Part shown: piece after piece, positions 1 through 64,000 of the stretch | Numbering within the stretch: position 1 is the stretch's first letter | Layout of the letters: each line of letters starts with the position of its first letter | Origin: Lingula anatina | Lineage: Eukaryota > Animalia > Brachiopoda | Assembly (NCBI GenBank): GCA_051362555.1 | Contig: CM120649.1 | Coordinates: forward strand, 434,001-498,000 | Length of the DNA: 64,000 nt | Reading direction: 5' to 3' | Made by a program: the position numbers and the translations under genes | The notes under the pieces: model-generated | Databases searched by the model: none | Told to the model about the DNA's origin: nothing | Seen by the model: only the letters and a program-made list of their open reading frames with translations

Positions 1-1718
1 TGATTATCAACCTTCTCTCTTGGGTCTTGTAGTATTTCTAAGTCTATATATCATGGAGTCAGTTTCTGACTTGGGTATGTTTATTTTAATTCAATTAAAA
101 GAGGTAACTGGATATACATTATTCCCAATAGATGGTTGAATTTAGAACATTTTTATGCTGTTTTTAGTGATTGTTTTTTTTACAAATATAGATATGGTTG
201 GAAGCTTTTCTTGTTTTAGATATCAAAGCTGCTTTGTTGATTGGAAATTTTTTTTTAAAAAACAAACAAACAGATTTTGTTGAAACAGAATATTAGCCAG
301 ATTGGCCAGATCAAGTAACAACATCACAGTTATAACAAAGAAGAGTCCGGATTAAAATAGGCATTCTATATTCTAAGGACCAGGAATCATTTGACTCGGA
401 ATCAAACCAAGAATTCCCCAGAGCCCTAACCTTTTTCTCTCACATACCATTATTTAAATAGAAATATTACTGTAGAAAGCCATTCTACAATTACCAAAAG
501 TGAAAAATACTAACCCTAACCTATTTGCAACACAAAATAATCTGCATTTTTAGGACTTTTAATCAAGTCATCCAGGAGAGCATTCTGAGAAAAAAAGGGA
601 AATGGAATGAAAAATATAATTTAGTGATTGTTAAAAGATTTCAGATAAATGAAAGTGGACAAATAAATGCATTGGAATGAATAAAAAAAGGGAAGATAAG
701 TATATAGATACACATGCACTTGTAATAAATATACAGATACATATGTCAGATATAGAGAGATAGAGGAAAAACTGGAAAAAATTCAATGATAAAAATTTGA
801 AGAGAACGTTAGATAAGAAGGGAGTTACATAATTGTTTTGCGGTAAAATATGTATAGATATCAATTGAAGCATTTGCCAAATTTCAGTATTTATAAGCTA
901 ACTGGGACTAGCAAAATTAGCTATCTTATATACCATGAACTTCTTTGATGATGTGCAATTTAAACAGCCAATCTGTATGTGTTGGCAAGTGCTTTTTCTC
1001 AGCAGGAAACTTGAGATTGATCAAGAAAATAATTGAGTGGACAAAATGTCAGGATGTTCCTTACACTTGACCAGTTGGTGTGATTCCACTCACCATAAAT
1101 GAATGACCCATAGAGTGCCACTTGACCATTATACCCAAATGACCATGGCCAGGATTGCCAGCTCTTTAAATTGCCACTTGACTATTTCAACTCTAAAGAC
1201 CATATACCACAAAGAGATCCCCTGTATCACTTATCCATTGTATACCCTCATGACCATATATGGTAATAACTTGGTAATTTCAAGAATATTGTGAATTTTA
1301 CAGCTACTGTATTTTTTAAGTTGTTATTTCTTAAAGTTAGGACATTCCTACTGAGTGGTAGTACAACTAAAGTAAAAAGCAGGCCACTCCATTGTCCCAT
1401 TCCATGAAGTAAAAGCACGTACCACAAATATAATTTTATGATTATAGAATAATGTTTCTGAAAGTTTGATAATTATTGCCCTTTGAAAAGATCAAGTAGT
1501 CACCAATCCACAAAAGGAAATCCTATTAGGAACAGGCAGTGGGTTGAACAAGACAAGAATTTCACTTATTTATTTGTTTGTTTGTTTGTTTATTTGCCTT
1601 AGCTTTTTTTTTCTGTCTATGATCAAAACAAAAATAATTTTGGGGGAGCAAAATTCAAACATTTGCCAATGGTTTGCTATTGATTTTCTTTAGATTTGCT
1701 TGTACTCATTCTGTCTTA

Positions 1719-1933
1719 GACCCCATTCCCAGAGATTAGATCGATCCAAACTAGATCGACCTAACTCCCTGGGGGTTCATGCTAAATAGCTGTCAGCCGA
1801 GCGGGCACGAAAGTTAATTACCCCCTTACAGCTTGTAGTAGGCGGGACGGACATTTAAGCCAGATTATCTGACAGTAATCTAGTGAGACTCCCCACGGGG
1901 ATAGATCGATCTGAAATCTATGGGAATACGCCC
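1719..1933. mobile_element. MITE, PIF/Harbinger (Tourist)-like, copy 1
   Basis: Imperfect TIRs (GACCCCATTCCCAGAGATT / AATCTATGGGAATACGCCC) flanked by TTA on both sides (1716-1718, 1934-1936). An inverted related copy lies at 21236-21460. Confidence 0.75.
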
Positions 1934-3872
1934 TTATTGGACTAGACATTATCAGTGACTGTTTTTCAGAGATTGTTTTGTCGAGGCAGATGTTTGTTAT
2001 TGGGTTAGTGAAGTCATTAACACTTGCTATCTATTTGAGTGTTAACAGAAACCACAAGGCAGGTGAATGACTGCAGCTTTGACTGTCTTAATGACTTTCT
2101 TCTCAGAAGTGTTGTTCCAACTACTGTGGAGGCAGAGTATCATTTGTATTTATTTGACAATTTATGGACTAATTTATAATAATAAGGCTATCTGAAATGT
2201 TGTTATTTGCATAGAGCTATTGTTTTTGTGGTGTCCGTAGCTGTTAAGTTTTGTTTTGACTGATGGAGCGATGCATTTAAAAGTTATAATGTATTATAGA
2301 ACTTGTGAATATGTGCTGTAGGCTCATTGACATTGGGATATATTTGTTTGCTGATGGTTTTTGTATGTGATAATGAACAGATCTCAAGACCACAGCTTTT
2401 AATAAGATATGTTTGTCACCTTCCATTACACAAACAAGGAGGGGTTCTCAAAAGAAAAAAGAAAAGAAAAAAAAGTCACCAATTCATTGAAGTTCTTACA
2501 TTTTTTCTACTTGTTGAAAAACAAACAATCTAGTCAACAAGGAGGTTCTCTTATTTGTTTGAGAATGATTGTCATTTATGTAGTTTTAAATATTACATTT
2601 ATAGCAAATATATTTTATGACAAATTCTTTTGTCTGCTTGATAAAGTATATTTTTCTTTCTGTGTACTACAGGTAGTAGATTTTTTGATCTAATACAGGT
2701 AATCACAAGGTGATAGCAGTTCTATTACAGTGATCAGGTATTTGGCAGTAGTATACTTCATCAACATCTTCCAATTTATCTCTCAACTTATTGAATTACT
2801 GTCTCTGGTAGTCAGTGCAGTCTCCTCAGAGACAGGGTGTCTCATGCAATCCAGAAATCTCTGGCAATTTTTGTGCATGCTTGCCAAGGAACTTAGGTAG
2901 GAGGAGGCTGCCTTTATTGAATTTATTAAATTTATCCCGCTGACCGATATAGTCATGTTATTTCGCCATTTGGTGGCAGGTGTTCAAAATAGTTTTGTAT
3001 TTAGATGTATCTATTTAGTTTCAAGTTTTATTTCATTTTGTTTCAATTAAGGATCAAATTTGTTGTGGTTTTCTTATTTTGGAATTCCTTCAGGAACTTC
3101 CTAACTGATTATGTGCATGTTTACTAGAATTTCAGTTTGTGCTTTCTTTCTATTAAGAGAGTAGAAAATGTAAATATAATATTTAAGAAACTTTTTTTTT
3201 GGGTAATTTATTCAACGCAGCTATCTGGATAGATTATATGGAAAACAGTAATAATTACATTTTAGGAAACAATCTGAAAAAAAAATTAATGTAAAAGTTC
3301 GGAGAAAAATGATGGGAATATGCCAAAAAGTAAATTTTGAAAGTATCAGAAAACAAATACATTTGCAAAAATTACACTAAGAAACAGTCATTGCTGAGTA
3401 TGTATATTTTTTAATATGTACCTGAGTATCATGTTTTACTCTGAGAAGTACACGTTAAATGTGTGATTCATTTGTTTCACTGTGTCACTGCAGTCTGTTG
3501 GATCAGGAAAAGACATGGTTTTCTGACTGGTCACATGTTTTGTCACCATCAAATCATGATGAAACTGTCACATCTTTGAACTTTGGTCAAAGTCCTCAGG
3601 CTTATAACTGGCCTAGCTTTAATTTTAGACAATCTGGACCTGGCCGCACAGGAGATCTTAGGACCAAGAGTTTATCTGCTTCAGTTCAGTATACATCCAT
3701 TAAAATAGAGTGACCATGGGTCTAAAACATGCACCAAGTCTTATTCTTTTTCTTATATAAATAATGTTAAACAAGTGCAATATTAATTTTTATGTACAGA
3801 CACAGATGTGTCTGTACATATAGCCATCATCTGCGTCTGTCGTCGCCGCCGTCGCCGTCGCCGTGCACTTTT

Positions 3873-4516
3873 ACCGATAACACGATAAGTGGAAAACCAT
3901 TTTGCCTTTTGATTTGAAACTTGCAGAACTGATGAATATTCATAATACGCAGGTCAAGTTCGAAAATCAGCATGATCGGGTCACTCTTAGGGAATTTATG
4001 CTGTTTTTTCACTTTTTTCAACATATATGCAGCACCGATAACACGATAAGTGGAAAACCATTTTACCTTTTGACTTGAAACTTACAGAACTGATGAATAT
4101 TCATAATACGCAGGTCAAGTTCGAAAATCAGCATGATCGGGTCACTTTTAGGGAATTTATGCAGTTTTTTCACTTTTTTCAGCATATATGCAGCACCGAT
4201 AACACGATAAGTGGAAAACCATTTTACCTTTTGACTTGAAACTTACAGAACTGATGAATATTCATAATACGCAGGTCAAGTTCGAAAATCAGCATGATCG
4301 GGTCACTTTTAGGGAATTTATGCTGTTTTTTCACTTTTTTCAGCATATATGCAGCACCGATAACACGATAAGTGGAAAACCATTTTACCTTTTGACTTGA
4401 AACTTACAGAACTGATGAATATTCATAATACGCAGGTCAAGTTCGAAAATCAGCATGATTGGGCTATTCTGAGGGAATTTATGCTGTTTTTTCACTATTT
4501 TCAATATAAATGCAAT
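3873..4516 (+). repeat. Tandem satellite, 161-bp unit x4 (two more units at ~5067-5395)
   Basis: ACCGATAACACGATAAGTGGAAAACC starts at 3873, 4034, 4195 and 4356 (exact 161-bp period). Confidence 0.95.
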
Positions 4517-4520
4517 ATAA

Positions 4521-5928
4521 ACACAATATAAGAAAAACGGATTGGCCAATTGTAATTATACTCACAGGAGTGGTCAATCTTACTAAAACGCAGGTTGAGT
4601 TCGAAAATCAGCATAATCGGGCCATTATTTTAGAAGTTATACTGTTTTTTTCACATTTCCTCAGATTCAATTCTTAAGCATGTTAACAGTCTCATTATTT
4701 AACTAATAAGATGCCTAAAAGTGTTTGTTTGATATTTCCTGCATCTTTACAACATTGTTAGTTGATTATGTAAAAAACATGGTAAACTTGTTATCATGTA
4801 TTGTGTAATAAAGTGTCAAAAATGGAAATAAACTCATATCATTGCAGTTTGTCAGATTCAATCATCCACTATGTTCAGAATCTCAGAATGGAGGAAATTG
4901 GACATTTAACACTGTTCTATTGATACTTTTCCCATTTCATCAATTTTTTTAGTTGGTCAAATAAAAATGGCAGTAAACTGTTAATTTTGTTTTATGTTAA
5001 AAAAGTGTTAAAAATGGAAATAAACCCATTTCAGAACAGTGCTGTCTTGTTCAGCATATATGCAACACCATAAACACGATAAGTGAAAAACTGTATTACA
5101 TTTTGACTTGAAACTTACAGTACTGATGAATATTCATAATACGCCGGTTAAGTTCGAAAATCAGCATGATCGGGTAATTTTTAGGGAAGTTATGCTTTTT
5201 TTTTCACTTTTTTCAGCATATATGCAACACCGTAAACACGATAAGTGAAAAACTGTATTACATTTTGACTTGAAACTTACAGAACTGATGAATATTCATA
5301 ATTCGCCGGTCAAGTTCGAAAATCAGCATGATCGGGTAATTTTTAGGGAAGTTATGCTTTTTTTTCCACTTTTTTCAGCATATATGCAACACCGTAAACA
5401 CAATATAAGAAAAACAGATTGGCCAATTGTCATTTTACTCACAGGAGTGGTCAATCTTGCTAAAATGCAGGTTGAGTTCAAAAATCAGTATAATCGGGCC
5501 ATTATTTTAGGAGTTATGCTGTTTTTTCACAATTCCACAGATTCAATTCTTAGGCATGTTAACAGTCTCATAATTGAACTAATAAGAAATGTAAAAGTGT
5601 TTGTTTGATATTTCCTGCATCTTTACAAAATTTTTAGCTGATTACATAAAAATGATGGTAAACTTGTTATCGTGTATTGTGTAATAAAGTGTCAAAAATG
5701 GAAATAAACTCATATCATTGCAGTTTGTCAGATGCATTCATCCACTATGTTCAGAATCTCAGAATGGAGGAAGTTGGACATTTAACACTGTTCTATTGAT
5801 ACTTTTCCCATCTCATCAATTTTCTTCATTGGTCATATAAAAATGGCAGTAAACTGTTTATTTTGTTTTATGTTAAAATAGTGTTAAAAATGGAAATAAA
5901 CCCATTTCAGAACAGTGCTGTCTTGTTT
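4521..5928 (+). repeat. ~530-bp block duplicated at 876-bp offset (4521-5050 / 5397-5928)
   Basis: AACACAATATAAGAAAAAC(G/A)GATTGGCC ... GAACAGTGCTGTCTTGTT is present twice with few differences. Confidence 0.9.
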
Positions 5929-5933
5929 ACATT

Positions 5934-7480
5934 TTGGCATTTTCAATATGTGACTTTTAAGTTCCATGGGCCTGAAGACTTTTGCTAGTCACATTTTCTG
6001 AATAACCATGATACTAATATTTTATAATTAAAAATTGATGGTCATTATGCTGCAAAACATTATGTAATGTTGCATCAAAATTTGAAGAAACCCCTATTTT
6101 GGGCACTGCTCCCATGATGACCATTTAAGGAAAATCATGTCAATTACTGTTCTCAAACTTGCAGGAAAGAAACATGGGTCTAAAATACAGCTTCAGTAGA
6201 CATTGCAGTCTGTTTGGTAAATTTTTCTGGCAATTAAACAGTTTTTTGTGAAAATTTAATTTTTTACTTATTGGCATTTCCAAGGTGTGACTTAGAACCT
6301 CCACGGGCTTGAAGACCCATGCTAGTCACATTTTCTTAAAATCCATGACAGGTATCATTTATTATGAAAAATGGATGGTCATTATGCTGTAAAACATTAT
6401 GTAATATTGCATCAAAATTTGAAGAAACCCCTATTTTGGGCACTGCTCCCATGATGACCATTTAAGGAAAGTCATGTCACTTACTGTTCTCAAACTTACA
6501 GGAAAGAAACATGGGACTAAAATACAGCTTCAGTAGGCAATGCAGTCTGTTTGGTAAATTTTTCTGGTAGTTAAGCAGTTTTTTTGTGAAAATGTAATTT
6601 TTCACATATTGGCATTTTCAATGTATGACTTAGAACCTCCACGGGCTTGAAGACCCATGCTAGTCACATTTTCTGAAAATTCATGACACATATATTTTAT
6701 TATTAAAAATCGATGGTCATTATGCCGCTAAGCATTATGTAATGTTGCATCAAAATAGAAGAAAACACAATTTTGGGTGCTGCTGCCTTGATGACCATTA
6801 TGGGAAAACTGTGTTACTTATGACTGTCAAACTTTCAAAAAAGAAACACAGGACTAAAATGCAGCCTGAGTTGGAAAAGCAGTCTAATTGGCTTCTTTTT
6901 CTGGAAGCTATACATTTTAGTGTAATATTCATTATCTTTTTGGCATATTCATTGTGGGACTCAGAGCTCCCATGGACATGAAGCCGAATGGTAATCATAT
7001 TTTCTACATGTCCATCCTATTTATAGTCAATAAACAAAAATTGGTGATAATTATTCTCTAATTTATTATGTAATGTTACATCAAAATTGACAACAATCTT
7101 TTTGCACTGCTACTGCAAACATTATGAAAAGAAAACTGTGCTACTTATTATCATTTTTAACTTACAAGTACGATTTTTAGGATTGGCCTTCAGCTCATAT
7201 GAGAAAAGCAGCTCTATTGGATTATCATTTTTATTGAATTTATGCATTCTTTGTGAAATTTTCATTTTTCTCATTCTGGCACTTTCTAAGTATAAACTTG
7301 AACTCCGATGGGCCTGAAGCCTTATGCTTTTAATTTCGTCTGTGTTACCTGTTGTGCATAAGTTGATGTTGACTGTGCAGTTAAACATAATGTATTATTG
7401 CATCAGGATTGGTAGTCTCCTATTTTGGGCATTATGGTTTTGTGCTTTTCTTAGGGTGTGACTTATGGGCCGAAAGACCT
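5934..7480 (+). repeat. Diverged tandem satellite, ~337-bp unit x4-5
   Basis: TTGGCA(T/C)TT..A.TGTGACTT..A.CTCC..GGGC.TGAAG anchors at 5934, 6271, 6609, 6940 and 7277. CATTATGTAAT.TTGCATCAAAAT recurs in each unit. Confidence 0.85.
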
Positions 7481-7700
7481 TTGAGTGGGTCAGTCTGTAA
7501 ATTACCCTTGGGTATCACTAGATTAATTTCAGAGTTATAAAGTCATTTGCCTTAATAGGCCATTAAATGAGATTACATAAAGCACACTTGTTGATATTTC
7601 CCTATAAACTCCCAAAGGTAAAGCTCTCTGCTAGATTAATAATAAGGAAGCAGTGATAATTATGCAGGTAAATTTTGTTTAATATTGCAAATAAGTTTTA

Positions 7701-7732
<32 letters not shown>

Positions 7733-7779
7733 CAAACTGGAAGATTAAAAGTTTGAATAGCATCTTCATTGGAATTATA

Positions 7780-8017
7780 TTTACCTCAAGCTCTGCCAAG
7801 GAGGTCATATTTTCACCCCCGTTTGTCTGTCATCCACATAACACAAAAAGTTATGGACTGATTTTGCAGAAATTTTCAGGAACTGTCGGAAGTGGGCCAA
7901 AGAGGACAATGATTAATTTTTGGTGGTGGTCTGGAACAATAATCAATCAATTATCAATAATAATCAACAATTGCTGCCTTGGCAGAGGTCTGCACTCTCA
8001 AAGTGCTTTTCTAGCTT
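7780..8017 (+). mobile_element. Short HINE/Helentron-derived element nested in the larger one
   Basis: 5' TTTACCTC...TGCCAAGGAGG; 3' CCTTGGCAGAGG followed by a GCACT-CTCAA-AGTGC hairpin and TTTTCTAG. Confidence 0.65.
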
Positions 8018-8783
8018 TGTTATGTTTTCCTTTATAATTTTTTCTCAAACACTTGCATTTGTGACTTTTAACTCTCATCTGCCTGGGGCTCTGCACATTT
8101 TCTGTATTTCCACATAAGCAGTTGTATTGTTTTTTATGTCTTTAAACATTATGTAATATTATTTTATGCACTGTCATCATTTTTCAAATATTGAGAGTTT
8201 CATAGTGTGAATTTGAATTCTCATGGTCCTGAAACTGTAATTTTATTGAAGGGGTGGACCATCTTCTGGGTCTTCCTGAAGACAGTCAGGTTATTAAGTT
8301 TATATTGACTGGTATCTATTTTTTTCTGTTGGAAGACCATCAAAATGGAGGATGGATCAACATAGATACTTTGTAATACTGTCAGAAAATATCTCTGGGT
8401 CCGCTCCTGTTATTGACCATGTTACCTGTTGTGCAAGATTAAAATTCAGTGTTGACTGACAGTGCTATTATAAGCATTATTTATTATTGCATCAAAATTG
8501 ACAAAATTACCTATTTTGCATCTTTATTTTCTGTTTTTTGTCTGTACATTTGACAGCTTTGCTGCCTTGTTTTGAATGATTTCTTTTCTTGTTTCAATGT
8601 AGACTAAAACTAAGTTAAGAACAAATTTTTCGGTTTCAAAATTATTCTGTGAAACAGACTCATTATTGAACCAGTCTGACTGATTGAAGGAGTCAGAGAT
8701 AGAAATCAACCAAGCAACACACTTCCCATCAATTAAATTTGAGGGTCTTCTTTATGATTAATATTACATTTCCCTAAACATGA

Positions 8784-8966
8784 AGGCCATTCACACTGGC
8801 AATTCCCACCATGTTGTTTATATTTCTTTCTCTTGAGAACAATAGGAAGCACCATTGGTGAAAGTCACTGCTGGTATTAGTGTGAATGCAAAGAAAGTGG
8901 GTTTATTCCACAGCAGTTCTATCAGGGTTAACTGGACCGTGGCTTACTTGCTAGTGTGAATGGCCC
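8784..8966. mobile_element. MITE with GGCCATTCACACT TIRs (Harbinger-like)
   Basis: AGGCCATTCACACTGG at 8784 and CTAGTGTGAATGGCCC ending at 8966. Confidence 0.6.
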
Positions 8967-11900
8967 TACACACTGGCCCACAATGTCCACTCTGTGATTG
9001 GCTTGCCCTGGGGTCACTGGCACCAGACAGATGACCTCCAGCTTCAGGCAATCACATTAAATTCTGTCAGTGATTAATAACTTTTTGAAAATGACATGGA
9101 AATTTCAGAATAATAGGTGCTGTTCATATGGAACGTTCTTATTCTACCCCTGATGCTATGTCCTCTTTCACTGTATTTGGTTGATAAAGAGGAGGTTGAT
9201 TTTAATATGTATAGAGTCCACAGTATGTGTTAAAGCAATACGCTGTACACTGATTGCAATCAAATTAATAAGTTTATGTCTGGGGATGCAATTTATCTAA
9301 CTATTGGCAGATTTCCGACTTTTTGGGAGGCAAAAATATCATTGGCCTAAACAGCCCCCTGAACCCCATACCAGACTCGACCCTGTGTGTAGGCATTGTG
9401 ACTGCCAGCTGCAAGACAGTTTTGAGGCATTACCAAGAAAACCACACCACATAGTCATGAATGCATCATTCTTGTCTGTTGCCTTTTTTTTTGCAGAAAC
9501 CACATTTTGTAGAGAAGCAATCTACTTGTAACTGCTTGAAGTCTGTCTTCAGAACTAGGCTTATTGTACAGTTTTATTGTTCAACAGCAATCAACAGGAC
9601 CAGTCTAGTTCAGTGTTATTTTTATTTGGTGTTGAAAAAAGTTATTATTAAGTTTTAAAGTTAAGAGTTTGTGAAGGAGCAATCAACCTTCAACGGATTT
9701 ATTTTCTTCAGTTTAATGTGTTGAGTATGATAACATTGTGGTTATACAGAAGCCACTGCAATATTTTCACACCCTTGCCTGGAAGAAACCGAACCGAACC
9801 AAGGTGGAATACAAAACTGCACTTATGAATGAAACCAGAGGAAAAACAAAGCATGAAAAAAAAACCTGTGTCACTGTGTTATAATGAAGGTGAAGACATA
9901 ATTGACCAAAAACTTGGTGAAATAAAGCAGTCTGTAGTATGTATGTAACGATCTGCTGAACAACTTCTAATTTCCCCAGAGCCTCTTCATTTTAATGTTT
10001 ATACATCCTATTCTTTACTATACACAATGAAAACCTATTGATGGAAAATGAATTCTAAAGAAAAGAAAAAAGAAAACAAGGAGATATGTACCCATGTTAG
10101 AAGATGTTTTTGTAAACAAAGTTATAAAATCATGTTTTCTGCCTTTTGGTTGACCTTAATTTTTCTCTTGGGAGATGTCCCTTATGCTGCAGTCTTTATG
10201 AAGTAAATAGCAAATAATCTAATATTCTCTGTGATAGGAGAAAATAACAGAAAAACAGCCATCTTAAATCCCCATAATAGCAGATAGATTATTTTAAAAA
10301 TGGCCTAGAAAAGGATAAAAGGAATATTATATCACTTTATGCTAGTCTATGGCCTTAGAAACTATTATTAGTTGAAAGCATTACTCCATATCTACTCACC
10401 CATGTGACTCAAAGCCTTTTATTCAGAAATTCCAGAAATTGACTTGATCTAGTTTATCAGACAACAGGAAGATATCAGCTGATGGATTGGTTAATAAAAT
10501 ATGTTTGATTTGACAGATGGAGTTTTCTATATTGTCACTAGGCTCTTTCCCTTTTTGATAGCTATACGCATAATTTTGATAGGATTATGTTTGGTGTCAT
10601 TATTCTATCTGGGTGATGTACATATCCATTATTATCATAATATCTTGAGAAAAATTAATATCCTTTTATGTGCATTTGGTCAAGTTAATTGTTGGACAAT
10701 TTATTTTTGCCATGGCATTTAGTGGTCGGGCACTCCATATATTCTTTGAAAAAAAAAGTAATTTGGTAAGGTTGATTTGACATTGCAGTATGGTTTAGTT
10801 TTGGGCTAAATTATTGACCATTTTCCTAATAAGAACCAAAGAACTGTCAGGTTGGAAAGATACGCTCCCTTACAAAGTAGAAACTTGTCAGATATCAGAT
10901 TAGGATATTATTGCCATGTGACAAATAGTCATCATATTCCTGCTTAATATACCACTTTGGCACTGCTTTGTTCATTTTATACTTCTGTTTTCTTACAACA
11001 CACATACTGCAAAACTATGATATGAGATCATTTTTAAAGGTTTTGGTTTCCTTGTGGTTGAAATGTTACCATGAACTTAAAAGTGTTCAGCAGATTGGCT
11101 TACCTACATGTACATCTACAGAGGTTGGCAATTACTGAAACTGTGCTTATAGGTTTACTTTCTTTCTCCACCAAAGCTGCAGAATCATTTCAAGTCTTAG
11201 ATAGATGAACATGAAGTAGCTTATTATTTGAAAACTGTCCACATCAAATCTGCAAAATCATTTCACTGCCTTTCAGAACAAGCAGAGCGTGAACTCCAGT
11301 AAAAACATTTGCTTTTCAGAGATTGTAGAACCTATGCATCTTGGCTTCCAGAAAAGTGCCAAAACGCATGTTTTCCTCACCATGTACCATTATTGCAAAA
11401 TATCAAGACATTTGAGTTTTTTCCAAAAGTTTCAAGCTATCTACAATAACAATATAAAGGTATATCCATACTTACTTTACTTGATAAGGACTGCCACAGA
11501 ATAATAAATATAGCCTCTATGTCAGTAAGTTTTTTAGGAGGTACTCCATCAATTTAATTCAACTTTAGACCTGGCTTTCTTGAACTATTTTTCTTTTCAC
11601 CAATGCTGAAGTCTTTGTGAAGAGCTAAAACCACCATCAGCTTCTGTGTATTCTGTATAGCAAGCACTGTGGCTGTATTCAGTATGGCAAGCACTATGGC
11701 CTTTGTCTGCAGTGTGTCTGATACTCCAGTGGTCTCTCTGGTATTGCAAGCATTACTTTGGTCTTCCCAGTGAGAACATGCTTACTAAAGAGCACCACCG
11801 CAGGGCTAGAGAAGGGGGGTACCTTGAGAATATGTCACCTGGGAATGATGGAATAAGATGTGGAATACAGTGCTTTTCTTTTTGAAAAAAAAAAAATGCT

Positions 11901-14900
11901 CAGTAAATAGAATTTTATTTAAGGCTATAAGGGGTACCTTGAGGCAGAAAGGTTATGAAAATTAGGACAGGTGAGTCGTGAGGGAGACAACTATTAGACC
12001 TGAACATCATTATTAAAAAGCTCTATGAAAGCCCCACATCAAAATAACCTGAAGCCAGTGGAAGTAGGACCATTGCCCTTTAGAAGAAAATAAAAAAAGG
12101 CCTTGCTGATATTACTAATTATAACTTAAATGGACTTGGTCAGCCAGGAAGTTCAACTTTGATTTGCAGTCTTGTTTATAACATGTAAAGATGTTGATCA
12201 AACCTCTATGCCCTAATCATAAATATGATGTGTTGACATTGTATGTCAGTGGCATTAAATCTTAATTTAAATTTATTATGCATTTTATATGCCATCACTT
12301 CTTTTTACTTTTTTTTTCACAACCACAAAATCGGTTGACATCATTTATTATTTTTTCCCTTTGTAAAAGATCTAATGAGAAAACAGCAAAAAATTTTGCA
12401 AAATGTTAAATTTGTATTAAAATCAGTAAAGATGTAATGCTAACCAACCACAATATAATAATTTTTTCAGATTCCCTAAGCAGTGAATTGATGTATGTGT
12501 TAAATAAATGAAAATTTTCAAAGAAATTGGGAACAGCTATTTAGGCATGGGTTCTTTTATTTGTGACAGTTCATGGTGCTTTGAAACAAGGAATATGTTA
12601 ATGAGTCCTTTTCTTCGGTTTTTCAGAATTTCAAAATTAAAGTGCAAATTGGTATTTCTGACTCTTTATTCTTTTGTATTCAGAGCATTATTCCATTAAA
12701 TTTTATTAATTTATAACAGAATAAACAAAAACAAGTCAAATGGACAGTAGAGATGTTGATAAGATATTCCAATAATTCACTATAATTGGAAAAGATATAA
12801 ATGATATTCTTAATATGAAACAACATTTAATTGAATACAATTTCCTGGTACTGTCCAGGTATGGCATGACAAGGTGTGCTTCCCGTTTAGACCATGTGGT
12901 CAAGCCAAGCCTTTGATTAAGAACACACCTGTAAAGGTGTGGACGGCAGGAAGTGGCCCTTAATTGTGCCTTTCACATTTGACTCCATGGATCTAGGACT
13001 GAGTTCGTGTCCAAAAGAACTTTAGCCCTAAAACTTTGGCCTGCTTTATTACAAGAAAGTTCCATAGCGGAAGATATAAGTGAATATTGGTCTGGAATAT
13101 TAGCTATGTATTCTTTGCTATAAAACTTGAAGTGTTTTGATTAACTTGACTTCTGCTGATTGGTCTTGAAAGGTAAAATTGGCTCTAAAAGTTCTCTTGT
13201 AAAACAGGCCCCAAAGAGGATAACTGTAAGTGGAAAGTGATTTTTTTTCTCTTTTTTTTTCTTGTGAGTTCCTTCCCTTTTTGCATTTAAGTTAACTACA
13301 TTTATTTGGAATAGTTGTACATGTATATGATTGTCGGTTAAACCGTTTAATATATTTTGTTTTATGGACTCCCTCACCATGCTTGCATATAGCCATGTGT
13401 GTGTTCTGTACACACAACCTGCACGTGCACGAATGCACATGCACATGCCACAGACACGTCTTCATTTAACACTAATTCACACTGTCTGCACATACAGGTA
13501 TATTGTATGCGTACATGCAAACAAACGTGCTCTCCAAGGCAAACACACACATAGGGTAAACAGCACATGTACAGTCAGACAATATTATACCTCAGCTCTT
13601 CATTACTGCACTGTGGCCAACTTCTCCATAATAAACCATCTCAAGAACCAGCTGCTTTGTCTAATGCTAAATTAAATGTGTTTGTATTTTGGCAAAATAA
13701 CTTACACCGGTACCTTAAGGAATTGTAAAATCAAGTAACAACTGCTCTACCTGCATGTTTCTGTTATCCAGACACAGTAAAGTTGATCTGCTGCTGATTA
13801 AGTTTCTGGCAGGCAATTGGCAAGAAAAAATTATCAGTTAATTCATCAAATCAGCAATAGACTTACAATATGATTTTATTGCCCTATTCTGTTTCTTTAT
13901 TTTAAATGTTTGTGATAATTTTCCTTCTAAAATATTCTCTGTTGATAAAGGTTCTGCCAGACATCAAGGTGACAATGATACCAAATGTATCAATATTTGT
14001 CATGGTTTGTAGCAATGTGCTTTAACAAGTGGTTTATAAGAACATTTATGTGTATGACCTCATTATTTCTGGGTCAAAAAAAGAAATGAGCGTAATTTCC
14101 TTTTAAAATATAAATGGACTATAAACAATTAGGGCAGTTTAAATGCTTGTTATTTTAGATGAAAAATTTTATGATGGTCTCACCACTTGCACTATTTACT
14201 GCTATTGTCATATTTTATGGACAGTATCTTCTGGTTGTAAACAATGAATGTGTAACCACATTTATTTACGTAAACATGATTTTGAAGAGAAATATCAGAA
14301 TTGTTTTTCCATTGTGTGATAGAACAAGGAAACAGCATGGAACATACTGGTATATATATATTTGACAGGATATAGTTAACAATTTTTTCCTCACTATTAA
14401 GAAAAAAAAAGCAAGTAGAAATCTGGTAAAGAAGCTTTATGATTTGAAAATAAAATTGCCTGCAGAGAAACTCAGTACCAATTCCTTCACCTCTCCTTTC
14501 TCCTTGGGTTCAAACCAGGGGCATGTCAGAATACATTTAAATAGGATGAGTAAACTTAAGTTCAACTTTTTTACACCTTGGTTTTTCTATTATGAGGTTG
14601 ACAAATTATTTCTGAGTACAGTAGATTATTGGATTATCACACCTTTTCATGCTGACAGCTTTAGGATTAGCTGTGCCAGTTGTGATTATGTTTTCCTCTT
14701 TTTTTTAATCTTAGACATATAACAGATAAGCTTGTGGTGATGATCAGTTTTCATTATTTATGAAATTGTTTCAGATTTATGGGGATCATTGGATACAAAT
14801 TGCTTCTGTCAATAAGTGTTCTGTAATTGTTTACAAGCATGTTCACTTAGTAAATACAACATGGGGTGCATAGCGGGACAGTAACAAGATTTTTGTTTTC

Positions 14901-15979
14901 AGATCCACAATCACAAATTTTCCTCAGTCATCTTTCTTTATCCCCTAAACAATTAAAATGAATTTTTAAAAAATTATTAAAAAATAATAATAAGAGGAAT
15001 GAAAGATCTTTTGGTTACATTGATTATCACATTAGCCAGATTAATTTATGTTTATTCATTTTTATTGTTTATGTAATTATGTAGATTGTCTTATTCTTTG
15101 TACATATTGCAATGTTTTAATGTTTTACCGCTTGTTCATGCCACAGTTTTCTGAAATATAGGTATATTCTTCTGACATATCAATACATCATTTTGTTGCC
15201 CGTACTATTTTCAATGTAATATTTCACACCCAAACATGTTTCATTGCTGTTTTACCTGATGATTTTCACTCTTTTCATTTAACAAGGTATCTTATATCTG
15301 GCATTTTGAAAACCCATCTCTGCAGTGACCTAGAATTACTTGAAATTTTCCGGGATCTCAAGTTGAAGTCGACCTCAACTAATGCCTGTCAAGCTGCATC
15401 ATTGGAGTTGCTACTTTGGCTAAACTTTCTCTCTCATTTAAACAAGAACCATGCAGTCTTCTTTTGATATGTTGAAACCTACAGGAATGTTGTTATTTAA
15501 TATTTAAATGCTGTTTAGTTCATGATATGCTGATAACGCTGATTAAAAAACATTACGCCTGAAAAGGGATTTGTAATGAAATCTGATCATTATTATATTA
15601 CCTTACTAGGAGTAAATGCTGTTTTAATACTTATTAATAAATTTTAAGTTTGGTTATATTAGGTATACCTGAAGATTTTCTTTGGTTCTTGGTATTTTGG
15701 TGAATATGGTATTTTATATGCATACACTGTATGTGTCATTGTATGTCCTGATCAAGTCTGTGTCATATCTGGTGTTGTCATTGTTTGACGCATCTGTCTG
15801 TCACTCTGCTTTGCTGTTCAGTTGATTTAATCCTAAAAACTACATATTTTATTGCTGTTATTGGGAATTCAACAAATCCACACAAAAACTCCAAAGATTA
15901 AGGTTTCATAGGGTTGTTATCATTAATGTTTTTTTTTTTTTATACCATGCTTAATTATAAACATTGTTTGTTTTCCCAG

Positions 15980-17354
15980 GATGCCATTGCCCTGTTGGAA
16001 CCAATGACAAACGACCCAGTCAACTATGTCCGCCAGGGGGCGCTCATCGCCAGTGCCATGGTGCTGATTCAGCAGAACGAAGTCACCAGTTCTAAGGTAG
16101 CACACACTTATACTTATAAAGTCTTTGCCTATGCCATAAGAGGTTGTTTTCATCCTCTTTGCTTTGATGTTATTAGGCTTATATATGATACTAGACAGAC
16201 TTTAAATAGAAAAGGAAATCAGAATGAAATATTATCAATTTCAGCTATTTTGCTATATCCTTGTTGATGTTAACTGACTGGTATTAAATCTGAAGCAGCT
16301 GTGCTGCATTAAGACAAGAAAAAAAACAGCTTCAACAATAAATCCAGTCAGCCAGAAATAAAACCGTGTTCCAGCGTGTGCCGTTAACACGTTCACCAAA
16401 TCAGACATGACATTGAGACGTCTCAGAGAGTGTGTTATAGGCAGGAAACACAGACTTAATGGTATCCTTCATCCAGCCTCTCCTGACATTAGCTTACTGC
16501 CTCATACAACACTTCAGCAGTCTTTTCCTCCACTGATGGTCTTCATAGCTCACTTATTTTACTATGAAATGCATGTACCACACACCCAAGGTGTGGAGAG
16601 AGAGAGAGAGAGAGAGAGAGAAAAGAAACTAAAAGATTTCTTTTTTTAATATTACAGTATTATTATTTTATTGTAGAATTTTTTTTTTTTTTTTTTTGGG
16701 GGGGGGGGGGGGTTTCTCAACTCTCTTGCCAATCTAACCACATTACTTTTATTACCATGGGTTTAGTTGTTGGAGGCAGAGAGGCCTCTTTGTGGACATT
16801 TTACTGTATGGAGATACAACGCGTGCTTTTATATTACATTTTAGATCAGAGAATATGAAGTCCAGTTGCATATCTTCTTTTTTCTGTCTTTCTCTTTTTA
16901 AAAATGAAATCCAGCCATATTAATTTCCGCATATCTGTTGCCACACATCTAGTCTGATTAAACTGCTTGTGAATAACATACCTTCATTGTTAGCAGAATA
17001 TTTTTATTCATCCAGTTGTAGTTTCAAACAATTAATGGATGGAAAATTAAACCACATACAGGACAACAGCATCCAGGTGATGTGGGCTTATTTCAATGTT
17101 AGCCTTGTTTTTTTCTTCATTGTTTACTTGCATGTTACATGTATTTGTCGTAATCTCTGTCGATAATTTCACAGGTGAAATCGTTCAGAGAACTGTACGC
17201 CAAGGTGATTGCTGATAAACATGAAGACATTATGGCCAAGTTTGGAGCCATCACTGCCCAGGGGATTATTGACGCAGGTAATTATACAATTGTAACAGGA
17301 GAAGTAATGATTGCATTGGAATTGATCTGAGTTTTATTTATTTAATAATAATAT

Positions 17355-17385
<31 letters not shown>

Positions 17386-17547
17386 GGGGGGGGGGGGGGG
17401 GGGGGCGGGTATCTTTACCACAATCATGGAGAAATTTTCTTTCCTTTTTTTTCCCCAAGATATTCACAGACATCTCTCTGGCTAATTCGGTACACATTTC
17501 TGTTTGCTTGCATAAAGAACTTTTAAAAAAGTACACACACATACACG

Positions 17548-17635
<88 letters not shown>

Positions 17636-20600
17636 TAGATATAGATAGATAGATAGATTTATCTTTGTTGATCCATCTTCCATTTTTGACCGTCTTCCGA
17701 CAGAAAAAATTAGAGACCCGTCAATGTAAATTTGACAAAGACCCAGAAGACGCCCTAAATCCGCCCCTGTAGATAGATAAGTGTTATCCCCCACCTTGCT
17801 TCTGGCAAGGGAGGGGGAAGCACAACAAAAAAAAATCATTTGCCTCTTTCTACCTGACAAATATAAAATAGTTGATGAGGACAATTTTACTTTAATGTAT
17901 AAGCCACAGTCCTGAATTTAACAAAATACTTGATCTAGTCTTGTTTCACTTATTTTATTTTATTTATTTTTTTTTTTTTTGGGGGGGGGGGGAGGAATGT
18001 ACCTGCCCCTCTGTGCCCACCTTACCTTCCTATGGGTGACAACACATTAACTGAACTGATACATTGAACTGGTCAGCCTCAGTCTCTGTATTGTTTGTCA
18101 GGATTATTATCAACCTATTAATAGCCTCTGTGTTAATTGTTTTATTGTGTGAGAGAGACTGGATGAGTTGTACCTGAATACAAAGATCTTGGTATTGCCC
18201 TGGGGTTATTAGCACCTACTGACTCTGGTGACTAGAGTCAAGGACACAGGTAATGATTTCCAGGTGGAGGTCTATACTTGGTCTCTTGTCCACTGATGAC
18301 AAGGAAGTGAAAAAAAAATTGAAGAGTAAATTTTTTGATCAGGGATATAATGAAGGATTGAAACATCGTGTCTTACAGGACTGGCTGGGAAAATGTTTAA
18401 TCTCTTAATTAGGAAGTAATTTGCTTTTCAGTCATATAATAATAAGTAGAAAAAGAAGAAACTATGGCCTGTGTATATACATGATCTTTGCATGGCACTT
18501 TGTTCAAGAACTGTTAAAAAACTAATAGTATCAATGTATACACTGTAGGTTGACTGCAGCAACTAGAAGAATGAGTCTAGAACAGTTTTGTAACCCTAAA
18601 ATTTACAAACAAGCACAATCTTGAGATAGTTTCAGTAAGTTTTGGACTTCATTGAGCTTGTGTGGTAAAAATAAAACTAGACACAAAATAGTGTACTCAC
18701 AACCTTGAAATTGTTACACTTTGTGGCAAGTTAAAATTAAATCGGCATTTCCAAAACCAACTAGAAACACACTATGTGGAAAATGATCTTAAAACAATTT
18801 CTCCTGGCTTTGGGCTTAATCAAATCAGCATTTCAAAACTCAACTAGAAACAAAATATTAATTGGATTTCCATGTTGAGGTAACGAGTTATGATCAGGTG
18901 CACATGCACTCGCGCGTATGTGATGTAACCTCTCTTGGAAAGGCACCTGACCTTTTCTTCCTTGGGGAATAGATTGTTTCTTTTATGTTAATATTGTTGT
19001 ACTTTTCCTATTTTTGGGTGTGAGAATTTTCTTCATTTTGGTATGAAATAAAGTTAAGACAGTTCCAAGTTTTTGTGTTTAAAGATATTATAGGAATGAG
19101 TAACATGTTTGCTTTGAGAGAAGTGAGGGGTGAGTCCTCCTTGCAGAACACAGTCCTCACTTTATTTCATACTAAAATATAATTCCCTTTGTATTGAAGG
19201 CAAGACATTTTTCAGTCTTTTCAAGAAATTCAGAGTTTGACTCCCACCAAGGTCCTTTGCAAAAATACCTCAATTTACATGTAACATGTTGACATTTTCA
19301 GAACTTCTGACTTAAAAATACTTTCTCTTTTCTGTGGAAGTTTTAATTAACCAATGTTCCATTTTAATTTTCATTAAAACGCAAAATATATTGAAAAACT
19401 GTGGCTTATATTATGGAGAAATTTGTTCTGACAGTTAGATTGTTCATTAATATCATGCTTCCTATCAGTTTGGAATCATATAGATCAAAAGTTAGATTTG
19501 TTAACCAAAGTTGACAAAAAAAAATGATGAGGTTTATATAAAGGTTTATGTTCATGTAATATTAAAAAGAAACAAAACCCAACTCTCTGTAGATTTTTTT
19601 CCTTTTCTTTATCAAATGGTTTGCAAAGTTATGGTTGATTGTCTTTTAGTAAAATTGTTTCTTTTTACTGTAGAAAAGTTAAAGAAAAAAAGGCAAAACT
19701 TATCTGAGAAATTCAAATCTGAAAATAACCTTTCTTTTTGTGTGCATAGACTGGAGTTTGAACTTGTTAATATTCCTATCTGTACAATACCTTATAAAGT
19801 GTCAGTAAAAATCCAAAACTTACCCAGAACTTTCAAACTTTTCCACCATTGAAGTTATGGCTAACTTCTTTACTACCAGCCATCAAAATCCAGAATAATT
19901 TCAGGGACTAAAACACTGAAACCCCCATGCAGACTGTAAACAGAAAATAAAGTTTGGAAATGCTCATACACTTCACTCCAGATTCTGACTAAAATGACTT
20001 GGCTGTTTGTGATCTGTAAACAGAAAGAAAAGGTCAAGTCAAATTTACATACCTGTGTAATCAACTGTTACATCATCAACTGTACACAAGTTGGGAGATG
20101 TTCTTTCATCTGTACTTGCCCGTAGATCTACACTTAATTGACAGGTTGTGTTTGTGAGAGAAGAGAGGTGAGAGCCTGTGGGCGTCTTCACATGGGGTCA
20201 GTTATGAACCGAGCTTATTTCCCTGGTGTAAGCAGATGTTGGCATTCTAGTTGAGTCGGTATTAAATTGTAATATTTCCTATCTGTAAGCATGTCTATAT
20301 TTTCCCATACACATTGCCCTTAGTTTGTGTTTAAGTGTTTATCTAATATTATATTAAAATTTTTAAATGGATAATCATATGACTTTTAGGCTCGTAGCCA
20401 GAAAATTCAAAAGGAGGATTCTTTTTCTGAAAAAGACATTTTACCATAAAACAATCTTGTACCTAAATAAAAATTTACCCAGAGTGAATCTTTTCCTGAC
20501 AAAAAGGGCATTTCGTTTGAACGCCTCACCCCCACCCCCCAAGTTACGGGCCTAACTTTCTACAATGCAACAACAAATAATACCTCTCAAATAGAGCTAT

Positions 20601-23600
20601 GAAATTACATGTGGACAGATTAAACCCATTGAACATCATATATTTAAATACCTAATTGTATAATCAATTTGTTTCTTTGCTGATGCAGGTATAACTTTTT
20701 ATAACTGGAGGAATGTATTTTTTTCATATGACCTCATATCTAATGCATAGGGAAAGTTAGTCTTATTTAAGACAATCTACAGTAGAGCCAGGTTGAATGG
20801 GCCTGGTGTTTAGTGACAGATCTTAGCCTGATAACCCAGTCCAAAGTGGTTCTTGTCTGAACAGGCTGTTGTGACAGACCATTGCTTGAAACAGAGAGGA
20901 ATTTGTTTAGAGAAATTTGGACCAAGAGGGTACTGTGCCTAAAGTTTGGTTGCCTAGATAGGGTCTTGTTTAGCAAATAATGAATGATTGTAGATGCCAG
21001 TTATGGATGAACTCTTACTTAGGGCTATTACCCCCAGTGGGGGGAAGGAAGCTTATAAGATCCCTCCATTTGTCTGGGTGCTGAACTTTTGTCTTAAGAT
21101 GTCTGCAACTTTAGCCAAGTCTCTTGCAATCTGCCTCTAGGCCATGGATTTTGTTTGTGTTCAGTTGCAGAACATTCAACAATGATTATTTCTTATTATG
21201 CATGTTATACATTTAATATTGTATACAGTGTCTTGGACCTCATTCCCATAAATTTTAGATAGATCTATCCCTGTGGGGAGTCTCACTAGATTACTGTCAG
21301 CTTAGCCGGCTTAAGCGTCTGTCCCGCCTACTAAAAGCTGTAAGGGGGTAATTAACTATGGTGCGCGCTCGGCTGACTGCAATTTAGCGTGAACCACCAG
21401 GGAGTTAGGTCGATCTAAATCTAAATCTCTGGATTGATTTAAATCCCTGGGAATGCACCCTTAGTTTCCAGTATCTCACAGTTTCAGGGGCGTGTCATTT
21501 TTCAAATTGATGTTCTTGGTGTTTGACAAATATGTAAATGTTAATATTCCAGCTGTAAATATTTCTTGTTGATTGTAATTAATTGGGTATAACAGTCTCA
21601 TGTAAAAGTTCCAGCCTTTGCCTCTCTCTAAGCACATACTTTCTACCAAAGGTGTTTTCTTTGGCTGTGAAACTTTTTGACTGAAGTTTTTGTAACAAAT
21701 TTGATAAACTCTCACAATAATGGATAAGTTGTGTAACACAACTGTCTAATTTATTGCGTTTTCTATTATTCTGAAACTGGCAGAATATTGGTCAGGGTTT
21801 TGCAGTTTATATTAAGTGTTAACAACAAGTTGCCTCCCCAGAAATATTATTGTTTTGTTTGGGTAGTAAGATTTTATTTACCTTGAAAGATACAAGTGCA
21901 ATGTACAAATATGTCATGGCATTCATGGTAAAGTTTATGCTCCCCCCCCCCCCCAAAAAAAAAAAAATAAAATAAGTAAGTGAATAAAAAGTGAATTTGA
22001 AATTTAAGTTCCTGAATCAGCCACTCTCTTACCCCCTCCCCCTGTATCTGTAAAGTAACTATACCTGTAAGCTTAAACATTCTTATGTCTTCACCTGTGA
22101 CCCTCTCAGAGCTTAACATACTTCTCCAAAGCTGACACATTGAAGAAAAATCAAGAAATGCCATCAAACTTGAAGACTTTGGAAGTAAACATGCCAGTTA
22201 AGATCCATCATGTACTTGTGACCTGTTTATTTCAATGAGATGACCATGGGTAGTATATGCTGAGTTAAGTACAAAATAAAATGAAGAAATTCCTGGCATG
22301 AAATGCTGGGAAAATTCCTGGCAATAACAGGCTTTAGGATACACAGGTCAGGTTAACAGGAAAACATCTGCGGGGCGTGTCTGTTTTTTTTTTTTTTTTC
22401 CCCCTTGGATCTACTGACCTTAAGTAACGTGGGCTGAGGGTGATCAACATTGAGCTAATGTTGCCTGGGTAGAATTCTGGGAAATTTCCTGGAAAAATTG
22501 ACAACACGTGTGGAATACTGCATGCAGCATAAACTGAGCATGTCTTTTTTACTTCTGAATTTCATGAACAAAATTGAGAGCAAAACTTAGTAAGAATTAA
22601 GGATATATCATACAGTGTGATTGTGCATGTGTGTGTGTATTGAATGAATAACTGAGCTTATTTTCTCCCTAAATACTTGGAAACAACCTAAGTATATACA
22701 CGTCAACTCTGTTCCTTATAAAGAGTCCAGTTAGATAATAAAATTGTGTCACTCTTCTACTTCAGGAGGCCGTAATGTGACCATGTCGCTGCAGAGTCGT
22801 ACTGGTCACACTAACATGTCTGCGGTGGTGGGATTCCTGGTGTTCCAACAGTTCTGGTACTGGTTCCCGTTGACCCACTTCTTGGCCCTGGCCTTCACCC
22901 CTACTGCCATCATTGGACTGAACAAAGACCTTAAGGTGGGTTGGTGGTATGGGGGGTGGTCACTCTACACATGTGGAGACTACCTCATCATCTAGAATTG
23001 ATATTTTGCTTACTGTTTTTATGATTGATAGGAGTATAAGATTCGATTTGTATAAATTATGCTATGATTTTGTTGTAGTTGCTGTTATTTTTCTTCTTTT
23101 ATTATTATTGATAGAAATAGTAAAATAATGAAATATAATTTTGATGAAAAATGAAAAAAATATTACAGTATACATGTATATGTAGAAGCATTAAAAATTT
23201 ATGACACATGGGCACTAGCTGCATGAAAACTCTTTCAATGACAGTTGAAAGTTAGAAAAGATGGGTACAACAGAACCAGCTTTTGTAACTTAATTCTTTT
23301 GAAAAGAAGCATCCAGATTTATTTTCACCATTTTTTTGGTATACTTCAGATGCCCAAGTGCCAGTTCCGCAGTAATGCCAAGCCATCAACCTACGCCTAC
23401 CCTCCGCCACTAGAGGAGAAGAAAGACAAGAAGGGGGAGAAAGTCGAGACAGCCGTACTCAGTATCACAGCCAAACAGAAGAAGAAAGAAGCTGATAAGA
23501 AGAAAGAAGAAGGAGGGGAGAAAATGGAGGTGGTACGTGTAGACATCCTAAATGTGGTACTTGATTTCTGAAAAATTTAAAATTCAAGCCGTAAAATGGA

Positions 23601-26600
23601 AAGAACTCTATTATGTATGTACAGATCTTTCAGTTTGATTTCCAGTTAACATTTTCTAGCCTTTGTGCCATATTTGTTGCATTTTATTAAATTAAAAGCA
23701 TGAATTGGTGAAATTTTTTAACTGTAATTGCCTTTTGATGCATCAAGGATGAAGAAAAGACAGATGAAGCTGAGAAGAAAGAAGACAAGAAGGAAGTGAA
23801 GAAAGGTTGGTGATGGCTGGTGACTCAGTCACTGCTCTTCCATGTTCAGGATGACATTAAGCTGTTGACTTGGGCAAATTTTCTGTAGATTCCCTCATAA
23901 AGTTGACTATAACAGTGATCCTAATAGCAAGCCTAGAAAAAGTTTAACCATAATGACCTCAAACCTATCTAGGTTTATTGTATTTAAGCCAAAGCAGAGA
24001 TGTAGTGGCACTGTAAAATTTTATTTTAAAAAATAAATACATTTTAACACTGACCTTATTTTTTATATAAATGTATTAAATATTATAATAATTGAAAGCA
24101 ATTTAAACTTTTACAGTTACAGAGCAAATTCAAAGTCTCTACTTATTAATTAGCATTTTAAATTATTGGATAAAACTGGGTTAGGGTTTTATTAACCGGT
24201 ATAATACTAATGCTTTTTAGAAAAAGAAGAAAAGAAAGAGGAAGCTGAAGAGAAAGAAAAGGAAGAAAAAAAGAAAGAAGAGCCAGCCTTTGAAATGTTG
24301 GACAACCCAGCCAGAGTGATGAGAGCTCAGGTAAATTGTGGAATATGAAAGGTGATAAATCAGGTTTGACCTCAGTTAAAGTACCCAGGAATTTTGTGTT
24401 TTTTACTTGAGTTCTGAAGGCAGCCTTAGACCTATGGTCAATAGGCATTGGTCACACAGCACAGGTAGGGGTCCAGAAATATTATCTGACCCTTAGACTA
24501 CTTAGTCCCCTATTCTGAATGGGGCCATATATGTACTAGTAACATGCTTGTATATATCCATACAAAATGTATTAGTAGTTAAAGTAGTTAAGATAATAGG
24601 TTATGTTCAGCACTGATGTACTTAATAAGATTACATAAATACTTCTTTTTAAAATATACATGAATGAATATTACATTAATATAAATAATGATAATTAAAT
24701 AATTTGTTCTTTCAGTTGCGAGTTGTCTCCCTACCAGAAGGTTCCAAATACAAGGGTTTGAAAGATGTAAGTAAATAGAGGTCACTTGTTAGAACCTGAG
24801 CAACTAGTTTTAAACAATTAATTAAGTCTTTTTGTAAAAATGGTGCTGTTGCCATCACCTTACTTCGATCATGGCTGGTATGTGTCATATGGCAAATGTT
24901 GAATAAGAATGTTACTAAGTCTGATAAGCTTGTTGGAAGCATCATGGTAGGATAACCAAAAAGTTCTGTTGTTGATGAATGTATTCCTTCAAAAATATGC
25001 TGGTGATTGAATATCAAATGATGGTCAAAAACTACCTGAGGAACATCTTCATCTCCAGTTCACATCAGGGGCTTTACTTTAATTGGTTACTTGCTGATTG
25101 AATCTTTAGACATTTTCTGTAGCACAACTTGGGAATTCAAATTCTGTGAGAGGGCGGAAGGGTAGCTGACCATAATTGTGATGTCGTGTAGTTATTTCCT
25201 TTGATATCAAAGTTAGTTCTGGTGTGAACTTGTCTAGATGTCTGATGTGTAAACAAATTCTCAATTTTTGGAAACTTGGAAGAGATTTTTGAAGAATGAT
25301 AAGTATGGAAAGAATTGCACTCCTAACAGTACATGTGCCACAAAAATTACACATGATGTGTTGATACTGCTTAATGAGAGTCACTGAAACACCTCTCACA
25401 TCTTTGCCAAAAAAGATTTCTTAATTTTGGTGTAAAGTACACAAGTTGTTACACATCTGAGGAATGCAGATACTGTGTTATTATGTTGACCTGTGACACC
25501 CAAGTCACCAATAAACCAGTCTCACTAAACTGATTTAACATAACCTTTAAGTATCTCGAAAAACAGATCAGATGGAGTTTAAGTTGCACTTTTAAAGTAA
25601 GTGTGATTTTATGCGCTGTTTAAGTTTTTTGGCCCGGTGTAACCTGTAGGTTCATGATTGAGTTATTTCATTTAGTTTGAAAAAACATAGCCTTCAAGTG
25701 TGCCAAAAGACAAATTGGGTATTTGTTCAGTTATAAATCAGAAAATATGCATTTGAATTTAAGTATCCGTACGTCTAAATCAGTGTCTGTAAGCTCATTA
25801 TGGAACAGTTGTGTCACTTCATTTGTTCAGTGACCGATAAGATGTTTGTTCAGGTACACATTAAAAGAGATTGAGCATGCATCTAAATATTTGCGTTCAA
25901 ATATAACTTAATAAAGAGTTGTGGGATCCAGCAAGTATAACTGTTTTTTTTTTTTTTTTCATCCCAAGGGGTCACGCAAGCAGCCATATTAGATTTTTTC
26001 ACGTCACCTCTAACCTAGCTGTGAACACATGGGTGAACAGTCTGCTTTGATTCAAGTTAACTTAACCTTTAAATAGCAGTGGAAATCCTTATCTAATGAT
26101 GCTCTAAGTGACCCTTTTAGGCATTAAGCATGTTAAAAGTGGGCAGAGTTGCAACAAAATGCATTTTCTTCATCAGAATGAGAATGATTTTTTCCAGAGG
26201 TTCTAATGATTGGACCACTTAAAACATTTTAAGTTAAAGCACTTTCTGTAATTGAGTGATATTAGGCATTAAATGGCCATGTTTTAAAATATTCAGACTG
26301 TAAAAATGAAGGTCTCATGTAGTGGAATGTACAGGAGACAAAGCTGACTCAAACCAGAATAAATCTGAATGACAGAAATATGAATTGAATGTTACCTTTA
26401 TGACTTATTTGTGCGTGTAAATGATTGAAAATGCCAGGGTAATTTTTATAATAGGACAAATCCATGACACACTGCCTCCCATTTTTACTCAGCATATACT
26501 AGTTCTTGTCTGCATGAGTATTATTGTGGATAATGAGCATTAGCGTTGATTGCTAGATGATGAAATTCAAAGTTACGTAATGATCTTTCTAGGTGTCTAA

Positions 26601-27027
26601 TGGCGGCATCATCATGTTAAGTAACAGCAAGCCTGGAGAAGATGAAGAACTTATAGAACATGTGGCTGGTAAGGAAATTGATAATAATAATAATAATAAA
26701 AATAAAATTGATAATAATAATAATTATAATAAAATTCATTAGTCTTTAACTCCATTTTGAAAGTGGATCAAAAAATTAAAAGCACACGATTAAAAATTTT
26801 GTTTATGGATCATAATTTTGTTTTTGATGTAGTAGACCTCAATTGTTGATCAAAAAAGCAAAATGTTTTGCTATATAAAGGTCTAATATTCATTGTGTGA
26901 CTTCAATGTCTGTGAAAAGAGCAACTGAAGATCATGTGTTGCTTCTGTTTCAGCTGGAGGGCCCAAGGTGGAGGAAGAGAGTGAACCAGAACCACCTGAG
27001 CCATTTGAGTGGCCAGAGGATATCTGA
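15980..27027 (+). CDS. PSMD1: 26S proteasome non-ATPase regulatory subunit 1 (Rpn2), 3' part; exons 15980-16096, 17175-17277, 22766-22935, 23350-23532, 23748-23805, 24221-24330, 24716-24766, 26593-26668, 26954-27027(stop)
   Basis: Phase-compatible AG/GT exons encode [102 protein letters not shown] and a terminal [12 protein letters not shown], all matching Rpn2/PSMD1. The 5' exons lie outside the window. Confidence 0.97.
17554..17657. repeat. Compound (AT)n/(AGAT)n microsatellite
   Basis: Directly visible. Confidence 0.95.
21236..21460. mobile_element. MITE, PIF/Harbinger-like, copy 2 (inverted relative to 1719-1933)
   Basis: Reverse-complement match to copy 1 (GGGGAGTCTCACTAGATTACTGTCAG, GTCCCGCCTACTA, GTAAGGGGGTAATTAACT, CCAGGGAGTTAGGTCGATCTA). 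Ends GGGAATGCACCC|TTA. Confidence 0.8.
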
Positions 27028-27220
27028 ATTATCCATCAGAATTATCCAGATCCATTTGAACGGCCTGAAGACATCTGAAGTACCCATCTGGATTATCTAG
27101 ATCACCAATATGGATTAATGAGAAACTAAATGTAGATTAATGTGAATTTTAATGTGACTGTCTCTCTGGTGGAGGGCTATACTGATGAAGATTTGAACTC
27201 GAGTTTTAAAAGCCACATGA

Positions 27221-27535
27221 AATAAAGATTGGCAATGTGGATAGGAATAAAACTGAATTTTTTTTCTTGGTGTAATTGATGTATATGAATATTGACACTT
27301 AAGAATTTTCTCAGTTAAGATGTTCATATGATCAGATATAGATGTCACGAAGCAGAAAAGAAAGAGGACAAGAAAGCTATGACTTTGATATGGATAGGGT
27401 TATGATGTGGTAGAAAGAAAACATGTTAGGTATAGTTACCATTGTCATTTATAGAAAACATGATTTTTTTCCATTTGAAAAGTTATCACTGTTTGAAAAC
27501 CTAATACTCTATAATGTACTATGTCTATAAATAAA
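27221..27535 (+). terminator. Candidate PSMD1 polyadenylation signals (AATAAA at ~27221, ~27246, ~27530)
   Basis: Canonical hexamers downstream of the PSMD1 stop. Which one is used cannot be determined from sequence. Confidence 0.45.
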
Positions 27536-27564
27536 AAATGTGTGAGTTCATCAGAGCATTGTTA

Positions 27565-27680
27565 TTTTTCATGTACAGACATATCCAGTATGGTGTCTAT
27601 ACATGATGACTGTCACCGGAGTTGGTCATTGTTATCTTCTGCTTCTTGTCTGTACATTTGACAGCTTTGCTGGCTCCTTT
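27565..27680 (+). mobile_element. Miniature copy of the HINE-like element (ends only)
   Basis: TTTTTCATGTACAGACA...TGTCTATACA...TGTCTGTACATTTGACAGCTTTGCTG shares both terminal motifs with 3787-8573. Confidence 0.7.
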
Positions 27681-28485
27681 TGAATATATTCTAGGATGAT
27701 TGTTTGCTGAGTCAGATATATTATCAAAAAATTCAGTGTGGACAAAAAAAAAAAAAAAATGAGCCACTCTCAATTCAAAATTCATCTGATTTAAAAATGT
27801 CTTTCAAATAAATGTGACTGAAAAAGTGCACGATTCCTATATCCTGCCATACATGTTTTTCACTTTTTTTCAAATCTATTGTAATATGGATTAAAAAAAT
27901 GTTTGACAGGGATGTGTAAAAATCTCAACAAAACTGAAAAATCTCCCAAGTAACCTGATCACCATACAGTGCAAAATGATGAGTAACAACATGCGTATAA
28001 ATGTTTTTCTTTTTCATGAAACATTACAAGATCATAAATAAATACATTTACATTAACAATTTTTTCTACTTGAGAAAATTACCATGTACAAGAATAGGGT
28101 GAGAATATATAATTAACTTGTCCAGTGCTCATTAATTAGTAGTACTCAGTATATCCATCCTCCTGTTCCATGCATATAGTAAACTATAATAATATAATAT
28201 ATACTGTATACAAGCTCACTATCTGCAGTGTTCAGACCACCACTTTTTTTCTTTTTGATTACGTTAAGTCAAGTACAGGTTAGTAAATTGCTCTTCACTT
28301 TGTGCAAAGTATTCAATCCATGGTCAGGGGCATTACTTTATTTGAAATCAGCACAGGTTGTCCATAAGGTGAATAAAACAGCTTATACATGTCACGCCCC
28401 TTTATATATCTGACATGATTTCAACATAAAATGATTTAGACTATAGATAAAATTACAACTTTTTAATTTGAAATGTAGGTCATGA

Positions 28486-31400
28486 TCACTTGACCTTCAG
28501 TTGGTTCCCCATACACTGGTTAGTGTTTATTTCTCCCAAAGATTTCCGCTTCTTAACGGGGTAATCATGGTTTATCCAAAGTTTCTCAATGTCCTTGTCT
28601 TTACTGTCTTTAATGACTGCTCTGGTGATTTCTTGAATTTCCTCATGGAGGGACTCCATGTCTTTTCCAGCATCAATTACCTGAAAAAGAAAGCATAATA
28701 TGTTCAAGACAACTTCTTAACTATTAATTGGCACTATTTTATTTTTATTCATCTTTTTGGTCTTTTTACCAAGAGGGTAAAAAAAATTCGATTTTTTATG
28801 TATTTTATAATACATATACAATGGTTGAATAAACTTTATTATTAACCAAATATGAAAACTACAGTCATGCTGATAACTTTTAAAACAACTTAAAATTCAG
28901 ACCAACAGAAGTGGCAGACAGACAGAAGTGTTTTAGTTGGACTGACTGACTGTAAATTCAAAACAATAGCTCTTTTTTAGGAGAGAGTTTTAGCAAATGT
29001 TTTCAAATTGTATTTGTTTCGATATGACCAACACTTTCCGTCAGTCAGCTACTCGCAATAATCACACACAAAGACATAAATGCTACTAAGTTAACAGTCA
29101 TCAATCAATCCTTGTATTCTTCATGTGCTCTTTTTTATTTCTGTTCCTTTGCATTTAAGGTAGTTCTCTCATATTAGCTTTTTTGCGATCTGCGCAGATT
29201 TCGCGCATGAGTAGTTTTTTGCGATAGCGGCTAATGATAAACATATAACATGCAATAAAATACGTAATTCACCCTTTTAAGAAATCAGTATGAAATCTTT
29301 GATGTTATTTTGGTCGAAGCGCTACGAATATGTCAACAATGCGTTGCGTATCTGTGAACGCTTGGTCTTTTACGCCGTAAAGTACCCACTTGCGACTTTG
29401 TTTACAAATGCCGCAATGTAAGAAATTACGTGAAGAAGGGATAGAAAAGAACGTTTTAGTAAGGCTTGTATAGCAGTGACAAGATCTTATCTCACGGAAA
29501 ATAATCACAATTGTTTGCATTTTGACCACAAAGTGTATTGTGGTGGTTTGTCACATGGTTACGATGTGTGCAACAAGACATTATTAATTGTCTTCTTCAG
29601 CATTGGTTTCCGATCACCCAGGGCCAAGTTACCGTGATTTGTATTTGTATGCTGAAAACAATTCTCTTCTTTCACAATAAGTTAAAATAATTAGACGCAT
29701 GGCGTTTTGTTGTTGATTTAAGTATGTTATTGAACAATATGACCTGCAAACAGTGCGATTTTCAGCTCTCCAGGAAAGATGCAACAGGTGTGCACCCGCC
29801 TGGCGTGCTGCGACGTCATTCTTGTAATGGTTTTGTTAAAGTGTAAATGGACAAAACCATAAAACACACAACAGAAGACCAAGGGTTTTTATGCAGATAC
29901 ATGTAATACTTTTTTGATGCTAGGAAAATAAACAGTATATTTTTATTAGAAGATAAAGTGTACTTTATTCCAACTTTATCCTAATTTACCCAATCATAAA
30001 CAAGAGATCTAGCTGATCGACTTTAGTTTGTAAATATATTACTTCACAGAAATTATTCAGCCCATAATGCATTAGAAGATAGTCTTGAGTTACAAAACTT
30101 AGTTAATTTTTGCAATGATGAAAGTGAAGAAAATCCTTTTTTTTCTGATTTTTTTATTTTATCCCAGTCAACTGACTCAATCCTGTGTGAAACCTTTACC
30201 AAATTCTGTAGAAAACCTTGTTTGTAAAAAAATAATTTCTTCATTTTATGAAATTTGGTTAACTGATGCAGAGAAGTATAAATATAATTTTCATAGAAAC
30301 ATAATAAGTGTATGAGTTAAAAAACTAATGATACAAATATATTTATCTTAATTTGCTAGTAAATTCCCATTGATTCCTATGTAAATTTGATAAAAAATCG
30401 TTGCTCAAGCAGCCCTGGCTCAAAAACAAGCGTGGTGTGGTACATATTTTTTTGTAAATTTCTTTGAGGTCTACCAAGATCTATAACATATCCACATAAA
30501 ATTAAAATCGCTAGGGCAGAATTTTTTATTTTTGCATTTTTCAGCAAAATTAAGGGCATTTTGGCAAAATCCCCATATAACGCAATGTAATAAACGTAGC
30601 GTTTTTCGGGACACCACCTCTCGAAAACGAGCGTGGGGACCCCCAATTTTTTTTTTCATATTTTTTACTCATATGGTAAGAAGATTTTGTCTTACAATTT
30701 TAATCAAAATCGCTAGGGCAGAAATATGAAATCTGAAATATGAGAGAGCGTCCTTAATTCTAAAGAATAAATGACGTATAATTGCCAGCTACCAGGCCCC
30801 TTTACAGCCTCTGGATCCCTTGGATGTTCAACCCCCTCACTCCCCCCCCCACCCCCTAAAAAAAAATAATAATAAATAAAACTTCAGCAATTACCCTCCA
30901 GTTGTTTTCCTTCAGATGCTCAAAGTTCTTTGCTACTTTTTCTTGGAAAGGTGTATTTTCATATCTAAAAACAAAACAAAAAAGATGTTTTTATTTTCTG
31001 CAATAAATCTGCAAGCTAAGAAATATGTGTACATTATAAAGGAAAAAAACAAGAAAATGTTTTCCGGAAAACTGAAGATTTCTAAGCTACTGGGGTACTG
31101 CACTTAAACAAGTGAAATATCATTGTTCTCTTAAACCTACAACTATATCTGCTCAAGGTCTGTACATGAGGGATGAAGCTGTCAGCAGATGGATTCAAGA
31201 TGTAACCTTAAATCTGAGTACTCATCTTACCACAGCTAACAATCTGCAAAGTTAATATTGACCCCATGGCCATTGCCTGTAGAAATGCATAATATTTAGT
31301 AAAATTATGTGAATATGTTGAATTACTGGCCGCAACTCTGCTTCAGGGTTGTAGATCCTCAGACCTTGGTGGCCTGAAGGCTCAGAATATTCAAAAGTTT

Positions 31401-34400
31401 TTTGGGCAAACTGCATTACCCCATCTCTCACCTCTCTCCCCCAAATCCGCCTCTCTTGGCTGCCTCTTCTGGTGTCAGGGTCAGGTACAGGATGAGATCT
31501 GGCTTTGGGAGACCAATGTCTGGTTGTCGACACCAGTCTAAGCCGAAACCCTTGAATATGTTAAAAAAAAACAATAAATAATCAAACTATCTCAATTTAC
31601 TTGAGAACAGTAGATAGATCTTCAAGTTCAATAGGTCCTCAAGTTCTCAATGAATGATTCAGAATAAGATCTACATTGGTGACAAAAAGAAATTAATGAA
31701 ATTTCCACAAAAAACAAAAAAAACTTTTTTCTATCTTAAGGTCTAACATGTTTTGTGGCTTTAACTCACCTGTTTAGCAGCAGTAAACGCCACCCCTGAA
31801 AATGCATATCTGTCAACAATGAGAGTAGTCCCCTGGAGTAAATGCTCTTTCATCTTTGGTCTGAAATCAAAATAAAAATGAAACTACATAAAATACAAAA
31901 TGCTTGTGCAAACATTTAGCATACAAATCATGTACAGAATGGAGATATGCCACCTTTTGTGCTTGGCTCTTTTTTATCACACGGTGTCTTTGAGTGAAAA
32001 GAGATGAAAGAGGAAGGGGGATACAAACCACTCCCATTACCATGGAGCCAGCATTATCCGTTAATTCTTTATATCTGGAGGTTAAATATAGACTTGTCTC
32101 CCTACACTGTAAACCCTCTCTTAAACTTGACCGAATAATTTACCTCTAACCCTTTACAGCCTACTGCGTACCCAGTATCTAAATTTTCCACCTTTAGTAT
32201 TGTCCTTTAGTAGATATGATAGTTGTTTTATTCTGGTGTACAGACTAGAGAGAATATATGTTCCAAATTAAAGGGATAATAACTCTTTGTATGAGATCTA
32301 TATTTCACAATAAAAACATTGTGAAGAACTCATAGAAATATAATATATTTTGTTTTACCACAAAAACGTCAGTTATAGCTGTTATTCTGATATCTGAGCT
32401 TGTCTTTAGACCACGTGACCTCCATTGATGGCTATACTCTGTTATAATCTCTTAAGAGATTATAACAAAAAAACTTTTTAGAAAAAAAACCAGGGACTAA
32501 CTTTGAATGTAAAAATAGATTCATTAATCATTGGTAAGTATGGGAAAATTGTTCTTTACTCCAGGAAAATTCATTTTTGGGCCAAAACGAAGAGTTATTA
32601 TCCCTTTAAGTGACTGTTATCCCTAAAACATTACAAGATATAAAGTCTTGGAACCATGAACAATCTAACTGAGAAGACCATGTTGATGTTCTATTAGTTC
32701 ATCTACTGACAAATACTGACACGGCCTCCCATCTGTTAGCTGAGAATAATAGATGTACTGCATGGTCCTCCAGTTCACACTTCTTCTCTAGATACTGACT
32801 GATAATACCCCCTATTGCTGTCCCACGATCTGAAACATTGAGAAGAGATAAACCTGGATCGAAGCAACCGATTTTGTTCACAATATACACAAAGTATACG
32901 CAAATATAGTAACTAGTAATAATGTCATGCATACATTACATGTATCAGTACTGTATGCTAATTGATTAGGGTCACAAAGAAGGAAGTTTAACATACATGT
33001 TGAAAATGAAAAGACCAAGTTGTTATTACATAGTAATTTAAGGGATTACACGCACTGTATTGATTTCCTCAGAATTGCAATTCTGACTGGATTTTTGTTT
33101 TAATTTATTTTGAGTCTAAACACAATCGATTGTTTATCTACAAATAGGCTCCTTTTTCTTGTATGGATCTAACAATGTGTTGCTTTACAGGGTACTGTCA
33201 GTTTAAAAGGAGTTTGTTTGAACTTCTTGGTTTTTATTTTTACAAAACACACTCAGGCATATTGCTGAAAAAATAATTATTAGTAGTGGCCTCTGTGAGC
33301 ATGTTCAGAAAGGATTTCCTCTGTTCCAGCTGTAGTTGGAATTCCTATACAGGAACCTACACTGTATATATAATAGGATTCCAAAATGTTCTGCATGCTT
33401 TTCTTCTGTATAAACAATAGCATCTGAAAATCCCAATATAGTTCGGCTTTACATTTAAAAATAAAGAGAATAACAAATACCTGATATTGCAGTTTTAAAG
33501 TAAATTTAAAATATATGAATTTTGTTCACTGAATACCTAGCAAAATATTCTCAATGCAAATGGTATATTAAATTTTATAAAATCTGTTTGATACATTACT
33601 TTTTATGACAGTAGATGTATTTTGAAGACTTATTTACAACACAACTCACCAGCTTTATTTTGATACAAAGGACACGTCTTTTTCATCATTGACATAGTTT
33701 CCATTGCTCCACTGATATCAAGTGTATAGTCCCATGGCAAATTCCCATTCTCTAAGTCCTACTTAACTGAGGTTTGAGGATATTTGTAGTGCCTAATAAA
33801 TGCTTCTGTGAATGACTGAACTAATAATAAAAATGCTAACAATGTTGCTTATATGAATGGTTGCTTTCATGGTGAACATTAAACTCTCTTAAACAACAGT
33901 CTTGTTACATGTACTTTCTAATGAACCAATATTAAGTACAAGAATGCTGAAATAATTTCTGACAGCTTCACGATGTAGAGATAAGTCATAACTGACAGCA
34001 ATATTTCATCTCATAAGACAATCTTGCATACATTCTTCCTTGAGTCCACAAGTGTTTATCGTGATGATCAGCTCAAATTTCTCCTTATATCTATCCTTTA
34101 TGAAAAAGGTTGCTTCTATGTAAGGTTAAACTTATGATTACATTAAATTCTCTCAAACTATAACTGTTATTACCCAATGAACAAGAAAAACGAAGTACAA
34201 GATAACTGAACTATCTTCTGACACAGCCCGGGAGCCACTGGTCTGCCGCTAGGTGGCTATTAAACAAACCGGAAGTTCGAGAATTTGAATTGGGCAATAT
34301 TTTTTGAGATTTATAGGGTGTCATAAACGGTGTATTATCTCGGCTATTAACGTACTTGGGGTTACAATATGTACATTGTCATATTGAGAAATAAATTTCG

Positions 34401-37400
34401 AATAATGTGAGATGACCCAAAAGTTGATCTACAGCATATTTAATGTTGAAAAATGAGTTTGAAATCGAAATTTTATTAAAGCTATTACGGAAGTTCGTTT
34501 TTGATTTTGATTTTTGTACCTATAGAGGCCTCCGCACAACTTGAAATTACTACAAGTTGTGGAAAATTTATTCAGCTTTCTGTCAATGTAAGCATGTAAA
34601 GAACTTTGCCTTAAGCTGTGAATGGCACAAATCAATTCACGGCCATGTCAGCCTGAAAACTCTCACTTACGATATCCGCATATAAGCCTCGCTTTGACTT
34701 AGTGCTTTCTCATGAGCTTCAGTCTCGTTTTAGTTTTTCCTTCACACAGTATTACTTATATAGAGCAACTGGGTATTGGGGACAATGAAATAATTTTTTT
34801 CTTGGCACTTACCACGGTGCTAATACAAATGAACTTTAACATTTTTTTTCATTGTAGATAAACCTTTTTATTACATGAGGCCAACTGATGAGGGTATTCC
34901 TTTCATTAAATATGAAAAATAACAAATGAAAGACAATTTACATTTAATCACATTGCTATATATTTTATTTTAATTTTACATAAAATTCAACTAGCCTGAA
35001 ATATTTTACCAGTGAGACATGTACATTGCAAAATAGTTATTTTACATTACATTGTACATTAATTACCCAGTAGGTGATAATTCAATGCTACTTTACTTGA
35101 TTGGTACACATTTATATATATTTAACCATCTAACACACAATTTCCCTTTACACAGTGGACCAGAATTTTTACAAATAATATAATTTCATAAATTTTCCCA
35201 AAGATGTCATGTTAATTTTCTTTCAGTGATACCAGGTATCAATCCATATTTGCATTTGAATAAACTTGTTTTACTTGTATTCCGATAAGTAGATATTACC
35301 TATAAGCTACACATATATAAAAAAAACCTGCACAGTAAAAATAAAACAATGTATTGTTAACTTAGTTGCACATACACTTTTAACTAACTTCATGTGGTTA
35401 AAACCTAAATTGATTTCACAAACTGCATTTCTATGTACTGATAACCAATAACTATTTATATTAGCAAGAGCACATATTTTTCATCCCTTGGAAGTATCCC
35501 AGAGGTTGTGGTGTTCATTGCCACACAGCATTTGGAAATGATGGGCGTTTTTGTTATGATAATTGCACGGCAAAAGGAATAATCCTGGTCCCATTCATGC
35601 TATTCAAGCCTAGAATAAATAATAGAGTTTTTAAAAGAATATCATAAAAAAATTCTAACTACATTTATCAATTGCTCACACACATACACACTGAAATTAA
35701 TCATAATTTATTGCAATCTTTGTAATAGGTAAACTGTAACAATCAATCTTGAACAGCACTATATTTACAATCTTTACCTTAAACTGCACTATTTATACTT
35801 AATTCATAACAGTGATTATTAAAAAAACATTTGAAACTGAACTTTGGGCAAAGTTGCACACCCATCATATATATAATTCAAAAACCCAATTTGAATCAAG
35901 GCATGAAAAAATTAGAAAACACATGCAAGTCAGAGCACCACATCACTATCATATGCCCTCATCATTGAAGAGCCTGTTTCATTTAATGTACATACACACA
36001 TACATATATTATTCACCTTTTTTAAACTTGCATTTTTATGACATTCTTCTCCTCAAAACCCCCAACCAATGCAATAAAACTTATTTTGTGTTTACATGTT
36101 TTTTTTTCTAAAAAAATTAACACAATTGATACATTTAACCCCCCCCCCCCGCCCCCAGCAAAAAAGACATAATTTATGATTCATATATTTCAAAACATGC
36201 CTATGGTTAGTTTACAATACTGTATCTTTCTCAACTACTGGTACCAATGCCCCCCCCCCCCCCCCCTCCCCACCGCTTTGCAAACAAGTACTGGTACACC
36301 ACGATATGCACTTACGTATACGTGTATGCAGGTTGGATGACAATGTTATTTCGCAATCCACTTCATCCTTTTCACATTAAAACACGAAGAAATTGCATGA
36401 GAAGCCAAGATTCAAACATTTCACTTATACGGTGACATTCATTCCATGCATGAGACCAGAAAGCCACTGCCATCACTCGATCAACTAAATGATAGGTACC
36501 CGGCACGGTGAATATACAGCTTGTTGGAAATGTTGAAATTCTACAAATTACAGGCCATCGCACATCTTAAAAATTTGATATGTTCAAAAAATATTGCCAA
36601 ACTATGAAAAAACAGGAACAGATAAAGAAAAAAACCCTTAAGCTGCATTTGGCACAGTTCAAAAGTCAATGTTTACAATGACGTTTTGTGTGCGGCCATT
36701 TTGCTAATCGCCAGTAACTTTAGAGAATACTCAGTGAAATCGATACACGAAGACTTATTCGGTGTATAAAATGTAACTTAAGCATATACTGTATTGTCCC
36801 GTCAAATTCATTAGTATTTAAATCTACTGTTCATTCCACAAACACATGTACAACTTACCTGTCTCTATGCCTTCGTCTCCCGCCAAATTTTTTTGGGGCT
36901 ACCACTCCACGTTTTGAAAATGAGGCCAAATCTAATATTTTCCAAAATAACCGTCAAATCAGCCAGTGGCTCCCGGGCTGACAACACGATGTTGGATTAA
37001 TAGCATTTGGTAGGATTTCACGTTTTTAGACTGTCTTGAGTTCATATTGGTCGATCCTGCTGATCAGCTGAAGCTTTAGCTTGTATATATCCTTTTCCTT
37101 TTGGTGTACTTGATCGCGATATGAAGTTTATTTTATTTTATTTGGTTCACCTATGTTACCGCTACGATTCCCCGTCGTTCATTCCCTCCAGCATGGCCGC
37201 TGGACTAATGTTACCAGGCGGTGGAAACGCGCTACTTATATGATTAAGACGAGCCTAGCCGTCAGTACCGGATATTGTTTTGTGACCTTGAGGAGCAATT
37301 AGGTTTGGTCTTTGCGGCACGCATGAACAGTAGTCGAACTACCACACCTGGGTCTTTTGTTTTTGACAACTGTTCACTCGTAATCGAGGCGCTTGTTCAA

Positions 37401-37874
37401 GACTACAGGCTGATATCTACTAGTACTACCAGTGGCTTCATTAGTAACGTTCCCACAATACTTAGTTTTCTGTCTGTGCGTACATACCCTGAAAAAAGCC
37501 AGCCTCGCTGACGAGAACAATGGACGTTTCTCACCCCTCTCTAGGATTACCCCTGGTGTTACGGGGCAAATATGACGTCGCTGTAATGGGTTAAATACGA
37601 TCAATTACTGACTTGACATCAGTATCGAGTGATACAGCTGGTAAATGACAACAATCCTGATCAGAGACGTGCTCACTCGCCTTCAGCAATATTAAAACCT
37701 AAACAAGAAGCAATCTTTATAGCACCAGCACCTTAACATAAATCAGTTACCTGGGAAGCGCCAAAGTTTAGCAGGTGTCCCCGACTTCTCAAGCGCTTCG
37801 ACTAACTTTACACACTGCGTGGATTTTCCTGCGCGGTCACAGCCCTCAAACACGATCAGTGAGCCCCTTCCCAT
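28486..37874 (-). CDS. DTYMK: Thymidylate kinase (dTMP kinase), 235 aa; exons 37874-37751, 32829-32721, 31860-31770, 31550-31432, 30964-30895, 28680-28486
   Basis: P-loop [65 protein letters not shown]...FQ and IDA. All junctions are GT/AG and phase-consistent (708 nt including stop). Confidence 0.97.
29159..30753. mobile_element. Non-autonomous DNA transposon, Kolobok-like (TTAA TSD, GG...CC termini)
   Basis: TTAA|GGTAGTTCTCTCATATT ... AATATGAGAGAGCGTCC|TTAA. Lies in DTYMK intron 5 and has no long ORF. Confidence 0.75.
32272..32605. mobile_element. MITE with TTAA TSD, Kolobok-like (AG...CT termini)
   Basis: TTAA|AGGGATAATAACTCTT ... AAGAGTTATTATCCCT|TTAA; perfect 16-bp TIR. Confidence 0.8.
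34224..36980. mobile_element. 2.76-kb non-autonomous TIR DNA transposon (superfamily uncertain; Academ/EnSpm-compatible 3-bp TSD)
   Basis: Perfect 18-bp TIR CAGCCCGGGAGCCACTGG / CCAGTGGCTCCCGGGCTG, with ACA on both flanks (34221-34223, 36981-36983). Lies in DTYMK intron 1. Confidence 0.8.
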
Positions 37875-38135
37875 GGTTGATTTTTTTCTTGATCCTTTAA
37901 AATTGGCTCCCACGCAATATTTCCTAGTGGCGACGGGGGCAAGTCTTGACCTGATACACCTTATTTTCGCGGGAAAACCAAACATTGACACGGTTAAAAA
38001 TTGCTAATTATCCTCACCGATATGAAGAGACCGACCAAGAGGAACCAAATCACAGGTTTTTGTATTTCCGGTTTATGTAACTTCCGTCACTCTTGTCTTC
38101 ACGTGTTCGACGCACGACCTAATAGATTGATCATG
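37875..38135. promoter_or_regulatory. Bidirectional CpG-rich promoter DTYMK(-)/mTERF-like(+), with near-palindromic E2F site and probable non-coding exon 1 of the + gene
   Basis: TTTTCGCGGGAAAA at 37964-37977 (TTTCCCGC E2F consensus on the - strand). ETS-like ATTTCCGG at ~38064. Local CpG enrichment. Splice donor TG|GTAAGA at 38136. Confidence 0.65.
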
Positions 38136-38534
38136 GTAAGAACACTGAAAAGTGGTATTATATGCCCTTTTGTTTCGCGAGGATCTTAAGCTTATGGTTT
38201 TATTCCTTGTCATTCTCTTCCCCAAATGTTTCATGTCTGAGATTCCAGCGTTCACAAAAACAATCTGACACTAATAGCTCCATGTGATCAGATCAGATCA
38301 GAAGTTTATTGACTATCGCCCTACATCCGGGCATGATCAAATACAAATACAAGAAGTAATCCGCAGAGTGATTACCATATACAGTTTGATATACATTATA
38401 TAATGTCTAGACTAAAGCAGGGAAAGTACATGTACTACTCAATAAAGATCAATATAGGGATAATTAAAAAAAAAAAAAAAAAAAAACTGATTCAACTAGA
38501 ATAGGCTACACTAAACCTTATATTAAACTAACTA

Positions 38535-40769
38535 TTATTTAGGGGGATATGAAAACTGCATCATCAAAACTGCATCATAGGTTTTATTCAGCATGGATGC
38601 AATTTTCATATCCCTAGCTTTAAAACAATCATAAAGAAAATTAGTTGTGCATTTTGCAATATCAAAATCATTACATTGCAGTACAGTAATAAAAAGGTCA
38701 CTGATGGACTCAGGGGCTGCACTGCCCAGTATATCTTTAACCTGGTTAAGGAATATGGCTCTTAGTGGAGCATAAGAGGGGCATATCATCATAAAATGGA
38801 ACTCATCTTCAACTGACCCCATGTTGCACACCGTGCATAGCCTTTTCTCTATGGGTATTTTAGGATTCATGTGTCTCCCCTTTTCAATTGCCAAATTGTG
38901 GGCACTTATCCTGAATTTGCAAAGGAATGTAGATTTGGGTTTGTGGATTAACTGTGTGTATATTTCTCTTTTAAAATCTTTTTTGAAGGTACTGTAGGTA
39001 CGTAATTTTTTGCCCTCCGTGTTCAGGGATGCTAGGTGAGATTTAAAGGCCGAACTATAAGAGATTTGGATAAGCGGTTTTATTATGGAAGAGAGTGCGG
39101 TCATGGATATTTTAAAAGGGTCCTCCCAAATGTCAGGGCGTCCAATGAGCGCCAGTGTATTTTTAATGCCGGTTGACCAGGTTGAGGTGTTAAGTCTGTT
39201 TAAATTTTCATTTTCATGAAGTGCATGAGTAACTAAGGAGGTGGTGTCATGGTGCTTTTTATATTGGAGGCTGTGCCAGTATTTGAGGGCCAGTGTGTGG
39301 GCAGTGGTCAGTATTGGGAAGCTGCCCAGTTCTCCGCGGACAGCATGTGAGGGAGATTTTCGGTTAACGCCTAGGATAGTTTTGCAGGCCTTGAGATGTA
39401 AGGTTTCAATGGAAAGTTTGTCACAAATTAGGAAGTAGCTGTCTTTACTTGAGTTTTTGACAAAGTATGGTGCCCAAACTTCAGAGCCATAGGTAAGAAT
39501 GGGAGCTATGAGTGAGTCAAAAAGTTTCATGGAAATGGGCACTGGGCTGGTGAATAATTTATTGCGGATTTTGAAAAATGCTTTCCCCCCTTTTGATTTG
39601 AGTATTTCAAGGGATTTGGTGAAACTTCCGGATGGAGTAAAGACAAGTCCTAAATAGCAGTATTCACTACAGATTTCTAGAGGTATATCGCCAAACTTGA
39701 AAATTTGTTTCTGGATTTTGTGGCCAGATTTATTGAATATCATGACTTTTGTTTTAGTGATGTTCACTAGTAGCTTCCATTTTTTGCAGTAGGCCTGAAG
39801 TTGATTTATTGCGGTTTGTAAACCTGCACTGCTTTCCGACATAATTACTAGATCGTCTGCATATAATAGGCAATTTAATTTTTGATTATTCAGAGACACT
39901 GGGTCACATCTGTCGTTAAAAATTGAGGGCAGGTCACTTATGAAGAGATTAAAGAGGAGTGGACTGAGATTACAGCCTTGCTTAACACCAACAGAGGACG
40001 AGAGACTATTTGTTATGCTATTTCTGCATTTGACGGCAAAACGCACAGATGAGTACATATTACGAAGGGTTCTTAGAAAGTTCCCATTGATGCCTGCCCT
40101 TGTCAGTTTGTAGAACAGGGCGTTTCGCCACACGGTATCGAAAGCAGAGGAAAAGTCAACAAAGCAAACAAAGAGGTTGGATTTAGAGGCCCTTTTAACA
40201 TATTTGTCTATGAGGGTTTTTAATACTAAAATATGGTCACTGGTGCGGCTTCCTTTTTTAAAACCAATTTGATTTGGGGGTATGATATTGTGTTTTTCTA
40301 CATATGTTGTGAGTCTGTTGTTCAGGATTAGACAGAATAGTTTACAGATATTGCTAGTGACAGCAATTCCTCTATAGTTATTTGGATCTGTTTTGTCACC
40401 CTTTTTGTGTATAACTGTTAGAAAGCTTGTTCTCCAAAGTGTAGGGAATGTTCCATTTGTGAGAATGTGGTTGAAGAGAATACACAGGGGGGCTGCCAGT
40501 CTGTGAATACCCTCTTTGATCATTTCATTAGGTATGCCATCTGGGCCAGAGGATTTATTATTCTTAAGTTTTGTAGAAGCCTTTTTTATTTCATTTACAG
40601 TAAGTCGGTAGTCAAGTTCATTGAAAGTACCGTTTTTAATACCATTAAAGTATTCATTAATTAGGGATTCAAATTTGGGGTCCTCATATTGTAGACTTCT
40701 ATTCATGAGATTATTAAAATGTTCCCACCATAAGTGGGGTGGTATAGGGTTACAGTTACTTTTTTTTTT
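38535..40769 (-). CDS. LINE ORF2 C-terminal part: reverse transcriptase and C-terminal Cys/His motif
   Basis: KSSGPDGIPNEM, NYRGIAV, NQIGFKKG, FVDFSSAFDTVWR, GVKQGCNLSPLLFNLFI, LLYADDLV, YLG and CTVC...EDEFHF...C. Confidence 0.93.
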   Translation of the reverse strand, partial: KKKSNCNPIPPHLWWEHFNNLMNRSLQYEDPKFESLINEYFNGIKNGTFNELDYRLTVNEIKKASTKLKNNKSSGPDGIPNEMIKEGIHRLAAPLCILFNHILTNGTFPTLWRTSFLTVIHKKGDKTDPNNYRGIAVTSNICKLFCLILNNRLTTYVEKHNIIPPNQIGFKKGSRTSDHILVLKTLIDKYVKRASKSNLFVCFVDFSSAFDTVWRNALFYKLTRAGINGNFLRTLRNMYSSVRFAVKCRNSITNSLSSSVGVKQGCNLSPLLFNLFISDLPSIFNDRCDPVSLNNQKLNCLLYADDLVIMSESSAGLQTAINQLQAYCKKWKLLVNITKTKVMIFNKSGHKIQKQIFKFGDIPLEICSEYCYLGLVFTPSGSFTKSLEILKSKGGKAFFKIRNKLFTSPVPISMKLFDSLIAPILTYGSEVWAPYFVKNSSKDSYFLICDKLSIETLHLKACKTILGVNRKSPSHAVRGELGSFPILTTAHTLALKYWHSLQYKKHHDTTSLVTHALHENENLNRLNTSTWSTGIKNTLALIGRPDIWEDPFKISMTALSSIIKPLIQISYSSAFKSHLASLNTEGKKLRTYSTFKKDFKREIYTQLIHKPKSTFLCKFRISAHNLAIEKGRHMNPKIPIEKRLCTVCNMGSVEDEFHFMMICPSYAPLRAIFLNQVKDILGSAAPESISDLFITVLQCNDFDIAKCTTNFLYDCFKARDMKIASMLNKTYDAVLMMQFSYPPK

Positions 40770-42162
40770 CATTCTCACATAGCTGGTCATAGAGGTTCCA
40801 AAATGTTTTGGGGTCAGAATTCTCGAGGGTTTCAATTTTGTGGAAAATGTGGTTACGAAAGTCGTTTCTTTTTTTATTTAGTAGTTTTGAGTATTGTTTT
40901 TTTTGCCTATTGTATTCTTGTATGAGTTGTTGATTTTGGGGATTTTTTCGAATTTGTCTACTTAGAGATTTGAGTGATTTGGATACTTCCTTGCAGTTGG
41001 TGTCAAACCATTTTTTATTCATTTTACGTTTTTTAGCTTTCTTATTATTGTTCTTTTTAGTGAAACCTGCTTTAGAGGCCAGATTAGTAAGGAGTGTATA
41101 GAAGTTGTTGGTGAGTTGGTCAATGTCCATGTCCTTATTAAGTGAATATGAAGATATGAATTTATTTATTTCTGTCTGGCTATCTGGAGTTTCTAGTGAG
41201 GCTGACCAAATTTGTTTTATGATATTTGACCATTGATAGTTGCTGGGGAGGTCATGTGTTTGGTCTTGTGGCAGACTGTGGTCGGGGTAGTGGCACATAC
41301 CAGTTTTTAGTGAGCAGGAAATCATGCAGTGGATGGACAGTGGAGTTAGAGAGTGTACCCTGAAATATTCCAGGTTACACAATATAGAACTATTACACAG
41401 TAGATAATCATTCACACTTGGGCTTCCCCTATGGCTGAAACAGGTAAAATTACCTTGAGAGTCACCTAGGACTCTTCCATTTGCAATTCTAAGACCACTG
41501 CTTTGACATAATTCTAATAGACTCTTACCATGAGCATCAATTTTGTGCTGATCGAGATTTTTTCTAGTTAAAGCTGAGTCTGAGATATAATCTGAGCCCA
41601 CATTAATGTGCAAGTCACTGTTATCATGCACTATATAGTCCGGTTCAGTGCCAGTTTTCGCATTAAAATCTCCTAGTATAACACAACTACCTAAGGATGA
41701 CAGTTTAACAATATCAGTTTCAATAAGTGAAAAAATATCCTCTCTAGTAGAGCTAAAGTTTGTACCTACAGGGCTAATATAAACATTACATATATACAGA
41801 TCTTGTTCTAAACCAAAGAAATGTTTACAAAGTTTGAACCACATAAATTCAGAGCAGGTGATCTTGAGGAAGGTTACTCCTTGTAGAAGTTCATTTTTAA
41901 TGCCAACAGCTAGACCCCCTGATGCTTTTGGGGACCTGGGGGACCTAGGCCTAAGATTGCACTCGATGTGATATCCTGCAAAAAGTAGATTGTCAGTATT
42001 TTCGCAATGAGTCTCTGACAGGCAGAAAATATCGACTGACTGGAGTAAAGAGTAACATTCCTCAAAATCAAACTTGGAGGTTCTTTCATTAGCAATTCTT
42101 TTGTGTAGACCATCAATATTCCATGAACCGATACGCAGATTCGATTGACTGAAGGATGGCAT
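40756..42162 (-). CDS. LINE ORF2 N-terminal part: AP-endonuclease domain (separated from RT by a +1 frameshift in an A10 run)
   Basis: SWNIDGL, IFCLSET, GGLAV, NVYISP, LGDFNAKTG, NGRV.GD..GNFT, SVNDY and SIHC (SDH position). Confidence 0.9.
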   Translation of the reverse strand: MPSFSQSNLRIGSWNIDGLHKRIANERTSKFDFEECYSLLQSVDIFCLSETHCENTDNLLFAGYHIECNLRPRSPRSPKASGGLAVGIKNELLQGVTFLKITCSEFMWFKLCKHFFGLEQDLYICNVYISPVGTNFSSTREDIFSLIETDIVKLSSLGSCVILGDFNAKTGTEPDYIVHDNSDLHINVGSDYISDSALTRKNLDQHKIDAHGKSLLELCQSSGLRIANGRVLGDSQGNFTCFSHRGSPSVNDYLLCNSSILCNLEYFRVHSLTPLSIHCMISCSLKTGMCHYPDHSLPQDQTHDLPSNYQWSNIIKQIWSASLETPDSQTEINKFISSYSLNKDMDIDQLTNNFYTLLTNLASKAGFTKKNNNKKAKKRKMNKKWFDTNCKEVSKSLKSLSRQIRKNPQNQQLIQEYNRQKKQYSKLLNKKRNDFRNHIFHKIETLENSDPKTFWNLYDQLCENEKKK

Positions 42163-42511
42163 TTACAATATGATGGAGATGGGGATCGGAGAATACAAAG
42201 GGCTATATATAAATATACTATATTTCACCAGCTAACAACATCAATACTGTATGAGCTTAAAAAAAAAAAAAAAAAAAAAAAATGTGTGAGTAAAGAAAAG
42301 TATGAAAGCCTTGGAACACATAATATATATAGAGAGAGCATATATATATATATACAGAACAGTTAATAGGTGAGGTGTAGCTTAATTTTGCATACATAAA
42401 TATTAGTATGTAAGGTACATAAACATGTTACTATACTTAGTGTTCACAGGTATGTGTAAACATACAGGCTATGTTAAACTCACCATAGCACCATACTTTG
42501 GTGGGGAAAAA

Positions 42512-42520
<9 letters not shown>

Positions 42521-42596
<76 letters not shown>
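42521..42596. repeat. (TA)n microsatellite inside the LINE inter-ORF spacer
   Basis: Directly visible. Confidence 0.95.
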
Positions 42597-42601
<5 letters not shown>

Positions 42602-42734
42602 ATAGATAGGTTAATAAATTAGTAAAATAAGATAAAATAAATATATAACATAAATAAATAATATTTTTAACACGACCAGGCATAATCACAGCTTGAGATT
42701 ATTCAAGACAATTAGCTGTGTGCATAATGTTAGT

Positions 42735-43709
42735 TCATTTATTATTCTGAGGTCGATGTGGAGTGTTCCTGGCTCTGTTGGTAAGACGTCTGGGAATGTT
42801 CAGAGAGGTCTCTATTTTGGATCTGAGGTTAGAGGCGAACAAACGCGTACCCTGGTCAGACAGGTGATATCTATCATCAGCCAAAAGGTGGCCTTGAATG
42901 TTTCCATTACGGAGAAAGTTTGAATTGTCGCAGAAATGTAGGTTGGGGGTGTTACTTTTGCTGATTTCCTGTTTGATAAGAGCATTGCAGATCTCAGTTT
43001 TGGTGTTGTGTTCAACGCTATCCCCGCGGGGTGGTCCCAATGAAATCACAACTTGGGTATGTGGGTTCTTGGTTGCTTGTGTGCTGGCAAGCCTAACCAT
43101 GTTGTTTGCTACATTAAACGGGTTATCATTTTTGATGTCATTCGTGATTTGATGCAGTACTAGACAGTCAGCTTTAGCAGAGTGATGTGTGGTGAGGTAG
43201 TTGGCAGCTTCATTAATGGTGTAAGCTCTTTGAATGGGCACATTTGCTTTGGGAACCAGTCTGTTTCTGTCTAGTTTACCAGTGTGAGAGTTTCCTAGTA
43301 TGAGGACTGAAGGTTTCTGCTGGTGAGCGGCAGTAGTCACTTGTGTAGCCACTGGTGTCCTTGGATGGCTGTGCCCGATGGTGGGGGTCAAGGGAGATGG
43401 TGTGGGTTCAGATGAGGAGGCACCGTGTTTTCCTGGGGTTGTTGGTGGTGTTGATGTTGGGCTTGATGTACAGGCAGCCACTGCTTCTGCGTAGTTGAGG
43501 GGCCTCTCTTTTGAGTTCACATTAGTTGGTGGGGTGGACAATTCTTGAAGTCTTTTCTGGACTTGATCAATTTTCTTATGTGCATCTACTAAGCTATTCG
43601 TGTTGCACTGGGCCTCAATTAGATTTTCAAGCTTGTGCTGTGATTGAAGCAGCTTATCTTGTGAGTCAGACAGTTTATCCTGTATTTCGTCTAGCTTTTC
43701 CAACTTCAT
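42735..43709 (-). CDS. LINE ORF1 (N-truncated): coiled coil, Pro/Thr linker and SGNH/GDSL esterase-like domain
   Basis: Heptad-rich N-terminus. Block I VLILGNSH, block III LHQITND, block V DRYHL. Confidence 0.8.
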   Translation of the reverse strand: MKLEKLDEIQDKLSDSQDKLLQSQHKLENLIEAQCNTNSLVDAHKKIDQVQKRLQELSTPPTNVNSKERPLNYAEAVAACTSSPTSTPPTTPGKHGASSSEPTPSPLTPTIGHSHPRTPVATQVTTAAHQQKPSVLILGNSHTGKLDRNRLVPKANVPIQRAYTINEAANYLTTHHSAKADCLVLHQITNDIKNDNPFNVANNMVRLASTQATKNPHTQVVISLGPPRGDSVEHNTKTEICNALIKQEISKSNTPNLHFCDNSNFLRNGNIQGHLLADDRYHLSDQGTRLFASNLRSKIETSLNIPRRLTNRARNTPHRPQNNK

Positions 43710-43930
43710 TAGGGCATCATTAGCTTTGACTTTGCTGAGATCTACAGCTTTCCATAACTCAGTAACCTTAGTGAGAATGTCAGATTTGTGTATGAACGAA
43801 ATTTAAGCTACTTTTTTTTGAACAGTACTATAATAAGTGTTAGTAGTAGTAGTAGTATAGTATAGGACTATAGTGAAGTAGAAGTACACAATACCACTGC
43901 TATGTACACACGCCCTTATATTATCTTAAA

Positions 43931-44104
43931 GGGGGCGTCTCGATAGTCCGAAGGTTCATTGGTCCGAAGGTTCATTGGTCCGAAAAGTGGTAACATTTTC
44001 GTCGATTTTTTAATCAAGGGTTCATTGGTCCGAAGGTTCTATAGTGAACATTCGGACCAATGAACCTTCGGACTATTGAACCTTCGGACTATCGCTACGG
44101 CCCC
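43931..44104. mobile_element. Foldback-like MITE with 16-bp subterminal tandem repeats and 8-bp TSD
   Basis: ATCTTAAA at 43923-43930 and 44105-44112. TIR GGGG.CGT..CGATAGTCCGAAGGTTCA. Repeated CCGAAGGTTCATTGGT units occur in both orientations. Confidence 0.85.
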
Positions 44105-44172
44105 ATCTTAAAATTTACATGATTTTTTTCTCTCCAGGGCTACATGTATGTGTACCACGAGCTGAAGTCAAG

Positions 44173-46254
44173 ATGATACAGAAACTTCTCCCAGAACTGA
44201 CTCTGGTAGGAGTCTTGACAATGACAGTGAGGCGCTCCGCCAAATCCAGGTTACCTCCTGCTATCATATATCCGTCCCGCACATTTCACATCCTCAGTAC
44301 AACAAAGACACGTGATCAGGAACCTAATGGCAAGGAATTCGCAGATGACAAAGGACAAACTGTGCCAAATGTTAAACCTCAGACAGAGAACAATGCTACA
44401 CCAAAGCCTACCCAAATTCTTGACTCCAACAGATTTCAGCCTCCATGGGAAAGTGCTTTGCTTTCTTTACAAGAACTGCAAACAGATGCAGTGAAACCCA
44501 AAGAAACTTTCAAACTGAGGTTAAGGAAAGATTTTAACTTTAGTAAGGAGATGTATCTTAAAGCCCGTAACATTCAGAGTGATGATGAGAAAGAGGTGAG
44601 AAAAAGGTTGAAGCTAATCCTACATTTGTTTATTAATTTAGTTTCACCATGATAATCATTATTATTATATTTCAATACTTGTCAAAAGTCCCCAAGTCAG
44701 GACTGGCTTTAAGGTAAACAAAACTATTTCATGTGTAGTATGGATTATCAGCTTTCCACATGAGCCAATAATCTTTATATTTGAGTTGGGTGGCTTCTAC
44801 ATATGTATATATTTCACTATAAAAGTAACTCTTGATGTTTAAAGGTATAAAAAACACTGAGTCAGGTTGATTATGTGCCTTTGTAAACCAAATGAAATGT
44901 TTCAAAAATATTTAAAACATACCAATTGTATTACAATTGTTGAGTATGATATGCCATTGTATATTCTATATAGTTTTAAATCTAAATAGAATTCTTTCCA
45001 TTTTCATTTCAGTACATAGTGCAAGAATTAACAAAAGGATTTGAACTTATTGTCGACAAAAACCATGAAAGTAATGACAAACCTAACAAGGATAAAGAAA
45101 TTAGCAACAAATTAGACAAACTTCTCAAAATGGGGTGTACCTTGGCTGATATCTTAGAATACCCTTACGTTTTACAGTATGTGAACAGTTCAATAGATGA
45201 CCGCCACGAAAGGCTTCAAAATGCCAACCTCCACGTCCATCCTTTAGGTTTGACTTGGGCCTCAGGGATTACTAAGGCATGCTGTTTGCAGCACTATGCA
45301 GCAATGGGGAACCATACCTCCTTGATGTCGTACTTGGCAGAGAAATTAGGGATCAGTTTGTCTGACATTGTGCCAGAGCATTTTAAACCATTAAAGCCAG
45401 TGGTTGATATGGCTGCCATGGATACAAAGCTTACAATCCTCAGGAGAGCTGGCTGCACTGTAGATTTACTGAAGGCTAAAATTGACCAGGTGAATATGCT
45501 TAAGGTTGACCAAGTGCAGGAATGGTTCAAAAAACACGAGGAAGATTTTAAAACTGCTGGCAATCTACCTGCATTACTGACCGACTTGTTTCCAGTGGAC
45601 TTCATTGAGAACTACTTCAAAATTCCCCATGAAGAGATTCAGCGGCACTGCCGTTATTACAATAAATGTTTGCCTACCACTGCCAGACACAGGATTGATC
45701 TGCCATTTGTCCAGGATGCCCTTCCCGAGGCTGTTCTGGACCAGGGCAGGTCGTTACTGAAAGCAAGTTCTGAGAGGCTTGAGTCAGCTTACCATGGATT
45801 GGTTAGGGAAAGGATCTGGAATAACATCTCCATGAAGGAGGTTTTGTATCAGACACATTACAAACATTTACCAATTATTAAACGGAGTCTTTTTGTTTAT
45901 ATTAAGGAGAATGAGGAATTGTACATACTGCCTGTAGCACCTGCTACTTGGCCTCAGTTTAAAGACAAGTCATATTTAAGGACTGATCGCCCCTCATGGG
46001 AAATACGAGAGAACTTCAGTTATCTGAAATCGAAGGGTTTTAATTTTCGTGACATTGAAGCCTGTCTCTTTATCTTGGATATTCATCCCACCATTTTGTC
46101 CAAGTATGTGGAGGCAGCGCCCTCTAGGGCAGAGCTTCAACCTTACACAAAGTGGGAAAAAACGCCACAAAGATTGCTCAATGCCATCCTTTACTTGAGC
46201 CAAGTGGACAAAAATTTTAGCTGTTTACAAGTTAAAAAGAAAAGCAAGAAATAA
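44173..46254 (+). CDS. mTERF-family (mitochondrial transcription termination factor-like) protein, ~554 aa; exons 44173-44595 and 45013-46254
   Basis: Phase-0 join GAG|GT...AG|TAC. Basic/hydroxyl-rich N-terminus resembling a mitochondrial presequence. mTERF-like helical repeats (LLKMGCTLADILEYPYVL, LRRAGCT, YLKSKGFNFRDIEACLFIL) and a C-terminal LNAILY...NFS reminiscent of invertebrate mTTF/mTerf5-type proteins. AATAAA at ~46289. Confidence 0.7.
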
Positions 46255-46855
46255 TTAAGTAGCAATTGAAATGTTTTTTATTATGTTTAATAAATGTTTA
46301 AAGAATATTTGGAAACGGAAATTGCACCCATATTTCACTTCACATTAGCTGATTTTTTTTTTTTTTAGTTTATTTATAATATGTATTTTTTGTTACATTT
46401 CATGAACTTAAGTATTGTACTTAGACCGAAAAACAATACTGACAGTCAAAAGATTATATTTAAGTGTTGATCTTTTATCATGTGCTTGTAATGTTTCATA
46501 ATGTTATAGTTGTGCTTCCCAGTCCATTCCTTACAGTTCATCTATCATATCATCTGAAGGCAATAAAAATTTTAATAACTGTCATTAAACTGCATACTGT
46601 ATGGATGTTTTCCCTAATCTCTAGCAGGGACAGAGAATTTTCTCATTAGATATTCACAGACATTTTTCTTTATTTTTTGGTTACTTCAAGTGGAAATTTC
46701 TGCAAAATCACCCAGTTTATTCCTAGAAGAGAATGTATTGCCCTATTATACGTAACCATTCTCTGGTAGGAAGCATTCACATCGAGAAGAGCCAAGGTCA
46801 TGTAAGGCCTAAATATGGCAGACCTACATGAAAGGAAGACAGCTTGATCCATTAC

Positions 46856-46982
46856 TGGTCTCTCTGCCTCTCACACGCCTCCCCTCGCGTCGTCCCTGCA
46901 GGGGCACAGTTATTAAATCTTGGCTCAATTCAACCGGTCCAGGGACGACGCGTGGGGAGACGTGTGAGAGGCAGAGAAACCA
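46856..46982. mobile_element. Hairpin MITE (~43-bp arms) with 4-bp TSD TTAC
   Basis: TGGTCTCTCTGCCTCTCACACGCCTCCCCTCGCGTCGTCCCTG / CAGGGACGACGCGTGGGGAGACGTGTGAGAGGCAGAGAAACCA. TTAC at 46852-46855 and 46983-46986. Confidence 0.8.
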
Positions 46983-47149
46983 TTACAGGATTAAGCGGTT
47001 TCTCTTACATGTAGATCCACCATATTTAGTTTGCAACCTTACTAGACCCCGGCTTTTCTCGATGTGAATGCTCCCTAAGTTGGAAGAATTCCGTAAAGAT
47101 TTTTACATGCTTCAAAATATCTAAAATCATTTATTTACAGAAAGGACTT

Positions 47150-47223
<74 letters not shown>
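47150..47223. repeat. (TA)n(GA)n microsatellite
   Basis: Directly visible. Confidence 0.95.
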
Positions 47224-47226
<3 letters not shown>

Positions 47227-47613
47227 TAAACTAAAGATGGGATACAACAGTAGTGAGCTTTTTCCGCAGAATCACAGAATTCCAAGATTTTAAATTCATT
47301 TCTTATAGGAACTAACTGATTACACAGGTCCCTTGCTGGCCTAATGTCATGTGAGTCACAGTTAGTGATAAGTTTTTACTGAGTTTGTGACAAAAGAGCT
47401 TTTAATCTTTAAGTACTCTGAGATGTTTTCAAAAACCCAGGCTCATGTCTGATATTAACAAAAAATTAAGAAAATGAGAAATAAAAGGACATTTAAACAT
47501 TATCTGCAGTGTTAAACAGACACAGCTTCTGAACTACCACACTGCAGGCAAAATTCATCATAAACTTGTCTCCAACTGCATTAGTTCAAATTAATCATCG
47601 ATATCATGGGTGT

Positions 47614-50031
47614 CTATGTATGTTTGTAAGCAACATTTGTTGGCTGAAATGCTACAAACACGGGGTCAGTTGCCGCGTCAACGGCGTCTGCAGTCACCAC
47701 CTCCACCTCGTGTGTGGGCTGTGCAAAGAGCTGATAGAATGCATGCATGTCCTGATCGTCAGTAACGTGGTGGTCGGCTGCACTGTCATGCTGTGCATTC
47801 TTATGATCTTGATGGCCAATGCTTCCTTTCAAATATGTGACACCAATGCCTTGATTGGGCACTATTTTGGAGAGGTTACTGGTATGATGTGTAAAACCCT
47901 TTGTGATTAAGTGTTTAGATTTGTCCAGATCAACATAAAGACACTTCGTCTGATAAGTGTTCCCCCTGCTTTCATAGTTCAACTGGGACCCCCTTGTTGA
48001 TGAAGTGTTGGCAACACCCTTGTTATATTGTTTCCTACTCCTGTTTAATTTGGTCCCACGATTTCTCAAAAGTATTTTATCCTTGTTCTTTTCGTGCATC
48101 AGACTTATGTGGCGTTTCATATTATGCTTGCTATTCGTCAATTTGCCACACTGTGGGCATTCATGTTGAATTCCCGAGTGAATCTCCACCAGATGGCGGC
48201 GTAGGTTTTGTGCTCTTTTAAATGCCCTTCCGCAAAATTCACACGTCAATGGAGCCTCACCCGTGTGAATTCTTTCGTGTTGCACTTTGTCTACTTTTGA
48301 GCTGAATATCTTTTCACAGTACTGACATGCATGTTTTCCTGTTGCTAGGTTACGATGCTTTGTTACATGTGCACGATATGCAGACTCACGATCAAAATGT
48401 TTTCCACAGAAGTCACATAGCAATGAACGTTTTTTATGCACCCTTTTTACATGTTGTTCAAGGGATCTTGGATTGTTAAAAACTTTCTGACACTCATCAC
48501 ATCTATGCTCACCAAAAGGTCCATGATGAATGATTTGATGAGTCTTTAACCCATAAAGAGTTGTGTAAATTTTATCACACTGAACACACTTGAATTCTTT
48601 CCTTTCTGCGTGGCTTTCCAAATGTTCCCTGACCTTGGCCTTGCACTGAAAAACCAGGTCACATAGTGGACACCTTAATTCGCTGTCAGAATGAGCTCTG
48701 CTGTGTTTCTGAAGTTCAACCTCTGTCAAGAACTTCCTGTCACACCTATCACAATCACATTGCTTCAAGTCACACCTGTCACAATCAAATTGCTTTAAAT
48801 CCTCTGATTGTAAATTTTTTAACTGTGTACAGTCCAATTTGCAGCTTTGTGCTGACAAATTAGATTTGGTGGTCTTTCTCTTTGTTTTTTTCCTCGTGTT
48901 TACTCTTGTCCCTCCTTGGGAATATTTAACTGAAGTTTTTCTTTTCCGATTCTGGTTGGGTTTTCTTGTCTGGATCTTGACAGTGGTGTCATTTTTATTT
49001 TGATTTGCCAGTGCTGGTTGTCTTTTTTTAACCTGTCTACTTTTTCTGTGGGTCCTAACATTCCTATCTAAATAGACACACTTTGTTTTATTATTGTCTC
49101 TAGAGTCTAATTCATGTTCTGTTTTTAGTTCTCCATCTTCGCTTTCATGGCCATTTCCAAAGCTGTCTTTTTCTACAGATTCAAAATTAAGTTCATTTTC
49201 ATCATCCAGCAACTCTCTTTTGATTCCCAGCTCACTGTCTTCGTCCTGTTCGCTATTTCCAAAAGTTTCTTTTACTGCACAATGAGATGGTTTCCCAAGT
49301 TCAGAGTTATCACCAAAAATTTTGTTTACTGATGTTTGTTTTTCAGAGTGCCCATTCTCTCTTTCACCTGTGTCTGCTTTTCCATCAATTTTCACTTCAG
49401 TCAGTTCTTTACAAAATTCTGCTCTTTCACTCTGCGTCATTATAGCATTATGATCTTTGTTTTTCCCATCAAAACCTGTTTCTCCACCCTCGCCATCCCT
49501 TGAGACAACATCAGCTAAAGGCTCTGAGAATGTCCTGCATGGGATGCTAAATTTGTAGTTCTCCAGTTGACACAGATTTTGTGAGCACACAGTTAACAGG
49601 TAATGTTTGTAGCTCTGTGCAATCTCCTGACAAATCTGTAGGTAAGCTGCCTTCTGGTCATTATCAAGTCCCTTTAAGCTGATCACCTTGAAGAACAGAT
49701 ATATAAAAGCATCCTGGGACAGATGAACCTCCTTGTCCACCATCTTAATGTGATCTTCTTTAATGGGTAAACCATAATCTGCCAAGATACATTCCATTTT
49801 ATTGATGCTGCAGTCCAAGTCTCCACTGTCTACAACCACATGGCTTTTATGTTTACCAATTCCACAATTACTCTTGAGATTTAATCTCTTTTGACCTTGG
49901 CCTTGACCTGAGAGGTCAAGGTCACCCACAGATATGTTGGTGTCATTGGACTCTGATGTAGTAGTTTTTACTGCTGAAGGGTGTGTTTGGAACTCTGCAT
50001 GATTATCTTGGCCTGGATCTTCACCCTAGGA

Positions 50032-50090
<59 letters not shown>

Positions 50091-50721
50091 GTAGAAAGCT
50101 TATTATTGAAGAAAAGACTTATGTGCTGTATACATACAGGTCCATTTGTAATATAATTTATGCTAACATCAAATGTAATGCCCCCTTAGCAAAATAATAG
50201 GCCTGTCACAAACTTATTGTAAATTTGCTGCAATTTTCCTAAAATTATTTCAGTCTTGAAAAATTGCTACAAATTATCAGCAATAAATTTTTTTCTTGCA
50301 AACTCCTGCATTTTTCCTTGCTGCAAACATTTAGTTTAGGCAGCAAATTTGCTGCAACAAATCTTTTCATTTTGCTTATGGAATTGTTATAAGTTAAACT
50401 GTTAAACAAACTAAATTCATTACAAGATTTCTTATCTCTCTCTCTAAATATAATGACCTGTAGGTGAAATTAAATATTTCTTATAACAATAACCAAATCA
50501 ACTACTCATTATTATTACTATTCTTAATTTTCTTATGCCAGTTTCTATAGAAAATAACCACAATCAACTGCTCACAATTTACAAAATAACCATATATATA
50601 TATATATATAATTGTAAAAGGACCGTACCTGTCCACCCCCTGTCATTGTGGAGAACAACGCCATGCCCTGGGTCACATTAAAGTAAACCTGGTCACCAAT
50701 TATCCTGCATGGCACCGACAT
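47614..50721 (-). CDS. C2H2 zinc-finger protein (8 fingers); coding exons 50721-50629 and 50025-47614
   Basis: Eight CxxC..H..H fingers, including a TGEAP linker. The upstream exon (acceptor before 50733, ATG 50721, CAG|GT at 50629) splices in frame to AG|GGT at 50025. Confidence 0.88.
50033..50090. repeat. (AAT)n microsatellite abutting the ZNF splice acceptor
   Basis: Directly visible. Confidence 0.95.
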
Positions 50722-51093
50722 CCTAAATAATATCTGAAATTAGATCATTTATTTGTTTATTTTATTTGTTCGTTTGTTTGTTTGTTTGTTTAATCAATTG
50801 TTTAATTGTTTATTTAGTAGTGGTACCATGCTACTGGTATGGCAGATGACAAGCGTAATGAGGTCCTTTTCGCACCGTTTTTGACAGGTAGTCAAACCAT
50901 GCTGTAATTACGCCAAGGGAGAGGCGGCGGGGCGCTCCCTCCCGTAAGTGCGTTTCTAACTATTTGGCTTTGGCCCAATCAAAATGAACCAGGTTAACTG
51001 GGAGTGTTGAGTGCAGGGGTTCTTACCAAGCTATTGATGTGTCTATCTGTCAAGATGGACCAATACCGAGAAGCCCTAATAAATAATTAAGGC

Positions 51094-51145
<52 letters not shown>

Positions 51146-51180
51146 GGCACGATGTAATGTTCACTGTTAGTAGATCATGT

Positions 51181-51319
51181 TGTAGTGCCAGGGACAGGTA
51201 GGACCGGCCGGGTAGCTTAGTAGGTAAGAGCACTCGCCCTGTAACAGTGTAAGCGAGGGGTCCCGGTTCGATTCCTGGTCTGGTCGGTGATTTTTCTGCA
51301 CTCACCCCAAATCGCTACA
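51181..51319 (+). mobile_element. Solo LTR containing a tRNA-like sequence (Helenus-like TRIM)
   Basis: TGTAG...CTACA termini with a 4-bp TSD ATGT (51177-51180, 51320-51323). Internal cloverleaf at 51206-51285 with A box TAGCTTAGTAGG and B box GGTTCGATTCC. Confidence 0.75.
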
Positions 51320-51440
51320 ATGTCAACGTTAAGAGCATACTGGTAGTGCTAAATCATTACGATGTAGCGATATATATATAAAAGGAACTGGATGCAGTGT
51401 TTTCAATATCCCGCAATCTCCTGAAATACGTCGAGACAGG

Positions 51441-51719
51441 TAAAGTATTCACTGTGTCTACTTACTGAATTGGTGAGTGATCGCTGTCTATTGTTATGCT
51501 CTTTGATAGAATTGTAGATGGATCGTCAATCTAGACACGTCCGGTACGGAGTGCAGAATATTAGACAATGATCTGTGACAGTTGTGATGTCACAATAGTG
51601 ACGATCTCCTGCAGGGGGCGTGCTGTCCCCACCTGGCCTAGCTCACTCACCTGAGGTGGCCTATCTTGGCACATGAAGAGCAGACCAGGTGGAGGAAGGA
51701 AAAAACTCCGATCACAACA
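51441..51719 (-). repeat. 3' LTR (279 bp)
   Basis: Direct repeat of 62059-62337; reads TGTTG...ACTTTA on the - strand. Confidence 0.97.
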
Positions 51720-51733
51720 TTCCCCCCACTTTT
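51720..51733 (-). other. Polypurine tract
   Basis: AAAAGTGGGGGGAA immediately before the 3' LTR on the - strand. Confidence 0.9.
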
Positions 51734-52496
51734 ATTAAAAAGAGCCGAAAAAGGTAAAGTTTTTTCCCAGTAATAGCAATACATGTTTAAACATGTAAAA
51801 ATATTTTTCAATAACAATGGCTTCCAGCCTCGATCAGACTGACGTTAATGCTAACGACATCACCGAGGTGATAGTCTGACGAGAAAAAATATAGGATTAA
51901 ACTGTGACAACTGTTGATTCAGCAGTTAGTCACATCACTGATACAGTGATAGTCTATCCACAAAAATAAATACTGGAAAGCCAAAAAATGAAATCAAAAA
52001 TTTGGGGACATTCCTAGGATTTGGCGGAAGATCAGAATACTAAATAAATAATAAAATGGAAATAAATAAACACTTGTGCTGGTGCACTGTACCTAGTACA
52101 GAGTAATAAACTGTGCTGCGGTGCTGTATTGCGTCCTGCAATATAGTGCTTCTGAAATACACATATTTGTGTACATAACTTGACAAGTGATAGATATATA
52201 TAAGTGCTACAGGTGCCATTGTGCTCTTGTGCATCTTTGTATCTGTAAATGATATATAAATAAATAATGAATGATAATCAAATAAAGAAATGAATAAGGT
52301 GAAAATGGGCCCACTGATGGTAACTTTCATAGCTCCGATGATCTCCCGGATCAGGAAGAGGAGAGGGGCTTCAGTGAAATTTGAATTTAGTAAGAACTAA
52401 GAAGAAATAGTTTTCATAATTTTCTAGAAATTTTTAAATTGTCCAAAAAAGAAGTAATTTTGTCATATTTTCAATTTTTGTTTTCCAAATTCCTGG

Positions 52497-54788
52497 TTAC
52501 TCCCTTTTATACAAGGAAGTACCATTTTGTGTAGTGATTTTTAAAATATGAGAGACATCCACCCCTCTGTGCCCCGCCAATATCTCTGCCGTTTCATAGA
52601 GAATAAAGGGTGTTGAATGGCCCCCCTTTTTGCGAGCGAAATAGGGGGCATCCGACTCCAAAAGAAGTTTGGAGTCGGGCACCGCCCTAAGTGCTGCCAA
52701 CTGGTGTTTATTAAAGGTGGCAGCAACCCGGGTGAAACCGAAAAAGGTATTTGGTTGCTGCCTTCCCCAAATTTCGAGAAGGGCCTTAGTGCCTGTAAAG
52801 CAGTGAAAATGGATCCTCTGGGACTGCGGAACGCCACACAGTTTCAGATGAAACAAAAGAGATCTTATGGCGAACTCACAGTCTCCAGAGTCTCCCCTCA
52901 CTCCCCTACAGTGCACAACCAGGACATGCCTGGCCTCTAGAAAAGGCAGAAGTCTGTGGAGCAACTCAACCTGATCCTGCCATTTAGACATGGCTTCAGT
53001 GTGGTCGAAACCTACCTCGCCAAAAGCTGTTACTAGCGGCATCTTAACCAACTCTGAGAAAGCCTTAATTGCCTGGTCCAGATTGCCCTGAGAAAGCTTG
53101 CCGGCTAGCCTCGGGTGAAAACCAATAGCTACATACTCGATCCCAGACAGAGTGGAAAGATACCCCTTAGTAGGATATGTCTTGGGATCGCAGTAAATAG
53201 CTACAGTTCCCACCAACTCTACCTCTTTCCCAGAGCAAACAGGAAGCAAACCCTTAAGACCCTCTAACTTGCCAGAGTATGGAAGACCAAAGGCAGCCAG
53301 GGTTCTATCTAGATGATAGTGACTATCGAAAGCTTGCCTCCCTGACTTACTTTGTTCCCCCGCCTCCAGACAAGTTTCTGGCCTGGTGAACCCTTGAATC
53401 CACAACGACCTCTGCTGCTCCGTTATAGAAGCAGACAGCTGTGTCAGGACTCTCCAATCCACCAGGACCCCGACAGAGTTAGCTGGGTATAAGGTGAAAC
53501 GCACTGGGACCGGTTTATTGAGAAATTTACAGAAATTTTCCATGGCAGTAATTTGGATTGAAGAAAAAGTGCCATGGGCTAAATTTAATTTATCTGGAAG
53601 AGCCGAAATGAACTGGTATAAAGTGTCCAGTTCTTTTTTAAAACCAAAAATGAAGAAAGTAAGCATCTCCAGTGCTTTAACCATTACACCCAAGATGTTG
53701 GGCTCAGGATTGGCGCGCTCATCAAAGATAGACGGGACATGCAGCCCCAGCGAATGCTGCCTGAGCATCTGCTCATTAAGTTTCACCCCACACCCAGGGA
53801 CCACACATTGCATCTCGGAGTGATCTTTCCTGGCCCTTTTGGGGTCAGGTCCAACCACTCCGGATGGTGTTTGGCTAGACCTTTTCGGTTCCCTGGTTGT
53901 AGGATGAGACAGCTCCGCTGACTCAACATGCCCATCCACCCCAGACTTTGCAGCAACCAACCCCTTGCCAGGTTTCTTACCACGCCTCCACCAAGGAGCT
54001 CTCTTCTTCCCCTTACGCTTACTGCCCCCCATGGGCTCAGATGGTACAGGCCCAGGAACAGGAACTTGGATCCCTGTTGGAGCAGCAGCTTCAGGGAGGT
54101 GTGAACCTGAAGAAGAGGAGATAGAAAAGTTGAAAGGGATGGCGGTATTTTGCAGCAGTGATGCGCCTGGCATAGGAGTTTCCGGAGCAGCTGGAGGTTT
54201 CACGCTGGATTTGGCCTCCCTTGGTACTCCAAGAAGTCTGTCCTCCTCAATGGAGTCCAGACTGGAGTTGGGGTCGATGTTACTTGACCCCACACCAAGT
54301 TCAGCCTCATCCAATTGCGATTCCACCTCCATAGGCTGGACCGTGCCACTCCCATCGACCACCTGGGTTATGAGTGTAATGTTTGGGTCCTTCCCAAGCC
54401 TGAAATCACGAGTTTTTTGTCCATCGTACTCCACGGAGGGAGCAGATTTCAAAACTCGTGCAGGAGGGGTGAAATTTTTGGGAAGGCGCCAAACATTCTT
54501 CTCAATCCAGTTTTTAGATGCAAGCCCACTAGATTGTAGTTGGTAGGCCACTTGCTGCAACCATGCCAGAGACATGGCATACCTACCGGGAGCACGAAGC
54601 TCCTTTTTATAAATGGTAGCCATCCCAGCCACCAGTGTTTTAAAGTAGCTGCTGTGATCTTCCCCAGGCAGAGCCTGGGCCAAATCCTGGACAAACTGGG
54701 TTCCAGGGACATCTATGGGTGACTCATGCTGTAATCTGAGTGAAGTCTCCTTCACAACAGGTGCTACTTCCGTGATAGTATTGGCCAT
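52497..54788 (-). CDS. Retrotransposon ORF3, 763 aa: low-complexity/basic region, C2H2-like motif, C-terminal TatD-family metallo-nuclease
   Basis: TatD motifs DSHYHLD, GFHP, GEVGFD, VVHCR, HFHCF and ESDAPY, ending in TTQNG.SLY. Also CVVPGC-X11-H-X4-H and a basic KRKGKKRAPWWRRGKK segment. Confidence 0.9.
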   Translation of the reverse strand: MANTITEVAPVVKETSLRLQHESPIDVPGTQFVQDLAQALPGEDHSSYFKTLVAGMATIYKKELRAPGRYAMSLAWLQQVAYQLQSSGLASKNWIEKNVWRLPKNFTPPARVLKSAPSVEYDGQKTRDFRLGKDPNITLITQVVDGSGTVQPMEVESQLDEAELGVGSSNIDPNSSLDSIEEDRLLGVPREAKSSVKPPAAPETPMPGASLLQNTAIPFNFSISSSSGSHLPEAAAPTGIQVPVPGPVPSEPMGGSKRKGKKRAPWWRRGKKPGKGLVAAKSGVDGHVESAELSHPTTREPKRSSQTPSGVVGPDPKRARKDHSEMQCVVPGCGVKLNEQMLRQHSLGLHVPSIFDERANPEPNILGVMVKALEMLTFFIFGFKKELDTLYQFISALPDKLNLAHGTFSSIQITAMENFCKFLNKPVPVRFTLYPANSVGVLVDWRVLTQLSASITEQQRSLWIQGFTRPETCLEAGEQSKSGRQAFDSHYHLDRTLAAFGLPYSGKLEGLKGLLPVCSGKEVELVGTVAIYCDPKTYPTKGYLSTLSGIEYVAIGFHPRLAGKLSQGNLDQAIKAFSELVKMPLVTAFGEVGFDHTEAMSKWQDQVELLHRLLPFLEARHVLVVHCRGVRGDSGDCEFAIRSLLFHLKLCGVPQSQRIHFHCFTGTKALLEIWGRQQPNTFFGFTRVAATFNKHQLAALRAVPDSKLLLESDAPYFARKKGGHSTPFILYETAEILAGHRGVDVSHILKITTQNGTSLYKRE

Positions 54789-54815
54789 ATCTGTAATAAC
54801 AATGAAAAATAAATA

Positions 54816-57800
54816 TTAGATTTGACATTTTACACACTTGTATTTATCAATGTTTATCGCTTCGGTGGAAGTGACATTGATGCAGGATCCATGATACCAT
54901 TCATGACAGTAGTCACATTGAATCATGAATCTGCCCTGGTAAGGCTCCCTGCAAATACAGTATGGTGTCAAATCTTCTTCTTCACTGTCACTCGAGTGCT
55001 GAAATTGTTCATCAGAAGCTAAATATTCTGTAATCCATGAGGGTACATTTCTGTCCCTACAGGGCATGAGCCTGTCATGGTTAATTACAAAGATTGCATT
55101 TTTTAGCTTCACTCGATACAGATAGCCAGATAATTTCTTTACAATGATGGCGGGTCCTTTCCATGGTGAACACAATTTTCGTGATTTGCCTTTAGTTGTT
55201 GCTGTATCCAAAACATAAACCAAATCCTTTTCAGCATAAGGTCTAAGCAGGATTTTAAGGTCATAGTCACGTTTCATGCGTTTTGAGGTTGTTTTTAAAT
55301 TGGCTCTTGCTGTAATATGAGCTAATTTCATTTTTTGTACTAACTTTGAAATGTATTCACCATAGTCAGTTTCTTTTGATTTCAGATTTGGGAACATAAT
55401 TTGGGCTGGAGTACTGACCTCCCTCCCAAGCATGAGCATATTAGGGGTATACCCCGCACTTCTGTTTACAGAAGCACGCAACGCGCCTGCAATTTGCTGG
55501 ACATATTTATCCCATTCACCCTGATTTTTACCCAAAAAACACCGTACGGCATCCATCAGGGTACGATTGAACCTTTCAACCTGTCCATTTGCAGACGGTC
55601 GGTACGGAGTAGTGCGTGATTTGTGTATATGTAAGGCCCTACACAAATCCCCGAACAATTGACTTTCAAAATTCCGTCCCTGATCAGAAAAAAGTTGATA
55701 GGGATAACCGAACCTAGAAAAGAAACAGTCAATTGCTGCTTTCGCGGTCACTTCGGCCGTTTGAGAAGGCAACGGTACGCACTCTACCCACTTTGTGAAT
55801 TGATCAACCATGACCAAACAATGCTCATTACCTTTTGCTGTTTTAGGTAGCGGTCCCAAGAAATCAATATGAACCCGTTCCATCGGAGCACCTGCAACAT
55901 ATTCAGTCAGAGGGACTCTTCCGTAACACCCTTTTTTCTTATTTTTATTACAGATGTCACAACTCAGGACATAATTGGCTATTTCTTTGCTCATATGGGG
56001 CCAGTAGAATTTTTCTTTGATTTTTGTTTTTGTTCTAGCCACTCCTTGGTGACCAGCTGAAGGGATATCATGATGTAATTTGAAAACAGAATTTTTTAAT
56101 GATTCTGGGATGACTAATTTTAGATCTTTGCTTTCCTCTTCAGTTTTGAAAATGACTCCATGATGTAATTTGAATAATTCTTTATTCAGCCAGTAAGTTT
56201 TGGAGATTGGGCTTGATCGGAAGAGTGCACCCTGATCTGGGGTATTCCCTTTGTACAACCACTCTCGTAAAATGTTAAGCTCAGGGTCTTTTGCTTGTTC
56301 AGTTTTTAATTTTTCCATAGAAAAACCCCAACACTGAGGAATATCCGGGTTTGGATTTGACCTCGCCTCCGGACCACACGCATTTATTTCTACATGAGAT
56401 TCCTCAGGTTGCAGAGCGACATCGGTAGAGAGGGCTACAATTTTTTCTAGGAGACAGTAGAAAAGATGTTCCGGACCCGTTTCTCGTCCCAGATTGACTG
56501 TATTTAATGAGGATGTTAGATCGCGTTGACTTTTTGTAGATTTACCAGTAAATTTGGATGACAATTTTTTCTTTTCTGTTAAATTGACCGCTTCGTCGAC
56601 GTCACCGAAAAAACTCCCCCAATTTTCATGGGCTCTGACGCAATAACTACATCCTCCGCAAGGTAAATTTTCCGGCTTTATTCCCGCAATATATTCGTTA
56701 CACGGTGCCAAATTGTCGGGTATTCGAGACAACGAATCAGCATTGCTATGCTTAGCTCCGGCACGATGTTGTACGATCATATTGAATTGCGAAAGCTCTT
56801 CTATCCACCTCGCGAGTTGACCTTGAGGCTCTTTAAACCTCAGTAACCACGTCAGACTTGAATGATCGGTGCGAACGGTAAATATTCGGCCCAAAAGATA
56901 ATACCTGAATTGTCTGGTAAATCTCACGATAGCCAAAAGCTCTTTTCGCGTGGTGCAATAATTCTTTTGTTCGGGAGTTAACGCGTAGCTGCCGTACGCA
57001 ATTACTTTCTCCTCGCCGTTTTGCACTTGTATTAACTCTGCACCAATCGAGTGATTTGAAGCGTCGGTATCTAAAATAAACGGATCGTTTGCGTTTGGTA
57101 ACGATAAGACTGGTGGTGTAGTCAATGCCGTTTTGAGCGCTTCGAAAGATTGAGCTTGATCTGGTCCCCATTCAAAGGCATGTTTACCTTTAATTTTGCT
57201 CAGAGGATGGGATATTTCCGCAAAATTTTTTATAAAAGTCCGGTGATAATTTGCCAATCCTAAGAACCTTTCAACGTCCTTAGAACAAGTGGGTTGTGGC
57301 CAAGAAGTTACAACTTCAATATCCTTAGGGCTCATTTTCATGGTGTTATTAGAAACAATCCGCCCCAGGAATTCAACTTCTTTTTGAAACAAAACGCACT
57401 TTTTTGGCTTTAATTTGATACCGAACTGGCGAAATCTTCCCAAAGCCTCTTTCAAATTTTCTAAATGATTTTCAAAGGACTTCCCCATTACCAAAATGTC
57501 GTCCAAAAATGCCAAAACTGTTTTCCATGTCAACCCCTTCATAAGTAAATTGACTACTCGGGAGAAAGTCGCAGGAGCATTGGTCAAGCCGAAACCCATA
57601 CGGACATGTTCGAATAATCCGTATTTCGTGATAAAAGCTGTTTTATGCCTATCTTCGGGTTTAATTTTGACTTGCCAATACGCAGAATTGGCATCTAACT
57701 TCGAAAACCAGATGTTTCCCGACAGAGTATCTTTGCAATCTTCCATTAATGGTAATGGATACGTGTCTTTGACCGTGACATTGTTCAAGGCGCGATAATC

Positions 57801-59558
57801 GATGCACCATCGGACGGAACCGTCACGTTTTCTAATTAAAACTGGTGCTGATGCCCACTCTGACGTAGACTCTTGGATGACCCCGGCTTTTAACATTTTT
57901 GTTAATAATGCCTCCTCTTCTTGAATAAAACACGCGGGAGTTCGCCGCATACGCGTTTTAAGAGGTTTGGCATTCCCGGTATCGATACCATGCTCAATGG
58001 CACTAAACCGACCAAGGTCATACTCGTCTCTAGCAAAAACATCCTGAAATTCAGATAGAACATTCTTTAATTTTTCACTCTGAATTTTGTTTAAATTCCT
58101 CTTTGATGTTTCATAAACCACTTTTACATGGTTAGGAATTTCTGATGATTTGCTAGCGACGCGTCCAGAAAAATCTTGTCCTGCGTGAACGTCACCAGCG
58201 ATTTGTTTAAAATTCCGCACCTGAGGTGACCCCTTTACAGGTGACTTGAAAATTTCGGTGTTAATTTTTTCTTCAACGAACCTCTTTCCGGCAGATGGGG
58301 CACTTAAAGGGCCCTGAGTACTTCCACCCACCTTCAGAAGTTGTTTACTTTTTATGTCATTTTTAAATCGGGCACTTGTTTTAGGGATATTCTCTAAATT
58401 AGGGGAATTAACACCACAAACCCCAGTAGAATTTAATCCCACAAGCTTTGTCATATTTGGGTGCACACCTGTTCTAGGGATTTTACTAGTTCTAGGAGTG
58501 TAAATTGAATGCTCCACTGGTAAATTGAATCCCACAAGTGTGTTTGTAGAATCCCTACCGGTTCTAGGGACGGCTGATTTTACACGAGTAATTTCAGGTA
58601 ATCCCACCAGTAGATCGGTAGTCATTGTCTCATCAGTGGTACTGACAACACGAGCGCTGGATTGGTCAATTTTAGTAGACCCCCCTCCCACTCGATGTAA
58701 ACCGAAGTGCGAAACAGGGTTTTCTAAAATTTCCGAAACTTCGCAAGCCGTAGCGACCACATGACCCCTTTTTAATTTTTTAAATTGATCTGATGGATTT
58801 AAGAGGCACACGACTGGTTTTGATTTTTCGGACAAGACAGTTCTCGGTATTAGTAGTCCCTCTTCTTCTTTACCCTCGACGACGTATTTTTCTAACTTTT
58901 CGTCGATCTCGCACGTTATCCTTAGTGCTGAATTTGGGGGTACTACTACATTTCGTGAAACGCTAACCCGAGCTATTTTAATGTCTTGTGCACGCGACTC
59001 CGTTTGCTGCATAGGTATGTCGCGCCCTTCTATTTGAATGTAACCCAAATTACAATGCACGCTCGCATTAAACTGGGCAATTAGATCGTGGCCTAACAAA
59101 AAATCGTCATGTATCGGCGCTACTAGAACAGATTCTTTGATTTTGAAACGATCTAGTTCGATGGAAATTGGCTCACAAACACGAGTTTCGATTTGTATAT
59201 CCCCTGCCGCAAGAGTAAGACTGTAATATTTCTTGAGCGATGGTTTATTTTTTATTTGCTCGAATATTTTTTCAGCCATGACAGAAACTTGCGCACCGGT
59301 GTCAACTTTGGCCATTACATGTACACCCGCCACTACCAAAGGAACGAATGAAGATCGAAAAACCCCAAGTTCATCAATTACAGGATTTTGACCACATTCT
59401 AACTCGGAATGATGAGGACGATGCAATGTTTCCATTACGGGGATAGTATTGTCAACGGTTCGTGTTTGAGACAATGAAGTCGCGATGGTTTCACCCGTTT
59501 TGTGACCGGTTTCAGTCGGGTTTCCAAGGTTACGGTCATTTCCCTTGGACCCTTCTAG
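54816..59558 (-). CDS. Gypsy Pol: protease, RT, RNase H, integrase, PHD finger (probably entered by -1 frameshift from gag)
   Basis: VDTGA; WASAPVL, CIDYRALN, MGFGL.NAPATF, FLDD; LDTDAS, ELLA, TDH; H..AGH..CDIC; IDF, SDQG, ERFN; WKGP; YCICREPY...MIQCDYCHEWYHGSC...CVKC. The frame is open from the slippery site to 54816. Confidence 0.96.
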   Translation of the reverse strand, partial: LEGSKGNDRNLGNPTETGHKTGETIATSLSQTRTVDNTIPVMETLHRPHHSELECGQNPVIDELGVFRSSFVPLVVAGVHVMAKVDTGAQVSVMAEKIFEQIKNKPSLKKYYSLTLAAGDIQIETRVCEPISIELDRFKIKESVLVAPIHDDFLLGHDLIAQFNASVHCNLGYIQIEGRDIPMQQTESRAQDIKIARVSVSRNVVVPPNSALRITCEIDEKLEKYVVEGKEEEGLLIPRTVLSEKSKPVVCLLNPSDQFKKLKRGHVVATACEVSEILENPVSHFGLHRVGGGSTKIDQSSARVVSTTDETMTTDLLVGLPEITRVKSAVPRTGRDSTNTLVGFNLPVEHSIYTPRTSKIPRTGVHPNMTKLVGLNSTGVCGVNSPNLENIPKTSARFKNDIKSKQLLKVGGSTQGPLSAPSAGKRFVEEKINTEIFKSPVKGSPQVRNFKQIAGDVHAGQDFSGRVASKSSEIPNHVKVVYETSKRNLNKIQSEKLKNVLSEFQDVFARDEYDLGRFSAIEHGIDTGNAKPLKTRMRRTPACFIQEEEALLTKMLKAGVIQESTSEWASAPVLIRKRDGSVRWCIDYRALNNVTVKDTYPLPLMEDCKDTLSGNIWFSKLDANSAYWQVKIKPEDRHKTAFITKYGLFEHVRMGFGLTNAPATFSRVVNLLMKGLTWKTVLAFLDDILVMGKSFENHLENLKEALGRFRQFGIKLKPKKCVLFQKEVEFLGRIVSNNTMKMSPKDIEVVTSWPQPTCSKDVERFLGLANYHRTFIKNFAEISHPLSKIKGKHAFEWGPDQAQSFEALKTALTTPPVLSLPNANDPFILDTDASNHSIGAELIQVQNGEEKVIAYGSYALTPEQKNYCTTRKELLAIVRFTRQFRYYLLGRIFTVRTDHSSLTWLLRFKEPQGQLARWIEELSQFNMIVQHRAGAKHSNADSLSRIPDNLAPCNEYIAGIKPENLPCGGCSYCVRAHENWGSFFGDVDEAVNLTEKKKLSSKFTGKSTKSQRDLTSSLNTVNLGRETGPEHLFYCLLEKIVALSTDVALQPEESHVEINACGPEARSNPNPDIPQCWGFSMEKLKTEQAKDPELNILREWLYKGNTPDQGALFRSSPISKTYWLNKELFKLHHGVIFKTEEESKDLKLVIPESLKNSVFKLHHDIPSAGHQGVARTKTKIKEKFYWPHMSKEIANYVLSCDICNKNKKKGCYGRVPLTEYVAGAPMERVHIDFLGPLPKTAKGNEHCLVMVDQFTKWVECVPLPSQTAEVTAKAAIDCFFSRFGYPYQLFSDQGRNFESQLFGDLCRALHIHKSRTTPYRPSANGQVERFNRTLMDAVRCFLGKNQGEWDKYVQQIAGALRASVNRSAGYTPNMLMLGREVSTPAQIMFPNLKSKETDYGEYISKLVQKMKLAHITARANLKTTSKRMKRDYDLKILLRPYAEKDLVYVLDTATTKGKSRKLCSPWKGPAIIVKKLSGYLYRVKLKNAIFVINHDRLMPCRDRNVPSWITEYLASDEQFQHSSDSEEEDLTPYCICREPYQGRFMIQCDYCHEWYHGSCINVTSTEAINIDKYKCVKCQI

Positions 59559-59564
59559 TTTAAA
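59503..59564 (-). promoter_or_regulatory. Programmed -1 ribosomal frameshift signal (U UUA AAC plus predicted H-type pseudoknot)
   Basis: Heptamer at 59564-59558, directly before the gag TAG. Stem 1 TCCAAGG/CCTTGGA (59549-59543 / 59529-59523). Stem 2 TGACCG/CGGTCA (59538-59533 / 59508-59503). pol is in the -1 frame. Confidence 0.85.
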
Positions 59565-61453
59565 TGAGTTGGATTCGTATTATCAGCCCGTGCTTGTTGT
59601 TTTTCAGCATTTTTTCTTTGTAAGAATTTTTTATATTTTAGGCAATTTCGTTTAAAATGGCCCTTTCCTTTACAGAAAAAACACACAGGTGTTGTTTTAG
59701 GTGTGAATTTCCGGACCAAGCGTTCAACCATAGATTCCAACTCTGCCATTGAATTAAACTGAATTGTATTCAATTTAGGTGACTGGCTAACGCGTTTTTC
59801 CACGATGGATTCAACAAGTTGTTCTACATTTTCAGTTGGAAATTGCCGATTTTCATCAGCTGTTAGATTTAGAGAACTAATTTGTAATTCATCACGATTT
59901 TTTCGTGTTGGTTTTTGAATATGTGATGATTTGTAGACTTGCTGATAATCCACCATGTAGGTCATTGCCTCGCTGATGCTTGCTGGATGTTTTAAACGAG
60001 TGTAACGCCCGGCATCCTGATCAATGCAGCCCTGACAAAATTTAGATATTGTTTCTTTTGTTCTAAAGGATTCTGATTCATCAGGATAAGCATCTTTGGC
60101 CAATAACAAAACACGGCACAGCCATTTATTCAAGGTTTCGTTGGAAGATTGAACTGCTGTGTGAAATGCCAAACGAGCTGAATCGGGATGTTTTTTAATT
60201 CCGAATACTGAATCCATTTCACTCATTAAGGCTGAATACGTCATGTGTTTATTTGCTCTGAGATTGGTGTTATACAAAGCCAAAGCCTCGCCTTCTAGAC
60301 TCCATAAAAGGTAATCTAGACACTCATTTTCCGACCACTCTTTCACTTGGCGATAACTGTCAAATCTGTTTTTAAAAGACTCCCAGTTTTCACAATTTCC
60401 GTCAAAAGACAATTTTTTGGGTAAATCACTGGGGTCCCCTCTGTCCTTTTTATTTTTAGGACGTACTGTTTTTGGTACTCTAAAATATTCATTTTCACTT
60501 TCATCGCTTTCGGGAAGAAGTGGTTCGTCGCGGAAAACGGGAGACGAAATTCTATGGCGCGTATGATGTTTTTCTATTGAACTCGGCCGGTAATCATGTT
60601 TACGTTCGACTGTATCAGCAACACTATGCTCAACGTTAAGTTGCCGCCGTCCGGGCGTAGGAACATGAATCTGTGGCAGATCATAATTCGAAACAACCCG
60701 ATGGACAGACGGAGCTGGTCGCCGACTACTTTCCCTACCAGTCGGTAAAGAAGTAACAGTCTCGGAATTTATGACACGGCCTGGAGGCTTTATATGCGCG
60801 GAAGAAGTTGTATGATCTTTGTTATCGACACGCAGCCTCTCAATAGGCAGAGCAAAAAGATCGTATTCAGGGTCTAAAGTGGCTGGCTGCGAAGTGAAAG
60901 TTCTGGGGTCCAAAGCTGAGTGAGAACGTAATTTTGTTTTTGGTTTGATAAATTGCTGCTCAGTTGTTGATTTTGAACGAGCTTTTAATTTTAAATATGT
61001 TGGTGGAGAATAAGTTGCAGCTTTTTGAATGTTTTTACTGCGTGAAATTTTTTCTTGTTGATTAATTTCCTCACCCACTTTGAGAATTCTTTCAAATTCT
61101 GCCCTATAGCTTTCAGCAGCCGCTCTTCCTTCATTATGAATGTAGGAAGTCACTTTAGAAGTTTTCATTTTGGGTTTTTGACTTTTTTCGGTGGATAATG
61201 TGCTAGTATCGAGGTCACCCACGTCGACTTCAGATCCGATTTCACTTCTGTGAGTACTGCCAAAAGAGAGATTTTCAATTACATTTGATCCAAGATTGGA
61301 TCCACAAATCTCCAAAATGTTGGATCTGGTCACGGGGATCCCATGTTCTCTAGCATATATTATCCTTTCTGCACGTTTAGGACCTATACCCGGCAGCGTA
61401 ACGAGCTCATCGTAAGTAGCACGATTGACTGGCAACCTTGATGCACTCGCCAT
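59555..61453 (-). CDS. Gypsy Gag, 632 aa, with N-terminal helix-hairpin-helix and C-terminal CCHC knuckle
   Basis: VNRATYDELVTLPGIGPKRAERII (HhH); FDG...WESFKNRF...W...L.GEA...Q..NETL (capsid-like); CFFCKGKGHFKRNC. Confidence 0.92.
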   Translation of the reverse strand: MASASRLPVNRATYDELVTLPGIGPKRAERIIYAREHGIPVTRSNILEICGSNLGSNVIENLSFGSTHRSEIGSEVDVGDLDTSTLSTEKSQKPKMKTSKVTSYIHNEGRAAAESYRAEFERILKVGEEINQQEKISRSKNIQKAATYSPPTYLKLKARSKSTTEQQFIKPKTKLRSHSALDPRTFTSQPATLDPEYDLFALPIERLRVDNKDHTTSSAHIKPPGRVINSETVTSLPTGRESSRRPAPSVHRVVSNYDLPQIHVPTPGRRQLNVEHSVADTVERKHDYRPSSIEKHHTRHRISSPVFRDEPLLPESDESENEYFRVPKTVRPKNKKDRGDPSDLPKKLSFDGNCENWESFKNRFDSYRQVKEWSENECLDYLLWSLEGEALALYNTNLRANKHMTYSALMSEMDSVFGIKKHPDSARLAFHTAVQSSNETLNKWLCRVLLLAKDAYPDESESFRTKETISKFCQGCIDQDAGRYTRLKHPASISEAMTYMVDYQQVYKSSHIQKPTRKNRDELQISSLNLTADENRQFPTENVEQLVESIVEKRVSQSPKLNTIQFNSMAELESMVERLVRKFTPKTTPVCFFCKGKGHFKRNCLKYKKFLQRKNAEKQQARADNTNPTHLN

Positions 61454-62045
61454 TGTACATTTGAAAGCGAAAAATAAATTGATTCAAAATAATTTCACTT
61501 ATCAAAGCACAATACACTACCAAGCTTATAGTGAAATTCGCTATAAATAGATTCCTAAAACGTACAATAAGTTCAAATTTGGAAAACAAAGACTTTGGTA
61601 CACAACGCAATAAATTGAAATCAGACAGAAATTCTATTCAGAATTCCGCCTAAAATACAAAAGAATAAATAACAACAAAACAGAAGTCAGTATTTTATTC
61701 TTTAAATAAACTAAATAAACAAAGAAACCAAAGTATTACGTGTGCACCTCAGTCTTGGAAAATTTCGGTAGAGATCGTAACAATGCACAGGATAATGAGA
61801 CCAACGTCTCCTTTATATCACCGACCTTTTCACGTAAGTACTGAAAAATAACGTAGATGTGCAGGAAAATCAGTGTCTCCTGATGCGGTGACCTTTACGA
61901 TCCAAAATTGAAACAACAATTTTGACCGCCGCTCCACCCAATTATTCAAATGGATGTTAGACAAAGGAATTTCCCGCGCAAACTACTTTCAGCTAGATCG
62001 CAGCGAAAACTAAGCTTTAGGCCCGCAAATATACAAGTTACGAAT

Positions 62046-62057
62046 GCCTTGTCGCCA
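62046..62057 (-). other. Primer binding site (tRNA-Ser-like)
   Basis: TGGCGACAAGG begins 1 nt inside the 5' LTR boundary. It is one mismatch from TGGCGACGAGG, the complement of the tRNA-Ser(GCU) 3' end. Confidence 0.75.
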
Positions 62058-62058
62058 A

Positions 62059-62337
62059 TAAAGTATTCACTGTGTCTACTTACTGAATTGGTGAGTGATC
62101 GCTGTCTATTGTTATGCTCTTTGATAGAATTGTAGATGGATCGTCAATCTAGACACGTCCGGTACGGAGTGCAGAATATTAGACAATGATCTGTGACAGT
62201 TGTGATGTCACAATAGTGACGATCTCCTGCAGGGGGCGTGCTGTCCCCACCTGGCCTAGCTCACTCACCTGAGGTGGCCTATCTTGGCACATGAAGAGCA
62301 GACCAGGTGGAGGAAGGAAAAAACTCCGATCACAACA
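62059..62337 (-). repeat. 5' LTR (279 bp)
   Basis: Direct repeat of 51441-51719; followed by the PBS on the - strand. Confidence 0.97.
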
Positions 62338-62427
62338 CAGGACTGGTGTTTCTCCGAAATGATTCATTGTGCAACGATGAAAAAAAACTCGCGATTTACT
62401 ACGCCTTTTGATACATTTTTTTCATAC

Positions 62428-62538
62428 CTCTGTACTTTCCAGAAAATATACCCTTGAAACAAGGCTTCTCAAACTTCGTGCAGTCAGGGAATCGCACTTT
62501 TCAGCTAAAAAAGGCAAACAAAACAAATAGGCCAACAT
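62428..62538 (-). other. Putative first exon of the zinc-finger gene
   Basis: ATG at 62538, 37 open codons, then a GAG|GTATGA donor at 62428/62427, in phase with the acceptor at 50733. Surroundings are CpG-enriched. Confidence 0.5.
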
Positions 62539-62754
62539 GCAATATGGCCCCTCATCTCGCAGAGACTTATGGTAAATAGGTCATACAAGACAAGACCAAA
62601 CCAAAGTAAAACCCTTCTTTGTTATGATATCGTATGTTGTGCCGACCAGTGAAAACGTAAGTTGCGTTTCCAACCAATGAATTTCTGAAATCACTTATAA
62701 AGCTGTCTGTCATTCATATTTGTTTAGTTTGATTTAGGGGCTAATCGTTAATCG

Positions 62755-62755
62755 T

Positions 62756-62790
<35 letters not shown>

Positions 62791-62804
62791 TTTTTTATTT
62801 ATTT
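62755..62804. repeat. (TTTA)n microsatellite
   Basis: Directly visible. Confidence 0.9.
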
Positions 62805-64000
62805 AATATTGTTCATTTATTAAAACATTTAGGCCTACCACAACTTTCCCTGATTGCATATCGGACCCTATCCCTTGGGAATAAAATTATTGAAACCCAT
62901 TTAATTGATCAGTGCACCTTTCATGTACGATGTAATATGAAAGGTATTTTGGCGAAGTGCAATAATATATTAAGAAATATTAATATTTTTTATTACTGTG
63001 GAAGGAGTTTACACCCATTAGTGACGTGATGATACATACAAGGAAACCGTTGATGAAATTCAAATCGTGTGTACCACACTCAGAATTATAAAAGAGATAG
63101 GGCCTACATGTATGTATTGCATTCAGAAACATACGAATTAACATGAGTGGTGCCTTATTTAAACGCTTCAATGATCATGGTAGTGAAAGATTTGGTCTCT
63201 TCTCAAGAATGACCCGACCCTTTCACTTTTTAATCACTTTTTCACTTTTTAAAGTGAAGATATCCAAGTTCAATGTTTTAAACTCTGCACACACGGAAAA
63301 ATGGGAACCCAGACGTCCGTATTAATTGTAATTATAACTTCAACAATTAGCGTTTAGTATTCTAAAAGAATGCGCAAAAAATAATAATAATAAAATGAAA
63401 TAAAAATTACAATGCATTGTCAATCACCAACACTATATATTTATATATTTTATCAATTTAACATACAGACTTGGTCAAAAAGGTTTACAAATTTGTTTAA
63501 AAATTATCACCTCACATTTTTAAACCATTTTAAACAGCGTTTTTCCAGATATCATATATGACTCTAGTACAGAAAATAACTAAAAAATACCGGTGAACAT
63601 ATACACGTACTTTTTACCATCCACACTGTATTCAAATTTAGAGCATATATCCCCTTCAAACAAAATGTCAACAAAATTTAAAAGACACTTACATACTTAC
63701 ATTACACTTACATTTATCACCAAATTTACACACAATGGACATCAGCATGTGCTTGTCAAAGGTTACGTGTCATATGTAGCGTGTTTCTGTCGCGCACTGC
63801 AATTAACGCCTCTAGAGGGCGCGGCAGGCCTTCATCAAGGGGAAGAATTCTTTCTGGAATTCACATGGGTGATTGTTAGCATGCTATCCATTCATCAGAA
63901 CTTCAATCTTCACTCGCGCATAACCACCAGGAATTTGGGGGGCCAAATAATTTTACCCAATATTTTACGCATTTCTGTTTCACCCCCAAAATAATCTAAA

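Follow-up and report, generated by a model that had tools for sequence, protein, structure and literature searches.

Can a Ty3/Gypsy retrotransposon take up a TatD nuclease gene in the slot where env is normally found and, if so, where did the gene come from, has it been kept, and what might it do? The question arises from a 64,000-nucleotide stretch of Lingula anatina DNA (the window), in which an earlier note, made from the letters alone, had claimed an intact 763-aa frame (ORF3) between pol and the polypurine tract of an element with identical long terminal repeats (LTRs). All coordinates below are those of the window, and all features lie on its minus strand.

The element and the product of its third gene

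The minus strand of the window holds a complete Ty3/Gypsy LTR element in which gag, pol and ORF3 are all open. The 5′ LTR (62059..62337) and 3′ LTR (51441..51719) are 279 nt long and 100% identical, and are bordered by a CCTG target-site duplication (62338..62341 on the 5′ side and 51437..51440 on the 3′ side). The LTRs end in TG...TA, departing slightly from TG...CA. A primer binding site (PBS)-like sequence beginning TGGCGAC lies 1 nt inside the 5′ LTR (62040..62057); no primer tRNA was matched to it. The polypurine tract (PPT) AAAAGTGGGGGGAA (51720..51733) abuts the 3′ LTR. Gag (632 aa, 59555..61453) has an N-terminal helix-hairpin-helix, a PNMA-like capsid region and a CCHC knuckle. Pol (1539 aa, 54816..59435) has the order protease, reverse transcriptase (RT), RNase H and integrase, with an intact RNase H catalytic set D-E-D-H-D, and ends in a PHD finger recognised by domain search (54959-54825). 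The paired LTRs with their duplication, a gag followed by a PR-RT-RH-INT pol, and a PBS and PPT adjoining the LTRs place the element in Ty3/Gypsy. ORF3 (52497..54788) starts 27 nt past the pol stop and is open over its 763 codons within the identical LTRs, as the earlier note had described.

The element lies, in the same orientation, in a host intron with GT..AG ends (50734..62427) that measures 793 nt without it; RNA reads join 50733-62428 in three of four runs (3, 2 and 1 reads). This intron likely belongs to the adjacent zinc-finger gene. A contig of DNA run X3 joins both flanks without the element and, since the LTRs are identical and an empty allele exists, the insertion is taken to be very recent. 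In three DNA runs the summed contig depth over the element exceeded that over the upstream flank by a factor of about 8 to 100, which is not a copy number but fits the presence of many copies.

TatD_DNase (PF01026) is the sole Pfam family matched in ORF3, its whole model covering residues 487-761 (52506..53330; E 2.3e-27, 96.4 bits against a cut-off of 27). When an AlphaFold model of residues 330-763 (mean pLDDT 87.7) was compared with the PDB using Foldseek, all 15 listed matches down to rank 17 were TatD structures (best E 3.5e-13). The motifs are D488-x-H490-x-H492, H558-P, G-E591-x-G-x-D595, H626, H662-C-F and E711-x-D713, and every TatD metal ligand is present. Across 60 TatD domains of the element clade described below, H558, E591, H626 and H662 are kept in 60/60, D713 in 59 and E711 in 58; H490 and H492 are kept in 56 and 55, the remainder being gaps at truncated ends. 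With PF01026 above its cut-off, a TIM-barrel fold and the series HxH, E, H, H and E-x-D, ORF3 is by its sequence a class II TatD, the class which the available text of PMC10085689 defines by HxH. The TatD domain that had been read from motifs in the C-terminal part of ORF3 is thus borne out by the profile match and by the complete set of ligands.

Ahead of the nuclease, an N-terminal helical domain (about residues 4-100, 54489..54779, pLDDT about 70-97) gave no fold match with a Z of 8 or more. A disordered linker (pLDDT <50) holds a basic cluster at residues 257-275 (53964..54020), a candidate nuclear localisation signal; such clusters are present in 44 of 59 members of the family, a count that has no control and concerns a feature common in disordered linkers. 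The middle domain (about residues 326-470, 53379..53813) joins a C2H2-like C328/C333/H345/H350 set to helices. These four ligands are invariant in 60 sequences, and the profile of the domain matches none of 120 cellular TATDN2 proteins, making it specific to the element family. Fold searches with residues 1-480, in which the middle domain was covered as part of this longer piece, returned nothing significant (best Z 7.1), and for the middle and N-terminal domains the ESM Atlas gave no score above 0.80. Three CTD-interacting (CID) domains appeared in the top 30 fold matches (Z 7.0, 6.3 and 6.0), values within the chance range for helical bundles.

The env of errantiviruses and retroviruses is an ORF3 made from a spliced subgenomic message, according to the part of PMC5408684 available, and it has in common with ORF3 here the slot between pol and PPT and an acceptor, in ORF3 a predicted one, directly before the start codon. 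ORF3 differs in that Pfam and hydropathy reveal no env family match, signal peptide or clear transmembrane anchor: its top 19-residue hydropathy, 1.93, falls within the folded middle domain, and strong hydrophobic segments occur in just two of 59 family members. A membrane fusion glycoprotein of the errantivirus type was excluded on the basis of this hydropathy and of TatD as the only Pfam match.

The earlier note's statement that frames at this position are normally env-like has known exceptions in bdelloid rotifers. The ORF3s of the Juno and Vesta LTR elements encode a DEDDy 3′-5′ exonuclease or a GDSL esterase in the accessible text of PMC5408684, a point restated in that of PMC5718144. These too are Gypsy-type elements with an enzyme in the env slot, including a 3′-5′ exonuclease with intact catalytic residues, and ORF3 was acquired there more than once, as far as the same sources go. 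The fold is different (DEDDy, as against a TIM-barrel TatD here), and a DEDDy exonuclease of the Juno/Vesta type is excluded for ORF3 on that ground. The present elements further differ in a multi-domain ORF3 of 700-1100 aa, in their presence in several marine invertebrate hosts, and in a pol that ends in a PHD finger and has no dUTPase.

The TatD-bearing family and the source of its nuclease

A word-indexed protein search returned 21 matches, 20 with the layout of ORF3 and one a shrimp TATDN2; the nearest named relative is a Lingula brachiopod protein with 49% identity over 434 aa. A full HMMER search gave 155 clusters (50% identity) at E 1e-30 or better. Among the 150 clusters listed, 91 have at least 150 residues ahead of TatD, and 88 of these 91 have the middle domain. 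Two clusters, of 29 and 52 members, are scattered over many long contigs in a repeat-like manner. Three species are named among the carriers, Lingula anatina, Mercenaria mercenaria and Ostrea edulis, where public records label members as uncharacterised host genes; members in symbiont metagenome-assembled genomes (MAGs) are labelled bacterial ‘TatD family hydrolase’.

We inspected the surroundings of these genes. Among 73 metagenome loci, an integrase or PHD tail precedes TatD in 14, on the same strand, two (L011 and L020) are permuted contigs holding both a part of pol and TatD, and the remainder are mostly short or TATDN2-like cellular genes. One contaminated MAG (G001) holds 122 integrase, 133 RT-RNase H (against 0 in 14 control genomes) and 24 TatD matches, two of the 24 being bacterial. 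Its non-bacterial TatD contigs have pol upstream in 14 of 21 cases; of the other seven, L074 has a PHD tail by tblastn, five extend too short a way upstream and the last is degenerate. In the family to which G001 is assigned, 149 of 151 genomes gave no match at 1e-25, and the one other match was short and confined to the domain. IMG/VR yielded no relatives among 41 candidates. A recent transfer from bacteria was rejected, the ‘bacterial’ records being animal LTR contigs within this MAG. We conclude that a conserved TatD-bearing Gypsy clade almost certainly exists; the one-off transduction against which the earlier note had warned does not agree with a family that has pol upstream in those 14 of 21 contigs.

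For comparison we used 120 G001 contigs, 20 with TatD and 100 more with integrase. Of the non-TatD elements with a downstream frame of at least 200 aa (n = 20), 14 have a C2H2-like motif near the frame start, one of them with a BTB domain; two have a Baculo_F env (L153 and L203) and one has a weak GDSL match. The C2H2-like frames of these relatives, together with the invariant C2H2-like ligands of the middle domain, suggest that TatD may have been fused onto a pre-existing zinc-finger ORF3 of related Gypsy lineages.

TatD trees of 105 and 35 rows, in which long branches are possible, place the element TatDs in one clade (95/90), sister to cellular TATDN2-like sequences (98/94), and separate both from six bacterial TatDs at 100/99. 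The element clade is not nested within cellular TATDN2, and long branches could contribute to this sister position. The motif C533-x-P535 is found in all 21 TATDN2 and in none of the six bacterial sequences. Identity between the element domain and TATDN2 is about 30%, and the best plasmid and phage matches stay below 29%. The HxH motif excludes a TATDN1-type enzyme, and the phmmer match to TATDN3 reaches just E 3e-4, in a database that has no TATDN2 entry. The phylogeny that the earlier note had called for points to TATDN2 and away from the six bacterial TatDs, in trees that do not include eukaryotic TATDN1 and TATDN3. As far as these sequences allow, the donor is the TATDN2 lineage; since the element TatDs are sister to sampled cellular TATDN2 and not nested in it, the capture appears to be old rather than a recent copy of a host gene.

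Cellular TATDN2 and ORF3 both have a C-terminal class II HxH TatD, a disordered basic N-terminal part, the C-x-P motif and all catalytic residues. They differ in that ORF3 is a single frame in a mobile element, lies outside the sampled TATDN2 clade and has two extra folded domains, absent from the 120 cellular proteins. Of TATDN2 itself, the part of PMC12709183 available states that ‘Tatdn2 is required ... in primordial germ cells’, and that of PMC6962438 places a TATDN2-labelled gene in a squid Hox cluster. The kinship to TATDN2, and the public annotation of some members as ordinary host or bacterial genes, might suggest that the gene is a passenger, transduced from a host TATDN2 and serving no function in the element. 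We regard this as very improbable, given the position outside the cellular clade (98/94), the element-specific domains, and purifying selection and co-divergence with integrase that extend to synonymous saturation (see below).

Expression, co-inheritance and selection

A predicted splice acceptor directly precedes ORF3 (54791..54819), with a CTAAT branch-like motif overlapping the pol stop, a pyrimidine tract, and CAG 2 bases before the ATG. Among elements whose ORF3 frame is adjacent to pol, 13 of 22 have this layout, compared to 11 of 208 internal control ATGs; five more loci, which have no adjacent ORF3 frame, are outside the count. Across elements every one of the three possible frames of ORF3 relative to pol is found, which speaks against readthrough, and the conserved acceptor before the ATG makes it likely that ORF3 has its own message. 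We therefore strongly infer that ORF3 would be made apart from Gag-Pol, from a spliced subgenomic mRNA in the manner of env. Raw RNA, with a depth of at most about 3x over ORF3, held no spliced reads into it, and strict patterns gave no splice donor in the leader. In the stranded RNA runs X12 and X13 reads over the element were mostly antisense, and in X15 mainly sense. In run X1, whose type was guessed, a contig ends at 54790, at the predicted acceptor, with no joint among those listed. Contig depth over the leader and ORF3 was also higher than over gag-pol in this run; contigs show neither ends nor levels. The X1 pattern would fit a spliced message and, coming from one run, is not counted as evidence.

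An integrase tree was built from 107 rows, each matching without a break over at least 200 aa. In it 19 of 20 TatD-bearing integrases, including that of the window, form one clade (SH-aLRT 100), and a more careful 28-row tree unites 15 of 16 at 100/99. The pattern of the PHD finger, a chromatin reader, occurs on 17 of 20 TatD-bearing pol tails and on 0 of 87 others, a group with many truncated contigs (in 63 rows the downstream sequence is <1.5 kb). The one remaining TatD-bearing row, L108, falls on a neighbouring branch, has no PHD finger and carries a distinct, shorter TatD ORF3 of a kind common to L084, L090 and L110. Near relatives L150 and L151 lack an ORF3 start over 1064 and 832 nt, and L131 has no ORF3 in 3260 nt. 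A single clade for all TatD-bearing integrases, with no loss, was rejected (AU p 1e-4), in a comparison whose group was defined once the first tree had been seen and which includes several truncated non-TatD rows. From this rejection and the ORF3-less L150 and L151, there were either two acquisitions from one pool, the second in the L108 branch, or one gain followed by losses.

Within the main clade the two genes appear to have travelled together. Integrase and TatD trees of 19 elements have 7 of 16 splits in common and no conflict at 95 or more, and the Mantel correlation of their distances is 0.60 (rho), a value reached in 0 of 9999 permutations. The TatD domain evolves faster, with a mean identity of 38% as against 60% for integrase. 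The RNase H residues of pol are intact in 11 of 11 TatD elements, which makes TatD unlikely as a plain RNase H replacement; TatD is therefore an addition. Plant Tat-lineage Gypsy elements, whose name is unrelated to TatD, carry an additional RNase H. They likewise gained a second nuclease with their own RNase H domain remaining, but theirs has the RNase H fold and lies within pol, whereas here it is a separate gene of another fold.

Co-inheritance with pol also bears on the possibility that ORF3 acts on the cDNA of the element, by 3′ end trimming, by clearing RNA remnants or, as a DNA 3′ exonuclease/AP endonuclease, by repairing integration gaps. The non-canonical TG...TA ends would agree with such a role, as would the general activity of TatD enzymes as ssDNA 3′ exonucleases with AP-endonuclease activity (PMC10085689, in the part available). 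We nevertheless consider it rather unlikely, because ORF3 is a separate frame behind an acceptor and not a pol domain, the pol RNase H is intact in all 11 elements, and the close relatives L150, L151 and L131 transpose without ORF3.

Selection was assessed by dN/dS in 18 TatD pairs, which are not independent. Nine pairs with dS 0.13-3.0 have dN/dS of 0.09-0.22, and three pairs with dS 0.04 or less have 0.33-0.46, based on few changes. Six pairs are saturated, including both that contain the window gene, so the unsaturated values all come from other members. In the host's own copies 11 of 18 ORF3 variants are synonymous, among the 40 best-supported of 1677 rows. We read these values, which derive from sequence comparison, as purifying selection on the TatD domain across the clade; the neutral evolution considered in the earlier note is not what the nine pairs show. 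Its proposal that the element captured a nuclease in the env position and retained it is upheld, for an intact TatD and over a long time, by the existence of the family, the low dN/dS and the co-inheritance with integrase. In the bdelloid elements intragenomic variation of the env and GDSL ORFs, the sole variation tested in the accessible part of PMC5408684, is mostly neutral, and the TatD elements differ from Juno and Vesta in their deep co-divergence with integrase and in purifying selection between families.

The faster evolution of TatD could instead reflect counter-defence, in which ORF3 degrades silencing RNAs (antisense, piRNA precursors or nascent guide RNA) or nucleic acids sensed by innate immunity. 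Separate expression suits a trans-acting protein, antisense reads cover the element in two runs, and relatives have diverse genes in this position (zinc fingers, BTB, GDSL, env). However, pairwise dN/dS gave no sign of positive selection, and no known suppressor resembles ORF3 in the ESM Atlas and fold searches, which returned nothing significant. We judge counter-defence unlikely.

A proposed role and its significance

A separate message, a basic cluster, the lack of a clear membrane segment, a zinc-finger-like domain and kinship to TATDN2 point to a nuclear protein that acts on nucleic acids. We tentatively favour, at somewhat less than even weight, a separately expressed nuclear accessory nuclease that clears R-loop RNA or trims the 3′ ends of RNA or ssDNA. 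In the text available, PMC10711561 reports that in R-loops the RNA strand is broken down by human TATDN2, which is weak on a plain RNA:DNA duplex, that the enzyme requires E593 and E705 (counterparts by motif of E591 and E711 in ORF3), and that its binding depends on the disordered N-terminus; TATDN1 and TATDN3 are described in that of PMC10085689 as DNA exonucleases and AP endonucleases. As the element TatD is sister to TATDN2 and about 30% identical, the substrate preference need not carry over.

According to this R-loop or 3′-end reading, an old Gypsy clade passes on a selected TatD gene together with pol. The protein would enter the nucleus through its basic cluster, may bind nucleic acid with its C2H2-like middle domain and its disordered linker, and would cleave by means of two metals held on H490/H492/E591/H626/H662/D713, as in class II TatDs. 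Speculatively, the substrate would be R-loop RNA at the element's own sites of transcription or integration, and the element might gain by yielding more full-length transcript or by integrating more cleanly, with less harm to the germ line.

Restriction of rivals is a further alternative, in which ORF3 would degrade the cDNA or RNA of competing retroelements or viruses and benefit its element indirectly; TREX1 is the example to which such restriction is likened. The intact 3′ exonuclease-type active site and hosts that hold >100 other LTR families are compatible with this. The element's own cDNA would, however, need protection, and we think such a role quite improbable.

In the literature searched, no TatD-bearing LTR element is described, Repbase, GyDB, Dfam and most subscription journals lying outside that coverage; the main text of a mollusc LTR survey (PMC6238403) nowhere mentions ORF, PHD or nuclease. 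The TatD-bearing Gypsy lineage thus appears to be undescribed in its details, although nuclease genes in the place of env were already known. In its fullest form, our proposal is that of an ancient, undescribed Gypsy lineage of marine invertebrates in which a TATDN2-type nuclease, its source lying outside the cellular TATDN2 clade as sampled, was fused to a zinc-finger accessory gene, integrase gaining a PHD finger on the same branch. The pair would serve chromatin-directed R-loop clearing, as the first R-loop resolvase of a mobile element, its genes mislabelled as host or bacterial TatD. As a whole we hold this combination to be possible but doubtful.

For the annotation of these genomes, members of the family now listed as uncharacterised host genes or as bacterial ‘TatD family hydrolase’ can be corrected. 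For the Gypsy elements, the env slot has received a second 3′-exonuclease fold, unrelated to the first, and has retained it over a very long period, and the link between integrase and PHD finger offers a handle on chromatin targeting. The role of non-env ORF3 enzymes becomes testable with a compact, soluble-looking domain of known catalytic residues and a human relative of known substrate.

Host intron and neighbouring repeats

The RNA runs show expression of the host C2H2 zinc-finger gene (47614-49797, minus strand), which has exons near 50733 and 62428. The element, oriented as the gene is, lies in an upstream intron and brings a strong acceptor with it, which could upset splicing of the element-bearing allele. 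ARAGORN predicted a tRNA-Tyr (51205-51287, plus strand) roughly 150 nt away from where the element inserted; since contig depth over it is very high, we suggest that this call reflects a tRNA-derived SINE. The window also holds tandem arrays at 3843-5821 (unit about 161 nt) and 5923-7088 (unit about 337 nt); 1752-1927 and 21242-21417 form a 176-nt inverted pair.

Gag, LTRs and deleted copies

At the Gag N-terminus (61453-61320, minus strand), Pfam HHH and HHH_3 match a DNA-binding helix-hairpin-helix, an unusual start for Gag that was also found in loci L113, L123, L019 and L025. The LTRs end in TA (62059-62060 and 51441-51442), where the usual terminus is CA. In sequencing runs X9 and X10, contigs connect about 53115 directly with 60330 (window 53112-60337): the species also has copies with an internal deletion that removes pol and most of ORF3.

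ORF3 as a cargo slot

The ORF3 position is a general cargo slot of Gypsy elements in the host. Frames encoding C2H2 zinc fingers and low-complexity sequence are common after pol in related elements (L126, L133, L139, L146, L155, L166, L167, L172, L181, L183, L184, L185, L199 and L200), that of L185 having a BTB domain in addition. The ORF3 of L206 weakly resembles a GDSL/SGNH hydrolase, as perhaps does that of L196, and in L153 and L203 a Baculo_F env follows pol. A second, shorter type of TatD ORF3, of about 500 aa, occurs in L108 (7518-9032), L084, L090 and L110. It has a double zinc finger, VFP where the other type has CDP and, in four element-clade rows, an SCF-type change at the HCF cysteine; its integrase branch lacks the PHD finger. 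Independent acquisition of this type is possible.

Animal elements in bacterial records

More than 100 contigs of animal LTR retrotransposons (L074-L078, L084, L090, L108-L225) are filed under the Sedimenticola-labelled, GTDB-type MAG G001, and Thiodiazotropha MAG records list the TatD ORF3 family as bacterial 'TatD family hydrolase' (proteins P0009, P0055, P0056, P0060-P0062 and P0074). The animal elements in these MAG records are host contamination, which spreads false annotation.

Follow-up and report, generated by a model that had tools for sequence, protein, structure and literature searches.

The DNA analyzed here is a window of 64,000 nucleotides from the brachiopod Lingula anatina (GenBank assembly GCA_051362555.1, contig CM120649.1, positions 434,001 to 498,000). 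Its minus strand carries, from 51441 to 62337, an intact, recently inserted Ty3/Gypsy LTR retrotransposon, which lies in an intron of a C2H2 zinc-finger gene. The features of the locus are listed below, with the evidence for each in parentheses.

62428..62600, minus strand: upstream, likely first, exon of the host C2H2 zinc-finger gene (RNA joint, donor 62427; the limit 62600 is a guess)
51437..51440, plus strand, with a second copy at 62338-62341: 4-bp target-site duplication (sequence)
51441-62337, minus strand: Ty3/Gypsy element (two identical LTRs, target duplication, primer-binding-site-like and polypurine tracts)
62059..62337, minus strand: 5' LTR, 279 nt (sequence)
about 62045-62058, minus strand: primer-binding-site-like sequence (directly after the 5' LTR)
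59555..61453, minus strand: gag ORF (N-terminal helix-hairpin-helix, PNMA/capsid-like domain, CCHC knuckle)
54816..59579, minus strand: pol ORF, 1587 codons from stop to stop (protease, reverse transcriptase, RNase H, integrase, acidic linker, PHD)
54825..54962, minus strand: PHD finger (C4HC3), pol residues 1540-1585 (Pfam, PDB sequence matches, AF2, Foldseek)
54960-54962, minus strand: cage codon Y1540
54939-54941, minus strand: cage codon Y1547
54924-54926, minus strand: cage codon M1552
54897-54899, minus strand: cage codon W1561
52497..54788, minus strand: ORF3, 763 aa (variable N-terminus, C2H2-like Cys/His motif, helical domain, C-terminal TatD)
about 51720-51733, minus strand: polypurine tract (directly before the 3' LTR)
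51441..51719, minus strand: 3' LTR, 279 nt, with no differences from the 5' LTR (sequence)
47614..50733, minus strand: host zinc-finger gene (exon 50629-50733 and large zinc-finger exon 47614-50025)

The element is placed in Ty3/Gypsy by its paired LTRs, short target duplication, primer-binding-site and polypurine tracts, and the order gag, then protease, reverse transcriptase, RNase H and integrase. Within the single pol ORF, Pfam recovers in order an aspartic protease, the reverse transcriptase, RNase H, an integrase zinc finger, the integrase core and the PHD. Pol overlaps gag in the -1 frame, and a slippery-type heptamer stands immediately ahead of the gag stop, from which we infer gag-pol expression by -1 frameshifting. 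The N-terminus of gag (59555-61453, minus strand) matches a helix-hairpin-helix DNA-binding motif (E 2.3e-7), and one relative (P0055) carries an HHH_3 annotation. Three other identities were rejected. A chromovirus does not fit, as Pfam gives no chromo match and the C-terminal domain is a PHD by sequence and by fold; nor does an errantivirus, as ORF3 is TatD by Pfam and by fold and not an envelope protein; nor does a Ginger1 DNA transposon, which would have terminal inverted repeats without a reverse transcriptase, whereas we observe direct LTRs together with one.

The empty allele, lacking the insertion, occurs in DNA contigs of two of the four runs, from two studies (X1, X3). DNA depth within the element, which is not to be read as a copy number, exceeds that of the flanks several-fold, and the long DNA contigs mostly diverge by <2% from the copy in the window. 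We conclude from these observations that the family is young and multicopy and that the insertion is polymorphic.

The original prediction held that the integrase ends in a PHD finger of the H3K4me3-reader type, and the first part is confirmed: a C4HC3 PHD occupies minus-strand 54819-54965, as quoted there, two residues short of the pol stop at 54816-54818 (Pfam E 3.5e-8; 33.8 bits, where the cut-off is 24). The proposed aromatic cage is also present, since Y1540, Y1547, M1552 and W1561 align with Y7, Y14, M20 and W29 of PHF2, which are the cage residues of that protein (PMC9898751). The closest PDB sequences are PHF8, PHF2, KDM7A, CXXC1, BPTF, PPS and DIDO (E 6e-15 to 5e-12). Likeness to BPTF and PHF2/PHF8 therefore stands, but the inclusion of the ING class was loose, the sole ING-family match in the PDB, YNG2, ranking last of 42 at E 6e-4. 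In the AlphaFold (AF2) model of the integrase tail, pLDDT is about 95 across the finger, and Foldseek superposes this model on the PHF2, BPTF and DIDO fingers with rmsd values of 0.8-1.5 A, several of the targets being complexes with H3K4me3. Most of the top structural matches are established H3K4me3 readers (BPTF, DIDO, PPS, PHF2). The finger thus shares with those of PHF2/PHF8/KDM7A, CXXC1, DIDO and BPTF the C4HC3 fold, about 50% identity and the Y/Y/M/W cage of PHF2. It differs from the PHF2-type fingers in being carried by mobile DNA, in having its binding predicted, and in the pocket for Arg2, where the position of the R2-contacting E22 of PHF2 is Gln in 52/57 homologues, while D1556, two residues further on, is kept in 52/57. 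Sequence, predicted fold and conservation together support assignment to the H3K4me3-reader type, and binding of H3K4me3 by the finger is predicted with good confidence.

With the integrase tail as query, 65 proteins were retrieved, 58 of which are Gypsy pols with an annotated PHD, including proteins named from molluscs and a sea urchin (Nucella, Pinctada, Ostrea, Haliotis, Lytechinus). The recurrence of the fusion in 58/65 matches led us to reject a misassembly that joined a host PHD gene to pol. Among the 57 of 64 homologous pols with a complete finger, M1552 and W1561 are invariant (57/57 each) and position 1540 is Tyr or Phe in 55. The second cage tyrosine is not conserved, being Tyr or Trp in 20/57 and Asp in 29/57; TAF3 is a known case of a cage that contains aspartate (PMC3241642). 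Mean identity of the homologues to the window sequence is 0.74 in the integrase core and 0.59 in the PHD, against 0.19 in the poorly conserved acidic linker that separates them. In a codon comparison of ten pairs, pN in the PHD is 0.09-0.22, the same as in the integrase core, against a pS of 0.55-1.12, which is near saturation. The PHD is under purifying selection across the whole clade.

As a query containing the tail might favor similar fingers, the search was repeated with the integrase alone. It gave 150 matches, 91 of them long enough to judge, and 14 of these carry a PHD, with the Trp in 13/14 and the Met in 12/14. The PHD-bearing share follows identity to the query, from 6/8 matches at >=55% to 0/27 at <40%. 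In a midpoint-rooted FastTree tree of 138 integrases, built from relatives only, with no named reference elements and with partial or too-short matches excluded, we observe a clade of 70 (support 0.997), in which 68 members have complete fingers and in two the finger is truncated or degenerate. A single pol with a PHD (P0107) lies outside this clade, so a second gain or a swap of the domain is possible. A search with the PHD alone returned six proteins, four of them Gypsy pols, and did not identify a host donor gene; a scan of a viral contig collection found no relative.

A control for the specificity of the cage came from genome G001, a bacterial bin with many transposon contigs that we take to be DNA of a host animal. 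About 100 contigs with Gypsy-type integrases and 44 PHD matches were seen in this bin (L002-L007, L009-L011, L037-L068), likely as host-animal contamination. Met plus Trp is present in 13/13 PHD rows from Gypsy integrases (12 loci; five of the 17 loci scanned gave no match) versus 2/17 other PHDs (20 of 29 such matches fetched, three unmatched). The Trp before the His occurs in 17/17 of the other PHDs and is therefore not diagnostic alone. The two exceptions with Met plus Trp belong to ORFs that resemble DNA transposases in having CxC4 or Ulp1 domains. Its full cage sets the finger of the present element apart from most other PHDs of G001. The CxC4 or Ulp1 ORFs resembling DNA transposases (L063:1-3726, L066:4319-6499) have PHDs with an F/Y-M-W cage, followed by an SprT-like domain.

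Downstream of pol, ORF3 contains a TatD domain (Pfam E 2.3e-27), which Foldseek matches to TatD/YcfH nucleases at E 3e-13. The TatD ligands HxH, E, H, H and ExD are all present, in agreement with the alignment to YcfH, and these metal-ligand motifs are invariant in 18/18 aligned ORF3s; a C2H2-like motif precedes TatD in 15 of 18 relatives scanned. ORF3 is likely a metal-dependent nuclease. Matches to PPR repeats were rejected as summed weak repeats. A splice-acceptor-like tract lies just past the pol stop and before the ORF3 ATG, likewise in several relatives, and the LTR carries a donor-like site; such a spliced message is not among the RNA joints listed, where depth is low. ORF3 is likely made from a spliced message. 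ORF3 (52497-54788, minus strand) has a CpG observed/expected ratio (o/e) of 0.38 and a GC content of 49-50%, compared with 0.99 and 40-41% in gag and pol; the ORF3s of relatives are GC-richer than their own integrases, yet not CpG-depleted.

The PHD and TatD domains tend to occur together. Where the fetched relatives extend far enough downstream, ORF3 lies 3' of the PHD (7/7); four PHD-less relatives, two of them with short tails, lack it. In G001, 12 of 102 integrase-bearing contigs have a PHD and all 12 of these have TatD, the absences of either domain being weakened by the shortness of the contigs. The association is strong without being exclusive, since a TatD, although a more distant one, also occurs in one PHD-less element of this set (C1247). 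The PHD is a feature of a whole, widespread lineage and not of a single element, and it co-occurs with a TatD third ORF; neither point appears in the original prediction. A second, shorter type of ORF with a zinc finger plus TatD (500-590 aa) was seen in L047:7518-9032, L032, L048 and L034, and in L047 it comes after a PHD-less Gypsy integrase.

The RNA joint between 50733 and 62428 (CT..AC, that is, GT-AG on the minus strand) was found in 4/4 runs with 10 reads in all, which places the element within an intron of the zinc-finger gene. These are raw runs of the same species label from other individuals, and they are silent on the splicing of the inserted allele. Without the insertion the intron is 793 bp long; the element sits in it in sense orientation, and from the splice donor at 62427 it is 86 bp to the target duplication and 90 bp to the edge of the element. 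An ATG in frame occurs at 62538 in the upstream exon, with a CCAAT motif about 140 bp further up, at 62674-62678. The original prediction had put the target about 90 bp inside a putative first intron; the distance and the intron are borne out, and it is likely that the intron is the first, given the absence of RNA depth at 62877-64000 (four RNA runs) and the CpG-undepleted DNA. An internal upstream exon is possible, because an acceptor-like tract lies near 62507 in the exon, whose 5' end is unmapped (16 RNA loose ends fall outside those itemized).

CpG o/e is 0.78-0.93 around the empty site versus 0.38 in the host DNA overall, and within the gene body, at 49941-50440, it drops to 0. CpG-undepleted DNA marks unmethylated 5' regions in animals whose gene bodies are methylated. 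The RNA joint and the CpG evidence agree with the earlier claim that the element adjoins a promoter. Nevertheless, 7-9% of host windows within the 64-kb window reach the CpG o/e of the insertion site, so this single site is consistent with targeting but does not establish it; it is the one mapped site, and was noticed because it fits the targeting idea. Nine related loci were checked for LTR pairs with flanks and none was found, the repeats being at contig ends. The loose ends of the DNA runs on the element (24 listed, 170 further) gave no usable list of flanks of other copies. RNA loose ends gave two possible ones of 30 letters each (X17 at 62337, X13 at 51721), which were excluded from the counts as too few and biased to transcribed DNA.

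Other features near the gene include a splice-donor-like site at 62655-62665 (plus strand) beside the CCAAT box, which hints at a divergent gene sharing the promoter, with no RNA support seen; a 422-aa ORF at 44986-46254 (plus strand), with no Pfam match, which converges on the zinc-finger gene; and a long imperfect inverted repeat at 46767-47077 that appears in many RNA loose ends and is likely a MITE-type repeat.

We hypothesize that after protease processing the PHD would remain attached to the integrase through a flexible acidic linker, and that its Y/Y/M/W cage would grip trimethylated K4 on the tail of histone H3. The finger would anchor the integration complex on nucleosomes a short way downstream of active promoters, and binding of H3K4me3 would bias insertion to promoter-proximal, unmethylated chromatin, where new copies may escape gene-body methylation and be transcribed. 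For the reading as a whole, in which a PHD retained on the integrase would bind H3K4me3 and shift insertion towards promoter-proximal nucleosomes, we see the chances as roughly even; if H3K4me3 is bound, promoter-proximal targeting becomes somewhat the better bet.

The same finger might instead bind H3K4me3 for general docking, for integration efficiency, or for the expression or protection of copies, the site then reflecting open chromatin or chance. The single mapped site, with 7-9% expected on the CpG measure, would fit this, and purifying selection indicates that the finger matters while leaving its purpose unspecified. PHDs also occur in CR1, Penelope-like and DNA transposons, for which a role in restructuring chromatin was suggested (PMC8557442), and post-integration effects have been raised for the analogous MBD Copia elements (PMC6673714). 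Against this, the finger occupies the integrase's C-terminal end, the slot in which chromodomains target insertion (PMC6673714), and a tethered H3K4me3-binding PHD suffices to retarget an integrase (PMC8149907). We regard an untargeted role as unlikely, although it deserves serious weight.

Less probable again, and in our view improbable, is that the cage reads another methyl-lysine ligand (H3K4me2, or a non-histone or element protein), with any targeting then being to something other than H3K4me3 promoters. The PHD of PHF2 does bind a methylated non-histone protein, VRK1 (PMC9898751), and an acidic pocket residue can favor dimethyl-lysine, as in PYGO1 (PMC3241642); half of the clade has Asp at the second tyrosine position, and the equivalent of PHF2 E22 is Gln. 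The copy in the window, however, has the full Y/Y/M/W cage, and its top structural matches are mostly readers of H3K4me3.

Targeting associated with RNA polymerase III or tRNA, as in Ty3, might also have set the site, since a tRNA-like unit (51205-51287; ARAGORN, Rfam 42 bits) lies 150 bp from the target. This unit is highly repeated, with a DNA depth of about 3300 versus about 45 in the flanks (run X1), so proximity by chance is easy; moreover, the element went in downstream of the unit, unlike Ty3, whose insertions fall upstream of Pol III genes, and the PHD would be left unexplained. We consider this very unlikely. The repeat itself (51205-51322, plus strand), called tRNA-Tyr by ARAGORN, is likely the head of a tRNA-derived SINE. 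Finally, that the PHD is a recently captured passenger without function for the element is hardly credible: no supporting evidence was found, and the idea is already largely refuted by the presence of the PHD throughout the 70-member clade and by its constraint, which equals that of the integrase core and is not shared by the neighboring linker.

Returning to promoter-proximal targeting by an H3K4me3-binding finger, a close parallel is with chromoviruses, which also have a histone-mark reader on the integrase C-terminus of a Gypsy element. That positional parallel, drawn in the original prediction, holds, but the target compartment does not, since chromodomains send elements to heterochromatin, targeting having been shown by Gao et al. 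2008, as cited in PMC6673714. Here the reader is a PHD and not a chromodomain, the predicted mark is active H3K4me3, and a TatD ORF3 is added. The CopiaMBD elements likewise captured a host epigenetic reader (PMC6673714), although a different one and in a different superfamily. RAG2, which localises to H3K4me3 via its PHD (PMC5175335), and an engineered fusion of the ING2 PHD to the integrase-binding domain of LEDGF, which redirected HIV-1 integration to transcription starts (PMC8149907), resemble the case proposed here in that an H3K4me3-binding PHD brings a DDE recombinase or integrase to active promoters; in those systems the PHD is on a partner or an engineered tether, whereas here it is natural and within the integrase itself.

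PHDs are a recognised accessory of transposons, in CR1, Ginger1, Rehavkus, Chlamys and Chlamydomonas elements (PMC2836005, PMC8557442), and in Ginger1 (Ginger1-9_HM) the PHD is even C-terminal to a Gypsy-like integrase (PMC2836005). Together with the established targeting by chromodomains, this means that the general idea is not new. Nonetheless, the published PHD-bearing elements (Ginger1-9_HM, CR1-like LINEs, Rehavkus, Chlamys PLEs, Chlamydomonas elements) fall among DNA transposons, LINEs, PLEs or algal elements, unlike the present LTR element with its reverse transcriptase. For ORF3, the closest comparison is with bdelloid LTR elements, which have non-env, nuclease-type and other enzymatic ORF3s (DEDDy exonuclease, GDSL esterase), typically made from spliced RNA; TatD has no mention in the main text of that work (PMC5408684). 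The window also contains a non-LTR retrotransposon (38535-43802, minus strand), with a weak GDSL/SGNH esterase-like ORF followed by an endonuclease and reverse transcriptase in two overlapping frames.

Neither a PHD-integrase Gypsy clade nor a TatD ORF3 in a retrotransposon is described in any title or abstract opening retrieved from the literature searched. Mollusc, annelid and metazoan Gypsy surveys have no main-text match for PHD or TatD, and the accessible text of PMC5890265 and PMC3601003 has none for the terms searched; a prior mention is possible in Repbase, most subscription papers and supplements, which were outside the scope. What appears to be new here is a PHD-integrase clade of Gypsy elements that also carries a third ORF with a zinc-finger-like motif and a TatD domain. 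Reading of H3K4me3 by its PHD is likely, and promoter targeting is plausible, resting on one site.

Of the known means by which retroelements choose their landing place, reader domains on integrases are the clearest, and the natural cases in the literature searched direct insertion to silent chromatin. A clade whose H3K4me3 cage is intact would represent the counterpart in nature of the engineered PHD tethers and of RAG2, and its TatD ORF3 adds an enzyme class that we did not find reported as retrotransposon cargo in that literature. Put most broadly, and only tentatively, this may be an ancient animal Gypsy lineage that mirrors the chromoviruses, in which an H3K4me3-reading integrase would aim copies at active promoters and a co-inherited TatD would process integration intermediates or counter host defence, and which would still be inserting into the 5' ends of genes in molluscs, echinoderms and other marine invertebrates. 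Such targeting predicts promoter-proximal insertion polymorphisms, and with them variation in gene regulation, among oysters, abalone, whelks and sea urchins.
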